Origin: Marsupella aquatica
Taxonomy: Eukaryota; Plantae; Marchantiophyta
Assembly: GCA_973895155.1 (NCBI GenBank)
Contig: OZ316894.1
Location: 1,053,968-1,117,967, forward strand
Reading direction: 5' to 3'
Length of the DNA stretch: 64,000 bases
In this document: positions 1 through 64,000 of the stretch, one piece after another
Position numbering within the stretch: the stretch's first letter is position 1
How the letters are laid out: each line of letters starts with the position of its first letter
Program-made: the position numbers and the translations under genes
Notes under the pieces: generated by a model
Database searches by the model: none
Told to the model about the DNA's origin: nothing
Seen by the model: the letters and a program-made list of their open reading frames with translations, nothing else

Positions 1-189
1 GCCTGTGCCAAGATAGTGGGAGTAACTAGCGCAGTGGTAGGAACTGGAGTAGGAGGGGAAGTGGCAGGAGCAGCAGCATGGGCTGCAATGGCATTCTGTA
101 AGACCAATTGTGAGGCTGTCGCAATTGCACTAGCATAGGTAGGGTTAGGCAATTGGGTGACAGCAAGCAGCCGTTGAGAATGCTGCTAG

Positions 190-441
190 CTCATACACAT
201 CCAAAGCCTCATGGTGCACATACCGGGCTAGCTACTTAAATGCAAATGCATTTGTGAAATTGCTGCCGTACGTCAACTCCAATTCGTAAATGATAATGTA
301 AAAAGTGGATTTGAACTCATGCAAAGAAACAGTGCCTGGCCGCCTGCTGAAGTGCTCAATGTGGCCAGATGAGTGGCTGGCATCCATGCTATATATCAAT
401 GAAGCTGGAATAACCACTGATGCAGAAGGAGAAAAAGGCAA
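190..441 (-). pseudogene. Retroelement gag-like relic
   Basis: Minus-strand reading IEHFSRRPGTVSLHEFKSTFYIIIYELELTYGSNFTNAFAFK*LARYVHHEALDVYE resembles a gag capsid-like helix pattern; it has an in-frame TAG at 232-234. Family call is by eye only. Confidence 0.4.
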
Positions 442-2039
442 AGAAGCAATAGCAGGCTTTGGGGTAGTGGTGAAGCGACCACCAAATATAACAGAAGGAT
501 TGCGTGGTGTGGGTGCTGCTGCTGTCTGTTGACGTCGTCAAACTTGTCGAGACTCCAATGAAATTGGCACCAACGGTCGTGGATCACTCTGCAAGTAGTA
601 CCTGGGTGTCGGTGGCGATGAGCTGCTTTGACTCGGCTCCTCTGCTGACATGCTGCATGCTCACCTGGGGTGCCGATGGGAAAGAAACTGACAAGAAAAA
701 GGAGTGGCAACCCAAGGCTAGGAAATGAAACCCACAAAGGAAACAAACAATGCGAGGCAGAAATGTGTAAGCGCCGAAAAACCGTCAAAGTCTATGCAGA
801 TGACATGTGGCGACAGCAAAGAAATCCGGGAAGAATAGGCCCTTGAAAACGTGAATAGGGGCCCCCCTTAAGTGCATACATTGGGCCCCTTTAAAGTGTA
901 TACGTCGGCCCCGATGTGGTCCCGAAAACTGGCAGCAAGGGTGCGCGTCGGTAGGAAATGAAAACCGGGCCAAGTGGGGACACGGTGCCCTATGCAGGTC
1001 GTCGATGGCAAGGCAAGAAAGAAACGGAAGAAATGACTCAAAAGGAAGGCGAGGGGAAAGAAAAACGGGCCTCAATTGCTCGAGCCCTGCATAGGGCTTC
1101 GTGCCATACGCCCTCCTTATGAGCTCCCAAACTCCCCTCCTTATAAATGCCCTGTAATTTGGGCCTTGTGCGTGGCAGGAGGACTCCCGAGAAGGGAGTC
1201 ATATGTACTCCCCTTCCCCCTTCTTTAATGCTAAAAGTGGGCTCCATGCCCTGCAGAAGGACTCCCGAAGGGAGTTGACGTTAAACCCCCCTCCCTCTTT
1301 AATTCTTCATAGGGCCTCGTGCCCTCCTTTTGCTTCCCCTCCTTAATGTTGTTGGATGGGCTTTGTGCCCTCTTCTTTCCTTGCGCTGCCTTGTGCTCAG
1401 CTCCCCCTCCTCCTCTCTTAATGCTTCATAGGGCCTTGTGCCCTCTCCCTCTCGGCTCTCGCTTGTACTCGCTCCCTCTCCCCTATTTTAAGTGCTGGCA
1501 ACCGGGGGGAAGGAAAGAAAATGGCAAGGGGGAAAGAAAGAAAATGGGTCCTAATCGAGTGGAGGGCATGATGCCCTACACATACCGGCAAGCAAAAGGA
1601 AAAGAAAACGGTAAGGAAAGACTGTCGCCCCCAATGTATACACAAAGGGAGAAGGGCGCCCTACGAACACAGTCGCGAGGCGGCAATAAACCTGGCGTGC
1701 GATGCTTTACGTGGCTTTGAGCAAGAGTAAGGCATCGACCTGCAACCCGTGGCTTGTAGTCAGCCGGAAGGTAGCATTGCGCAGAGAGGTGCAGCCGAGA
1801 AGGGGCGTGCGGCCCTATGCAGACGGCCCCTCCTGCAAAAACATTGCAAAACTGGCCCAAAAAAGGCTCGGGGGGATCACTTCCACGGAAGTGGCACATC
1901 ACGTGCGACGAAGTATAGGCCCATTTAAATGGGTGTGGCAGAAGACTTCCAAAGTTTGGTGGAAGAACACATAGGGCATGTTTTATTGACTGATCGACTT
2001 TAAAGAACACATAGGCCTATTTAATTGCAAAAATACTTT

Positions 2040-2181
2040 CTTTAAAGTTTTTAGGGGTTTTTAAATAAAAAATGACAAAATTTAAAGAATGAAAGGGCTT
2101 TGCAAAAAAAATAATTTCATTTATAAGTTAGGGGGTCAAACCCTAAAACGTCGCACGCGATGTATGGCCCTCCATATAGTG
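2040..2181 (-). mobile_element. Terminus of a CACTA-ended element (other end probably upstream of the window)
   Basis: Reverse complement from 2181 reads CACTATATGGAGGGCC..., followed by an AT-rich subterminal tract; it aligns by eye with the end starting at 55768. Confidence 0.5.
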
Positions 2182-3686
2182 ACCCCCCCGAGGAAAAAGG
2201 TAGTGGTAGTCGGCTAGTCAACAACCGGAAGCCACAAGCGGAAGCAGCAAAGGGTCCCCGGATACAACCGGGAAGAAAGAGTCGGGCTCCAACGGGAGCG
2301 ATATGTGTATACTTATGTTAGTATACACATAACACCATATTGAACCCATAATTTCAACTCGTCCCTCCATTGTTGCTCAAAGAAATTGCACCGGCTTCGA
2401 CGGAAATTGTCTGGATCGACATAAGCAACTGAGACGAGAATGTCTCCTATCTTCTTCCCCTCACCGCCAACTCAACAATTCTTCTTGAATAAAAGGCGTA
2501 AGAGAAACAAATGTACTGAAATCAAATCAAAAACCGGCGGGATGCCAAGATCAGTCAGGAGCATCTAACGAATCACTGTGTGAATCCCGTGTACGGAACC
2601 GACGAGCACTGTCTGAGCTCTGTCAACAGCGATTCAAGAAGAACGGAAAACCGACAAAAAGAAACACGCCCTAAGTAGGTCAAGTCAAGGTGTCACACTA
2701 ACAAGCACGTTTTGCTTCAAGAACTGCCCAGACTTGTTACAAGAACATGACACTAACTCAAGTAGTGCACTAGTCCTAACTACATACTTAGCGGACATGC
2801 GAGGGACATGCGAGGGACATGCCAATGTGCAGAAGAGGCAGTGTCCCTCGGCATGACAGGGGTCCGGGCTGGTTTAGGGGGAGTCTGTGCAGGGTCTGGT
2901 GGGGGTCTTGGGGAGTTCGGGCCGTATTCGGTTGGGCCAGGGTCGGGTCCGGGGAAGTCCGGGCCGGGTTTGGGTGGGCCGGGCTGGGGTTCGGGCTGGG
3001 TCGAGCCGGAGTCCGGGGGAGTCCGGGGGATCAGACCGAATATGCATGAAATTGGAGGTTTTTAGCAGGTTTTACGTGCCGGCAAGCCGTCAACGTGCCC
3101 GTTAAACGGGGGATTGCAGGAGAAAGGCTTTCGAAGTGAAGACGAAGGAGATGATGAAGAACGAGTGAGAAGAGACCTTTTTGTTCTCGCACGAAACGAA
3201 ATCGCAGTACTTGCGTTCGTTGGTCGGTTGCGGAGTGAGGCACGACGCACAACGAGGCACGACAAATGGATGCCGCCATGAAGAAGCGATGAATTTGCTG
3301 CAGCTCCTCCTCCTCCCCGACGATTCTGATTCTGTACCCTCCCCTCACCCTGTCCTTCCGCTGAATTGGGCCCTTCTTCTTCTTCGTCATCGTCGTCTGT
3401 GGCAGGGGGAGGGAAGATCAATAGGCGGATGATCTAGCTTTTAGTCCTGTGCCATGCGAAGGAGACCGAGCGACAGGAGGTGTCTGGTTTATCAGCGTGG
3501 TCGGTTGGCACGCAAATGTTTTACTCTCTGTGTAATGAATGACGGGCTGTCCGAGGAAGAGAGAAAACTGGGCTTATTCGGCGTCATTCTCGTTGTAAAG
3601 GAGAGCAGCAGGAGGAGGAGGAGCAACCAGTTGTGGGTTCTACTACGAGATAGGTTCTGGTGGCCTTTAAAGTTCGGAATCTGAAA

Positions 3687-6600
3687 ATGACTTCCTCGGG
3701 GGCACAAATCTACCAGCCGGTGCAGCAAGTTCCCCCGGGAGTGCAGCAGCAGCAGCAACAACAACAACAACAACAGCAACCACCACCACCACCACCACCT
3801 TCAAAACAACAACAACAGCCGCAGCATGGGCAATACCAACCTCCCCCGCCATACAAGCCGAACTCGTTCTTCCCCGGTGCCAATCTTTACGCCAATTCGA
3901 GGATCTCCGCATATGGACAGCTTCCTCCTCCACCACCTCCCATACCCCCGCAGCAGTATACCTACGAACAGCGACCACCACCTCTCATACCCCCGCAGCA
4001 GTATACCTACGAACAGCCAACGGTTGGAGTAAAGCGATCTTCCGATGATGGTCAGTAGGCTTCACCCATTTCTCTATCTCGTACATGTCTATTGGAATTC
4101 TTGAATGTCTCCTAAATAATATTTTGTACACATCTTTCAGTGTCTTTATGTGAACAGGATGGTAATTTGGAAGAGCCTCGTATTGTCCTTCAATCCATTC
4201 CCTTCTTTCTCCCAACTTACTAAGCATTATCTTTCACAACCAATTGTCGCCATTTTGGATGCTCTGTCTTTCCAAGACATTTCCTGAATGGCGTTCCTAG
4301 CTCTCGTGCAAACGCTCTGTCGTTGTGTATGCCTGGTTGGATTGAATCATATCCAGCCCGTGTCTCAGAATATGGAGGAATTCTTTTGGGTAGCAATTCC
4401 CCGGAACTTACCGTCAGTTATGACAGAATTCATCGTACAATGTGCGGTGCATTACGTCTTCGTCTGTCGGTCGCTTTTGTGGCAATGTCGATGACCAGTT
4501 ATCGTTCTGAGGAGGCCCGGGTTTGCGAAACATGCAAAATACTGCTGTCCCCACTCATTTGTCGTTCCATAGCTTAGATTAGTCTGCAGACCTCGTCGTG
4601 TAGTTACGATGATGCTGCATCCCGACCATCATTTCTCCGTGTAATCTGAATTCGTGGAGATTATTGCATCACTTTGGGCGATAACTAAACTTCCAAGAGT
4701 GCCGGTTCCGTAATCTGAGGGCATACTGGTTGCCGTTACCATCTGTTGGACGGGTTTTACCAGACATTCACGTTGGGCTACTCAGGGTCAAGGCTTGTAC
4801 ACTATTCCCTCCAATGGTCTATCAATCTCAGGCGAACAGTCTTGCTGTCAGCGTCTTTCTGTCTCCGACATTAGGCCGAATTGGTCAGGCGAACCTCAAC
4901 GGATGGCACAATGTACGGTCTGAGGCTGTCATATTTGTAGAATACTGATAGATCCACACTTTATCCTCAATCCTTCCTTGGCATGCTTCAACCACGTACT
5001 ATGGAGCTTACTCTGTCAGCTCTACTGCCAGGCTCACCCGGGATTCTCGTTCTCATGATATAGGGCTGCTGGATTTTTCTTTGTTATACCACAAGGAGCC
5101 ACTCACGATGTTGTGCTCTACCTCTTTATGTTTCATTATCGGCTTCTGAGAATGAATATCACTACTCTTGATAGATTGCAAAATTGAGTTTTAGGTTGAA
5201 GTTTCGTTGGTGTCTTCAAATCGTCTAAATACGATTACGAAAGCTTTGATGCATGGGAAATATTTTCTAGTACATCCAATGGCTTGTCTTACATGTATAG
5301 AACTTCAGGGTCGGGAGTTTGGGATAGTTTGTGTGTGACGATCTGACAAAGGGTGTTGCTGCGGATGCATTGGTGCGTACGTGTTTTACTACTGGTGAAT
5401 TGATGGCTACCCACACTTCTTGGTCCCTGCGATATACTATATCATGTTGACCCTATTGATATTTGGCCCTTCTTCCATCGGTATTCTGCGATAATACGGT
5501 ATCATATATATAATTCAAAACCCTTGTTGGGCCTTGGTATTTGATGACGCTGTGCCGTTCATCATCGTCTCTGTTCGTGTTTTTTTGGTCTTCTCATGGT
5601 CTCTTGTATCTGTGTACAATTCCGGGGTTATGAAAAGTTCTTGTTATTAATGTTTACTACCATTAATATTATGCGATGGTGGTGTGTCTGTGCATCCCAT
5701 ACCTCCAACAAATATTATGGAATCGAATTGGTTGGTCTTAATTTAAATTATGCTCATCAATGTGTCTACGAAATGTTGCATTCTGATTTAAAGTATCGCA
5801 ATCAGTTGACTTGCTATCTAAGCGGCCACGGCCGGACAGTGGCGGGAGTGTTGCTTTTTACCCACAGAGACCAGGAGAGAGGCTATGTGCATTTTACATG
5901 AGTACGCGGACTTGCAGCTTTGGCGTTACCTGCAAGTTTGATCACCCTTCATGGGTCCCTTATGGAGGGATACCAAATTGGAAAGAGGTTCGACAACAAT
6001 TCTATATTTGTGAAGTCTCGTCGTCAAGTCTCAGACTTGACGTCGAGACTTGACGTCGTAACAGTAACCTTACCTGATGTCCCTGTCGTTGACCCTTGTG
6101 CCCCTATGCGGTTGCTTCGCAATTATTCCAGGGGTGTTTCTATTAAGTTCTTGAATTCTATGCGTGTGAATGTTTTTCTTTATGTAGCTGGTAGTTTTGT
6201 ATGTATCCCCTTCTTCCGTTCAGGCCTCTTCCCGAGATAATATGTGAGGCTGAGCAACAGGTTAATTTATCATTGTCTTAAGTTTTATTAATTTAGTTCA
6301 GGAGGTCAGAAACTTAGTTTGTCTGCACAGTGATGGCTTTTTACAGGCTTGGGGTCTCTGATGATCTTCTTGACTCCACCTTTATACCAGGTCGCCAGTT
6401 GTCTTCGTTATGATTTTACAACTATCCTTTGCATTGAGTACAGGTTCTCTGTTTCTACAAGTGAAAGTTTATTGATAGCCTGGTGGCGTTCAGATTCCAG
6501 GAACATCTATGAATGCCTTACCAACGACCGATCCTGCTAATTTGCCGCAACGAGGAGGGGAACAGAATTGTGCGGTATGTCTTCCCGTTAATACTTGGAT

Positions 6601-9083
6601 GAACCCTATCGGAAAGCTCACCTACATGTCTTGAAAACAAGGCTTTTTACGGCTGGATTAAAATATTTGTGGGTCATAAGGTTAGGTTATTCGGTGGTGT
6701 AATCACCGAATGGTGCTGTTGTTCAGTTTTATATGAAAACAGGAGAGTGCAAGCATGGTGTAAGGTGCAAGTTTAACCATCCCAAGGAGCAGCAGCAGCA
6801 GCAGCAGCAACCACCACCACCACCACCACCACCACCACCTCCAAAACAACAACAACAGCCGCAGCATGGGCAATACCAACCTCCCCCGCCGTACAAGCCG
6901 AATCCGTTCTTCCCCGGTGCCAATCTTTACGCCAATTCGATGATCTCCGCATATGGACAGCTTCCTCCTCTACCACCTCCCATACCCCCGCAGCAGTATA
7001 CCTACGAACAGCCAACGGTTGGAGCAAAGCGATCTTCCGATGATGGTCAATAGGCTTCACCCATTTCTCTATCTCGTACATGCCTATTGGAATTCTTGAA
7101 TGTCTCCTAAATAATATTTTGTACACATCGTTCAGTGTCTTTATGTGAACAGGATGGTAATTTGGAAGTGCCTCGTATTGTCCTTCAATCCATTCCCTTC
7201 TTTCTCCCAACTTACTAAGCATTATCTTCCACAACCAATTGTCGCCATTTTGGATGCTGTGTCTTTCCAGCACATTTCCTGAATGGCGTTCCGAGCTATC
7301 GTGCAGAAGCTTTGTCGTTGTGTATGCCTGGTTGGATTGAATCATATCCAGCCGTGTCTCAGAATATGGAGGAATATGGAGGAGTATGGGTAGCGTTCCA
7401 GTGACTACGGTGTCAACAACGCCATACAACAATGTGAGTTCTCTTACCAAGCTATCCCAGCCCGGAAAATAATTTTTCCGATTCAACCTAAAGAAAGAAC
7501 TACAATTGCTCGTTGAACTTTCTCAAGAGATCTTTACTCATCACAAGGCTGGCAATGTCTGACCTTGCAGGCAGACATGTATGTACATGACGGGACAGTT
7601 GCGCCAAATCCTCTACCGGTGAAAATGGAAGTGAGTTAGCTACCGTTTATAGCCCCTAGAAATCTCTACAATGCTTATAATATTTTGTCGAACAACATCA
7701 AAACTGAATTCCTAGAGCGGGGAGGTATGTATGTTTTAATGGTCATCATTGCAATCGGGAATGCGATGATGACCACTTGATACCTCACAATGATACTGAG
7801 ATGATTTTACTTTTAGTCCCAAATTTTCAGAAAAAATCCGTAATATGGAGATAATGGCAGACGAGTCGTTTCTATTTATTCATTGAATTTTATTTAAAAC
7901 TTCGAGGTCAATTGTAACAGTAGCTGATTACATATGTAAGCCAATACCTTTCCCTTCTCATCACAGAATATCCTACCATCCTTCTACAAAGAATCTTAGT
8001 TGTCACGTACCATATGTGGCCAAGAGTTATTTCCTTCTTGCGTTGTTGTATTTCAACGCAGATGCACATCCCTCCAGACTGTTATGCTGTTGGTGATTGT
8101 TGATTAGGTCCTCTTTCTCTGCACTATTTCTTTTTGCAGGAGAATGGGGTGACGATGAATTCTTTACATCCACAAAGACCTGGAGGTCCATATTGCTCTG
8201 TAAGTTTCTTATGGCATTGTTCCATGCTGCTCGGATTCAGATGCATAGGCCTGAAAACTTACTGAGGTTGAAGAACAGCAAAAATGACCATCTAGACAAG
8301 GATGTAAGGATTTTTTCTTTAACAGTTGAACTCATGACGGGATTAGCTCGTCCTGTTTCCCAAAGTTAAGAGTCTTCTTATTCAAACAGTTCTCGTATTC
8401 TTTGTGACTACAGTACTACCTTAAAACTGGAGAGTGCAGTTTTGGAGCAGCCTGCAAATTTCATCATCCTCCCAATCGCCAGCCATCGCAGCCATCGCTC
8501 CCCAAAGCAGTCCCGAAGCTCACATTGGCTGGTCTTCCCAGAAGAGAGGTAATCTCGTCTTTATGACTGGAATCCCTCCTGTAGTCTCTCGAGAGACTAT
8601 CGTATTATTTCATTCTGCGTCGACGTTGTCACACTGACAGTAACTGTCTTGTGTAGGTCTTTAGCAAGCTATAGTACTTTGCGATCCGAACACTTGGTCG
8701 ATGACGTTGCTTTTTTGCCAGCGTTGTATTGGACAGACTGCCCTATGCTTAAGACGTGGATGCTGGCTGTATTGCAGGGTGAAACTATCTGTGCATATGA
8801 CATGAAACCTTGGGCTTGCAAGTTTGGATCCACGTCCAGGTTTGATCATCCTCCTCCTGGAGAAATTGCTGCCAAGGCTACAGCAGAAGCATCTAGGACT
8901 GAAGTACCTCCTCTGTTGGAAGCTTATGATGTCCATCACCCACCCGGATTTCCTATGCAGTATGTAGATCTGAACCCACCCCCTCCTTCTATCACTCCCG
9001 CTCCCCCTGTTGTGACAAATGGCGTAGGAAATACTAAAAAGCAAGAGGGTATCACTAGAAAACAAGTGGGTTCTACTGCTTAG
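3687..9083 (+). pseudogene. HUA1-like: HUA1-like CCCH zinc-finger RNA-binding gene, internally duplicated and truncated (probable pseudogene)
   Basis: Q/P-rich exon 3687-4050; exon 5806-5987 KRPR..YPQRPGERLCAFYMSTRTCSFGVTCKFDHPSWVPYGGIPNWKE; exons 6494-6574 and 6727 onward LPQRGGEQNCA|FYMKTGECKHGVRCKFNHPKE; C-terminal [11 protein letters not shown]|GETICAYDMKPWACKFGSTSRFDHPPPGE with the third Cys replaced by Ser. These match HUA1 finger/linker signatures; the middle fingers are not seen. Confidence 0.75.
3744..7373 (+). repeat. Direct duplication of about 600 bp (3744-4379 and 6790-7373)
   Basis: Near-identical CAG/CCA-repeat exon plus following intron sequence in both places; copy 1 has an extra internal 45-bp repeat (IPPQQYTYEQRPPPL period). 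Confidence 0.9.
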
Positions 9084-9330
9084 CAGCCCATCAGCAGTGA
9101 AATATAGTTTAAGTTACAATGGGGCTTAACCAGCCTTTTGCAATTGTCCTCGTGGTTGTGCCTCCAGCGGTGCACCAGCCTCAGATGTGATGTACGTGAA
9201 CTACAAAATTAAGCCGTACTTTGCTATTCTCAGGGATGGAAAAAATAAAGAAATTGCCTTTGTATCTTATATGTTTTCGAAAGGTGTGGTATGGTATTTG
9301 TTTTGTTGAATCAGCTCACCTTGCTATAAT

Positions 9331-12300
9331 TTGCGCAGCTTGCCCGAATCCTTCGGGGAATTGTCTGCCTCGAACATATCAGAATATTATTTCAACGACG
9401 TGCGCAGTTTGCCGACGTCCTTGGAACGTTTGTCGGCAAGTGGTGCTTCAAAATTGGTTCGTGCGAACCAGTTGAACGACTTTAGAAAGAATGTTGAGGA
9501 TGGAGGCGAAGATGGGTACTTTGTCAGCAATATATGGCTTCATAGCCTAGAGGAGTATGAAAGGAATTCTTTAACGTCAACTCTTTGTGGAGGTGGTTAC
9601 TCAGAGATACATCAAACAGCGACCGCAACGTTGTTTGCGAGACTCGAGAATGATGTGCAGTTCCAAGTCACAGGCAAAGATGCATCAAGCACGTTCACAG
9701 ATAACATTGAAAGTCCCGGTTACATCGATGATGAACTGGGCATTGCAGGGGAAGGCTTGACCGCTAGAGAGGAGAAAGCTGACATTGCTGGTGTCTTTAG
9801 CCCAGTGGAAACAGGTGCGGGAGCTTCTCTGTACTCATTAATACCAAAACACGTTGGGTTGAATTGCTGCATCGATAAAAGAATACCGTCTCCATTAATG
9901 TCTCCATTAATGGTAGATCAAGTGGATACATTATTTCTTTTCCGTGGGAGTGAAACTTTGGTTTGCCATTTTCTTTCCTTGACTTTTAATTGCTTAAGCT
10001 TGCATTTGAAGAATCCGGAGAATATCTCCATGGTACGTACATCATGTGAATCGGTTATTTCTTAGTACTATGTGCCGGAAATTATGTGCTGTCTAGGGAA
10101 AACGAATGAACCACCAGCAAAGAAAATGAAGAGCGTTGAGTTCCCTTCGGATACTTTTCTACGACAGATAATTCGTGCCTTACTTGAAAAACGCAGGGGA
10201 TCGGATTTCAGGAAGGTATGTTCCATAACAACGAGTGAAAAAGTTGTTCCTGTAGTGGATGAGATCTTGATTTGTCATTTGCATCTGTTCCGATTATTTG
10301 CCTTATTAGTGATGTTTGTGGGTTTGTAGGTTACATTCCAAGACATTGCTTCCCAACTTGGTGAGTCCCTTCCACTGACGAAGATTGAAACTACCTCACA
10401 TGTATTGGCTAGAAACGTCTCTTAATGATTCGCATTCTAGAATTACAGTAGCTTGTAGCTCTTTGTACTACTCGCCTTTGGACGAGATTTTTTCATATTT
10501 CTCGCGTGGGCACATACTTGCAAAAGAGTGCCTATGGATCATTCCATGATTTATTTTTCATAAATTTTAACCTTGGTGATGCGCTGTACAGAGGCGAAAT
10601 TCAAGGTCGACATTAGTGCAAAAATGGATCACGTGATATCCCTGATCCTTCAGGAGGCAATTACAGAGGGAGCTTTAATGGCTTTAATGGCACAGACACC
10701 TATATTTAAAGAAGCAGTTGAAGCGATGGAAGTTGGTGCAGCAGATCATGATTCAGGTAGCGTGCAAAAACTGGTGAATTTGCCGCTAGTGTACAGTAGT
10801 TGTTAACGACAGAAGTCCCCTAGAAAGCAGAGTATTTAAATGAAGCCCGAAACTAGTTTTTCTGTCTTTGTATATAGCGAGACCTTATTTCAAATCGTGC
10901 TCAAACTTATTTCACTGCCTTTCCCTGTCCAGGCATTGTGATAGACCATGGGAGGAAAATTCCTGAAGAGCAAGTATCTGTCGCTGTACCTCACGTGGAA
11001 GTAGCCTTCGACGAGGTCCACCCAAAATGGATGGAGCTGGAGCAGAGGTCAAAGTCGACGTCGACTTTGGAATCAATGGAGCAAATTTCCCACCCCCTGG
11101 TTTGCAAGACTCCTAACACAGACGGCAGTACTTATCCTAGCACAAGTAGTGGTCCTTATCCTGCAAAGCAGCAGGCAACAACTTGGCGGTCATTTCAAGC
11201 GGCAATAAAGAGCAACAGGCATTATACCTTTTGTGTTAGCACTCAGTGGATTTCTAAATTAGAGCACAATGAAAAGGAGACATTGGCACTAATTTGTTTG
11301 GAAGCTGGGTATGACATGACATGTCAGACGAAAACTACAACTTGGTACGAAAGAACCCATGGCAATATGGAGAACAAACGTACCAGTGGCGGTGGAAATG
11401 ACAATGATCCATCAACATCGTACAAAAACATAGAAGTTTCTAGTAGTGATACCAACCCAAGAACACCTCAAAGTGGGTCTTCACTTGGTAAAGGGAAGAA
11501 CGTGGATCAAGCAGATGAAATAGGTGGCTCCGGTCGTCCTGCAATAAAAAAGGCAACAAGTAAGTCACACTTCCTGGTTCATTTTGCCTATTGAACGGGA
11601 TGCAAGTGGCTAGTGGTGATAGATGAATTTCCTGATCGTGATCACTAAGACATTAGTTGTTTGCAGGAGAGGTTCAAAATGAGAAAGTTTGTACTTGCCA
11701 TCCTCAAATTTTGACCGTAGCTTGCTCATCCGGTGAGCTGACTCCTGTCAATATCGAACCACCACCTGGGAGGCGGATTAAAAAGCAAAAATTCGGTAAT
11801 GACTTGGTTTTCACGACGGCCAACAAGGTTCGATCTGAGAGGATTTCAGCCACTGTCGATAGAAGGTTCTCAATGACTACTGTCGACTTTCCTAGTGGTC
11901 AAGAGATCTCCATGAACTTGACAGCCAGGGCCATAATTTCACTCAGCTGCTGTCTAAAAGCTCATAACGACCACCATAAGGTACGTTTTAAATTATCGGA
12001 GATTTATGGAGAAGTAAAAAATGAATCTTCAAGTGACCAACCTTGCAATGGTACGGTGTTAAGCACAGTATGCACAAATCTCTTTGTGACGAGAATAGAT
12101 GACGAAAATGATGAAGATGCTTGGGAAGAGATCACTCTCAAGACGCAGGATGAAGAATACCAGGATCCACAGTATCGTCGAGTACTTGAGCGAGGGGATC
12201 CCACGACTACTTCAGGTGATCACCTAGTGTGGTTGTCAATCTCGAATGTACATCCAGATGGTTGTGATTCTCCATCTATAACTCTAGAGCTAAGAGGTGA

Positions 12301-12616
12301 TGTGAAAAAAAGACGCAAAATTGACTTCGAAACTGAGATCCCAAGAGCCCATGTTTTGCGTTTCCAAGACATTCATTCTGACGGTGTGATATTTGAGGGA
12401 GATGTTGACATGGTAAAGCACAGTCCATCGAAGTTAGAGCTGAAGATAAGACAACGACTTGAAATTTCCTACTACAAACCTGACACACCCATAGTCCGAG
12501 AGAGAACAGTTTGGAGTGCCATATGCACTCCTAAAATCATCGACTTTGACTGTTGTTTGGATATCAGAGTTGAGAAGTTCAACTTTGGTAAAGAGACTTC
12601 AGTGAGAGACTTTTAG
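9331..12616 (+). CDS. Uncharacterised multi-exon protein with N-terminal LRR remnants (5' end uncertain)
   Basis: LRSLPESFGEL and VRSLPTSLERL are LRR-like; GT-AG-bounded segments near 10097-10215, 10593-10772, 10934-11559 and a long terminal exon 11669-12616. Confidence 0.45.
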
Positions 12617-13329
12617 TGTTGTTGGTATGGGGTAGCTATGTAGGAACTTAGAGACGAGAGCTTTGCCCTTGGTCACCCTGGATGGAAGAATGCCTTCCAA
12701 GTCTCATCACCTCCACCTCCTAAGAAGAGACTAGTTATCGTCACTCACTACAGCAGCTGTTGTTGATAAAGCCTATAATTTGAGCAGTCTAAGATTGTAA
12801 CACAACCATTCATTTCATATCTGCAATTTTGAGCACGGACTTTGCACTGGGTCAAATATCTCTAACATGTGTTGCTGATTTCACACCTACTCTAACTCAG
12901 CTCTGCCATTGTTTCCGAACCCCATGAGAAGTCGTTAGCAAATTATATAAAATTATGTTCGTTCGTTTTTGGCGCAAATACAAGCCATTATACTTGCAAT
13001 GATAAAGAGACATGATCATTCATCTTTGTTGTGATGCCAGAAATACTGGTTACATTTTGGCAAAGTTATAAAGATTAGAAAATAAGAAATTATATCTCGA
13101 GGGGCAAAGAACAGCGACAGAAATTAACTGGCTCCAAATTTTTTGTGTACTTTTAGAGTAAAACAAGTAATTTGGAATATTTATTTATTTATACAACAAA
13201 GAACTCTGAGTGTTAGATCTGACTAACATATTGGATTGTAGATTGGTAAACAAAGAGGACAGTGGATGATGGTGCAAAATGGTCTGAAGAAAAATACATG
13301 TTGATTTTTGAAATCAACGATGAGATCAG

Positions 13330-13490
13330 ATGTTGCTAACTAATGATGCTGGTGTGCATTTTAAACCGAAGGTACTTTAAGTCAGTCAATTATTCTTGTT
13401 GGGTTTTCAAGATGTTGATAACTAATGATGGTGGTGTGCACTTTAAACCCAAGGTACTTTAAGTTTGTCAATTATGCTTGTTGGGTTTTC
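13330..13490. repeat. Tandem duplication, unit about 94 bp
   Basis: gatgttg..aactaatgatg.tggtgtgca.tttaaacc.aaggtactttaagt...tcaattat.cttgttgggttttca occurs twice. Confidence 0.8.
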
Positions 13491-15194
13491 ATGACGCTGT
13501 TTCTATGCTACTAGGTACGCCAGCATTCCAAGGCGGATCATTCCCTATCTAGGATGGTTTGATTGGGTCTGAGGGCCTTGACTGACAGCTTCAAAAGAGT
13601 TTTATATTTCATGTGTCAGTATTATATTAAGGCTTTGGTAAGGATAGCTGAGTATTCTCTTTTGAGCACCTTGTTGGTATTGTCAAAGCATCATCCCACC
13701 CTCCCTCCACTCAAAATAAGAATAATTGGGTCTGCCGCAATCTCAACAGTCCATGATTTTATTTTTTTAAGTTTTGTATGGGAGTTGAACTGGCAATTGC
13801 ATCAAGGGCGTAGGAGGGAAGATATGTGGGACCTACTTAATATATTAAATGATGGAAAGCTTTAGATCTTTTTTGATGGACATCCATCAGATCTTCAAAA
13901 ATATGACAAATTAAACTATGACCAAGAGGTTTTTTTTTGTAGATTTTGCTTAAACTACAAGTCCTAGTATAAGAGCCTCCAGATGGCTCCGGATTAGCTC
14001 CGGGTTGATGTGTACACTGACTTTGCTTGCATGTATGAATGCTTACAGACATAAAGGGTACACAACTGATTTTCAATAACATCCTCTTACAATCTCTATA
14101 TATATTATATGTCTTATGGCCAACTGGAGAACGGGCTACCCAGCCTGTTACAAAGCTCTGTACTCTTTGTCAATGTCTCAATGGGAGAATGCATGTTCAT
14201 CAAAGCTCTGTTTTCTCTGCCCAGTGGAAGAACCAAGCCTAGGCGCCCTTTTTACATTGATTGACAAACAGTTCCTATTGACTCTACCACCCTTGACAAC
14301 CTCCCTAACCAATGACTGTCAAGGGGGAACTACAACACCTCTTGTAGAGGTTCAGTCATTGAAGTTGCTATATGGTGAATCCAACTCTCATGTTTTGTCT
14401 TATTCATATTTGTGTATCATGAATTTTTATTTGAATGTACCTTAACAAAGGGCATCCTTTGTATCACATAGACTTTTAATTCATTTTTGGACCCCTTTAA
14501 ATTTTTGGTATTTTATAGTGTTTTGAATTTATTTTGGCAGTCTCCTTTAATTTGTATAATTTGTAAACTTTGTTAAGTCCTAGAGAGAAACTAAGGGTTT
14601 CATTTTCTACCGCTTTTAAGTATACTCATGAGTGAGAGGAATTGATTGAATCGTCGATACTGCAACCAAGGGTTCATCTTCTTGATCAATGAGAAAGGTG
14701 ACTTAACAATCGAACGAGAGGCATCTCCCTTGAGTTTCCGCCATTAGTCAAAGAAGTCCCACACAGATATGAGCCGATATGAGCCATGTGAAACACAGAA
14801 AATGCAAAACCTCTGCGGCAAGCAACAAAAGAACCCATCGAATGCTTTGTGATTTCGTATGCGACCTACCTTTCTGGGTCTGGGATTGGTCTCGGCATAG
14901 TGGATGTGGAGGCGATTGACCATGGGAAATAATGCAGAGGAAATTAATGATGCCTTTCTACCTGAAAGCGAAGAAAGGGTTGAATTCTGTGCACCAACAC
15001 ATTACTCGTCTTTCGATGGCTAAAAGCTCTAATTCAGTTTTCTTTCAATTATACACAATTTCCGAAGTCACGAGTCGGGTCACCAATGCGAGAAGAATAG
15101 CGGAAGGAGCTCGTCAGGGAAATGAAGATGAGTAAGTTCCAATGTGAAGCTTCGGCGAAGGAATCAGCGTAGGAATTTCTTCTGTCCTCCAATA

Positions 15195-15600
15195 TCAAAT
15201 GGTTGAAGGATCTGAGGTGCCCACAAGAACAGGCAAGGTATGCAACTTACACATTCTGCAAAATGAGGAAGCTTCAGTAGTCAGGAGCCGAAAGAATTGA
15301 AGCATCATCCGCAATAGATCACACCGTGTAACTTCCAGGTCGCTTAAGACTCCGAATTCCCCAAAGGATACGGGCAGAGCACACGATGTCTGCACTAATG
15401 CGACTGGGATGGCCGAAGGTGTCAGGTAGAGTACGCGACTGTGAGCATCCACCAAACGCGAGTTCCTCGAATCGAGGAAGAAGACCGAAGAATTCGGGAA
15501 GACTTGAACGAGTCACTTTGAACACGTGCCCTCGGGATTTGGGTAGGAAACGATTTACTCAAAGGAACCAAACCGAAGATGCTCTAATCCGCCTAGGTAT
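15195..15600 (-). pseudogene. Degenerate intracellular (NLR-type) LRR fragment
   Basis: SLPEFFGLLPRFEELAFGGCSQSRTLPDTFG, ALPVSFGEFGVLSDLEVTRCDLLRMML and CKLHTLP are spread over several frames. Confidence 0.6.
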
Positions 15601-16585
15601 CCTTTCAGGGGCATCAGGTGACAGTCCAGCACTACTGCCTCGACCTCAATGAAAAATTATGGGCAATGCTAACTAGATGTCCCACTTCAGGCTGAGCTCA
15701 CTAAAGTCGAGCGGATCCACAACAACACAACAAGCTGTCGGTGGACAGCTCCTTCTAAAACACAGGTTCCGTTCTCTATCATCAAAGAAAAATAGGAAAA
15801 GATTTTACGTCCATTCAGGCGGAGTCCAGACTGTAACCTTGCTGAGATTCCCGTGAGGCATCTCGGAAATCTCTCTCCATATATTCACTCCACTCCGCAG
15901 AATACAATGATGTGGAGGCGCAAGGAAATAAGCTCGACAGAGGATGCAGAATAGCTTCGCAATTCTCACTGTATGCACCGAGATCTGTGATTTGTAGACT
16001 TTAATCCTATCTGCGACATACTACTTAAACGACTCTGTCAACAGCGAGGTTCCCCCCAACCAATTCACGTTCCAGTGAAGAAAAAAGCTGGTACCCTTGG
16101 AATGCCAATTCGGTGAAAGAGTCGAAATTGTTCTTTCGCAAGAAGAGCAAGAACAAACGCACTATCATATCAAAATTCCAACGTGTAGAGAGCTGCAAGC
16201 ATTGTATACACCAGGACTTAACCAAATCACAGATACGTAGAATTGCAAGTTCTGCCAGCGTAAAGTTGGAAACATACAAGTGAAGAACAAGATACGATTA
16301 CTCCGAAGGTATGAATCCATTGTCGTTCACAAAGACATAAATTCATCTCAGGAAAAAACCCTCCGACCGCCTTAAATGAAACCCTAGGGTCTACCTTTAC
16401 GATCAAGCATCTAAGTGTCATCACAATCAATCTCCGCCCCAGAAACAGTCGACGAACGCCAGGCTTTCCGGCTAAAACTTCAAGTGATGAATAAACGGTC
16501 TCGTGTAAGGCGTTTGCTGCACTTGCCGCAGAAACTACAGAAACTAGAACTTCCTCGAGCCATAAACTGTGAAACTACAGAATCC

Positions 16586-17026
16586 CTAAGCAGTGAGGAC
16601 CACAGCGCCGCCGGCCTCCTTGATCTTCTTCTCCGCGAGCTTGGAGAAGAACTTAGCCTTCACCACAAGAGGTTGCGACGGAAGATCACCTTTCCCGAGC
16701 ACCTTGAAGAACCCATGCTGCGTGACGTCCAACAGAGGCGCCGCCGACTCGCCGCTAGCCTTCTCTCTCGCAGTCTCGGGCACCAGCGACCAGAGCTTGT
16801 CCACGTTGATTAGAGGGCAGTAGAATTTGTTCATGGTCTTGTGGAAATACCTCATTCCGACCTTTCCGAAGTATCCCGGATGATACTTGTCGAAGAGAAT
16901 TCGGTGGTGGTGCAGTCCTCCAGCGTTTCCTCGTCCTCCAGGATGCTTCCTGTGTTTCCCGATTCTTCCGTGCCCCGCGCTCACATGACCTCTCTTTTTC
17001 CTGTTCTTCTTCAGCCTGGTCGTCAT
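16586..17026 (-). CDS. RPL27A: 60S ribosomal protein L27a (uL15), intronless
   Basis: [62 protein letters not shown]...[13 protein letters not shown], full length at 146 aa. Confidence 0.98.
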
Positions 17027-17188
17027 CGCTCCTGCCTGATGATGCTGCTGCTAATCGACCGAATTGTCCCGCAGGCGCTTCGATCGATCGAGCTCGAAGC
17101 CGAGATCGAAAAGTAGAGCTTCGACCCTCTACTCGAAGGAAGAGGAGAGACAGTGAGAAAGGAGTCTCAATGTGGAGACCGCAGACTT

Positions 17189-17226
17189 TAGGGTTTTCGC
17201 AACGACAGTTTACGTTTTTAGGGTTT
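17189..17226 (-). promoter_or_regulatory. Two telo-boxes (AAACCCTA) upstream of RPL27A
   Basis: TAGGGTTT at 17189-17196 and 17219-17226; telo-boxes are typical of plant ribosomal-protein promoters. Confidence 0.6.
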
Positions 17227-19727
17227 ACGCTGGACATTTCATGTGTCCAGTCCCGATCATCCATTTCCTCTCGACGCGATGCAATCTCGGCCGTTTGGTT
17301 TTCTTTCTTGCAATGAAATGAAATGAAATGAATTTTTATTCAAAGGACAAAGTACCCAAAACGAACGTCCAGGGACCAAAATAAGATACGGGGAGAAGGG
17401 TTTTCAGAGCTTAATAAGGCACCATCATAGAGCTATGAATAATGGCCTGAATGCCTGAGTTTTGCTCATAAATAAATAGTGGGTATCATGACCACCCTTC
17501 TCATTCCACCCCAACCTCAGTTTTTTGCCCTGGAGTCACTGCTTCACTGGAGACTATTACTTACTTAGATATTTCACTTTTTGATTGTGTTTTATTTAGA
17601 GACAACACAGACTGATTCATGTTTTTTCTTTGGCCTGCAGGACTGCATGCTTGGAGGTAGATGTAGTGCCACAACCTCAACCAGGGGTCCCAGCTACAGT
17701 CCTCTTTCTTTGGTAGATCTCTTCACCCACTTCACAATGCACCTGGTAGCTCATTGAGATCATCTGTGAATTTCAATCAGGTTACAACCTATTGCCCGTG
17801 GACGGTATATAACAAAAGTGCCATAAAAATGGCATGTCGGGACCACCCCCTCAGGGTGCAACTCAAGTTGGAATCCGACCAGCCTCCCCTATGCTTTGTT
17901 TGAATGCACCAGCGCTCTTGTGCTACTAGCTCTCCATCCCTTAGCCAAAATGGAATAGCATGGATCTCAATTGATCCCCGTGGACTGATGGTTTGTGAGG
18001 GTTTTTAGAACATATATTCTCCTTATGAATGTCCTTCCCTGGGGAGCTGTCACCCCTACTCCATGTTTGTCCCTTATTTTTGGTATGCAACTCGTATCTA
18101 GTTAAGGCCATAACTTCTGGCCTGTGATGCTCTTTGTGATGTTACACATAGCATCGCATAGAGGTCAATTGGGAGCTCATGATGGTGTTACCAGCAACCA
18201 TTCATGACCACCTTTCTTAAGGGGCCTTCTTGGACTTGGGGGTATCATGGTGGGTCCGCAACAGTGGAAGTCTCAACACGAAAGGGCAAAACCTTACACT
18301 GGCCATGATCTCTGTAATGGGGGCTTTACAAGAGGAAAATTAATGAGGGTTGGTGTGAGCATGCATGGCCAAGGTCTCTTTGCTCAATTGAGACTTAGGG
18401 TTGAATATAAGACAGTGCAGTACTCTACAAGAATCCAGCCATAGGTCCACCTCCTTTTAAACCTCTAGAAGCTTGTGCACTCAGAACCCATTCTAGTCTT
18501 GTGGCTTGTTAGATGTAGACCTGTGTGTAGACCATATCCATTAATAAGATCTTTACCCAGTCTCCCTGATGAAGGTTTCCCCCTCATAACCTAAAATAAT
18601 GTTAGTCATCCTCTCCGTACACATCCCGGTACACATTCCTAGACATACAGCCGCTCCCATGAGGGGTTTACTTAGTATATCTTTTAACTTGTTGTACTAC
18701 ATGCAATCCAAGCCTAATCAAAGTACCTAGTTCATTTTCCCCAGCAACTCAGGAAACTTTACTCCTTTGTGTGTGTGGTGGAGTGCTTGAAAATGACCTC
18801 TTTTGTTTCAAAAATTTAGTTTTTCAAACCAACAGATCCTCCTAACTTGCAAAATACAGCAAATCAATCACAACTTATCAATAATAAATGTAAGCTTCAA
18901 GATTGAAGTAAATAAGGTGTACAATATGGGAAGCATTGCTTGGTCTACAAAAGAAGCAATTCCCCTTCATTTTTTTACCTTCAATCTCAATTTTTTTGTG
19001 CTTCCATTATTTCCTCAACCCCACAACCTACTAACAGCCAAGCTGTCAATGAGGCGATTGACAAATTAAGTTAGAGAACAAAGAGGAGTTTCCACTGAAA
19101 AGTAGACTTGGAAAAATGAGAGTCACTTCACTTGCAACATTGCTTCTTGGTCATTCAATCCCAAAGCTACTAAGTGGGCAAGCACAACTCATCATCTCAA
19201 TTCAATAAGGAGTAGTGACCAACATGTAGATTCAATAAGCCACCTTGTGTGTTTCAGTTTGATGAGTAGGGCCTTAAACTAATTTCTTCTAAAGTCCCAC
19301 CATTTGAATCAATCAGCAGACTGTGGATGCAATAGTGTGTGTTGCACTAAAGAGAGTGAATGCAGAAACCAATTAATGAAAGAGCTGAAGTGAGGGGTGC
19401 CATGGAGAAAGTTGAAGCATACAAATTGGCCGGAAGGCTAATGTGGAGAAGACAACAGTAGGGAACCCCAGAGTGGAGAGGACTTGACAAAAAAACATTA
19501 TTTTCTATTATTGTAGTTGACGAAAGAGAGCAAGGAAGCAACTGAGTGAGCAGGTAGAAAAACAAAGCCATGTAGAATGTTTTGAGAGATATGACATGTG
19601 TGTGATTTTCTTGAAAACTATCCATGAAAAAGTCAGAACTTAAAAATAATATTAGCTGTAGTGTGATGTAATTTTGGCCTCAAAAGGAAGGTTTTACTGT
19701 ACAGCTGTTTGTGTTAGCAAGTTAGAA

Positions 19728-19898
19728 ACATCTCACAAATCTACACACTTAGTCTCTCCACCTTCTAGCTTCTAACTCCTAGCTCTTGTTCATATCAACC
19801 TGGAGTGGAGTCAGCAAGAGACATCTCACAATTCTACACACTCAGTCTCTCCACCTTCTGGCTTCTACTGCCTAGATCTTGTTCATACTAAACTGGAG
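19728..19898. repeat. Tandem duplication, unit about 93 bp
   Basis: acatctcaca.tctacacact.agtctctccaccttct.gcttcta...cctag.tcttgttcata occurs twice. Confidence 0.8.
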
Positions 19899-22053
19899 CT
19901 CTTCCATGCTCCTCAATGCATACACTAATCTCCCACAAATACTTTGCCCTCCCAAGCATCCCCTTTTGGGACATTGCACTTCAGCTTTGTCCCCACAGTA
20001 TCACTAATATCATACTATAAAATCATCGCTCTTGGAAAATTAACACTTCCTCCTGATCTACCCAAAACCCTAATAGCTCCCTAATCGGGGCCCTAATTCA
20101 AAGGAGTCTCACATGGCATTGCCCTTTGAGAAAATGGCCAATATCTGAGATGTGTTGGGATGATAGTTAAGACAGTTTGCAAGGCAAAGGAATAGGAAGT
20201 CCTTTAGGCAACACTGAAGATGGCCAGACTGGAGAGGACACTAAGTTATCCCTAAATTATTGAGAGACTTCACTTGTGATACTTTGCTTTGTGTGCTCAA
20301 TGTGGAAGGTGGCAACTGTTCTATTCAACACATTTGGTTGAACCTGGTTTCATGGGATAACACATGGCTGAGAACCACTGGGGAGTAGGGGGACTGAATG
20401 GCTGCTATTTTAAGGTCAAATCACATGAGAAATGGCCCTGACTGTACTACTCTAGTTTGATTTTTTCTTTTTATACAGATGTGGGTACCCTAAGTGGGGA
20501 GGGAAGACCCTAGCCCTCACCCAACGTATGAGCTACACCAAAAACACATATGGTAAGTGTAATACCTAGCCACCCCAAAGGTAGAAAGAGCTGGCCAAGA
20601 GACCTTCTAGGGCTGAAGCGTGAGGTACATCCTGGAATCTACTTGAGCCATGGAAGGGGAGGCACCATACTTGACCCTAACCCAGGCATACATAGCTTAG
20701 TGGAGCTCTGCCTGCAGGGCCCAAGTTGGTGGCTCTAAACCTGCTTATAGTTGGCCCCACCTGCACTGGGCTCTACCTTCTTGACCCTAAGAGGACCCCC
20801 ACCAGTGATTGCATTTGGTGGACAACACTTGTTGCATCTAGCCACGTACAGACAATCTCATGGGCAGTGTTGAAGCAAAATGGCACTAGTGTGCTTAATA
20901 TGTAGTCACAAAACAGAAGAACCCAAAAACAAAATTGAGGTAATACATCTGTCACAAGTTTTGTACTTGTCACTAGATGTGTTCTACCAAACCTACCCCA
21001 AATCAGAATATAGTTGCCTACACTGTTTGTAATTACCATTTCTATGGACTGCCCAGCCAGATTTGTGATTTGGGACTTATTGTTGATGATGAGAGGGCCA
21101 ATTACGAATTGAACTCAAGAAAAATTGAGCACCAGAAGAGCCATTTGACACAAATTTCTGGATTCCTCTCGTGCTCGAGATCTTGATCATGACGCAGTGT
21201 GTCCCATCTTCTTTGAAAAAGTGTCACCCTTGATTTTTGATTGATTTTCCTTAGGGGCTACATTATGCTCCAAATAGTTTTCTAGATAAACACAATTAGA
21301 ATTACCATGATGTTACTATCAGCCAGTAGTGTTAGTCCATATTTAACATTTGTACCTTGAATTGAAACCCAGCAGCTAAAATTTTGGGTTACACAAATAG
21401 TGCAACAAAGACCAATTACTCTGAGATTACCAGACTTGATGATCTAGCCCACAATTTTAGTCACTTGTGGAGGTGCTCTAAACTGGCACCTTGACTTTTT
21501 AAGGGATGAGGTTTAAATGATAGGTATAATCGTATGGCACTGTTCTTTTCCTTTATCGGTGATGAACTACGGTAAAACCCATAGAATTGGAGCTTGTTGT
21601 CAAAAGCCACCAATTCGGGGTTTAGGGGTTTAGTGGTAGATGCGGGAAGAAATCTCGGAGGGGCTTTTAATTTGAGACGAGACCTGTTTCCGTCTGGAGG
21701 TGTCGAGAAACATTCGGTCTGTTTGCGCGTTGCTTCTCTATTCTGGAAGGGCATCACTCTCCAGTCCAGAAGCCAGAGAAGGTCCTTCGAAACCCACTCT
21801 TGTGATCTCTTCTTCGTGATCTCTTCATCCTGTTAGAGTTACTGAATTATGGGTTCCAGAAGTCAATCCGCTTATGACAGCACCCCATGTTGGATATTTG
21901 AAGCCCTATCCTCCTGCTTCTGCTTGAGTACCTCAATTTTGTGAGCAGCAGATTGTTCACTCCTCCACGGGTTGGACACACTAAGTGCATTCTGTCGAGA
22001 CCCTCCAGCACGAGGTTGGACGCAAGGCGGGGGCGGTCCAGCGAGGAGGCAAA

Positions 22054-25000
22054 ATGGCATCCTCAGAGGCTGATGAACACACTCGCCCTTCAGTGGACGA
22101 AGAAGAGCCGCCAACCAAACAGCTGAAATTATGTGTGGAAGATTACCAAATTTCGTCGTCAAATTTTGGAGGAATAGACGCTTACTCACTAACCATGCAA
22201 AGTGCCACAGAAGATACCGATGGAGTTCTCATTCCAGATCATTCTGTGGCCACCTTGGACAATGTGCTACTGGAAGATGGCAGCAATTTAGTACCTACCC
22301 TAAATTTTGAGGATGCCCAGGTCGCCTCAATGGAAGGCTCAAAGACTGAGGAGCTCAGCAATTCTGGAATGCTAGTGGCTCAGCTTACAGAATTGGACGC
22401 ATCCTCAATGGTCATTGATACTGAGAATGTGGGTATTGTAGATGTGGGTATCCCCGAAACTGAGGAAGCGGGAGTTCATACGGCTGAGAATGAACTTACC
22501 ACGAATGGATCCGCCCACGAGGTTTCAGAGGGGAATGCTGCAAATGTATCGCATGCCCCAGTTACTACTGCTACAGGAGTGCCCACAGCTCAAACCGTTG
22601 GCCTGCCCTTGGATTTAGGCGCAGGAACGAGTGCAGTACAGAGAACGAAAACGAGCTTGTGTTCATATTTTCGCAAAAAGGGTTGCAGGCATGGAGCGGC
22701 TTGTAGGTATGCGCATGGTGAAGAGGAGCTCAAGCCGAGGCCTGATGGATCCTGGGACCCCACGTCAGAACGTGCCAAGGCTCTTCTCGTGCAGAAGTCT
22801 GCTGCTTCTCCTGCTATTGATTCTGCTGCTGCTGATCCCAACCTTGCAGAGGAAGTACATGCTGCTCCGGTAAAGGCCCTCGCTAGGGAGGGGACGGAGG
22901 ACTCCACTGTCAACCCTTTGAGCAAGTGCATTATACATGTGCCGAGGGGTTGGAGCGTGGACCAATTCAAGAAATTTCTGACAGAGAATGTATGCTTCTT
23001 CAGCTCCTGCCCTTACGACATATTTGCTTCTCTCGAATGTAATACTAAATTCACGGATTAATGTGGGCTACTTTGGGGTCGAATTGAAGCCCTTCAGCCA
23101 GTTGTGTATGGCTACCATCGTCTAATTTTAAGCCTTGTTTGTTCTAAAAATTCGTGTTTCGTCACAATTTCTTCTAAATTTCGCTCATATTTTAATTTGC
23201 AAAGTCTTGTTTCTCTATGAAGGAAATTCTCCCTTCTGATGTGCATGTGCCTCCCGGTATTCTATGTCAACAATCTCCGTCTTTAGCTGTTCTGCAAGTT
23301 TACTGCTTCCTTCTGCTGTTCTCTACCTTCAGTGATTCTCATCTCCAAGACTCAGCTGGTTTTGATTCCAGAGTATTTCATACACAACTGCGAAGAAAAG
23401 GAAGGGTATGAGTGTGGCATTCGTGGGGTTCAAGACTCTGGAAGATGTACTGACAGCCACAGAGGTATGATATCTTTCAAAGGTTTGGAAAGGTCCAATT
23501 GGGTTCGAAGTGAAATTCGCGCTAAATAAATCCCAAATCATGGTTTGCTCCATCAACGGCTGCAACCAAAACTACACCGTAGTTTTGATAAAAGTTGCCG
23601 TTGAAAAGTTGTGGACATAATATAGGGTTTGGCTTCCATATCTACATGGTTTGAAATCTGTGATGACAGGTCTTGGGGTATGGTATATTTTCAAGTCTGA
23701 GGTGTTTCGTGATCGTGGTTCATGTCTTTGTGATGAATGTTGGTTTGGGTGGGAAGGCAGGTACTGGATGGAAAGTCTGTAAACAAGAAGCAATTGAAGG
23801 TAGCAGAGTCTCGTTCCCGGTCATGGGAGAAAGATACCACAACCGGCTTGTCAGATGTGACTAAGGATGCTGCCCAGGATGGCGGAGCGGAAGCAATCAA
23901 TGATCCAGGGCTCAATGGCAACGGTTCTGATGATGAAGAAGTTGGAGATTTAGAACTCGCTGCAATAAGCCGGGAGGGGGCCGCCGGTGAAATACGAAAT
24001 GTGCGTGATGCAGTCACTCCGCTTGCTGATAAGCCATATGAGGAGCAGCTCGGTATCAAGAGGGATAGCATTGTACAAGTACTCAAAAGACTGGTATGTC
24101 GTGTACATGCTACAGACTTTCCATCAGATGAAAAGTATTTAAGACTCCGGTTCAGGCAATGTGCTTCGCTGTTCAGAGCAGATTCTGATTCAGTCCTTGC
24201 CCTTTGAAAAACCGTTTCCCACCCTCGTTTTTACTTGCTGTTGACGTAAAAGCACGCTCAAGTTTTCCATTTATGAATTGGTTTACAAAGCATATGTCCA
24301 GCAATAATCATACACTTTTGGTGCAGGTCCGCAATACAAGAAAGGGTATCTCTTCTGGAGGTCTTCTTCCAGACTGGATTTCATCTGCTAAAGACAAAGG
24401 TAAGTCTAGTAATCTGTCATCATCCGGATCGAGCATGTCAACAAAGTTGTATTCTGTCTCAATTTTGTCAAGGAGCCTCTTAACAAATCAAATTTTGAAA
24501 CTGTCAGGTGGACTGCCTTGTGCCATGGAAGGCGTCCTAGCATCACCGCTCATTGATGGATACCGGAACAAGTGTGAATTCAGTATTGGCTGCACTGCTG
24601 ATGGAGACAGGGTGGTGGGTTTCCAAGTGGGATCATTCCGGTAAGGTGTCTTCACCATGCATGACAAATTCTTTGCATGGCTGTTTGTTCTGGGTGACCG
24701 TCACAAAAGCATAGCCGGTAGTCAAATATATATAGCTCCATATAACTCAAATCACAATTTGAATCACTAATGCTAGAAAGTTCTTGGTTAAACAGGGAGG
24801 GCATGCTTGCAGTTGCAGAACCAACAGATTGTCGAAATGTCTCAACGATTGCGCGAACATTTGCTGCAGTTTTTCAGGATTTTGTGCGACAATCCGAGCT
24901 ACCTGTTTGGAACAAGAAAAACAACTCTGGATTCTGGCGTCTACTAATTGTAAGCCAATGTACAGTTAATCATTAGTTTGAGTGCTGGTTACTCATTTCA

Positions 25001-27303
25001 GAAAATTGCCCAATCCATTTTGAAGGTCTTTCTTTCACAATGAATTGTCTCTTGTTTGTTGTAGGTTCGTGAAGGTCGAGCTGCAAGGGTTGGGGATAAT
25101 TCTCGTGGAGATGTTTTTGCCATCGCTGAAGTGATGCTGGTGGTGCAGGTATGCACCTTGTTTCTCTGTACAGTCTTGGTCTGTCTCAATTTAACATGGT
25201 CATGCCTGCTCATCGATTGCGTGAAATATTTGCAGGTGTGTCCGAATGGGATTGAGGAGGAAAGAAGAACCGTGGAATATGTGAAGATGGCTGACTTTCT
25301 GGTGAAGTCAGCAAAGTCCGCTTCACCACCTCTCCCCCTCACTGCTCTTCTTGTACAGGTCCGGTTCCCAACTTTTGATCCATATTGTTTCGAGATTGTT
25401 TCAAAACCATTGTTTGCCTGCTCCTGAGGTTACACTCATCCATTTTCATCTTTCAGGACCACTTGGGTATTTCAAATGTAGCATCTCCAGATGCGCCTTT
25501 GCACCCTCTTCCAGTTCAAAAGTTAGATGACGCTGAAGATACTGCAAAGGAATATATACACGACTACATCAACAAATTGCAATTTCGTATTTCTCCTACA
25601 GCTTTTTTCCAGGTGTGCTATGCTCTCGGTCTATGCATATATGTTCTTCACCGAAGCCCGAAAATCCAGCCCAATGTGATTTCGAATTTGGAGATTTCAT
25701 TGTTTTTCGTCAGTTATGACATGTGCAAATTTCTGCTGAAGTGCTAAAGACGGTGTGGCATTTGGCAGGTCAATACACTGGCTGCTGAGAGACTCTACAG
25801 TCTTGCAGGGGATTGGGCTGGACTCACACCAGATACACTACTATTTGATGTGTGCTGCGGGACTGGGACAATAGGGCTGACACTAGCCCATCGGGTTGGA
25901 CTGGTACCACAAACTGAGACCTGTATGATATTTGTAGTTATGAGAATGAATCTCTTGGGACATTGGAGTTTATTGGAGACCGGACTTTCCAATTTCTTCT
26001 TATGTTCTAGAAAGTTGCCCAAAGTGTCTATGGAGGGCGGTGGTTCTCACAAGTGCCGCTGTGATGGTTTGGTTTAGGTGGTGGGGATTGAGATGAATGG
26101 ATCTGCTGTAGCTGACGCACAAAAGAACGCCGAAATCAATAATATCACAAATTGTAGATTCGTGTGTAGTAAGGTGAGTTCCCCACATGTCCGGCGCTGC
26201 AATTGCAGTAAGGTTGGTTGAAGTGCTTTTGGTTAGCAAATTCTGTCAAACTCGATGTACTAGAGTGGAAGATTGTCATTGGTCTCCATTTTCAAGAATA
26301 TGATGCTCAAGTTTCACTCTCTAGAAGCATTTCGAAGTGTTTTTATCTAACATTTCGCTCATTTACGACATTGAAAATTGGCCACATTGTTCGTTGTTTT
26401 TGCCAGGCAGAGGATGTCATGGATAGTTTGCTGAAGGAGTATTTGGCAGATGAGGAATCTCATGCTCCCGAGAGTGGTGATCAAGCAAGGCCAATAAGCG
26501 TAGATGACGAGGGTGACCGGATTCAACCGGTTGAGATGAAGGAGAGTTCTATATCTCAACCTCTGGAGAGCAGAAGTGATGCTGTTGGGTCCGAGGAAGT
26601 TTTTTATTCGGGATCTAATGCTGAATGTGAGCCGACAAAAACAGGTACTACAGATGAGCAGAAAGAGAAAACACCACCAAGGCGAAAATTTAAAAATATT
26701 GTTGCGATTGTGGATCCGCCTCGAGTTGGTCTCCATCCTGTGGTAAGCAAGACGATGGCTTCATGTGCCCCCGACATCGCAATCTTTTGAGATAGTGATC
26801 AGGCTAGCTTCATAAGATTAATGTTGGATGGCTTATTAAAACTGTTCTCTGTTTGCAGGTTCTAAAGACTCTTAGACTCCATACACAACTGCGTCGTCTA
26901 GTGTGAGTCCCTCACATCTCTTCCCTTGGATTGATGGTTTCCGTTTCATGGACTGGTTTTGGATATTTCGTGGTTGTAATGGTCATTCTGTTAAGTTGCT
27001 GCATTTATCTTCTCACAGTCATTGGGATGTGTCTACTTCAGGTATATATCTTGCAATCCCCAGAGTTTATTAGCTAATGCAGTGGAGCTGTGCACTCCGT
27101 TAAATGTCGATCCAAATGCGGAGAAAGGAAAGGGGGGGTGGCGGGGAAGAGCCAACTGGAAAGGGATGAGCAATGTTGGTCAAGCTCGCCAAAGGGTTAA
27201 GAAAATGCCCCCATCTGAACCTTTCAGGCCTGTTAAGGCTGTTGCTGTGGATTTATTTCCGCACACAGTCCACTGTGAGATGGTGATGCTCTTCGAGAGA
27301 TAA
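22054..27303 (+). CDS. TRM2: CCCH zinc-finger tRNA (uracil-5-)-methyltransferase, TRM2A/C3H24-like, multi-exon
   Basis: KTSLCSYFRKKGCRHGAACRYAHG finger, then VTPLADKPYEEQL, YRNKCEFSIG, FRISPTAFFQ|VN, DVCCGTGTIG, IVDPPRVGLH, YISCNP and DLFPHTVHCEMVMLFER* in order across GT-AG introns. Confidence 0.93.
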
Positions 27304-27944
27304 TAACTTGGGACATTTTGGACATTCTGGGACTCCGCTTGCGGCTCTACTTCGGCAGTGAGGAAAAGCATACTTCGTTCTCTGCCATACTCTGTATCAG
27401 AAGCTCAATGAAATCCTGTCCATTTTCCTAACTTAATTACAGTCTGTTGAATAAGTTTAATGCGATTTTGAATGTGGCGCCACCTTGTATCCTCGCAATT
27501 GTCTTGCAAGGAATATTTATTTTTTGACAACTCTTGTGTCTGATGGCATTTTTGTAATATGGATCACCAAATGCTCAGTCTGGAAGACAGCAAACTAATT
27601 CACAGAACGCATGGAGATGCTCAAAACGTTGACAAACACCGAGTGCTGTTAGTCACATCTACTAGGATCGCAAGGATCAAGCAAATTAAACATTCTTCTC
27701 ACGAGTTAGCTTGGCATCAAGCCGACTCCCCAGTGACGGACTGTACCAGAACGTTAGAAGAAAAGAAGACGTTCCTGAGAAGTTGGGACTAGGAAGGGTA
27801 AGATTTAGCTTCTATCAATAGAAGAAGGATTTGGTTGGAAACCAGTCCGTGTTCAGAAATCTTTTCAGAGCATTACAATTACAATCTGGACTGGATGACA
27901 GTAAGAGCGGGAAGAAGTCAAATTTGGAAGTCTACTTTTGACGT

Positions 27945-28297
27945 TGCCACCCAGGGGCCGCACTCTGAAGACATACCCTTCTTAAATCACCACTAGCCAT
28001 GACAAAAATCTGGTTCCACCAGGTAAATCACCACTAGCCATGAATCACCACTAGCCATGACAAAAACCTGGTTTGTGGTGAAGGTTTCACCATAAATAGT
28101 ATGATTTTCTGGATATGTGGAATATCATTTTCTGGATATGTGGAAATCTGGTTCCACCAGGTAAATCACTACTAGCCATGACAAAAACCTGGTTTCACCA
28201 TAAATAATATCATTTTTGGATATGGGGAGCAATATGGGGTTGCCACCTAGGGGTCGCACTTCAAAGGCATTTCCTTTCTTAAACCACCACTAGCCAT
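27945..28297. repeat. Complex local tandem repeat
   Basis: Several copies of (a)atcaccactagccatgacaaaaa.ctgg, tttctggatatgtggaa and ttgccacc.agggg.cgcact. Confidence 0.7.
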
Positions 28298-28707
28298 ATG
28301 CAACCATATTTTTCCTCCTATCATCTGTTTATGAAATGACATTTGAGGCTGGAATCAGCTCTGGTCGTTGGATGAAGGGTGTTTTTCTTCTAGATCACTA
28401 GATCTCTCCACAGGGCAGCTAAGAAAGATCTAAAAACATTTGAAAATGCACAAGAAGCCCACTGTTGGATCCAAATAATGATCAACATAATTATGCAATT
28501 GAGCAATAGCTAACAAAGGTGATAGTGGCGATGCAAGACATTGGATCCTCCATTTTGACGGATGAGATTAGAATTAAAAAATTAATGGCAATAGTGTGCA
28601 CTGTAAGGCAACGGTAGTTTAAATTCATGGGGTGATCTTTCCGGGTTACCATTGTGCCATTTCTGTGCTATTGACATACATAAACCTCTTAAGTCCCGTC
28701 TTAAGTT

Positions 28708-29405
28708 GTGTCAAAAGAGCATGCCAAAGATGGAAGTTTTTGAGTTTGGGTTTCACGCACTACCTCCTTGTGATATTTTGGCTTTAACTTTGTAGTCTTA
28801 ATAATTTTGATAGGGACTGAAAGCTTTGGTGCTAGCTCCTGGCTTGGGGACACATTCACTTCAAAGTGTTTGGGGAAACTACACTGTTCACTATAAGTAG
28901 TGTTACCAACACTAATTCTGGAGTCCAAGTAACACTAATTTTTGTGGGTTTTCAGAATTAAACTTTTCTTTAAATTGCTTTTGTTTAAATTGCTACTAAA
29001 AATGGATGATCTTGAGTCCAAAGGTAACACTAATTCTTGTGAATTTTTCAAAATAGTTTTTTCCCTCTATTTTTCCACTCTTTTAACTAGAGTAACACTA
29101 ATTCACACGCATGGAAAGAGTGTTAGCACAAAACTAGTGCAACTCACACTAATTTGCAAGTAGACCCACAAAATTGGTGCTATCAAAATAGTGTTAGTCA
29201 CAGTAATTACTCTGAGGAGCGTAGATTCCTCAAATTTTCTGATGAAAACAGCCATCAAAACAATCTTTAGAGCTGAAATTTTTTGGATGTAATTTTTATA
29301 GGACATGTATTTAGGTAGCCTGTAGGGAGTGTGAGTTATGTCCTGGCCATAAAAAAAACTTTTTATATCTTTGACCTGATCTCCCTTATGAAGCTGTTTT
29401 GACAC
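28708..29405. mobile_element. Possible MITE, about 700 bp
   Basis: Imperfect 13-bp TIR GTGTCAAAAGAGC / GCTGTTTTGACAC and internal taacactaatt repeats in both orientations; no clean TSD seen. Confidence 0.35.
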
Positions 29406-29695
29406 GCTCGTGTATTTAGGTAGCCAGTAGGGAGGGGGAGTTATGTTCTCGCCTTCAAAAACTTTTATGTCTTTGGCCTTATCTCAAGCTAAACTTTTAT
29501 GTCTTTGGCCTTATTTCAAGCTGTTAGGGAGTGGAAGTTATGTTCTGGCCATAAAAAACTTTTATTTCTTTGGCCACGCCCTAGTGTACTCAGTGTTTGT
29601 CACACGTCTTTCGGGCGGCCATGACAAACTTGCTCTCGGACAGTGCTTGTCACACTTCTTTCGGGCGGCCATGATGACAAACTTGCTCTCGGACT
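29305..29695. repeat. Short tandem duplications
   Basis: Three copies of gttatgttctggccataaaaaactttta-like units and two copies of gtcacac.t.ctttcgggcggccatgacaaacttgctctcggac. Confidence 0.65.
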
Positions 29696-29989
29696 CCATT
29701 GCTGCTGCTGCACGATTTCAATTCCGTCCAACACGTTACAGCAAATTTCATTTCAGACGTGTCAAACCACGGATTACGAGCAATTAGCAGATCACAGACC
29801 ACAAGCAGAAAACGCCTTTTTAAGCCCAGGGAATGTGACTACTTAGTTAGCCAACAGTGTCTGTAGTACTCGAAAAACCTTTCGACACATCATGATTCTG
29901 AGACAAGATCAGGATTGATGCGATCTGTGGACACACGATTTTAACCAACCAACCTTAAGAGATCTTGCTCTCGAAGATCGACCGGCAAA

Positions 29990-30255
29990 ATGGTGCTCTC
30001 TAACGATATCGATCTCCTGCACCCTGCCCCAGAAATGAGAATTAAGAGGATGCACAAATTGAAGGAACTGCTGCTGTCTCCCAAATCCTACCTTGTTCAT
30101 GGACGTGAATTGCCAAGGAGGCTTCAGCATATATTAGCAACTGGTTTCAGTCACTCTCAAGCGGTGGTCACTTCTGCGAACTGCCCTGCGGTGCTCTGCC
30201 AGCCGACCCGAGGGCGGGCGCGCTTGACGGAAGGATGATCGTTCAGGAAGAAAGT
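29990..30255 (+). pseudogene. RPS27: 40S ribosomal protein S27 processed pseudogene
   Basis: MVLSNDIDLLHP..KRMHKLK.L..SPKSY, then FMDVNCQG in a shifted frame, then FSHSQAVV..ANCPAVLCQPTRGRARLTEG*SFRKK. It has frameshifts, a stop at the conserved Cys and no introns. Confidence 0.88.
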
Positions 30256-31272
30256 TCATTGGAATTTCCGTTCATAGCTCCCAGTTTTGACCTCCGAAGT
30301 CATTGGTTCATTGTTACGCGATGCTAGTTGAGAACACAGCTGATCTACGCGAAGAGATTCTCTGTGGCAGATTAAGAAATATCTGAAGGGTTTGCCTCCG
30401 ATCCCGGGGGCTTTGAAAAAACACAAAAAAACCTGTAGGAGGAGGCCCAAACCACAGCACGCAACTGGAGGTCTTTCTGTGTCGCTCCCTGTATAGCGCG
30501 TTGGAAACTCCTGTACGTTCCACTATCCTGCTGCAAAACGTTACCACCAACGCCGAAATATGCTTTGAATGAGTGATAAGACAGCATGAATAAAGTTTCG
30601 TGCATTCTCATTTGGCCACATGCAAAGACAAATGAAGGGAACCTTATTCAAGGAGTAAACCTCAGAGAATTGTTGGCATGCTTCAACATATCCTTCGCAA
30701 TAATGAAAACTTACTCAACGACAGTCTCCGGTGTTCTGGGAAAACAGTGTTTCTGGACCTCCCTTGGTTGAATTGTATCCTAGTACTTTTAGTGTTTTAA
30801 ATTTAATTGTTTTTCAGGGTAAACAAATATCACTAGTCCCCATGACCCCTGAAAAACAAATATCACTAGTCCCCATGACCCTGAATATCGAAGCAACAAC
30901 TCTGGTGGTCCCCATGACCAGGAATATCGCCTGAACGTACCGTGTTTTCCTTTTCTCACAAAGACAAGTGAATTGGATGTTCATCTTTTATTGACGAGTG
31001 ACAGGACGTACAAGAGGTAAACCAGACCAAAGGCATTGCGCAATGGTGAAGCAAAACACGCATTTTGTAGGCTCTCAACTAGAGAAGAGTTCTAGTCACA
31101 ATTGCTAGCTAGCTAGCAAGAGGACGAAGCCTGTGCGACAGCGACGCACTAAATAGGGCTTCACCTCAACAAGGCTCAGTCAAACCAAGTCTGATGCATG
31201 CGGGTTCTTTAGATAAGCTGTCAGATAAAGCTGGGAAGAAATTTCAGAACAGACGAGAGGACCACTGTCATC

Positions 31273-32151
31273 ATGGCTTATACGGGGAACTATGTCCAAG
31301 GGCAATCTCCAACCCCGCCTTCACTCACCAATGTCTTGATGATCGTCGCAGGAATTATCTTCTTTTTGGGACTTTTCGTGATTGTGGGGCTTCGGATATG
31401 CGCAATGCAAAGCAGAAGTCAGGAAGCTGAACTCGTAGGAGAACTTTCGTCAATAGAAAATCATCGTAGGTCGACGAATATAAGGGTATTTTCTCTTCCA
31501 GTGTGGTTTTCAGATCCTGCATTTCGTCAACAGCCGTCCGGGCAGGAGGAGAAATTGGGATTCGGGCTGGAAGCATCTGTATTTGAGAACCTGCCAACCT
31601 TCATCTTCAAGCAAGGCAGTGAAAAGTTGAGGTCGAAAGAGGACGTAGAGTGCTGTGTCTGTCTGCAGGAGTTTGCAGAGGGTGAGAAAGGCCGAATTCT
31701 GCCGAACTGCGGTCACTGCTTCCATGCCGACTGTGTTGATATGTGGTTCTTTTCTCATACTACGTGCCCTATGTGTAGGTCCCAGGTAGAAATTCTGGAA
31801 CCACTGCCAAGTCCCGCTGCAGGCCCCCCTCAAAGCACTACGAAAGGAAATGATGGTACACATATTCGTTTTCAACCGTCTGGTCCCTCTGCTGAAATGG
31901 GTGCTTCTCAGTCCTTCACCTCTGGGAAAGGGGCTGGGAAAGCATCCTCCTCCGAACTTGATCTCGATCTAGAACTTGGTCGACGGAACCGTAGAGGCTT
32001 TCCAACACGCGAGCCTGCTGCTGGAAGGCAGTCTCAACAGGATGGAAGATCTGCAGTTAGCCGATCAAGTAAAGGTAAGAACGAGGTCAGAATAGTCTAC
32101 CGGCTTCATGTATGTATGGACCGTAGCCAAAGTTATGTGAATCCTCTTTGA
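31273..32151 (+). CDS. ATL-family RING-H2 E3 ubiquitin ligase
   Basis: N-terminal TM segment (VLMIVAGIIFFLGLFVIVGL), GLD-like motif GLEASVFENLPTFIF, RING-H2 CCVCLQEF..ILPNCGHCFHADCVDMWFFSHTTCPMCR; single exon. Confidence 0.92.
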   Translation: MAYTGNYVQGQSPTPPSLTNVLMIVAGIIFFLGLFVIVGLRICAMQSRSQEAELVGELSSIENHRRSTNIRVFSLPVWFSDPAFRQQPSGQEEKLGFGLEASVFENLPTFIFKQGSEKLRSKEDVECCVCLQEFAEGEKGRILPNCGHCFHADCVDMWFFSHTTCPMCRSQVEILEPLPSPAAGPPQSTTKGNDGTHIRFQPSGPSAEMGASQSFTSGKGAGKASSSELDLDLELGRRNRRGFPTREPAAGRQSQQDGRSAVSRSSKGKNEVRIVYRLHVCMDRSQSYVNPL

Positions 32152-35100
32152 GTTATCACTTCCTTGGATGTGGCACTGCCTGACTGTCAGTGGACGAGTA
32201 ATTAGACTGTATAAGTCACGTACTGATTTGTTTAGTACCTCCACATTTTGCTGACTCTGGGGCCTCAGTCCACCACATGAGGACTTGATCAACCGTCAAT
32301 TCAACCTACATATAACATGAACATTGCGCGTCATAGAACTTTGTAACTATGTATCTATTGATTTGATTGCTTTACCTGATGTCGATTCCTTTTATTCCTG
32401 ACTATAATTGTTCCGAATTCGTTAGATTGGAATTTTTCTCGCAAAGGGGTCCATTCCCAAGTAGATGTACTCTTTTCACCAAAATACATTTAAAGTGAGT
32501 ACAATGTGTCTTATTCGTTCCTGACTGGTGCAGGTCCCAGCAGTTCAGAGGAAAGCATTTCGGATGGGAGAGACGCCCATCAGCCTGTCTAAACTGTGAG
32601 CCGACGCTTGCAGTATGTGCTTTAATTGAATGTGCTTCGTGGATTAATCAACTCTCCGGACTGGTTTCCTTGAAATGTCAAAGTTTCTACACCCGTTTGA
32701 GTACTGGAGAGATCAGCTGGGTGGGCAGGACCGATGGGACATATTCGTCTTCCAACTTCTCACGAGTTTGAACCAAACGAATTCGCTGTTCGGACGGTTT
32801 TGAAATGTACGTATCACGATCATGGCTTCTCATAACTAGTTAGACTAACTGGATAGATAAATAGGAGCGACACAATTATCACAGGCTCAAAATCCAATTC
32901 GATTTGGCATTGGAACCAACTTGGTTCAGCTTGTATTTTGGCCAAACTATTGATCGAATCTGCCAAGTTCACTAGCCAAATCGCCAAAATACAAGGGGCT
33001 CCTGGTTGGGCCGGTTTCACCTTCCCACGGTTCAATCAATTGAACTTGGCAGATTCAACTTCCAATGGAACTTCAGTTGGGAGATTGAGGCGTGGATTGA
33101 CAAATCCATGGCTCAATTAGTGCAGATCACGGCTTAAACTTTCGTATCGCGCTCATTTGCTGATAAGACTACGGTTAGTAGGAGCATCACCGGGACCAGA
33201 GGCTACAGACATGATCAGGAGCAAGACTCTGGCCGGAGATTGTCATCGCCTAAGAACTGACGTGATTAGAATCTGAGAACGGCTCCTCATGAGATCGATC
33301 AGGATGAAACACTTCCTGAAGCGCCACAAGTTGTGTTGGTGGTGACTGTCGATGCCCACTATTTCAGTCTCCTTCTGTACAATCCATACGTCATTGAGTA
33401 TTTTATCATTGGGACTCTTTCTCTTTATTTCTGTAGTGGGTGATCGATTACTCCGTCGGTGTAGGGCTCCGGCCTGGACAGTCGCCATGCCCATTTGAGG
33501 CCGAGCTGGTTACGACAGAATATCCATCATTCAGTTGGGGATTCCACAAAGTTGTGTTTCTCAGTGACTAACGCGTCCACAAAGTTGTTTTTCTCAGTGA
33601 CTAACGCGTCGCCTTTGAGAGGAATTTATAGTTTACAAATGACGGTCGATGTATACGAGAGGGGCTCAAGATATATATGAGCTTCTCTGCATCGCCAAGT
33701 ACTCAAAAACCTCAGAGGGATGTTCGAAGACGCCGTAATTATTAAGGTCCGTGGCGTGTCTCTCCAAATTCATTGCATGCGGTCAGCTAAACGAAATTGT
33801 AGTTCAGTATCCAATTCCTGCAGTTTTGGGGCTAACTGAGTAAAAAACAGTTTTGAGTCAACTGACCGTTTTCCTTTCATACTTCGCTCTTAATAAGAAA
33901 GTTGCATAATTATAAAAAAAAGTAAATTAGTTGGCTCATACCCGTGCCCAGGCAACTCATATAATCATTGATTTGTTCATATTTAGCATGGGTAAGAATC
34001 GTTCAGCTTAGTATTTCCTTTATCCAATCATCAGTTAATTTATCCAAAACTATCCCATCAATAACTTAGGTTAGGGGTAATGGTTTTCACCGTAAAGCAT
34101 ATATGAATCTAACCCTTTTCAGTGGGGACCCTAATGTTCTGGGGTATTATGTAATCTGCATTTTTTAATCATTGTTTTCAAAAATTTTTCATGCGTGTAA
34201 ATGCACCAAAATGCAATTTGCATATTATTTAACTACAGGTCAACCTTCACTAAACAACACAAATCAGCACCAACCAACAAATATGACATGTACTATGTAC
34301 GACACCCCCTGCATACCTTGATAACCCTAGTTTTTTTTTTTTCAATCAATGAATGCAGCCATATTTTGATGTGTGATTACCAGCAGGGCATTTCTGTCTA
34401 TAAGGGTACACATGCACTTATGAGTTATCACAATGCATAAATAAGAAACATTTATTGATATGTGCAGCAAACAACTACAACATAAAGTAGATCCATGCAC
34501 TTTACCTGCAGCCAGTTGAAATTTGCAATATAAGGGCTTAGGGTATGAGCTGTCCAATGTTTATATAGTGAGACATATGTAGACACATTGCTTATAAAGA
34601 CTATATGAAGCTGCTGTACATATAATCAGAGCATGCATACTATCCAAGAGGCCAGCTTGAAGGAAGCGAGCAGACACCACTGGTAAAACCAAATACTAGT
34701 TTGGTGCTTGAGAGTTAGACCGGCCTCATGAGGCTGGGGGCTGTAATTCTCAAGTCTTCTTGTTGGAAGACCCCTTTACATATTTCTCTAAACAGATTTA
34801 TATTAGAAAATGTAAAAGTACTTTCTAAGATTAATATAAATTACAAAGAGATGGATAGTTTGGCTGTAGATGTGTTCTAGATAACGACGGCTCTCATTTT
34901 AGTCAAAGAAACTCAGATTGTACCCCTCATAGAAAGAATCCAAAATGTATCATGTTAGATGTAAAAAAATACTCATACCCAAATTATGTGGTTTTTTTAA
35001 GAATAATCCAGCCAGGGGTCTATAGCAGAAGCAGTCTTTTGAGATTTCTTTCAAAAGGATTTTAAAAATATTTTTCACGTATAGAAAGTTTTTTTTATAA

Positions 35101-35389
35101 ATTTAAGGCCACTCTAGGAAATTTTGTATGGGAAAAAGAGCACAACTCAGCTTAATTCATGTCGATTCAAGATTTTAAAACAGTTGAGAACCAAACCTAC
35201 TTTTCCATGATTTAAATGAGAGCAAGCTCCTATCTAAGGCCATTAATTTGATAGTTTTTGTTGGCCCGCTGTTACACAAAAGGTACACATCCGGCCCCTC
35301 CCACATCTACTGCAGTATCATCATTATTCACTAGCATACGTCCTAATGATGCTTCCGAAGCTAAGATAAATGATAGAGCTGAGATCTAA

Positions 35390-38300
35390 CAAGTCTTTGG
35401 AGCAACCCCACTCGTCTGTTGGCAAGGTCATAAGCTATCTGAAAGTTCTGCTGCTGGAAGCTGCCATAGATACTGAGGCCTAGAAGTAGCTTTCAGGAAG
35501 GCGAGGCAGAGATTGGGAACATCGTCGACCTGTATGAAGATGTTATCGGGGGGCAATTCAACATTGAGGTTCGTGAACTGGAAGACTACGGTTGGGATTG
35601 TGGGGCTGGACACTCCAGACAGGTCGTAGCAGAGGTCGTAGCCGTCCTTAGAGAAGTCCACACGAGGGTATGGATGAGCGATGCAAGGCGATTTACAAAA
35701 GGCTTGGAGGCCCGGCTGTCCATCTGAAATAATGTGGTCCCAGAATCCAAAACCAAGCCACCTTGGCCTGATGAAGTGATGGCGAATGCAGCTGCAACCA
35801 AACACAGTCACGTCGAAGACGGAGATTGATCAATATCATATTCATCAAAACAATTAACCATTTGTGCAGCCATGCCTCTAAACTCCAAATATGAAGATCC
35901 AGATTATAAATATATCGAGCAATCAATTCAATTCTGTATTGAGACTCCAAGTTCCTTTAGTAGGGATCGAGTGACAGAAATCAGAAACTCTACGGGGTTT
36001 AAGAGATTTTTATTTTTACAATTTTAGTGAGAGTACAGAAGAATCTTCATAATGAGCTTCACCCAAGTCTTGAGTGTGGATTCTTGGGGGATTAATGCCT
36101 TCAAAATTCCAAAGGGAAAAATCATGATACAATTCTTGATTCTGCAGTCTTCTAGGATAATGCCTTGAAAATTACAAACAGAAAAGTTAGATAATCAGTG
36201 AAAATCACGAAGGGCATTCAGTTACAGTAAACTTACATGAGGGGTACACGAGGGGTGTACCGCCCACAAGGATACCATTAAGAGTGAGGTAGTAGAATGA
36301 GGCATGGGCGTTGTTCCGGGCCAGCGGCGTATACTGCAAGGCGTTACCACCGGTTGACCCTAGTAGCAAACTGCTGGTCTTGGTTAGGGCGCTATCGAAG
36401 TCCACCAAGCAGTACGCGAAGGCGTAATTGATCTGGGAGCCCAGCTGCGATACGAGAGACACTGACCCCATGCCAAAGCCCACCAGCCCATCGGCAAGCG
36501 AGAACGCGCCCTGGTTGTTGTGGCCACAACCAAACCCAATGCCGGAGAAGGGGTGTTTAGAGTGGTGGAGGTGAAGGTGACCGTCTCAGAGGCAAAGTCC
36601 CCTTGCGAGGAGGACTGATCCCCATAGTTAACTTCATATTGGCATGTCTTTTGGGCGGAGCAGGGCTGGGGAGGGTAGAGGACAGAGCAGAGGGCGTCCG
36701 TGCAAGAACGGGTTTTGTAAGACGACGATGCAGATGGGACAGAGATAGGGTCGTTCTGGGAGGAGCAATGAACGCATTTGGAGCACTGCACCCAGATGAC
36801 GTCGCTGCCTGTGTCCACAAGGCTGTAAGTTTCCTGCGCAAAACCCGACTTCAATTCAGTATCTTCAGGATCAAAGTAAGAACATTATTGAACATCAACT
36901 TTGACGACACAAAAACGAGCACAAAAACACGTACCAATCACATGCCTGATTCAAATCAATGACAATCGCGTAATAAAGACCGAAACTAAGGCGCAACTCC
37001 AACTAATCGGTGCATCATTCATTGTTCCTATATATGACTTCAACACTAATTTCTTAATTACGGAGATCCCTTGCATGTCTCAAAATGCAACCCTCCGTGG
37101 ATCATTTGCAGCCGTCTGTCATTTGGCCCAAGCACTCTCTTGTCGACCTCCACAGTTTTCACGGGGCTGCCAGTAGTCTTCTCAAATCGATTGACCCAGC
37201 TAGTCCATCGTTCAGTAACTAGCTAACTACTTCAATATGACTATCGTCTTTCAATCCTGGACCTATAACAAGCATTGTAAAACAATTCATGGTTCGTGAA
37301 TATAACCGAGTGGTCAATTTTATTGCTCGTCAGCCTAGCGACTGAGGTGCATGAGCTGACTCTTCGAGACGTCCATGATGCATTATTACACTTACGTGCT
37401 CTTCCTGCTACAAGAATCTGAAGTCTGGGAGCGGGCTTCCTAGTACCAGACATGGCATCTTCTTCGCTGTGGGATGAACTGCACTCCCGCTTAATTACGA
37501 GCTAGTAATGATTGCAGTGTTGCAGTTGTCAGAGCTCACCACAAGTCTAAGCCGTAAAGCGCGCACGAGCTAGATTGGAATTGGAGTACAGTCATGCCTG
37601 TCCTCGACGCTTCACTGGCAGTCTTATATACAATACTCTAAATATCTGTGCTAGACTCTGTTGCCAGTCAAATCTGCAATGAGTGAATGCTTCGAGTTAA
37701 TGTTTCCCCATTTTCTTTCTATGTTTGCTGTCGGCTCCTTCCTATGTTTGCATATTTGCTCTTGGCTCCCACCCAAGTTTATCAAAATAAAAACTAATAT
37801 TCTATCATTTTGTCACTAGCTCCAGTCCAATTCACTTTGTGCCATTGATTTGGGTGTCCAATTATTCACTTTGTGTCATCGACTTTGGATATGATTATGT
37901 TCTAGCACCTTCATTTTTTATAGCCAACATTAAGTTCCACATTATTTCACTTGTTGTAAATTAACTAACATTAATTTGTTGTAGATTTAACGCGAAGTAG
38001 GCTCTATTGAATTCATTGAGCAAAATAAGATTTAAGGCGATCTAGACTCTATTGAGCAAAATTAATGGGGTCTCTATCCTGGCAGTGTATTTCAAATAGT
38101 TATTTAAGCCATTGACTCACGATGCCAATATATGATCGAAACTGCATTTATGCTGCCTCACAAATCTGGTTCACGTTGACGGCTTTTGACAGCTATTCCT
38201 TGATTTGAATCGGACTCCTTGGTGTTCCCCGTTCTTATTCCGGTAATTACGAGGCCAATTGATACAGTTAATAATTAGAAAAATGTAAAGAAATTTGTCG

Positions 38301-38750
38301 ACTACCGAGAAGATATAATAACTTTCCCCGGAAAGTTTACCTGCTTGGGGTGCCAAGGTTGAACTGCATCACGTAGCTGTCCTGGGAGAAGGAAACAGGG
38401 GTGCGGTATGCTAAATCCGTGTGGTGTCCGCTAAATGCCTCCTGGCCATAAATCTGCCTCTCGAAAAATTGAATTCGCTCTTGACTGCTCTTGACGGCAA
38501 TCACAACCCTTTGAGTCAGAGTCAAATTGGGCATTGCGTATGGCGAGTCAATGTGATGGGGATGCAAAATCTCCAATGCAATGCCCTCCTCCAAGATGTC
38601 TCTTGCTCTCACATGCTCCAAAAATGGTTTCCACATTTTAAATCTGCCAAGGGCCAGCGTTGGAGTCTGATGAGCTATAAGCACCACAAGCACTACCGTA
38701 ACCTTCATCTTGATCTTGGTGAGGCTATGGACTCCGACCTTTGCTGTCAT
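35390..38750 (-). pseudogene. Nepenthesin/CDR1-like A1 aspartic protease, 3 exons, frameshifted
   Basis: Signal peptide, LEILH..SP propeptide and YVMQFNLGTP (exon 1); VDTGSDVIWVQC, YGDQSSSQG and FAYCL (exon 2); LVLDSGTT and QQQNFQIAYDL (exon 3). Several frame changes. Confidence 0.85.
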
Positions 38751-40489
38751 AGTTGTCTCCTCTCCTGGTCACCGGAGTACACTTAGTTTAGTGCGAATGA
38801 TGATAGCTAGGGGAAAATTGGCGGGGATAAACTAAAGCCTTCAGTTTAGACTCTCATTTCTAGTTCAGGTGCCTGCTATCTAATTGAGAGACACTTTCGT
38901 GCGAGATGCTCATCACAAGATGCTCGCAATGTATATATTCTGCGTTACTCAGAAACATGCAGCTCGCAGAATCGGGTTGACGGCAATCCAAAACCCAGAC
39001 TCTCATGAAATCGGCAAACCAAAACCCAGACACTCATGAAATGCGTAATCTGAGTTCCTACAGGTTTTGTGTGGCACTCAGGAAACAAAGAACTACTCTG
39101 TCATACCCAGATTCTCTTGAATACAGATAAAGCAAATCCTACCCCGTAGAGAATTGAAATATATGGAAGAACTCCAGGGGTGATTCAACTCTCTCGAATT
39201 GCCGTTATCATTCGCACACAAATTCAACTGTGCAACCAAAGCTCGAGGATTTACGGTAATATTAATATACGTACCCAGTCTGTAGGATGCTAAGGCGTCT
39301 GACTCGGGACCGGCTCGGCTGGACTGGCTCACGGCTCTCAGTATCCCACAATGCTGATCGAGTTCCCATATATTAGGCAAGGCTTGCAAGCTTCCTGGAA
39401 CTTGCTGGTGCAGGGTGTTGAAAGATAGATATCGATATCTAGACAGAATCCACTGCATCCCCGGGATATATATAATTAATCTTGCTCACTGCCCGGAAAT
39501 GGAGGATTAGTCGCACACTCTGCCTAGCAATACTATATACAAACAGAATTGATCTAGAGCGACAGCTCATAAAATGAGACGGGAAGCTAGGGTACCTCGT
39601 GTTCAGATGCGTGTACGTTCTCGCTTGGTCCCACCGCTTTGCGCGCATGCGTGTGGAGGAGTCAAACTTGTAAGAAATGGACTTCGACAGTGGGGATCAT
39701 GAATCGAGAGAAATGTGCATCACCAAGCTCACATGAAGTACAGAATCTTCGGCTAAAAAGTACTTGCAGCAGTGGTTCAGCTATATGAATGAGGGTGCAG
39801 TCGTTTGCAAATTACCCGTGTGTGTAGAAGCGGTCCTTCAGTCAGTCGATCAGTTGTTGAAACCGCCAGGCAATATCTCGAGGAAAAGCTATGCAGCAGT
39901 CGCACACAAATTAAGACTGAGGTGATCAAGATTCAGTCGTCACTGCCAGTTTCTCCCCCGCGAGAGGTGGGCTGAAGAAGACAATCTGTCCCTTTAGTAT
40001 GACAAATGCAAAGTATGTCCAGCTCGCTGCGATTATATACATTCAAACTCTCCCACTATCCCTCTCCCTTCCATTGCGTCCAATCGTACTATAGTAACGA
40101 TAGACCTCTTGTCAAAGTCAAAGTCAGACCAACGTCCTCACTAGGCTCAGTGACGACTGCAGCTCTTATATACGAGGCTGCTTTGTTGGGACAGAAAGTG
40201 GCCTTTGGTTCTCAGAAGTACACGAATCAGAGGGCAGATAGTACAATATTGGAGTCTGTAGGAGATAGAGTAAAGGGTGCTCAGGGAAGGGTTGAGTTCT
40301 GCGTTGGCTATCGATTTTCTCATCTTATTACATCTTAATATTTCAGTTTTGTGAACAGTAACTGAAGCCTGTGAATCGAAGGAGCTGCTGGATTGGTGAA
40401 GTCGAGCCGTCCACCACGGATGGCTTGAATCCGCAAGTGCTGTAGCTAACGAATTAACCACTTACCTGAGAGTTAACCACTTAGTACAT

Positions 40490-40509
40490 CACTATATTCA
40501 TTAAAACTG
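40490..40509 (+). repeat. Left terminal inverted repeat
   Basis: Exact reverse complement of 53182-53201. Confidence 0.95.
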
Positions 40510-40957
40510 TACTTTTAAAAGTCCATAAGATGAACCCTAAAGTTATTTTTGTTCAGGCCAAATTTCTATTAAAGCATTCCCAAAAGCTAATTTTTTTCAG
40601 CCCAAATATACACTTTTGAATGCCCAAAATTTTGTTTTTTTTCACCCAAATGTTTAATAATAACTTAAATCATATATTCTAATTAATTTAAAAATTAGAG
40701 TAATTTAATTTAGTCCAAAAATCAGAGGCCAATACCACTCAGACCATCTATAAATTAAAAAATATAGATGGTCATAAATCAAGGGTCAAAATGAGATTGA
40801 CCCACTATATAATTATTAAATTGTCCAGTCCAATGAGAGAGCCTCACACTAAGCATATATCCTAATTATTTACTTTATCCTACATGTTCAAAACATATCC
40901 TTTCAAGACATAATATGAATGTACAATTCAGGGTAGGCACTAGAGCAACCCTATCTC

Positions 40958-43900
40958 CTAATGATCAAGACAAAACTCATTTGAACAAGAAAGTCTGCTT
41001 CCTGATTTATCATAGCGGATGTCACGGTTGCAAGTATCTCTCGCATGGTGGTTCTTAAACTTATTGGTGAGATCCCTAGTTCTGAGAACTTTCCAAATAA
41101 AGTGCCTTCTATTTTGTGTATGAGGACCAGAATAGTTGTCTCCAAGTATTATGTTTGCAGTTTCTTCGATCTCATCCATGGTCCACGTCTCCAGTGGTGG
41201 GTAATGTTGCACCTCGTTCTTTCCGTCCCAAGGAATCTCTTCAGGAGTCACATCCAAGATGGTTCCAAACTCCCTATGGATACAACGACAATCTCCCCAC
41301 TTCTGTTCCAAAAGAGCATAGATGGCAGCATGATCCTCCTTGCTTGTTAATAAATTGAAAACAGACCACTTTGGATTGTTGACAGTGATATAATGTTGAA
41401 CGCAATAAGCCTTTCTCAATTTGCAAAGATACGGCCATAATATCTCGGGCAAAAAAGTGTCATTTGAAGCTGTGTGAGTAAATGGATTTGGAAACAATCC
41501 ATTCACGTCATAATTCAAAAATGCCTTCAATGGAGAATCATCAATAAGAACTGTATTAGAAGCATCATATTTTTCTGGAAAACGGTCCCAAATGGTTTGC
41601 AAATTCTTCAGAAGTAAATTGGCCTTCCCATCTGTTATATCTGGCCTTTGGATGCAACTATCAAAGGTATCTTCTTGAGTAAAGACAAACTTGAACTTCT
41701 GTCGCTCCTCCTTAGTGAAAATCAACTCCATTAAGTCCATTGTTTTTGGCCTCCTTGCACAGGTCCAAATTGCGACGTCAAAAACCATGAAAGCTGCATA
41801 TAGAAATTCGTGGAGGTATGGGCGCTCCACATACATGAAATTAAACCCTCCACGTCTCCCCCAGTGCACACCACGTAAACTGATTTCGCCATGGTCCTGA
41901 GCTTCTGGTCTTAATGCAATCCCAACAAATCTTGTTAAGGTCAAGAACCAAGAGCTTTCGCCAGATTGGAGAGTGTAGTATTGGAGTGAATTCTGGAAAC
42001 ATTAACATAAGCCCTTAGTCAATGCGACTCAAAGTTTAAACAATTACTACGGAGGAAAACTCTCAAAATTTGAAATCAAACAAACTTTGTTATAGCATTT
42101 GAAGTAGAGAGGAACGACCCTGGGGCGACCCTCCTAGAAAAACATTAATTACATTCAATTGCCATTTTTTAGATCCAAAGTATACCTGGGTCAAACCCTT
42201 CCTCCACAGCAACGCTTTCCGAGGGAATGCCAACAAAATCCTTTGAGGAAGGAGATTCTACGACGGAACTTTGGTCTGTAAAAAAGTATATTATTACAAA
42301 GATAAAGCTTAGATTGTCATTAAAATACCAAGAACCAAAGAATGGGCTAATAATTTCCAATGCTAAAATGCCCAAATTCATCTATTGTTTGATCACCTAG
42401 AACACTCTGTATCTCGGAATTGATACCACTGGGAAGTTGCTCTTCAAAGGATGGGGGTGCAAAAACTGGGCTCAGTCTCAAGTTCAGTTTTTTGTAATCT
42501 GATTTTGCCATTATCTTTGGAGCATCGTCTAGTGATTCTATCATTCCAACCTTTGGTCCATTTCTCCATATAAAATGAGTTGCAGGACGGACTGTTTTCA
42601 TATATCCAGTCCTGCCGATCTCGGATCCAGAATTTTGTGAAAATGATAATACTACGGGGCTTCCTGTAGAAGCACTTGTAAAAACCAATTTAGTCTCTGA
42701 TGAGCAATATAGAGGAGACAGGGGAGGATTTGAAGCACCTGCCTTCTCTTCTTCATTTGCAGCGGTCTCAGGTACTTGACGATCATCCTCCTTTGCAAGC
42801 CCAATGTCTGACATTTCTCCCAATTCTACTGCGTCAATATTGCCTAGACCATCTGCGGTTGCCTTCCAATGTGCGTCCGATGTGGACGATGTAAGATCTG
42901 GGTCCGATTGGTGCATCCAATTCTCTACACCGGCAAAGGGATTTCTTGGTGGGTCGCCCTCAGGTCGACCCACAACATCAGCCAACCCCACACCAAAGTA
43001 GGGAATACCTACCACTTGTGTTCCACGTTCATCCAAATTTCGGGTGACCCTGTCGTCTGTGTCGTGACCCAATTCTCCTTCCTCAATATCATCTTCGCCC
43101 TGGTCTACGCCTTCTTTGGCACCAACATGCGCGGAAACCCCATCGCGGGCTCTACCAAATTTGGAACCGCCCATTCGGTCACTCATTATGGAAGGAACTT
43201 TCTCGCAGAGAACCCTTCCATATGCCTGAGTGAAATCATATTCATCCTCAGTGTCTGAATACACAAAGCATTCTCTGAAACACAACAATGACACCTTCAT
43301 AACCTGTCCTCCCGAGAAAAAGTCAAGTATAGTCTCCCCTTCAGCCGAAAAAAATTCAATAATACTCTGCAGCATACATTTTGGCTTAGCGTGAATATTC
43401 ACAAAGCCACCTCTACTTCCCACCATCTCAAACATGGGAGCCTTTCGTAAGAAATCTCCAATGTGAAATGCCGAAGTTGACTCAGTCTCTGTCTCCTTAC
43501 TTGTCTTACTCTTATTCTTATCTTGCTTCTCTGTCTTGTCTTCCACTTGGAAATCAGGGTCGATCGCCGAATTGTAAGAAAATTGGCAATTAAATCCAGG
43601 CCTGAACACTTGCTTCCAATCAAATTTCTCCTCAGTGGTGATTCCTGCAAAGATTATCTCCTCCATACCACAACTAAAAAGTAAGCCCTCTGGAACTGGT
43701 GTATCACTCCGTCGATAGCTCCCGTAGTCGACGTGGATGTCCATTCCCTTTTCATGTTGCAATTTCCTAAGGGCACTCAAAATGTTTGCAGCAAGTGGCC
43801 CCGGATGCACAGTCATGACAACAACAATTGTTGGATTTCTTGGAAGATCCACAATGTATTGCAGTAATGCAATAATTTCAGCATCGGTCCAAACATGTTG

Positions 43901-46900
43901 TCGGAGCCTACTGAAGTCAACAATGGCAAGAGGACACAAAGGCTCAGGCTCTTGTAGCATTTCCGGCACGGTCGTCTTCATCAAATTCTCACTAAAAAAT
44001 GTCAAGAAAGGCTCCGTGCGAGAACGACCAATCCCACCAAATTCTTTACAATACAACCCATCTAGTCTGACCATCAGACTTTGTGGGAAACTCTCCTTGA
44101 CCACATTCTTCTTCAATGAATTGTTGAGGTAAACCTCACCCGCTGCTCTCCTCAATTTTGTCATCTCAAGCTCAGATTTCAAGGAAGGCAACAATATCAC
44201 CAGAGACTCCCAAGATGTGCCAACAGGAAACTTCTCACGATACTTTTCCACGAAATAGCCAATAATGACTGTTCTCAATTTGGACATTATCTTGATTGTA
44301 AGGGCCAAGTCTCCCATTGCGACAAGCTCTGATTTGTTGGTGACATCCTTCTTCAGCAAGACACGCTCCTCTTCAACGTCCTTCAAGATCTCAATTATCT
44401 GTTTGCTACTATTCTCTCCTTCAAAGCATCGAAAGGTACCGGGAGTGATCAATTTTGGGGGTCTTGGCCCTCCATACCCACCAGCCCCGTCTTGGAGCTT
44501 CCCACTCAACCATTTTGCGCACACGTTCTGCCATAATTCAAAGAGCTCATCTTCGGCAAAAAGTAACCAATAAATGCTCTTTAGGCTTGACTTCCCCATT
44601 GTAACCTTTGCCAGGGCAAACCAATCCTGCATATCCAATGGACTTGACATTAGTTTCAGGGTACAATGCATATGTTAGAAAATTTATACCTATGTTTGAA
44701 ACAGGCTAAGCCGCCTCGCCCCAAGGGCGTGGCGAACCTCTACATCTAACCGCAATTGACTGAAACGGAACTAGGGAATTATTCTTAGAGAGACTAGTCT
44801 AGGTTGCCGCGCCCTGAGGGCGAGGCAAACATTTGCTTTAATCTTCTAACCAAGGAAAACAAGAAAAGGCAGCCTCGCCCTTGGGGCGAGGCAAACCTCT
44901 ACCATTGACAATCTTTAAACAAAGCGGATCAAGAATAGTTTGCATTGCTCCAACATGTACCTAATAGTTTTTCCTGTCTGTAATTTGATTGGTCCCAATC
45001 CCTGGACGCGGCGGTTTCCCACACTCCTCAAACTGCCTTCGTGCATGAACAATAGTCTCTAAAAAACAAGACTTAAATTGCATAGTATCATTGACAGCAT
45101 TCGATAAACTTGAATGCTCAACCAAAATTGTCTTCGGAGTGAGGTCAGATAGGATCCTTGCTTTCCTATACTTTAGTTTGTTGGCAAGATCTGTCAGCTT
45201 GGCGTCAGTCTCGGCCCACCCTTGGATCCATTGGGCAGCTCTTGCAGAATGCTGGCCACTGATGGCAAGGAATTGGATCTCATGCTTCTTCACACCAATC
45301 AAAAACTCTTTCCTATCCTGAGGTGTGTTGTCATAATGAAGCAACTGTTTACTGCTCTCGCGATACGGAATCAAATCAGCAACTTGTGGTTCCTGTCCAG
45401 GGTTTTTCATCATAGACTTTGATATCTCCATTGCAAGCGAAAGATTGAACATTCGATATACAAAAACGGCCGATGGCGGATTAATACTTTTTACAGGAAT
45501 ATCAAAAACTTCGCGGATGCCAAAAGTATAATACTGCTCAATATTACGCAAAACCTCTTGGCCTTTGAGCACATCATCTTCTTTGGGTCCTTCTGTCGGA
45601 CACATATCATCCTCTGGATGCAAGACAAAGTTTGAAGTCGACCCTGACATTGGTTTTGATTTCGCAACCTTTGCCTTCTTTGTCTGCTTTTTTTGGGGGC
45701 CCTCATCATCTTCATTTTTTTTAGCCATCTTCTTACGGCGTGAACTCCCAGATTGTTTCTCTTGTTGAACAACCGGCTCTTGAAGCTTTCGTTTCTTCTC
45801 TGTCTTTGATTGCGCACTTCTTTCCACTGTCTTCTTCTCTCCTTTGCCTTATGCTTTGCTTCTTTTTTCTTCATCTCTGAAATCCACGTCCGGCACGCGG
45901 CCTCTTGAAACTCTGGACAAAAAATGAAACTCTTGTCGATTGCTTGCTCGTATGAAAAATGTGCCTTATCAATCATCCTTTGAACTATCCAAGTAGACGG
46001 AGGGTCCACACTGTCCGCATTGTCATGCATGTGCTTCTTTACGTAGAGAAATCCAAACACTAGGTCAACTCCACTTATTTGAGAACGCGTCTTCTCAAAC
46101 ATCTGATCAATTGTTACTCCATCTGGGAAGAATCCCATATCAGCTACGCTTATCTCCAATCGAGCCATCCACTCAACATTCAGTAAAGTCGAGTAGAGTT
46201 TTATTGGCACTAGAAGTCTCATCCACTGAGATTTCTCATTGGACTCAACAATAATCGTTGCATTGCGGTTGTTGTCCGTGTTCACAAGGACGACTGGACC
46301 TAGAGTAACAATTGTCTTGCGGTCATTCAATTGACTTGTGATGCCCTTGAAACAAATCAAGAGACTGCCTTCCGCCGACACCCCAACTTCTAGTGCCCAT
46401 CTAAATCCTGGAGTATCTTGGTCAGGGAAAACAAAGTCCTTGATATCCTCGTCCATAATATTTAACTCCGGCTTCTCAAGATTTTTTCCTGGTAAGAAAC
46501 ATTGAAAACAAAATGGTCAGCATCATATTTTTAACATTGACATGTGGAAAACTTTCAAGGTGCCTCGCCCTTGGGGCGAGGCGACAAATAGAAGATTGCA
46601 AAATCTTCTTTGCTCCTAGTGCAATTAGCCCTGCCACCTCATCCAAGCAATCAAACATTATTTAGGAATGCAGACGACATCGCCTCGCCCCAAGGGCGAG
46701 GCAACTTCTAGGAAAGCAAACAACATTTAGGAATGCAGACAACATCGCCTCGCCCCAAGGGCGAGGCAACTTCTGGAAGCAGACAACATTTAGGAATGCA
46801 AAGGACATCGCCTCGCCCCAAGGGCGAGGCAACTTCTGGGAAAGCAGACAACATTTAGGAATGTAGAGGACATCACCTCGCCCCAAGGGCGAGGCAACTT

Positions 46901-47443
46901 CTGGGAATGCAGACAACATTTAGGAATGCAGATAACATTGCCTCGCCCCAAGGGCGAGGCAACTTCTGGGAATGCAGACTACATTTGAGGAATGCAGACT
47001 ACATTTGAGGAATGCAGACGACATCGCCTCGCCCCAAGAGCGAGGCAAAAAATAGAATATAGCTAAAGATCCTTTATTAATGTAAGATACAAGGTCCAAT
47101 ACGCCTTCGGAGCAACAAGAAATCTAGAATGAAATAGACGTCGCCTCGACCTTGGGGCGAGGCGACTGCAAAGGAATATAGAAATTTTCCTAATAAGAAG
47201 TTTGAAATCCAAATTAAAGTAAAGTTGCCTCACCCTAAGGGCGAGGCAAGAAGTTGAAGCAGGTGGTGCCTTACGTGGAAAAGTTAACTGGGCTTTCTTT
47301 GACGCCTCCAACGCATTGTTAACCAATTTTTGGACATCCGGGTCTTCAGGGTCATATTCATACAGAGAGTTATAATTGAAGTTCAATGACTCTTGAGAAC
47401 TGGCGGAGGTGGTGGAAGCTTCAGAACTGGAGGAAGTAGACAT
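40958..47443 (-). CDS. Transposon cargo gene, 5 exons, about 1,683 aa when repaired: ParB/Srx-like + degenerate N6A/N4C DNA methyltransferase fold + FCP1/NIF-like HAD domain (disrupted in this copy)
   Basis: Exons 47443-47275, 46488-44961, 44626-42397, 42275-42186 and 41992-40958 are all GT-AG and phase-compatible. Lesions: 1-nt deletion near 45838, TAG at 44961-63, 1-nt insertion near 41932. Confidence 0.7.
44713..44892. repeat. Three 21-bp palindromes GCCTCGCCC-NNN-GGGCGAGGC in intron 2 of the cargo gene
   Basis: Copies start at 44713, 44806 and 44872. Confidence 0.9.
46562..47247. repeat. Array of nine 21-bp palindromes in intron 1 of the cargo gene, partly as a ~65-bp tandem repeat
   Basis: Copies start at 46562, 46682, 46747, 46810, 46875, 46940, 47026, 47143 and 47227. 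Confidence 0.92.
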
Positions 47444-48278
47444 TGTAAGGGGCGAGTGAGATTTAAGATGACACGTGGCAGCAATGGAGAATGCCACAGG
47501 CTGCAAGAGGGCACTAACAGGCAAACAATGATCGAGGGAGCGACCCAAAAGGGAAGGGAGCAAGGCGGAAATAAAAGCCTTAGAGCGAGGCGGAAAACAA
47601 ATCCCAAGAGCGAGGCAAAAACAAAAGCCCTAGAGCGAGGCAAGAGGGAGGCAAGGAGTGAGGAGACGAGAGAGGAGGCAAGAGGGAGGCAAGGAAATGA
47701 GGCCTCAAGCGCAAGGCCTGCCTTCCTATACCCCCTGCGAGCAAGGAGTCCGAGGAGGCAAGGATCCGAGAGGGTACGGAGGCATCAATGCGCGCCAATG
47801 ATGGAGACCCTCCTCGGTGCATGTGATCGTGAGTCACCGATGGTGTGACCACTCACGACCACTCGCGACTCACCTACCAATTTTAAACTTCCGAGCTGTC
47901 AGCGGTGTGTGCTCGCAACTCACCTATCACTCGTGAGTGATTGGCTGACACCCTATCCGATGTCTACTTGTGTGCTGGGTGCGTGCCTCATCCACCCGTG
48001 CCCGATCTGTTGGTGTCCACTCGTGTGCTGGGTAATATGTGGGCTTTTTGCCTCTCAAACTGAGTATAGACCTCCCACAATCCATTTTTTTGGTTCATTG
48101 TCATTTAGACAGTGATTGGTACGATCACTGACTCTCCTCTGTCCGAGTGCCTTGTTTACGTCCGCATGGTTGAATGCAAGGTTTAGTAAGGGCACTGTGG
48201 TGCTAAGAGTTACAATGCTGGCATCCAAGGTACCCATTTAGCTTGTACAAGGGTGGACAGAGATATATTGCAGAGCAG
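47444..48278. promoter_or_regulatory. Probable bidirectional promoter and 5' UTRs between the two element genes
   Basis: Genes diverge here; GAGCGAGGC half-sites at 47580-47641, CACTC(A/G)C/GTGAGT repeats at 47829-47940, and a splice donor CAG|GTTAGT at 48279. Confidence 0.45.
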
Positions 48279-48478
48279 GTTAGTGTTTTTATTTATTTAT
48301 CTTAGCAGTACTAGCTCAACTACATCTAATTCAATACCTTTAAGCCAAACCTAGATTAAGATTTACACATTAGGTTCTAGATCATATATTTTACTCATTC
48401 TAAACCTTTATCCACAGTCTAGCATGTGTAGAACTTATTGTACCCCTTTATGTGATTACTAACATAGTTTCTAGAAGT

Positions 48479-48773
48479 GGGTCGGAATTATTTCGTGTCG
48501 ACCTGACTATGTCATCTTAACTAGCATTTTAAACTGGTATATAAAAGCATAAGCAAGATAGTTTCACAAATAGTTTTGACATAATTTCAACTTAATAGTT
48601 GGAGTAGGGTCGAAATAATTCCGACCCAACTTATCAATGTTTAGTCAATTAAATCATTTTAAGACATATTGTTGGAGGAGGGTCGAAATAATTCCGACCC
48701 GACTTGTAAATGTTTAGTCAATTCAATCATTTCAAGACATAATGTTGGAGGAGGGTCGAAATAATTCCGACCT
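48479..48773. repeat. 73-bp tandem repeat carrying 21-bp palindrome GGGTCGAAA-TAA-TTCCGACCC, in the predicted 5'-UTR intron (48279-48892) of the transposase gene
   Basis: Copies start at 48607, 48680 and 48753, plus an inverted partial copy at 48479. Confidence 0.88.
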
Positions 48774-48905
48774 GACTTGACTGTATTTAGGGTTTTGAGT
48801 GATTTTACAATATTTTTTGGAGGAGAGTCCAGATTTTGAAACATGATTGTAACATGGGGAACTTAACAATTTCTAACTTTATTTGAATACAGATAGTCCG
48901 CTATC

Positions 48906-51900
48906 ATGATCAATTTTACACGAGGGGATGAAGTGTCATTGGTGATCGATGGATTTGAAACGGCAATTGGGATAGTTCAAAAAGTTGACCCCCAGGATAC
49001 TATACAGAACATTTGTCTAGGGGACAATCGAATTGGGGTATTGATCGAAAAGTGTTTTGATGGATCGCGTCAACTTCCATTTCCTTTGCCCAAATTTTCT
49101 ACATTGGCTGAGGCAATTGACTCCTGCGTGATTTGGGATTGTGCATTGGCATACTTGAGGTCATCAACTCAGCGCCGAAGAATCAATGTCGATGATTTCT
49201 CTTTGGCTGGAGATGCTGGAAATGATAAATCCAAAAGTGATGCAAGGGTTGAAGAGGACGTGTTCAAGGAAGGAGATGAAGTTCAGATGTTCATTTTTGA
49301 TCAGTTGGTTGCAAATGGAGTTGTTTTCAAGACAAATCCGATGGATATTTGTCATACTCAAACACTCGGGGTTGGTCGCATCAGTATAAGAATATCTGAT
49401 ATTGTTAAGGGAAATCAAAAATTGCCATACTCGCACCCTGGAGCTGATACAATAGCAGAGGCCTTGCATACCTGGGTTATTTGGGATGTTGTGCATGTTT
49501 CTAGAAAGGGCACTCTTCGAGATTTTGGCGTGTTTGGTAGTTCAAATATTTTCAATGATCTTCCATTAAAAGATTTTACACTACGTTCCAACTGGATGGC
49601 GGAGGAGGTTGATTTGTATGACGCTTCTCGTTGTCGAAAGGTTGCAACAGGTGTTATCACGGTCCCATTTGAAACAGGTGCCGTTGACGATGAACTTCTT
49701 GGTGCAGATCATGTTGGTGTTGCTGTTGTGAATATCAATGAACCCGGATTATTTCCAAATATCCATGTTGGTACCCCTGGCTTGGTGAGGTGGGAAATCA
49801 AATCCCTTCTATTGATTTCGTCTCAAAGGTTTCTTGGGGATATCCTTGAGGAAGTTTCATAGAAGTGGATGGAGTCGGGTCGAACTAAGGGCGATCCGGA
49901 TTCGGATGGTGATGGTAAACCTACAAAAAGACCATACAATTTCATTAGGAGGACAAAAGTTGATCTTGAGGAGAGGAAGAAAAGGCATTTGGAGTCGAGG
50001 GCACTTTTGAAAATTAACGAGGAGTCCATTGATTCCATCCAAAGAGAAGGTTGTTGCAAGCTGAAGTGTTGCTTGAACATGCCCAGGGAGGACTTAGAGG
50101 CAATGAGGAGGGAATACCATGGAATGTCAAGTGACAACAAAACAAGTCACATCTTTAGTCTCTTTGGGTGTAGAGAGGAGCAAGTCAAGAGAAAGGGATT
50201 TTTTGTTCTAAAGGGACGTGTGGTTTGTAAAGATGCATTTATTAAAATGCATGGGTTCAGTACAACAAAGTACTATGACTACAAAAATCAATACGAAGCT
50301 GGTTGCACAATTGGTTTCCATGGAAATCAGGGACAACGGAAGACACGATCAAGCACTTTGCACGCTCGCGCCTTGTTGGAGTCCATTTTAATCCAAAATG
50401 GGGAACCAATGCCACATCTTCCCTATGGTGGGTCCAACGGCACTGACACTATTGAATATCGGCTCCCATCTTGTTTTACTAAGAAGGAGATTTTCCAAGA
50501 GGTGTTTACCATAGATGGGTTTGCTAAGGTTACTGAAGTTACTATGTACAACATCTGGAAAAACTCATTTGATAATTTTGACTTTCACAAGGGAAGTGCA
50601 TTTGCCAAGTGCACATTTTGCACTGAGTTCAAAGATCAATTGATGCGGGAGAAGAGAAAAAAAGAGCGTGCAGAGATTGAAGAGAAAAGAGCGCGACATC
50701 TTCGTGAACAAATGTCAAGAAGATATGTTTACTATGCTCATAGGGTTCTTGCAAAGAAGGATCCTCAAAACTATCTTTGCATTATTCACGATAAGATGGA
50801 TCAAGCCAAGACTTGGATCCCCAGGTTGGTCCCCACTCCAAAATCCCTCTCTGGTAGTGATCAGCCTTTGCCTATTGCTCTTACTGGGATGTTAACCCAT
50901 GGAAGAGATCCTGGAGTGTATGCACATTTTAGTTTGACTGGACTTTGGCCTGGAGATGCAGACTTTACCGTGACATCTTTGGCCAAATGCCTCCGAGATT
51001 TGGAAGATTACACAGGAGACAAAACTGGAGACCTTCTTGAGGGATTGAATTGGAATGCAACTAGGCCAATATTTCAGTCCCTTCTAGACTTTGAAGCATT
51101 TCTGGCCGGTTACTTGGAACCCAAAAATGTTTCAATTGTTCGATTTCAAGGCATTGAAGATGGTCAGGAGACTAAAAAGTCAAGCACAGTGGATGTTGGT
51201 TCTAAGGATGATCCTGAGACTACTAGGGGCTCTTTCAAGCCCTTACCAAGGCACCTAACGTTGCAGATGGACAATTCAGGGAAAGATAACAAAAATCAAT
51301 ATGTGATGGCATTTTGCACTGAGCTTGTTAGCAGGGGGTGTTTGAAACTGTGCAAATGTCATTCCTCATGGTTGGCCACACCCATGAAGACGTGGATGCA
51401 TTTTTTCTCAAGTATCCAAACAGGTCAGATACAAAGAGGTTGCTACCCTCTTGGGGTTGATGGCTGAGGTTTGGGAGTGTGAAAGCATTCATCCTGTACC
51501 ACGTTTGATTCAAGAGGTTGCATCTTACAAGGAGTATTTGAAAACTTTCCAGGTGAAAGAGATAGAAGGTCACTCAAAACCAGTGACATTTCTTTTCTCC
51601 ATGAGGGATAATGTGCCAGTGTATCAATATAAAGCACATGTCAAGCAACCTTGGCTTCCGGCAATGGGGAGGTCCATTTGGAGAACTGATCCCATCACAA
51701 ATGCGCTCATTTTACCGGAAGGCCAACCATTTGCAAAACCTATATCTGGGGATGTACAAAAGAAGGCTGGAGAAATCATCCCATTCCTTAATCGCTATAT
51801 TTATTTCTTGAAGAAAAGTTGTAAGGATGAGACCTCTGCAGCATATAAAGAGAGATTTCCTCTGGTCAAATATTGGGAGAATCTTGTGCAAGCACTGTCC

Positions 51901-52611
51901 GAGGAACTTACAATAGAAGGGGAGGGGGAAAGACATTTGCCATTGACAACTGATTTTTGGCCAAAGACTAACCATGGCACAGGTTACAAGATGATTTTGG
52001 GGACATCTCAGCCGTCAAGTGAACCTTCTCAAAATCCAGAGATGATGGACCTTCAAAATGAGTACATGGAAGAGATGGAAGATGAAGCTGCACCCTTTGT
52101 TGGTGCACGACAAGAGCGAGAACCTGCACGTTGGATTCCTCTACAAGATATTCAAGAAGGTCACTTTGTATTTTTACGTCCAGAGGATGAATGGGAACAG
52201 GAAAATGGCAAAGGGCGTTTCTGGTTGGTTCGAGCTTTGGGTGGTGTGGATCCAAACCATGAGGTTCCCTCAACAGATTTGCAACATATTGAAGGGTCTT
52301 CTTCAACGTCTGTTGAGAGCATTCCTCTTAGGAATGCTCCTATGTTCCAAGTACAATGGTGGAGGCCTAAACATGGTAAGCATGATGCAAAGGATGATGT
52401 TCGATATGAACGTTGCTTTCAAACCACTAAGACTTGGGAGTTGGATCCTGGGTTTGACAATGTTACTCAAAGTTGGCAGTTTGCAAATTCTGCAATGTAT
52501 GGGTTTAAGTCAGGTGCTAAAGAACAAAATATTATGGATAGAGGTTTGACAATTCCTAAGAATGTTTTGAAAACTCTCAAAATTTACATGGAAGGTATAA
52601 TTGATGAGTAG
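48906..52611 (+). CDS. Transposase, about 1,235 aa when repaired: three Tnp1/En/Spm-like domains + Cys/His region + DD(D/E) core with Sola1/DUF7869-like motifs (disrupted)
   Basis: Three repeats of A.G.V...DP......LG..R..V.I......LP.P.....T..EA....VIW; then CCKLKCC, VCKDAF, CTFC, IIHDKMD, LQMDNSGKDNKN and FLMVGHTHEDVDAFF. The three ORFs join through one in-frame TAG (49860-62) and two 1-nt homopolymer deletions (G5 51334-38, T6 51401-06). Confidence 0.82.
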
Positions 52612-53181
52612 ATTGATAGAACTCGTAGGTTACAAGTCTCCACTCAAATGACTTGTGATTAAGAGGGTCGAGTTGATTTCCATGCGTTGGTCTAAAGTGA
52701 GAGAACAAGACAATCAAATTAATACTCTATGATCTCTCAAAGCTATTGAATGGACTTTCTTATAATTATTATTTTATTTGTCTTAGTATATTTTAATTCT
52801 AGAAAATGATGTCATTTCATTCCTTCTAGTAGGTTGGATATCATCCTAGTTAACTTTGTCTAGACACTATAGTCATTCCATTGTATTGGTGCTTAGTTAG
52901 ATATCTTACTCAAGCTAAATGTTTTGAATATAGATGCTATCAAAGCTTATATGTTATTACTAGATTCTATCTATTTTCCAACCAAATGAACACTTTTATC
53001 ACCCAAATGTTTTTTAATATCATCCAATTTAATATTTTACTTTCCCAAAATTTCATTTTTTTGTCCCCAAATTTACATTTAATGATGCTTGAATTTTCAT
53101 TTTTCATCTTCCAAATTTACAATATTCATGCCTAAAACTATGTTTTTAAATCGCCAAATTTCCCTATATCCTTTATAATTT

Positions 53182-53201
53182 CAGTTTTAATGAATATAGT
53201 G
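53182..53201 (-). repeat. Right terminal inverted repeat
   Basis: CAGTTTTAATGAATATAGTG, exact reverse complement of 40490-40509. Confidence 0.95.
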
Positions 53202-55767
53202 ATTTACCTGAGATAAATATTTATAGGATGACATCAAATCCCATCACTTTTCATTTAGCTGCAAAATGTGAACTCATCGGTAGTCTTCAGGTGGACATAG
53301 TAAACTCAACAATATTCATTAGACTAAAAGAAATAAAACACATCAATAATTGCAAGTCACGATACTGTATGTAGTTAGGTCCAGGGAGGAAGTTATTAGC
53401 TATTAAAACATGTGACGCAGGACATCTTCTCCAGAGCCGAGGGGCCGAGTTCAGGAGCGAGGTCTATACGTACCTATGTGGAGCAGCCCGTCTACACGTA
53501 CTCCACACTTCCACACTCCACACTTTGAATGTGATTTTGAAGAGCTCTTTGGAGGAACAATGGATGGGATGGGCACTCGTCATAATTGCGAGTGTGGATG
53601 ATACAGTGTTGAGTGATTGTGTAAAGAGTGTCATGAATGTGGCCAACAAGCATTTGACCTCAGCACTATCTGAGACGAAAACAGCTAATTTCCGCATGGA
53701 TGGTCGTGCCTGACCACTTGCAGGATCGAGATCAGACCATTTAGATCAAGAGGCTCCAGGTGGAGCTTCTTCTGTTTTCGTTTTGGCACCAAAGAAGCTC
53801 GAATTAAAGGTGGCGAGCCTCTTTTTGACATCACCTTTCTAGATTACCTTCTGAAGAGGGCTGTTCGAAGCCTTCGATATGACTGCTTTTGCAACCGTTT
53901 TAGTGCAATCCGATGACTGTAAGCGTTTCAAGCCAAGTACGGTACATTGTCTTGGACGTCATCGTGATCGATCGATAGTCTCATCAAAACTTCGCTACGC
54001 ACTATTGAACCGTGCAGCCAAACAATCAGCTAGCAGCTAGCACTTTGTTCAGAAACTCAGGTTCTGAGTACCCAAAACCCTTAGAATTGGCATGCTTGGA
54101 AGACATGACCCGATGGCAGCGCAAGTACGTGCACAACTCCAGTTGACATTCGCGGCAGATGCCGCAGCACTACAGTAGCATTGCTACACTCGCTTGGTCT
54201 GGCCCCTGCTGCTCTTCTAGCCTTGACCAGCCATACCACAGGTGCTAGGTCAATCGAGTCGATTGAAGCCGGAACGCAGCTGTCAATTACACAGTGAATT
54301 TGATGGCGTCGTCTAGACTGACGTCTGGGTCACTCGGTCACCCGGTCTTGTAGGCCTCAATTACCGCCGCTCTCCACTAATGAAAAGCTGCCTCACTCTT
54401 CACATTTTCAGCTAACTGTTCATTGCAGTGTTATTACTCGTTCAACTTCTTCCCTTTAGAGCTCACTGTAACCTGTCAAGGCTTTGATGGCACAAAAGAC
54501 TCATGAGTGGTTTCCTCGAGATTTTGTTAATCGTCGGTCAACAATGCATAAGTGCAGTGTGTGCAAGTGCATTCTGTCGTCAAGTGCAGGCTGGCCATGT
54601 AATCCCCTAATATTTAAACATTTTCCTCAGTCTCTAAATGCACCAAAAAATGTAGTTCACATAAGTGCAGGTCGACCCTTACTGTTTAGAAATAATGGCA
54701 GTAAGTGACAAATACATAAGTGCATTTTTTATTGTTTGATAAGTGTACAATGCACATGCACTTATCAAGCAGTTACTGCAACGGATAAGAAGACCCACAA
54801 TCCTGCACGAAAGAATAACTGGATCCTAAAGGCCATGGTCCTATATGCAAGAAAGGACCAGTAATCAACACTGCATTTTTCAAATTGATTGCACCTCAGT
54901 GGTTGTAGTTCTAATTCAGACCCCGTTTCACAAACATGTATATATATATAAACATGACCTTTAATCAATCAGCATACCAATTCGACTCTGTACTTTTCGT
55001 CTCCGTCCGGGTGAACTCGCACTATGCCACGTTGACTCTCGCACAAATGTGCAGTCCCAAGGTCATATTTATTGACGAGTGGAGCATACAATTGTCTACA
55101 TAAAGTAGCTAGTTTCATGCACTTATCCAGTTGAATAGTGCAATATGAGGGCTCGTGATATGAGTAGGCCGATGTGTGTGAGCTGAGAGCATCTCCTACT
55201 CCGCCTACTGGGTTTGCTTACTCTTATTGAATATGGTGACCAAACCCAGGAAAGAAACCCATTCACTCTAGAAAGCTATGAATCCCATTTTCACGGACAG
55301 GGTTTTTTTGGTTAGTGGATCTCATATATATTGGATATGTATATGGAAGAGTTGTACATGTCAGCATAGTTGACTTTCTTCTGGGTTAGTTATACTTGAT
55401 TGAATTTTCAACATTTTAATCTACAATCACCAGTTGCTGATCTCTACTATTTAGTAAAATTATCCCGTGGGGACCAGTACTGGGGTTTCCAGTTTAGGCT
55501 AGTGCATTTCAGGTTGCCATGATAGGCACACACAGTGAACTAAGAAAAAAACTTTGTTAGATTGGGTATTTATTTGTACCCAGTATCCAAACAGTGTTGG
55601 GTTGACAACTCATATGAGGAAGTGCATTTAAGCTCACTGCACAACGAGAAGACTATATGGTAAGATGTTACATGGATTGTGTTGCAGGGATGACAGTGAA
55701 CCTGTTTGACCACTGGCTGCTCCTACAGAAGTCACCTAGTAGGGTTGGGTTCCATGCTCAAAGGTCT

Positions 55768-55920
55768 CACTATATGGAGGCCTCGCCATCACCTGTAACG
55801 TCTTTAGGCCTCGGACCCACTAAAATGTAAGAATGTTTTTTGAAACCCCTAAAAGTTATAATATTTTTACTATGAATATTTCAAAATTTGATTAAAAATA
55901 CCCTAATGTTTTTATAAGAC
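55768..55920 (+). mobile_element. Solo CACTA-type terminus, related to the end at 2181
   Basis: CACTATATGGAGGCC...catc...acgtctttagg...gacccactaa...aaacccctaaaa resembles the reverse complement of 2040-2181; no partner end found downstream. Confidence 0.45.
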
Positions 55921-58541
55921 AGTCTCAAAATTGGATCTAAAAGATGTTAATGCATGTTCTTCTTATAAAATTTTTAAGTCTTCTCTTGGAACCAATTAAA
56001 GGACCCTATTTTTCATTGCATATGATATATCAACTTGTGGAAATGAAAGCCCCGAGGTTCCTTGGGCAAGGGGTAGGGAATATGAGTACTCCCTTTCACA
56101 CACCCTGGGCCCCAATACTCTGTATTTGTTGGTGCAAAATATTCAAAATGTATGAATCTTAGATTTGATAGCTAATGATTTGAACTTGAGAGCCAATGAC
56201 AATGCCCTGCACTATATAAGGGGAAGGGGTACCAGTTTCCAGGGGATTAGAATGGTGGGTAGGAGGGAAAATTATACTCCCTAGGTACTACAATATTAGT
56301 ACTCCCTTCACTCCTTGTAAAAGCTTGAACATTATGCACATTGTACTCCTCAGTCCCAGCCCACAAAACCCAACCCAAAGTAATTGAAGTGGGCTGGAAA
56401 CCGTCTCCTGTCATTTTCCAGGTCGCTTTTCTGTCACAAGTGCAATGCATCAAATTGTTCAGCCTTGTCATCAAATTGTCTAGTACTGGAAGGCCGTCAC
56501 TCCAACTTTCTTGTCGACGTATGTTTCAACTCACATAGTCATAATTAATTAAAGTGTACTTTGGTTCAATGTTCTTGAGTTGAAAAATCAATTGCCTCCG
56601 TGATCATAAATTTCGTATAACCTCTCTTTGTTGTTGAACATCCATCTTGAATCCCATATAAAGTCTTACTGTCTCACCCGTGTCTCACTGTAGTTTGTCC
56701 TGCTTGAATTGCAAATCAACTGCACGTAAACTCTCTAACTTCTTGTACACTTATGGACAAGGCACATTTAAAACTTATTTAAATTGTTTTTCCGGCTTGG
56801 CAGAGCAAGGCTTTAGAGGGATAATAAAATCAGTCTGTACCCATACAAGGCATTCTCGATCACATACTCAGGGATTGATGCACATGATGTAAATGAGATT
56901 TCTCAGTCAACTCCTAATTGGTTGTAACAAAGCTAAGTAACATTACTTCCCCACCTTTCCCTCTTCAATTAGTTGCTTTATTATTGTTGTTTTCATGAAT
57001 CCTTTAGTCATGGGTAACTACCTAAGTGAGTAGTTGTCTTCACTGAACTAGCCAATGAGGGGCGCCTTTTTAGCGAGTCTTGCTGGAACTAATATTCCTG
57101 GATAAGTGTATAGAACTGGGATGCAGCTATAAAATAGCAGAAAGGTTTTAGTAAAGGAATGTGAAGTCCAAGGGAAGGCACAGAATTGTGCCTATGCACA
57201 AGGTGGCAACTTATTGAGTGTGATACTGACAGAGGCACGACAAATGCCTATGGACACCATTGCTACATGCATAAGTGCAAAGTTGGAGAAGGCACTTATC
57301 ATGTTAGTGCAAACCACTGTATGTAAGTTCAAGGCCAGCTAGAGCCAGAAAGTGGACCTAAAGAGAGACTATTGCAACAGAATCATGCCCATTAGAAATA
57401 TCTATACACTCCAAAAGAGCCAAAAAGGTTGTTCAGGAGATATGATCCCAGTAGGAGACCCCGTAAAGAGGAGAAAACTAGGAAAGCCCAGGGTCAGAGA
57501 CCAAAGTCAGAACCAAAAAGCCCACTAAAGCAAAGGAGACTGGTGACCAATCTAGTGAGGTAAGCAAAACCTACATAAGGTTAATAAATGAGTAGACGAA
57601 AAACATTATTGCAAAAGACAATACTTTTCTCTTGAAAGGGAAACTGCGGCAAGCCGCCCTCTTGTCTTCCACTAGTAAAGGCTGTACAGTTGAAATAAAG
57701 AACAAGCCATGCTTGCGTCAACCCAACTTTAAATCAGCTCAGTACACTACCGTATATATAACTAAAAAAACCAATCCCTTGACCACAGTTATGTGGTGAT
57801 AATTGACCCTGACATATTCATAAATACAAAGAAAACCATGACATAATTATTTGTAAATATAACAAAAAACATTGTCTGAGAGTATTGTAGATTAAAACAT
57901 CTGCAATGTAATCAAAAGCTGTCTCATCAAAATGGCATCTTTAGAAATACAAAGAACACTATGACAAAATTATTTGTAAGTACAACTAAAATAATGACAA
58001 TATTGTAAATTAAAACATCTTTAATGGCAATATAACTATAAGTTGTATCATCAAAAACAAAAATCAATTAATAATCTACTTAATCTCCTCTGACAAAAAT
58101 GAATGGGGATCTGGAGGTTGCTCTACACAAAAGAACATATAATCATGCTCTACACAAAACCCCAATTTGAGGAATATTGAAATATTAGATTAATTCTAGT
58201 TTTATCTAAATAGTCTCTAAAAAGGCCTGATGCACACCCAATTTAATTGACCCCTTTGTGGATGGCCAAAAAGGCTAGAACAGGAAGCATAGAAAAGTAA
58301 CTACTAAGAAGTCCTGGAATGTACTCCACATAGCCACAAATCTTGGGAAAGGGGGGAGGGGGATGAAGGGGCATGCTACTGTGTTGCATGGCCCCCCTCC
58401 ATGTGTCCCTGGGAGGGCCCCACTTAGAGCATTGACCGTGGCAGCCCCCTGCCCAGGCAGTCTTCCGCTCCTGGCGCCACAGTTTCCTCAACTGATTAGG
58501 TAAGGTAACAATAGACCACTATAGGTAAATGTTATGTTATT

Positions 58542-58819
58542 AGGGCGTCTCAAAGCTGACAATTAATTGATAGACCTTGAATCCCTAGTTATGGGTTAAG
58601 GACACAAAAAATAACAGACCATGAAATTCTTACTAGTCTATAACTTTTTGCCATAAGGATTGGTTGTATGCCATTTACCATGATTAGTCACCTCAGAGGC
58701 TAGCTAGTGAAAGAAAAAATAAAATGAACTTTTACGTAATCTTAATGTGAAAAAGCTATGACCATTTCTTTATGGGTGAATGCCGTCATCCGTATTAACT
58801 CTCAGTTTTGAGACGCCCT
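58542..58819. mobile_element. MITE of about 278 bp (PIF/Harbinger-like geometry)
   Basis: TIR AGGGCGTCTCAAA(G/A)CTGA(C/G)A(A/G)TTAAT at both ends, flanked by ATT on both sides (a TA TSD reading is also possible); a related solo end lies at 59228. Confidence 0.75.
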
Positions 58820-60316
58820 ATTAGTTATATAACTTGATGATAAGTCATAGTTATTCAAATTAAACCTATAGACTGTGTCAAGAGAAGCTAAAAGGGCTTT
58901 AGTGTTCACAAGTTCTTATAGTTTAGTTGGGAGAAAGGTGAAGTCTATAGTCTAGAGTGCATTTTTAGATATTCTAAAGTAGACTAGGGTATTTTTGGGC
59001 TAAGTTTCTAGTTGCATGGCCATAGAGTCAGTACTTTTGGAAAAAATGGATGCCCAATGAACTTGTTGTTTGAGAGTTCTTATGGGGTTTTCTCAATACA
59101 TATATCGTTTAGAAAAATAGCTTTGACATCGAGGGAGCCGACGGGAAGTCATTGTTGAAGCTTGATCTGCTTTCATCTTGGCAGAGGAGGTTTAATTTAC
59201 AAGAGACGGGGACTATAAGCTAGCTAATAGGGCGTGTCAAAGCACTATTGCAAACAGTTATAGCTCAGGACATAAATGCTATTAAACATAAAATGCTATT
59301 AATTCCGGCCAGGACAGAAGAATTGCTATGGGCAAAATACAGGCCCCATAAGGGTGGTTTGTCCAAACAGAAGTGCGATGGGCTCCAAAAACACTTTGCT
59401 TAGGATAACACTTTGCTTAGGAGAGAACTTTGACACTCCCTACTATATCCCAAATTCAACTTTGACTTGCAAGGCACCGTGCACTGAGAAGCACCTGCTT
59501 TGTCTACGTTCTCCTAAGGAGGAAAACCTGCTCCGTTTACACTGAGCTTAGTAGTAAGCGGACTCTGAGAGGCACTCTCAGATCGAGCTGCTAAGACCCA
59601 GACCACACATTCGCATCTATAAAATAAAAGAAGAGCACAGGCAGATAAATGATCTAGACTCTGCACATCGTTCCCAATCTCTCAATGCACAAAAGTCCTG
59701 TCACATGATGACATTCAGGAGACATTATGTTGAAATCGCACTCTGAGCGAGGTCGGGTACTGTCGGGAACTGTCGAGGAGGAACGGGGACCAAACGAGAC
59801 TCATTCAGCTGTGGCCTGGGATCGAATATCATCTGCTGCTGAAGAAATCGCTTGGGTACGTACATTGCCGTCCACTCCAATGTACTGTGAGCTTCTTGTT
59901 GCTTTTGGCCCCTGCTGAAGTCCTGTCTGCTGAGCTTGAAACAGTTGGTCCTTCATTACATTAATCATCTATGTAATTTACGCTGCCTCTTTGCTTGTTG
60001 CACTGCGTGGCTGGTGCACAGAGAGCCGGAGGACGAAGTAGGAGGAAGGAGTAAATTGCTGGTGCCTCCTCCGTGGGGGATCTGTTTCAGACAGTTCATC
60101 CACACCATCGCACGAGCTTGATTTCCAGGGTTGCAAGGAAGAAGACATGAGGTGATGCTGTGACACAGGTGGCCGTCCCGACCTCTCTACTCAATGATGC
60201 CAATTTATATATTATCGACTTAGGATCTGAATTATTTGTCACTCTTACAACGTGAGCAATGGGAATTGCAGAACAGTTCCGTGGATTAATCCATCAATCA
60301 ACTGGCGACTCTCACG

Positions 60317-63300
60317 ATGGCAACAATGATTAGAGGCACTCTTCTCCGGTATCTTACCATCGCCGCTATTATCCTCGCCAACGGGAAATGGTCTTTTTGC
60401 AGTTCTATCCACAGCAGTCTAGACAGAAGTCTAGACAGACATGCTACAGCGGCGTTAAAAACGATGGGGCGAGCCAGGATGGGACGAGCCACTCGTTCTC
60501 TAGGGTTCAATCTGGTATCCACTAGTGCGTCCAGTCCTACTAATCCGACACGCTACAAAATAACGAGAAGATCACTCTCGCTTGAACAAAATGAAAAATT
60601 CTATCCGATCGAGTCAAGCAAGGAAGTGGAAATTCTCATGGCTTTCAAGAGTGAAATCACACGTGATCCACTGGGAGCGCTGAACAGCTGGCGTGCAAAT
60701 GACACTGATCCCTGTAGATGGACGGGGGTTCAATGTTCTCCGACTTCCAAGTATGTCACCATCATCAATCTGGAGGGCCTTTACCTGGTAGGAACTGTCT
60801 CAACCCTCCTCGGTCAGCTTTTAAATCTGCAGCATCTGGACCTCTCGCAGAACTTCTTGCACGGCTCAATACCGGCCAGTCTGGGCAACAACTCCAATCT
60901 TTTGTATCTCAACATGTCCTTCAACAACCTGCATGGATATATCCCGCCGTCAGTGGGAAATCTTGACAAACTTCAAGCCCTAGACTTGTTCACTAACAAT
61001 CTCACTGGAGGGATGCCAGAAGGACTCGGCAACTGCTCGGCCTTACGAATCCTGGAGTTAGGCACAAATTTTTTGGAGGGTGGTATTTCCTCTCAATTTG
61101 GCAGGTTGTCCAATTTGAAGTATCTGAGTATCAGGGGCAACTTAATTTCTGGCTCCGTTCCACCTACTTTGGGAAATTGCTCATCACTTACCGCGTTGGG
61201 GCTGCTCGACAATCAGAGACTGGGAGGAGAGCTCCCGTTCCAGTTGGGAGAGTTGATTCAAATGCAGCGTTTTGACGTACGCGGGTGTAACTTCCACGGG
61301 AGTTTCCCCTTGTGGACATTGAATCTCACTTCACTGCAGCAATTCGACCTACGTGGAAATCAATTCACTGGACAGTTACCTCCGTCCTGGAGACAATTAT
61401 CAAATCTCTCCGCATTAGATTTGGGATATAATTTTTGGGATGCATCTGAGATTCTACCTGATATAGGTGCACTGACTAATTTGAAATTTGTTTCCTTCCC
61501 GACTTGTAATCTCGTCGGAGAGATTCCTAGATCCATATTCAATCTCAGCTCCCTTCTGCGACTTATATTGTCCAACAACCAGTTAGCGGGTCCTATACCA
61601 AATAACATAGGTCTGCTCGGGAACTTGGAGGATCTTTATCTTGACGCTAATGCTTTGAGCGGCGTACTGCCCTGGGACTCGTTATCTAATTGTTCTTTCT
61701 TAAAGATCCTCTCTGTTGGAGGAAACAACAGATTGGATCCTCAAGCTATTCCCTCCTCGATAGGATCATTGCAAAATCTGCAGGAGATCTTTTGTCATGC
61801 GACGAATGTACATGGTCCAATCCCCACGGAGATAGGTCTACTGCCCTTTCTAAATTTCATGGGAATGGGTGAAAACGATTTGTCTGGACCGATTCCAGCT
61901 TCTCTGGGAAATTGCAGTATGCTTTCCATTCTTGATCTAGGTTATAATCAGCTAACCGGCCAGTTTCCCCCCGAGTTGGGACACCTGTCACAACTGAAAT
62001 TTCTCGGTCTTGAACATAACTTTTTCTCCGCTGGCCCTTTCCCTACCTTCATCTTCAATCTAACGTCAAGCTTGTCTATCGTACAAGTAGACGATAACCA
62101 ACTGAACGGGAAGTTAGATGGAGATTTCGGAGCATTCCAGTTATTGACCTATTTTACTGCTGCAAATAACCATTTTCACGGCCCCCTTCCGGAATCGTTC
62201 AGCAATTGTTCCAATCTGCGTAATTTGGTTTTGTCAGGAAATACCCTGAGTGGAGAAATTCCCCTCAGGCTCGGCAACATAACCAGGCTAGAGTTACTTT
62301 ATCTTGGCAGCAATCAGCTTCATGGAAGTATTCAGGGTGACTTCCTGAGGAACTTTCACTTGATGCAATCCCTTGATTTCAGTAACAATAATTTGAGTGG
62401 TACTATCCCAGCAGAGATTGGCCAGCTTGTCTATTTGCAGCAGTTGAATATGTTTACAAATAATTTCAACGGAGCACTTCCGGATTCCTTGGGGAATTGT
62501 ACACAGTTGCTAGCAGTGGACTTCTCATACAATAGACTGACCAGCAGTATTCCCGGGGAAGCTTTTGGAACGATGTCGTTACTGAATAGCTTGAACTTAT
62601 CGGCCAATCTATTTTCTGGTTCATGGCCATCACAGTTTAGTGCACTGCAGCACATTGTTGTCATAAATGTCTCCGTCAACAACATCTCAGGACCAATTCC
62701 TCTGGGCCTCGGAGCATGCCTTTCGCTGCGAACCTTGGATCTGTCTTTCAATCGGTTGTCAGGACCGCTTCCTCCAGATCTTGTATTGCTTAACGATTTT
62801 ACCACGTTCAATGCTTCTTACAACAACTTAAGTGGGTCGATTCCTAATTCGGGTGCTTTCTACGTCAATCTGACGTCGGCATCATTTTTGGGAAATCCTG
62901 GCCTGTGTGGAGCTATATTGGGGCCTCAACGACTCTGTCCAGTTGAAACTATAGCGTCGCCAAATGGGAGATCACATTGCAATGGTTTCGAATGTCCCAT
63001 TGTGTGGATCTCGGTCGTTTCTGCTCTGGGCTTTGTTATCGTTCTCCTGGGAGCCTTATATATCTCCTCCCGTTATTACGGCAAGAGAGACAGCGGGAGC
63101 GGGAGCGGGGACCTTGGACTCGTCTTATTTACAACTGATCCTTCGATGAGGTTCTTTACAAAGTCGGACATACTTACTGCCGTAGGAGCTGGGGAGAACT
63201 CTGCAATTGGAAGGGGTCCCAAAAGCATTGTGTACAAGGCTAGTTTACCCGGCGGTGAGTTTATAGCCATCAAAGTTCTGCAGGATCGAAGGCCATCTAA

Positions 63301-64000
63301 TATTGAGGGCGGGATTGAGGGACAGAGTCAAGATGAAAAGGAAATCTTGAGCGAGGCCCACACGCTTGCTCAGTTACGGCACCGAAATATCATTAAGCTT
63401 GTTGGGCTGTACTCTAGTGAGGATATGAAGGCCATCTTGCTAGAATACATGCCCAACGGAAGTTTACATGAAAACCTGCATGGAAATGCTCCGTGTGAGT
63501 TGACTTGGGCAGAAAGATTCAAGATACTCTTGGGTGTGACCAATGGAATGGTGTACCTTCACCATGAGTTTCCAGACCCGATCATCCACAGAGATTTGAA
63601 GCCAAGCAACATACTTATGGATGCAGATATGGAACCGAAGCTATGTGACTTCGGCATTTCCAAGTTTGTGACATACAACAACGGGGAGAATGGGGAAGTG
63701 TCCGCCTCAACCATTTGTGGCACCGTTGGCTACATGGCCCCAGGTGAGACTGTTCTACTGATTAATTTACTCTATTCTTAAACTCAATTTGACAGACTGT
63801 TCTCCTTACTGACAGACATTTAATGGAACCTCTGGAAATGTACTCTGAGAGACTATTATTTACATACTTAGTACCAAGACTTAGCCTGTTAGTATTGGTT
63901 TTTGACTTTAATTTCTTCCATTGGTTGACCCAGAATATGGGACAGGTACGAGAGTGAGCACCAAAGGAGATGTTTATAGCTTTGGAGTGGTTCTTCTTGA
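60317..64000 (+). CDS. LRR receptor-like Ser/Thr kinase (LRR-XII/XI-like), 3' end outside the window
   Basis: Signal peptide, LRRNT (DPLGALNSW..DPCRWTGVQC), more than 20 LRRs, GNPGLCG, TM, kinase IAIK/HRDLKPSN/DFG/GTVGYMAP; intron 63744-63933 then EYGTGTRVSTKGDVYSFGVVLL. Confidence 0.95.

What the first reader, a model, noticed from the sequence alone, without database searches (positions are those of the whole stretch)
40490..53201. 12.7-kb CACTA-ended transposon with an atypical transposase and a chromatin-enzyme-like cargo gene
Seen: perfect 20-bp CACTA TIRs, a 2-bp AT duplication, two divergent intron-containing genes and intronic palindrome arrays. Known: classic plant En/Spm elements make 3-bp TSDs and use a TnpD (Transposase_21) enzyme; some CACTA elements carry anti-silencing cargo. 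Inference: this combination of CACTA ends, Sola1/DUF7869-like catalytic motifs, fused TnpA-like domains and ParB-MTase-phosphatase cargo fits no plant family I recognise. It may be an undescribed lineage with its own regulatory or anti-silencing system.
Basis: partly seen in the sequence, partly recalled or inferred. Interest (0 to 1): 0.92.

Follow-up and report, generated by a model that had tools for sequence, protein, structure and literature searches.

The report
Sola1 transposon with ParB-methylase-phosphatase partner
This is a broken copy of a recently multiplied 12.7-kb cut-and-paste jumping gene in a non-seed plant (likely a liverwort); it matches the Sola1 group rather than CACTA and carries a second gene whose protein likely binds repeated sites in its own introns to regulate the element, a design already described in a brown alga.

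Summary
The transposon is real, multi-copy and young, but its ends were mis-read. The AT outside CACTA is kept in 26 of 28 listed junction contigs, and relatives have A(A/T)C.. ends; 3 of 7 complete elements show exact 4-bp duplications. The element is therefore most likely 40488-53203, with 22-bp TIRs (ATCAC..GTGAT) and imperfect 4-bp flanks (GTAC/TTAC). The transposase is DUF7869, has a predicted RNase H fold, matches a published Sola1 profile (17 of 44 positions, ungapped) and lacks EnSpm motifs. The divergent gene encodes a weakly supported ParB-like domain, a beta-class methylase fold with a degenerate catalytic motif, and a probably fused NIF phosphatase; 12 palindromes lie in its introns. 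The same two-gene layout occurs in three other loci fetched here, and in Sola1-1_Ec32 of Ectocarpus (published 2025); this scan noted it before in animal-like DNA. Both genes are broken in this copy. New here: a land-plant version with TnpA-like repeats, a likely dead methylase and a phosphatase. Function is untested. Verdict: new variant of a known kind, interest 0.5.

The parts
40488..53203 (.). Whole element, 12,716 bp (Sola1-type DNA transposon)
   Evidence: Contig depth steps up at both ends; junction contigs begin at 40488; perfect 22-bp TIR
40488..40509 (+). Left TIR, 22 bp, begins ATCAC
   Evidence: homologous to the AACAC.. ends of L007/L009/L010/L053
53182..53203 (-). Right TIR, 22 bp
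   Evidence: a high-depth related contig ends at 53203 (X2 record 16)
40484..40487 (+). Left 4-bp flank GTAC (candidate target duplication, 3 of 4 match)
53204..53207 (+). Right 4-bp flank TTAC, present once in the empty allele
   Evidence: joint 40461->53204; X4 loose end
40462..40487 (+). 26 bp absent from the empty allele: a 10-bp repeat of the right flank plus 16 bp of filler largely copied from 40454-40464
40558..40651 (+). Left subterminal CCAA(A/T)(A/T) repeats, five at 22-bp spacing; likely transposase binding sites (inferred)
   Evidence: 7 in the end tile; background mean 0.43, max 3 in 187 tiles
52982..53159 (+). Right subterminal repeats, seven at 21-22-bp spacing or twice that, same orientation as on the left
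   Evidence: (family D5)
48906..52611 (+). Transposase gene, about 1,235 codons: N-terminal TnpA-like region, DUF7869 RNase H core, C-terminal beta-barrel domain; broken by a stop at 49860-49862 and two frameshifts near 51334-51338 and 51402-51407
48906..49859 (+). TnpA-like region (PF03017 E 0.011, below cut-off; relative P0015 E 2e-8); three repeats by eye, not resolved by self-BLAST
48607..48773 (.). Three 73-bp tandem units, each with a 21-bp palindrome (6-bp arms), in the inferred 5' intron of the transposase gene
   Evidence: D7; acceptor at 48892
47275..47443 (-). Accessory gene exon 1 (predicted)
46489..47274 (-). Intron 1 with 9 palindromes (46562-47247)
44961..46488 (-). Exon 2: unknown N-terminal domain, basic linker, ParB-like domain (SGQHS motif); 1-bp frameshift near 45834 and a stop at 44961-44963 in this copy
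44627..44960 (-). Intron 2 with 3 palindromes (44713-44892)
   Evidence: junction supported by homolog P0180
42347..44626 (-). Exon 3: helical domain, beta-class N6A/N4C methyltransferase fold (motif IV position reads DFSR, motif I reads DFFSGG), acidic linker, conserved C-terminal motif; ends at a stop (42347-42349) or at a donor (42396)
42186..42275 (-). Predicted 90-bp linker exon
40958..41992 (-). NIF/FCP1-like HAD phosphatase exon (motif DLN); frameshift near 41880 in this copy; fusion to the upstream exons is predicted only

Best explanation
The region is a broken copy of a young, multi-copy DNA transposon of the Sola1 type whose second, oppositely transcribed gene likely encodes a self-binding regulator rather than a working methylase.

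Shown: boundaries, many sibling insertions, an empty allele, domain content and lesions.

Inferred steps: (1) In intact copies one transposase of about 1,240-1,330 aa would bind the 22-bp-spaced subterminal repeats, likely through its TnpA-like N-terminal region. (2) Its RNase H core (D..D-39-E/D) would cut at the ATCAC ends and insert with a 4-nt stagger. (3) The accessory protein would bind the 12 palindromes in its own introns through the ParB-like domain. (4) It would act there as a sequence-specific scaffold (pseudo-methylase, plus an FCP1/UBLCP1-like phosphatase in a spliced long form) that keeps the shared promoter region usable or tunes its own expression. (5) This copy, with both genes disrupted, could move only in trans.
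For: Copies. In run X1, single element contigs have depth 421-515 against 15 for both flank contigs, with 3-12 differences per 0.6-1.7 kb. X1 may be the window's own source, so it is not independent. Of 28 listed junction contigs from 4 runs (3 organism labels), 26 begin at or left of 40488 with unrelated flanks, 2 at 40491, and 0 at 40489-40490; 3 rows were not shown. X3 and X4 hold an empty allele.

Ends. L087, L089 and L053 have AAC.. ends and exact 4-bp duplications. Over 7 complete elements: 4-bp exact in 3, 3 of 4 in 2, poorer in 2; 2-bp exact in 1; 3-bp exact in 0. Sola1-1_Ec32 has AACCG..CGGTT ends and a 4-bp TSD.

Enzyme. DUF7869. The model of relative P0016 aligns best to integrases and mariner transposases (Z 8.0, rmsd 3.0-3.4, 129-161 residues). 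Relative P0067 matches the published Sola1 HMM consensus at 17 of 44 positions without gaps, read by eye.

Partner. 82 homologs of the ParB-like exon and 8 of the methylase exon. Beta-class fold (CcrM E 1e-7; M.RsrI E 7e-9). The same divergent layout occurs in L089, L087 and L041 and in print.
Against: This copy's 4-bp flanks differ at one base and sit beside a 26-bp microduplication, so its own TSD is not clean. TTAC does not fit the AWWT preference quoted for Sola1. No Repbase Sola1 sequence could be aligned, and the profile match covers 44 of 124 positions and is unscored. Foldseek found no match at E <= 0.001 for the transposase model, and Z 8 is middling. The ParB call is weak: 0 of 31 members hit a ParB Pfam (one hit DndB at E 0.052), no credible PDB hit, and the Atlas ranks DUF3723 first and ParB_N 25th. 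Only 1 of 30 metagenome loci with at least 5 kb upstream showed a partner exon. Links to the L087/L089 partner are weak (hhalign probability 2-74). Homologous methylase exons end without a phosphatase. No binding, expression or chromatin data exist. CpG o/e in the arrays (0.68-0.72) is close to the flanks (0.55-0.63).
Confidence: 0.8

Rival explanations
1. Same transposon, but the accessory protein is an active N4-cytosine or N6-adenine methylase that marks the element's own DNA to escape silencing (the idea proposed for the Ectocarpus gene).
For: Complete beta-class fold with both halves of the domain; first Asp of motif IV and the acidic residue after motif I kept in relatives; proposal in PMC12477816; ParB-like genes beside inverted-repeat arrays in red-algal Plavaka elements.
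Against: The motif IV position reads DFSR, DFTR, DFGR, DLAR, DLIA or DFAR in 9 of 10 aligned rows (missing in 1), never (D/N/S)PP(Y/F/W) (motif recalled; alignment). Motif I is one residue short against M.RsrI.
Confidence: 0.2
2. The second gene is an inert passenger captured from the host (Pack-type cargo), and the palindromes are incidental.
For: The phosphatase exon resembles cellular UBLCP1/FCP1-type proteins; most related loci show no partner; no function was tested.
Against: Same orientation and domain order beside DUF7869 transposases in L041, L087, L089 and the Ectocarpus element; 38-57% protein identity among plant-type relatives; even depth across the gene in sibling copies; all 12 palindromes flank the ParB-like exon. 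This rival is more likely for the phosphatase exon alone.
Confidence: 0.1
3. It belongs to Lanisha, the moss superfamily proposed in 2020-21, which I could not see as sequence.
For: Lanisha is an abundant, little-described cut-and-paste group from a bryophyte; DUF7869 elements are abundant in bryophyte-type data.
Against: [quoted passage not shown]
Confidence: 0.06
4. One reading: a CACTA/EnSpm-like element 40490-53201 that always inserts at AT and duplicates it.
For: CACTA pentamer, AT on both sides, TnpA-like region, subterminal repeats; EnSpm families with CAC ends, 2-bp TSDs and two opposite genes exist in Ectocarpus; ESTA has a fixed TA duplication; this copy's 4-bp flanks are imperfect.
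Against: No Transposase_21/TnpD hit at E <= 1; no CMCT motifs; homologous TIRs carry AA on the left and TT on the right, which cannot be a direct repeat; exact 4-bp duplications in 3 of 7 elements; the empty allele has AC, not AT, before the right flank.
Confidence: 0.05

Closest known systems
Sola1-1_Ec32 of Ectocarpus (PMC12477816; passages and supplement rows seen, figures not seen)
   Same: Large Sola1 element; AAC-type ends; 4-bp TSD; opposite-strand gene with ParB-like and N4C/N6A methyltransferase domains; proposed self-binding.
   Different: 21.5 kb with 282-bp TIRs against 12.7 kb with 22-bp TIRs; 1,104-aa partner against about 1,325 aa (three exons) or 1,685 aa (with the phosphatase). 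No phosphatase, TnpA-like region or intronic palindromes are mentioned in what I read. Whether its catalytic motif is intact was not seen.
Sola1 superfamily subgroup (Bao et al. 2009, not held; features from passages of PMC3845634, PMC9033089, PMC4455052 and the HMM in the PMC5751038 supplement)
   Same: DN..xNKN and FL..GH motifs in register; 4-bp duplications in relatives; already listed for the moss Physcomitrella and for Azolla.
   Different: The AWWT target preference is not evident (1 of 3 exact TSDs fits); long insertion between D1 and D2; extra N- and C-terminal domains; second gene.
Plavaka accessory genes PAG2/PAG3 of red algae (bioRxiv 10.1101/2025.02.11.637652; passages)
   Same: ParB-like gene next to tandem inverted repeats, and a PF01555 methylase gene, inside giant DNA transposons.
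   Different: EnSpm-type transposase; ParB fused to a 2OG oxygenase and the methylase fused to SET, in separate genes.
Plant CACTA/En-Spm
   Same: TnpA-like (PF03017) region, subterminal repeats, a CACTA pentamer inside the TIR.
   Different: No TnpD, no CMCT motifs, no 3-bp TSD; CACTA lies 2 bp inside the likely end.
VANDAL/VANC anti-silencing systems (as cited; otherwise recalled)
   Same: A transposon-encoded accessory protein thought to bind repeated motifs in non-coding parts of its own element.
   Different: Unrelated protein and transposase; VANC activity is shown, whereas nothing is shown here.

Membership tests
Sola1 | RNase H-fold DDD/E transposase core | tested here: met
   Model of relative P0016 (44-56% identical to the window's frames; pLDDT 79.8): the top 22 VIA rows are integrases or transposases, best Z 8.0, rmsd 3.0-3.4, 129-161 aligned. 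Foldseek gave no E <= 0.001.
Sola1 | Agreement with the published Sola1 RNase H profile | tested here: met
   17 of 44 consensus positions (HMM 81-124) identical and ungapped in P0067; read by eye, not scored; positions 1-56 not read.
Sola1 | 4-bp target-site duplication | tested here: inconclusive
   This copy GTAC/TTAC (3 of 4); exact in 3 of 7 complete elements (L053, L087, L089), 3 of 4 in L076, poorer in L047 and L027.
Sola1 | AWWT target preference | tested here: inconclusive
   1 of 3 exact TSDs fits (AAAT; not ATAA or TTAG); this site does not. Too few sites; Sola1-1_Ec32 is itself biased to end in A.
Sola1 | Clustering with Repbase Sola1 transposases | not testable with these tools
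   No Repbase or Dfam; Bao 2009 not held.
CACTA/EnSpm (CMCT) | Termini begin 5'-CAC(TA) | tested here: not met
   Conserved end extends 2 bp further out.
CACTA/EnSpm (CMCT) | 3-bp (or 2-bp, variable) TSD | tested here: not met
   3-bp flanks differ under both parses; the 2-bp AT is invariant in 26 of 28 junction contigs.
CACTA/EnSpm (CMCT) | TnpD / Transposase_21 catalytic domain | tested here: not met
   No such Pfam hit at E <= 1 in 9 window frames or at E <= 0.1 in 6 relatives.
CMCT clade including Lanisha, ESTA, Plavaka | C(2)C and H(3-4)H between second D and last E | tested here: not met
   0 of 9 relatives; D2-to-E spacing is 39 in all 9 and CxxC lies 60 residues before D1 (feature).
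CACTA/EnSpm (CMCT) | TnpA-like domain | tested here: inconclusive
   PF03017 E 0.011 (below cut-off) in the window, E 2e-8 in P0015, E about 0.1 in two others.
Lanisha | Sequence similarity to the type element MT647524 | not testable with these tools
   Sequence, Repbase report and paper supplements not available.
Beta-class N6A/N4C DNA methyltransferase | Fold and motif order (IV before I) | tested here: met
   Foldseek: CcrM, MboIIA, RsrI, PvuII at E 1e-7 to 8e-7; profile hit to M.RsrI E 7e-9.
Beta-class N6A/N4C DNA methyltransferase | Catalytic (D/N/S)PP(Y/F/W) motif IV | tested here: not met
   0 of 10 rows; position assigned from strand order in the model and the alignment, not from a residue-level superposition.
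ParB/Srx superfamily | ParB N-terminal domain | tested here: inconclusive
   Atlas: DUF3723 0.91-0.93, ParB_N 0.90 with 110 of 256 features; Pfam 0 of 31, DndB E 0.052 in one; not folded.
NIF/FCP1-like HAD phosphatase | Domain match and DxDx(T/V) motif | tested here: inconclusive
   PF03031 E 1e-13; UBLCP1 E 1.5e-9; first Asp present, second replaced by Asn, in a shifted frame.

The most novel reading that the evidence does not exclude
Land-plant Sola1 elements run a sequence-specific self-regulation or anti-silencing system new to plants: a ParB-like clamp loads on palindromes in the element's own introns and delivers a pseudo-methylase and a captured CTD-type phosphatase to its chromatin or to RNA polymerase II, independently of VANC.
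Probability: 0.25. Interest if true: 0.8.

Novelty: new variant of a known kind. Interest (0 to 1): 0.5.

Why it matters
It extends the Sola1 + ParB-methylase design, described so far for algae in the papers I could search, to a non-seed land plant. The family is young and has tens of near-identical copies, so intact ones are likely and the system could be tested in a tractable liverwort. The catalytic motif is lost across all aligned plant-type relatives while the protein is conserved, which points to a non-catalytic job and questions the published self-methylation idea. There is also a practical warning: a CACTA pentamer 2 bp inside the end will make structure-based annotators file these elements as CACTA.

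Tried and rejected
No whole genome is held, so sibling flanks could not be paired. No RNA holder was listed; this says nothing on expression. Viral contigs: 0 of 40 pattern matches confirmed. A search for long (1,139-3,250 aa) homologs of the methylase exon found 0 of 5,938 candidates, which is weak evidence about the phosphatase fusion. The methylase and phosphatase frames gave no tblastn hit in 80 loci. Sequence search of PDB gave nothing for the transposase or the ParB-like alignment. Foldseek on the transposase model was blank; RAG1/Transib-type chains were absent from the listed VIA rows, which excludes nothing.

A left end at 40484 was considered and rejected: it rests on one other locus sharing four flank bases, and the repeat breaks after 3 bp. 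Assembly error as the source of all lesions cannot be excluded, because contigs drop rare variants. However, about a third of X1 depth at 50511 shares this copy's 9-bp shorter form, and a contig in frame at both 51334 and 51402 is listed only for X4. CpG/CHG ratios gave no clear signal. Self-BLAST did not resolve the three TnpA-like repeats. The paper search for DUF7869 returned 0 papers.
Full report
1. Setting. The window is eukaryotic DNA with ordinary plant-type genes (ribosomal L27a, a CCCH protein, a RING-H2 protein, aspartic protease pieces, an LRR receptor kinase). The nearest named relatives of both element genes are from the liverworts Calypogeia (58% over half of the transposase query, 46% over the methylase exon) and Riccia, so the host is likely a liverwort or other non-seed plant (inference). 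No genome was held.

2. The observation. A perfect 20-bp inverted repeat starts with CACTA at 40490 and 53201, with AT on both sides. Because AT is self-complementary, the same letters give a perfect 22-bp TIR at 40488/53203. Twelve 21-bp palindromes lie in two introns of the minus-strand gene and none in the rest of the window. Short repeats at 21-22-bp spacing occupy both subterminal regions: 7 per end, against a mean of 0.43 and a maximum of 3 in 187 background tiles. A five-exon minus-strand model has four GT-AG introns and closes in frame when the 1-bp and 5-bp differences seen in sibling copies are counted.

3. It is a real, young, multi-copy transposon. Eight public runs hold part of the stretch; I laid five. 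In X1 the flank contigs are identical to the window and have depth 15, while single contigs inside the element have depth 421-515 and differ at 0.2-1% of letters. That suggests roughly 30 copies; depth is a rough guide and X1 may be the window's source. Of 28 junction contigs listed for the left end (X1 10, X2 3, X4 6, X5 9; three rows not shown; X1 and X2 share loci; some may be right ends laid in reverse), 26 begin at or left of 40488 with unrelated flanks, two at 40491, and none at 40489 or 40490. X3 and X4 carry an empty allele that joins 40461 to 53204.

4. The ends are most likely ATCAC, not CACTA. An invariant AT could be a fixed target, as TA is for ESTA. Three results argue that it belongs to the TIR. 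First, AT-rich metagenome loci with the same transposase family have a homologous TIR beginning AACAC on both strands, so the two outer bases are AA on the left and TT on the right, an inverted and not a direct repeat. Second, among the 7 elements for which I could place both ends (out of the window and 93 loci, duplicates counted once), flanks outside A(A/T)C.. match at 4 of 4 in L053, L087 and L089, at 3 of 4 in the window and L076, and worse in L047 and L027. A 2-bp match occurs in one element and a 3-bp match in none. Third, the empty allele has TTAC once, flush with the right end, and AC rather than AT before it. Against this, the window's own flanks are GTAC/TTAC and the left side carries 26 bp of duplication and filler, so this insertion alone does not fix the TSD length.

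5. The transposase. The plus-strand gene spans about 1,235 codons (48906-52611) and is broken by a stop and two frameshifts; relatives are single proteins of 1,296-1,328 aa. It hits DUF7869 in three frames and PF03017 weakly, and no TnpD family. A model of relative P0016 aligns best to retroviral integrases and mariner transposases over residues about 90-345 (Z 8.0); Foldseek was blank. In 9 of 9 full-core relatives the second Asp and the Glu are 39 apart, with no C(2)C or H(3-4)H between them, the feature said to unite EnSpm, Plavaka, ESTA and Lanisha (PMC12730594, passages). The published Sola1 HMM consensus, positions 81-124, matches P0067 without gaps at 17 of 44 positions, including DN, NKN, FL and GH (PMC5751038 supplement parts 58-60; by eye). 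The C-terminal domain has weak matches to KOW, chromo/Tudor-type and BAH barrels (Z 5.3-5.9; DNMT1 BAH1 E 0.27), a lead only.

6. The second gene. Exon 2 has 82 homologs at E <= 0.001, with a conserved SGQHS motif. Its ParB identity rests on weak Atlas hits (DUF3723 first, ParB_N 25th) and on analogy; Pfam and PDB sequence searches did not confirm it, and I did not fold it. Exon 3 has 8 homologs, and its model matches beta-class N6A/N4C methylases, but none of 10 aligned rows has a DPPY-type motif where motif IV should be. Homologs P0223, P0237 and P0246 carry the ParB-like, helical and methylase regions in one chain. The NIF exon is closest to UBLCP1 among solved structures and has DLN in place of DxD. 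It is present at full depth in sibling copies, but homologous methylase exons end at the same C-terminal motif without it, so the fusion is a prediction. This copy has a frameshift near 45834, a stop at the end of exon 2 and a frameshift near 41880, where sibling contigs are open.

7. The pairing is conserved but not universal. L089 (10.9 kb) and L087 (13.75 kb), intron-containing eukaryote-like contigs filed in bacterial MAGs, are complete elements with a DUF7869 transposase and a divergent gene. L089's exons match my profiles in the same order (E 2.7e-5, 0.019, 0.0012), and L087's match L089's (E 3e-15, 3e-9) but my profile only weakly. L041 has a partner fragment about 8 kb upstream (E 6e-5). 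Only 1 of 30 metagenome loci with at least 5 kb of upstream room showed one; many are old and decayed. In Calypogeia both genes are annotated on a record of the same length, but adjacency could not be checked.

8. Comparison with what is known. Sola1-1_Ec32 is 21.5 kb, has AACCG..CGGTT ends and a 4-bp TSD, and carries an opposite-strand ParB-like + N4C/N6A methyltransferase gene, proposed to bind and modify its own element. Red-algal Plavaka elements have ParB-like genes beside inverted-repeat arrays (bioRxiv 2025.02.11.637652, passages). Sola1 is listed for Physcomitrella (PMC9033089, table) and Sola for Azolla (PMC6786969, passage). Other passages read: PMC4455052, PMC4738411, PMC3845634, PMC3627910, PMC3985635, bioRxiv 2021.09.26.461848. 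Bao 2009 and Yuan and Wessler 2011 were not held. I found no paper on a land-plant Sola1 with such a partner in searches, but the library lacks most subscription journals and Repbase. The motif names DPPY and DxDx(T/V), and VANC biology beyond, are recalled.

9. Mechanism and verdict. Cut-and-paste transposition by a Sola1-type enzyme, with this copy moved only in trans, is well supported (about 0.9 for the family call). The role of the partner is inferred. Its conservation, the palindromes on both sides of the ParB-like exon and the lost catalytic motif make a self-binding, non-catalytic regulator the likeliest reading (about 0.45, against 0.2 for an active methylase, 0.1 for an inert passenger, and the rest for a role in transposition itself). 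The finding is a land-plant variant of a recently described design, not a new lineage. Interest 0.5.

Noticed in passing
window 40454-40487: The insertion site carries a 10-bp repeat of the right flank and 16 bp of filler copied from nearby sequence, absent from the empty allele; this may be repair synthesis at insertion or an older footprint.
   Followed up: partly
window 50511: About a third of X1 depth shares this copy's 9-bp shorter transposase, so a deleted subfamily appears to have amplified.
   Followed up: partly
window 52100-52608: The C-terminal transposase domain shows weak matches to KOW, chromo/Tudor-type and BAH barrels; it might read chromatin marks.
   Followed up: no
window 40740-40806: A hairpin-forming inverted repeat and a palindrome resembling those of the transposase 5' intron lie near the left end.
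   Followed up: no
window 3745-4381 and 6788-7375: A local duplication at 94-96% identity.
   Followed up: no
window 35431-38768: Scattered aspartic protease (TAXi_N) pieces on the minus strand, apparently broken or duplicated.
   Followed up: no
L087 and L089: Intron-containing eukaryote-like contigs of 589 and 733 kb are filed in bacterial MAGs; L089 has helicase-like long ORFs at 14663-20249 beside the element (Helitron-like by recall, untested).
   Followed up: partly
L014, L053, L061 and related loci: A short GGTGGCCACC-type palindrome recurs several times around the transposase in this AT-rich family, echoing the window's arrays with a different sequence.
   Followed up: no
L006:1-2217; L016; L052: Compact DUF7869 loci with very long TIRs (L006) or palindromic/tandem end arrays (L016, L052).
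   Followed up: no

Follow-up and report, generated by a model that had tools for sequence, protein, structure and literature searches.

The window, a 64-kb stretch of liverwort DNA, holds a DNA transposon with terminal inverted repeats (TIRs) that carries two genes on opposite strands, arranged head to head: a transposase-like gene and an accessory gene with a ParB-like region and a methyltransferase-like (MTase-like) domain, followed by a NIF/FCP1-like HAD unit. The coordinates of these features are collected in Table 1. The two TIRs are identical at 29 of 32 positions, and the flanking tetranucleotides agree at three of four—possibly a 4-bp target duplication with one mismatch. Both ends are also marked by other copies: at 40488 contigs of another organism (C, below) lose similarity and a joint in run X3 enters the element, and beyond 53203 an X2 contig no longer matches. 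A search of Rfam gave no match.

Table 1. Features of the element and its two genes, in positions of the window.
Feature	Position	Strand	Remarks
TIR DNA transposon	40488..53203	.	12,716 bp; flanks GTAC / TTAC
Left terminal inverted repeat	40488..40519	.	
NIF/FCP1-like HAD domain and Cys/His-rich tail	40958..41992	-	Pfam NIF E 1e-13; 5-nt deletion 41879/80
Candidate intron 4	41993..42185	-	
Candidate exon 4	42186..42275	-	90 nt, phase 1-1; 50% GC between 27% and 35% GC flanks
Proposed intron 3	42276..42396	-	predicted; its opening 50 nt double as coding sequence for the conserved end of the exon-3 frame
Exon 3, to its own stop	42347..44626	-	helical region, MTase-like domain, acidic linker, conserved C-terminal domain
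Beta-class N4/N6 MTase-like domain	43211..44020	-	motif I DFFSGG 43307-24; DFSR Asp 43916-18
Intron 2	44627..44960	-	phase 0; 3 palindromes
Palindromes GCCTCGCCC-N3-GGGCGAGGC, 12 copies	44713..47247	.	all inside introns 1 (9) and 2 (3)
Exon 2	44961..46488	-	unknown N-terminal domain, basic linker, ParB-like region
ParB-like region	about 45150-45506	-	GQHS at 45246-45257
Intron 1	46489..47274	-	9 palindromes and 65-bp tandem array
Predicted exon 1	47275..47443	-	Ser-rich; ATG 47443; phase-1 donor CAC|GTAAGG
Second palindrome class GGGTCGAAATAATTCCGACCC, 4 copies	48479..48773	.	between the two genes; chance mean 0.18; 73-bp tandem unit
Transposase-like gene (DUF7869)	48897..52611	+	Pfam PF25273 E 2e-15 and 1e-6; PF03017 E 0.01
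Right terminal inverted repeat	53172..53203	.	

We compared the element with contigs of public runs from three organisms, A (X1 and X2), B (X3 and X6), and C (X5); B and C come from other studies, whereas A, possibly the source organism of the window, is not independent. The element is multi-copy in all three. In X1 the depth rises from 15 on either flank to ~470-515 on long contigs inside the element, which suggests tens of close copies, depth itself being no copy number. The neighbouring host genes are plant genes (an LRR kinase, a RING-H2 protein, an aspartic protease, and L27a). The plant transposon of the earlier note is supported: the window copy is a damaged member of a multi-copy, 12.7-kb cut-and-paste TIR family. 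Named relatives of the accessory protein come from Calypogeia fissa (56% identical in the ParB-like part) and Riccia sorocarpa, in keeping with a liverwort host.

The transposase-like gene carries the motifs HDKMDQ, QMDNSGKDNKN, and GHTHEDVD. It is interrupted by a stop at 49860-62, and its frame changes twice near 51340-51410. No related solved structure was found, and DUF7869 was not found in the literature covered (CC-licensed PMC and bioRxiv). Sola DNA transposons are characterized, in the excerpt of the source consulted, by TIRs and a 4-bp target duplication (PMC10741241); the present element has TIRs and flanks that fit such a duplication at three of four positions, and its transposase is recognised only as DUF7869.

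The accessory gene is broken in the window as well. The TAG at 44961-63 reads CAG in other copies in four of four runs (500/500 by depth in X1); one base is missing at 45834/5 that is present in X1, X3, and X5 (three of four runs, with X2 showing none); and five nucleotides have been lost between 41879 and 41880, some 50 nt downstream from the DLN motif, as seen against four of four runs (X1 515/527, X5 12.6/12.6, X6 384/384, and X3 5,665/19,348). All three breaks are private to the window copy, so that intact copies do not keep the stop and frameshifts. Two 1-nt indels had previously been proposed; the frameshift near 45834 stands, but the second is the 5-nt deletion, and a 1-nt indel at DLN was rejected on the evidence of the same four runs. 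RNA editing of the TAG was rejected too—other DNA copies simply read CAG. The window copy cannot make the protein itself and would be served in trans.

The four introns proposed earlier for this gene begin with GT and end with AG, and their phases match, including at the in-frame TAG that lies just before donor 2. The exon lengths (169+1528+2230+90+1035) add up to 5,052 nt as had been stated, but this is the raw value rather than the one after indel correction; with junctions 3 and 4 in use, intact copies would give 5,058 nt (1,685 aa). Comparison with relatives lends good support to junction 2: L001, 33% identical, has a GT-AG intron (106 nt) at the same codon boundary and in the same phase, and proteins P0017 and P0118 read from the ParB-like region directly into the DW with which exon 3 starts. 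L001 was the one true relative among 16 loci of a metagenome scan; 13 of the other 15 were translated and are bacterial methylases matching motif I only. The two halves of exon 2 share a single frame in protein P0121 (34% and 75% identity), which starts near the exon-2 acceptor. Junction 1 is a prediction with indirect support, its donor agreeing with the consensus at seven of nine positions, its phase matching, and P0121 starting where exon 2 does; exon 1 had no homologue among 124 proteins. The spliced gene of the earlier note is supported, as a prediction.

The N-terminal half may be described as ParB-like, by inference from a pattern. Judged by eye, the succession of helices and strands, together with the stretch ISGQHSARAA, resembles phage ParB-N (IVAGHGRVLAA), and hhalign pairs ISGQHS with the phage VAGHGR; its score of 21.9, however, does not exceed those of a reversed alignment (23.3) or of the best of 40 shuffles (24.3), and removal of the insertion lowers it to 18.0, again not above controls. 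The region has no match in Pfam, PHROG, or NCBIfam, and tblastn of this piece against phages gave none. Fold searches returned no match for it or for the C-terminal domain of exon 3, both being barely tested by them; the ParB-like part of the P0118 model has a pLDDT of 40-50. The earlier ParB assignment is a pattern match that did not pass the profile comparison. The arginine patch of ParB/Srx proteins has the form GxxRxxA. Here QHS is invariant in six of six rows at the aligned place and no Arg is present, a reading that hangs on an unproven alignment.

For the MTase-like domain, Pfam PF01555 falls below its cut-off (E 0.003), but a profile matches M.RsrI at E 3.5e-6, and a search of 1.84 billion representatives yielded 115 relatives with E no higher than 0.001. 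A single-sequence model of exon 3 reached a pLDDT of 36, and we modelled the homologue P0118 (~30% identical to the window protein) from an alignment of 36 of ~120 proteins, with pLDDT >90 over much of residues 280-745. This model matches CcrM (Z 17.7, rmsd 3.7, 224 aligned), M.PvuII (Z 16.1), and M.RsrI (Z 16.0), and all top 11 rows of the fold search are beta-class amino-MTases, aligned across the whole domain. The profile and the fold match uphold the MTase-like assignment, and the domain is predicted to have the permuted Rossmann fold of beta-class N4/N6 enzymes, with motif order IV ... X-I. A tblastn search of P0118 against phages gave no match.

Motif I (F-x-G-x-G) is kept as DFFSGG, one residue shorter than in M.RsrI; 19 rows have an FSGG-like form, with the F and the last G invariant in 19 of 19, and the N/HPxxKP motif is conserved among relatives (the motif census used 28 of 69 phmmer hits, those covering >120 residues). 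Catalysis in such methylases requires a DPPY-type motif. No (D/N/S)PP(Y/F/W) occurs at the likely motif-IV site in the window domain or in any of 21 relatives, and the window's domain contains no PP dipeptide. What stands there in 21 of 21 relatives is D-[F/L/S]-x-[R/K/H] with an invariant Asp, DFSR in the window. That DFSR occupies the motif-IV position is likely; we read it from aligned ranges, in which the strand expected to bear the motif ends in DFSR, against what we take to be the position of DPPY in M.RsrI, and a global hhalign alignment placed DPPY elsewhere with low confidence.

The third unit passes the Pfam NIF cut-off (51.8 bits vs 21.8), and with its E-value this supports the earlier description as FCP1-like; its closest solved structure is UBLCP1 (3shq, E 2e-9), and TIGR02245 scores below cut-off. 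The frame is intact in other copies, and five of the ten substitutions listed for exon 5 are synonymous. Motif I of FCP1/SCP/UBLCP1 phosphatases is DxDx(T/V). In the window it reads DLNK, with DxN for DxD, and no variant is listed here in other copies; the intact copies, with the 5-nt deletion restored, read LLVLDLNKICWDC, and P0084 has DVE at HAD motif I. The unit is likely a phospho-protein-binding module.

Introns 1 and 2 contain an array of palindromes that is new to this analysis, having been overlooked in the earlier note. The pattern GCCTCGCCC-N3-GGGCGAGGC has 12 matches in the window, none of them outside these two introns, and 0 in each of 100 shuffles. Of the CpGs within the palindromes, 23/24 are intact, while the observed/expected CpG ratio of the exons is 0.45-0.72. 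A mismatch at 44809 is private to the window copy; a subfamily in X1 and X3 lacks 46592-47027 and with it six palindromes, and L001 carries none in its 106-nt intron. Related half-sites occur at 47610-47642.

The frame of exon 3 ends in LGDQTIDEFG and a stop at which no variant is listed in four runs. The 16 codons past donor 42396 (GDQTIDEFG and stop) match a motif that ends 17 of the 20 proteins covering the exon-3 tail; the terminal form [DNSY]E[YF]G plus <=11 residues is found in 14 of 17 clusters, and the remaining three proteins stop before the motif. Most of these proteins look like plain ORF calls on DNA contigs and as such cannot show splicing. A product of ~1,325 aa from exons 1-3 is very probable. 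The single 1,683-aa fusion of the earlier note is not supported as stated, since the exon-3 frame likely ends at the conserved stop 42347-49, and junction 3 is doubtful, since intron 3 would delete the very motif that ends those homologues.

The opposite view, that the main product is one constitutive 1,685-aa ParB-like/MTase-like/HAD fusion in which DNA recognition is tied to a phosphorylated protein, for instance the Pol II CTD, seems unlikely to us, although the locus offers it several footholds. Candidate exon 4 has a length and phase that fit, is stop-free in the joining frame only, and stands out in GC from its AT-rich flanks; the 50 nt past donor 42396 are intron-like (30% GC), and the donor fits the consensus at six of nine positions with no variant listed. 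ATG 42008, from which the FCP1-like part might have started on its own, was rejected as a start, being unconserved (ATT in X3, X5, and X6). Riccia sorocarpa gene models place NIF behind an MTase-like part in P0100 (by Pfam) and P0084 (by a motif recognised by eye); a ParB-like part is joined to an MTase-like one in two models. The MTase-like/NIF models, which are computer gene models, lack the C-terminal domain of exon 3. Besides the conserved ending, a diverged subfamily that aligns through 42352 and again from 42009 lacks exon 4, for which no homologue was found; synonymous variants number two of four past the donor and none of four in exon 4. Searches for longer relatives with exon 3 and with the NIF part gave none (both are weak searches), and one with the ParB-like part gave one. 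Past the donor, a single nucleotide is deleted at 42371 in one X5 contig. The phosphatase-like part may or may not be joined to the MTase-like protein: a three-domain single fusion is possible, and a 1,685-aa form made in addition through donor 42396 may exist, though we lean slightly against it and hold the 1,325-aa product the likelier of the two; alternatively, NIF may be a separate 349-aa protein from ATG 42002.

As to function, we lean, if only slightly, towards reading the accessory protein as a non-catalytic, sequence-specific binder of its own intron palindromes that likely protects the family from host silencing. In each of the three domains a key catalytic residue is missing, and this speaks against active CTD-phosphatase or methylase chemistry. 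The N-terminal, ParB-like half would dimerise and load at the two-fold symmetric palindromes; the MTase fold would grip DNA and perhaps sense SAM or methylated bases without methyl transfer; and the bound protein would shield or activate family copies as VANC does. The NIF unit, made as an alternative C-terminus through donor 42396 or as its own protein from ATG 42002, could add binding to a phosphorylated host protein. A bolder version, which we regard as unlikely, is a three-part pseudo-enzyme—ParB-like clamp, disarmed methylase, and disarmed CTD-type phosphatase—whose C-terminus is switched by alternative splicing, the long form on parS-like intron palindromes tethering a phosphorylated host factor such as Pol II, as a family-specific anti-silencing system independent of VANC. 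For the earlier suggestion that the protein couples DNA recognition to Pol II or chromatin control, the NIF domain is indeed present, but key catalytic residues are missing and the fusion is unproven.

Two further readings compete with a non-catalytic binder. The domain might be active as a non-canonical methylase of N4-cytosine or N6-adenine and mark the palindromes of its own element, in line with what has been proposed for Ectocarpus Sola1-1; the whole fold is kept with confidence in the P0118 model, SAM-binding motif I and N/HPxxKP are conserved, the invariant Asp could still support catalysis, and 4mC writers of bacterial origin are described in Marchantia in the excerpt consulted (bioRxiv 2021.02.12.428880), but the family-wide absence of the catalytic motif makes this decidedly improbable. 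Still harder to credit is that the element picked up the gene as cargo and draws no function from it, the palindromes being neutral intron repeats or RNA hairpins. Array size does differ between subfamilies, and tandem expansion could account for six of the 12 palindromes; yet copies from three organisms have the accessory reading frames intact, the same motifs recur in relatives at 23-48% identity across many clusters, Riccia and Calypogeia included, and the same layout arose in a brown alga (Ectocarpus).

To our knowledge, the anti-silencing systems described for plant transposons are few. This liverwort methylase has lost its usual catalytic motif throughout the family and is accompanied by a HAD phosphatase-like unit; in the literature covered (CC-licensed PMC and bioRxiv) we found no description of a methylase without its catalytic motif together with a HAD unit on a liverwort transposon, and no paper that brings together FCP1, transposon, ParB, and methylase. 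The NIF domain is shared with UBLCP1 and FCP1-SCP, and motifs II-IV are recognisable (WTC, LLKNL, LIDDS); in contrast to those proteins, motif I is DLN, there is no ubiquitin-like or BRCT domain, and the unit is transposon-borne. Phage ParB-N6/N4 methylase fusions (Aeromonas phage ST4_002 and 80 IMG/VR relatives) have the same order, ParB-N and then a beta-class MTase; such proteins rank 2 and 5 by aligned length in the viral fold search, rank 5 being named ParB/Sulfiredoxin. The phage fusions keep DPPY and GHGR, whereas the liverwort protein has DFSR and GQHS, its two domains are separated by a helical insert of 200 aa, and its gene has introns.

Among eukaryotes, methylases fused to ParB-HTH are known in chlorophytes and chytrids (Iyer et al., PMC4738411, in the excerpt consulted). 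Arabidopsis VANC binds short motifs located in introns and in tandem repeats of the VANDAL element that encodes it (PMC5735166); according to the excerpted text the two cases share a transposon-encoded accessory protein and short motifs amplified in introns or non-coding parts of its own element, but VANDAL is Mutator-like, its motifs are 8-9 bp and non-palindromic, function is experimental there and inferred here, and no homology is expected. The Plavaka elements of Bostrychia carry inverted-repeat arrays beside ParB-domain genes (bioRxiv 10.1101/2025.02.11.637652); their PAG2/PAG3 proteins share with ours PF01555 methylase and ParB-like domains on a transposon, with tandem inverted repeats adjoining the ParB gene, but the transposase is EnSpm/Plavaka, the domains are distributed between two genes and combined with SET or 2OG-oxygenase, and the excerpt mentions no HAD. 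A close parallel is Ectocarpus Sola1-1_Ec32, with a 1,104-aa ParB-MTase gene opposite the transposase (PMC12477816): a ParB-MTase core on a eukaryotic transposon was already in print. Compared by description only, and from part of that source, both are large TIR elements with a 4-bp target duplication (a possible one in the present element) and an accessory gene opposite the transposase, combining a ParB-like region with an N4/N6 MTase and a proposed action on their own element; the present one differs in its land-plant host, its size (12.7 vs 21.5 kb), the extra NIF/HAD unit, and the intron palindromes, and may differ in its lack of motif IV. Because one element supplies both a candidate protein and its candidate target of 21 bp, the idea of a self-acting ParB-MTase becomes directly testable.

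Short sequences recur around the ends of the element: TTACCTGAGA lies directly after its right end and recurs 16 bp ahead of its left end, and a duplicated TTAACCACTTA occupies the interval between this upstream copy and the left end. One possible reading of this arrangement is a repair footprint; another is a target duplication longer than the candidate 4-bp one. Coordinates are collected in the table; of the features beyond the element, the inverted repeat I10 is possibly a MITE.

Features within and around the element (window positions)
Feature	Position	Strand	Remarks
Aspartic protease (TAXi_N) gene	36205-36884	-	frameshifted; outside transposon
Left flank, TTACCTGAGA and duplicated TTAACCACTTA	40457-40487		
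44-bp subterminal repeats, family D5	40561-40651, 52983-53116		both element ends
Conserved C-terminal domain, accessory protein	42347-42745	-	~130 aa; HY.W..GP.KG ... IDEYGS
Domain opening exon 2, accessory protein	45860-46488	-	210 aa
Tandem repeats	47558-47693		25-bp and 11-bp units
N-terminal part of transposase	48897-49859	+	
Right flank, TTACCTGAGA	53204-53213		
Inverted repeat I10	58538-58823		30-bp; 226 bp spacing

By eye, the N-terminal part of the transposase contains a small domain repeated three times, one copy of which weakly matches Transposase_23 in Pfam (PF03017, E 0.01). Upstream of the accessory-gene ATG, both units of the tandem repeats contain half-sites of the two-fold symmetric palindrome found in the introns of this gene.

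In the predicted accessory protein, the domain opening exon 2 matches no family and aligns ungapped with the homologue P0121 at 34% identity. The conserved C-terminal domain in exon 3 gave no match in Pfam; in the model of another homologue, P0118, part of it reaches pLDDT 85-90. The NIF-fused models of Riccia do not include this C-terminal domain.
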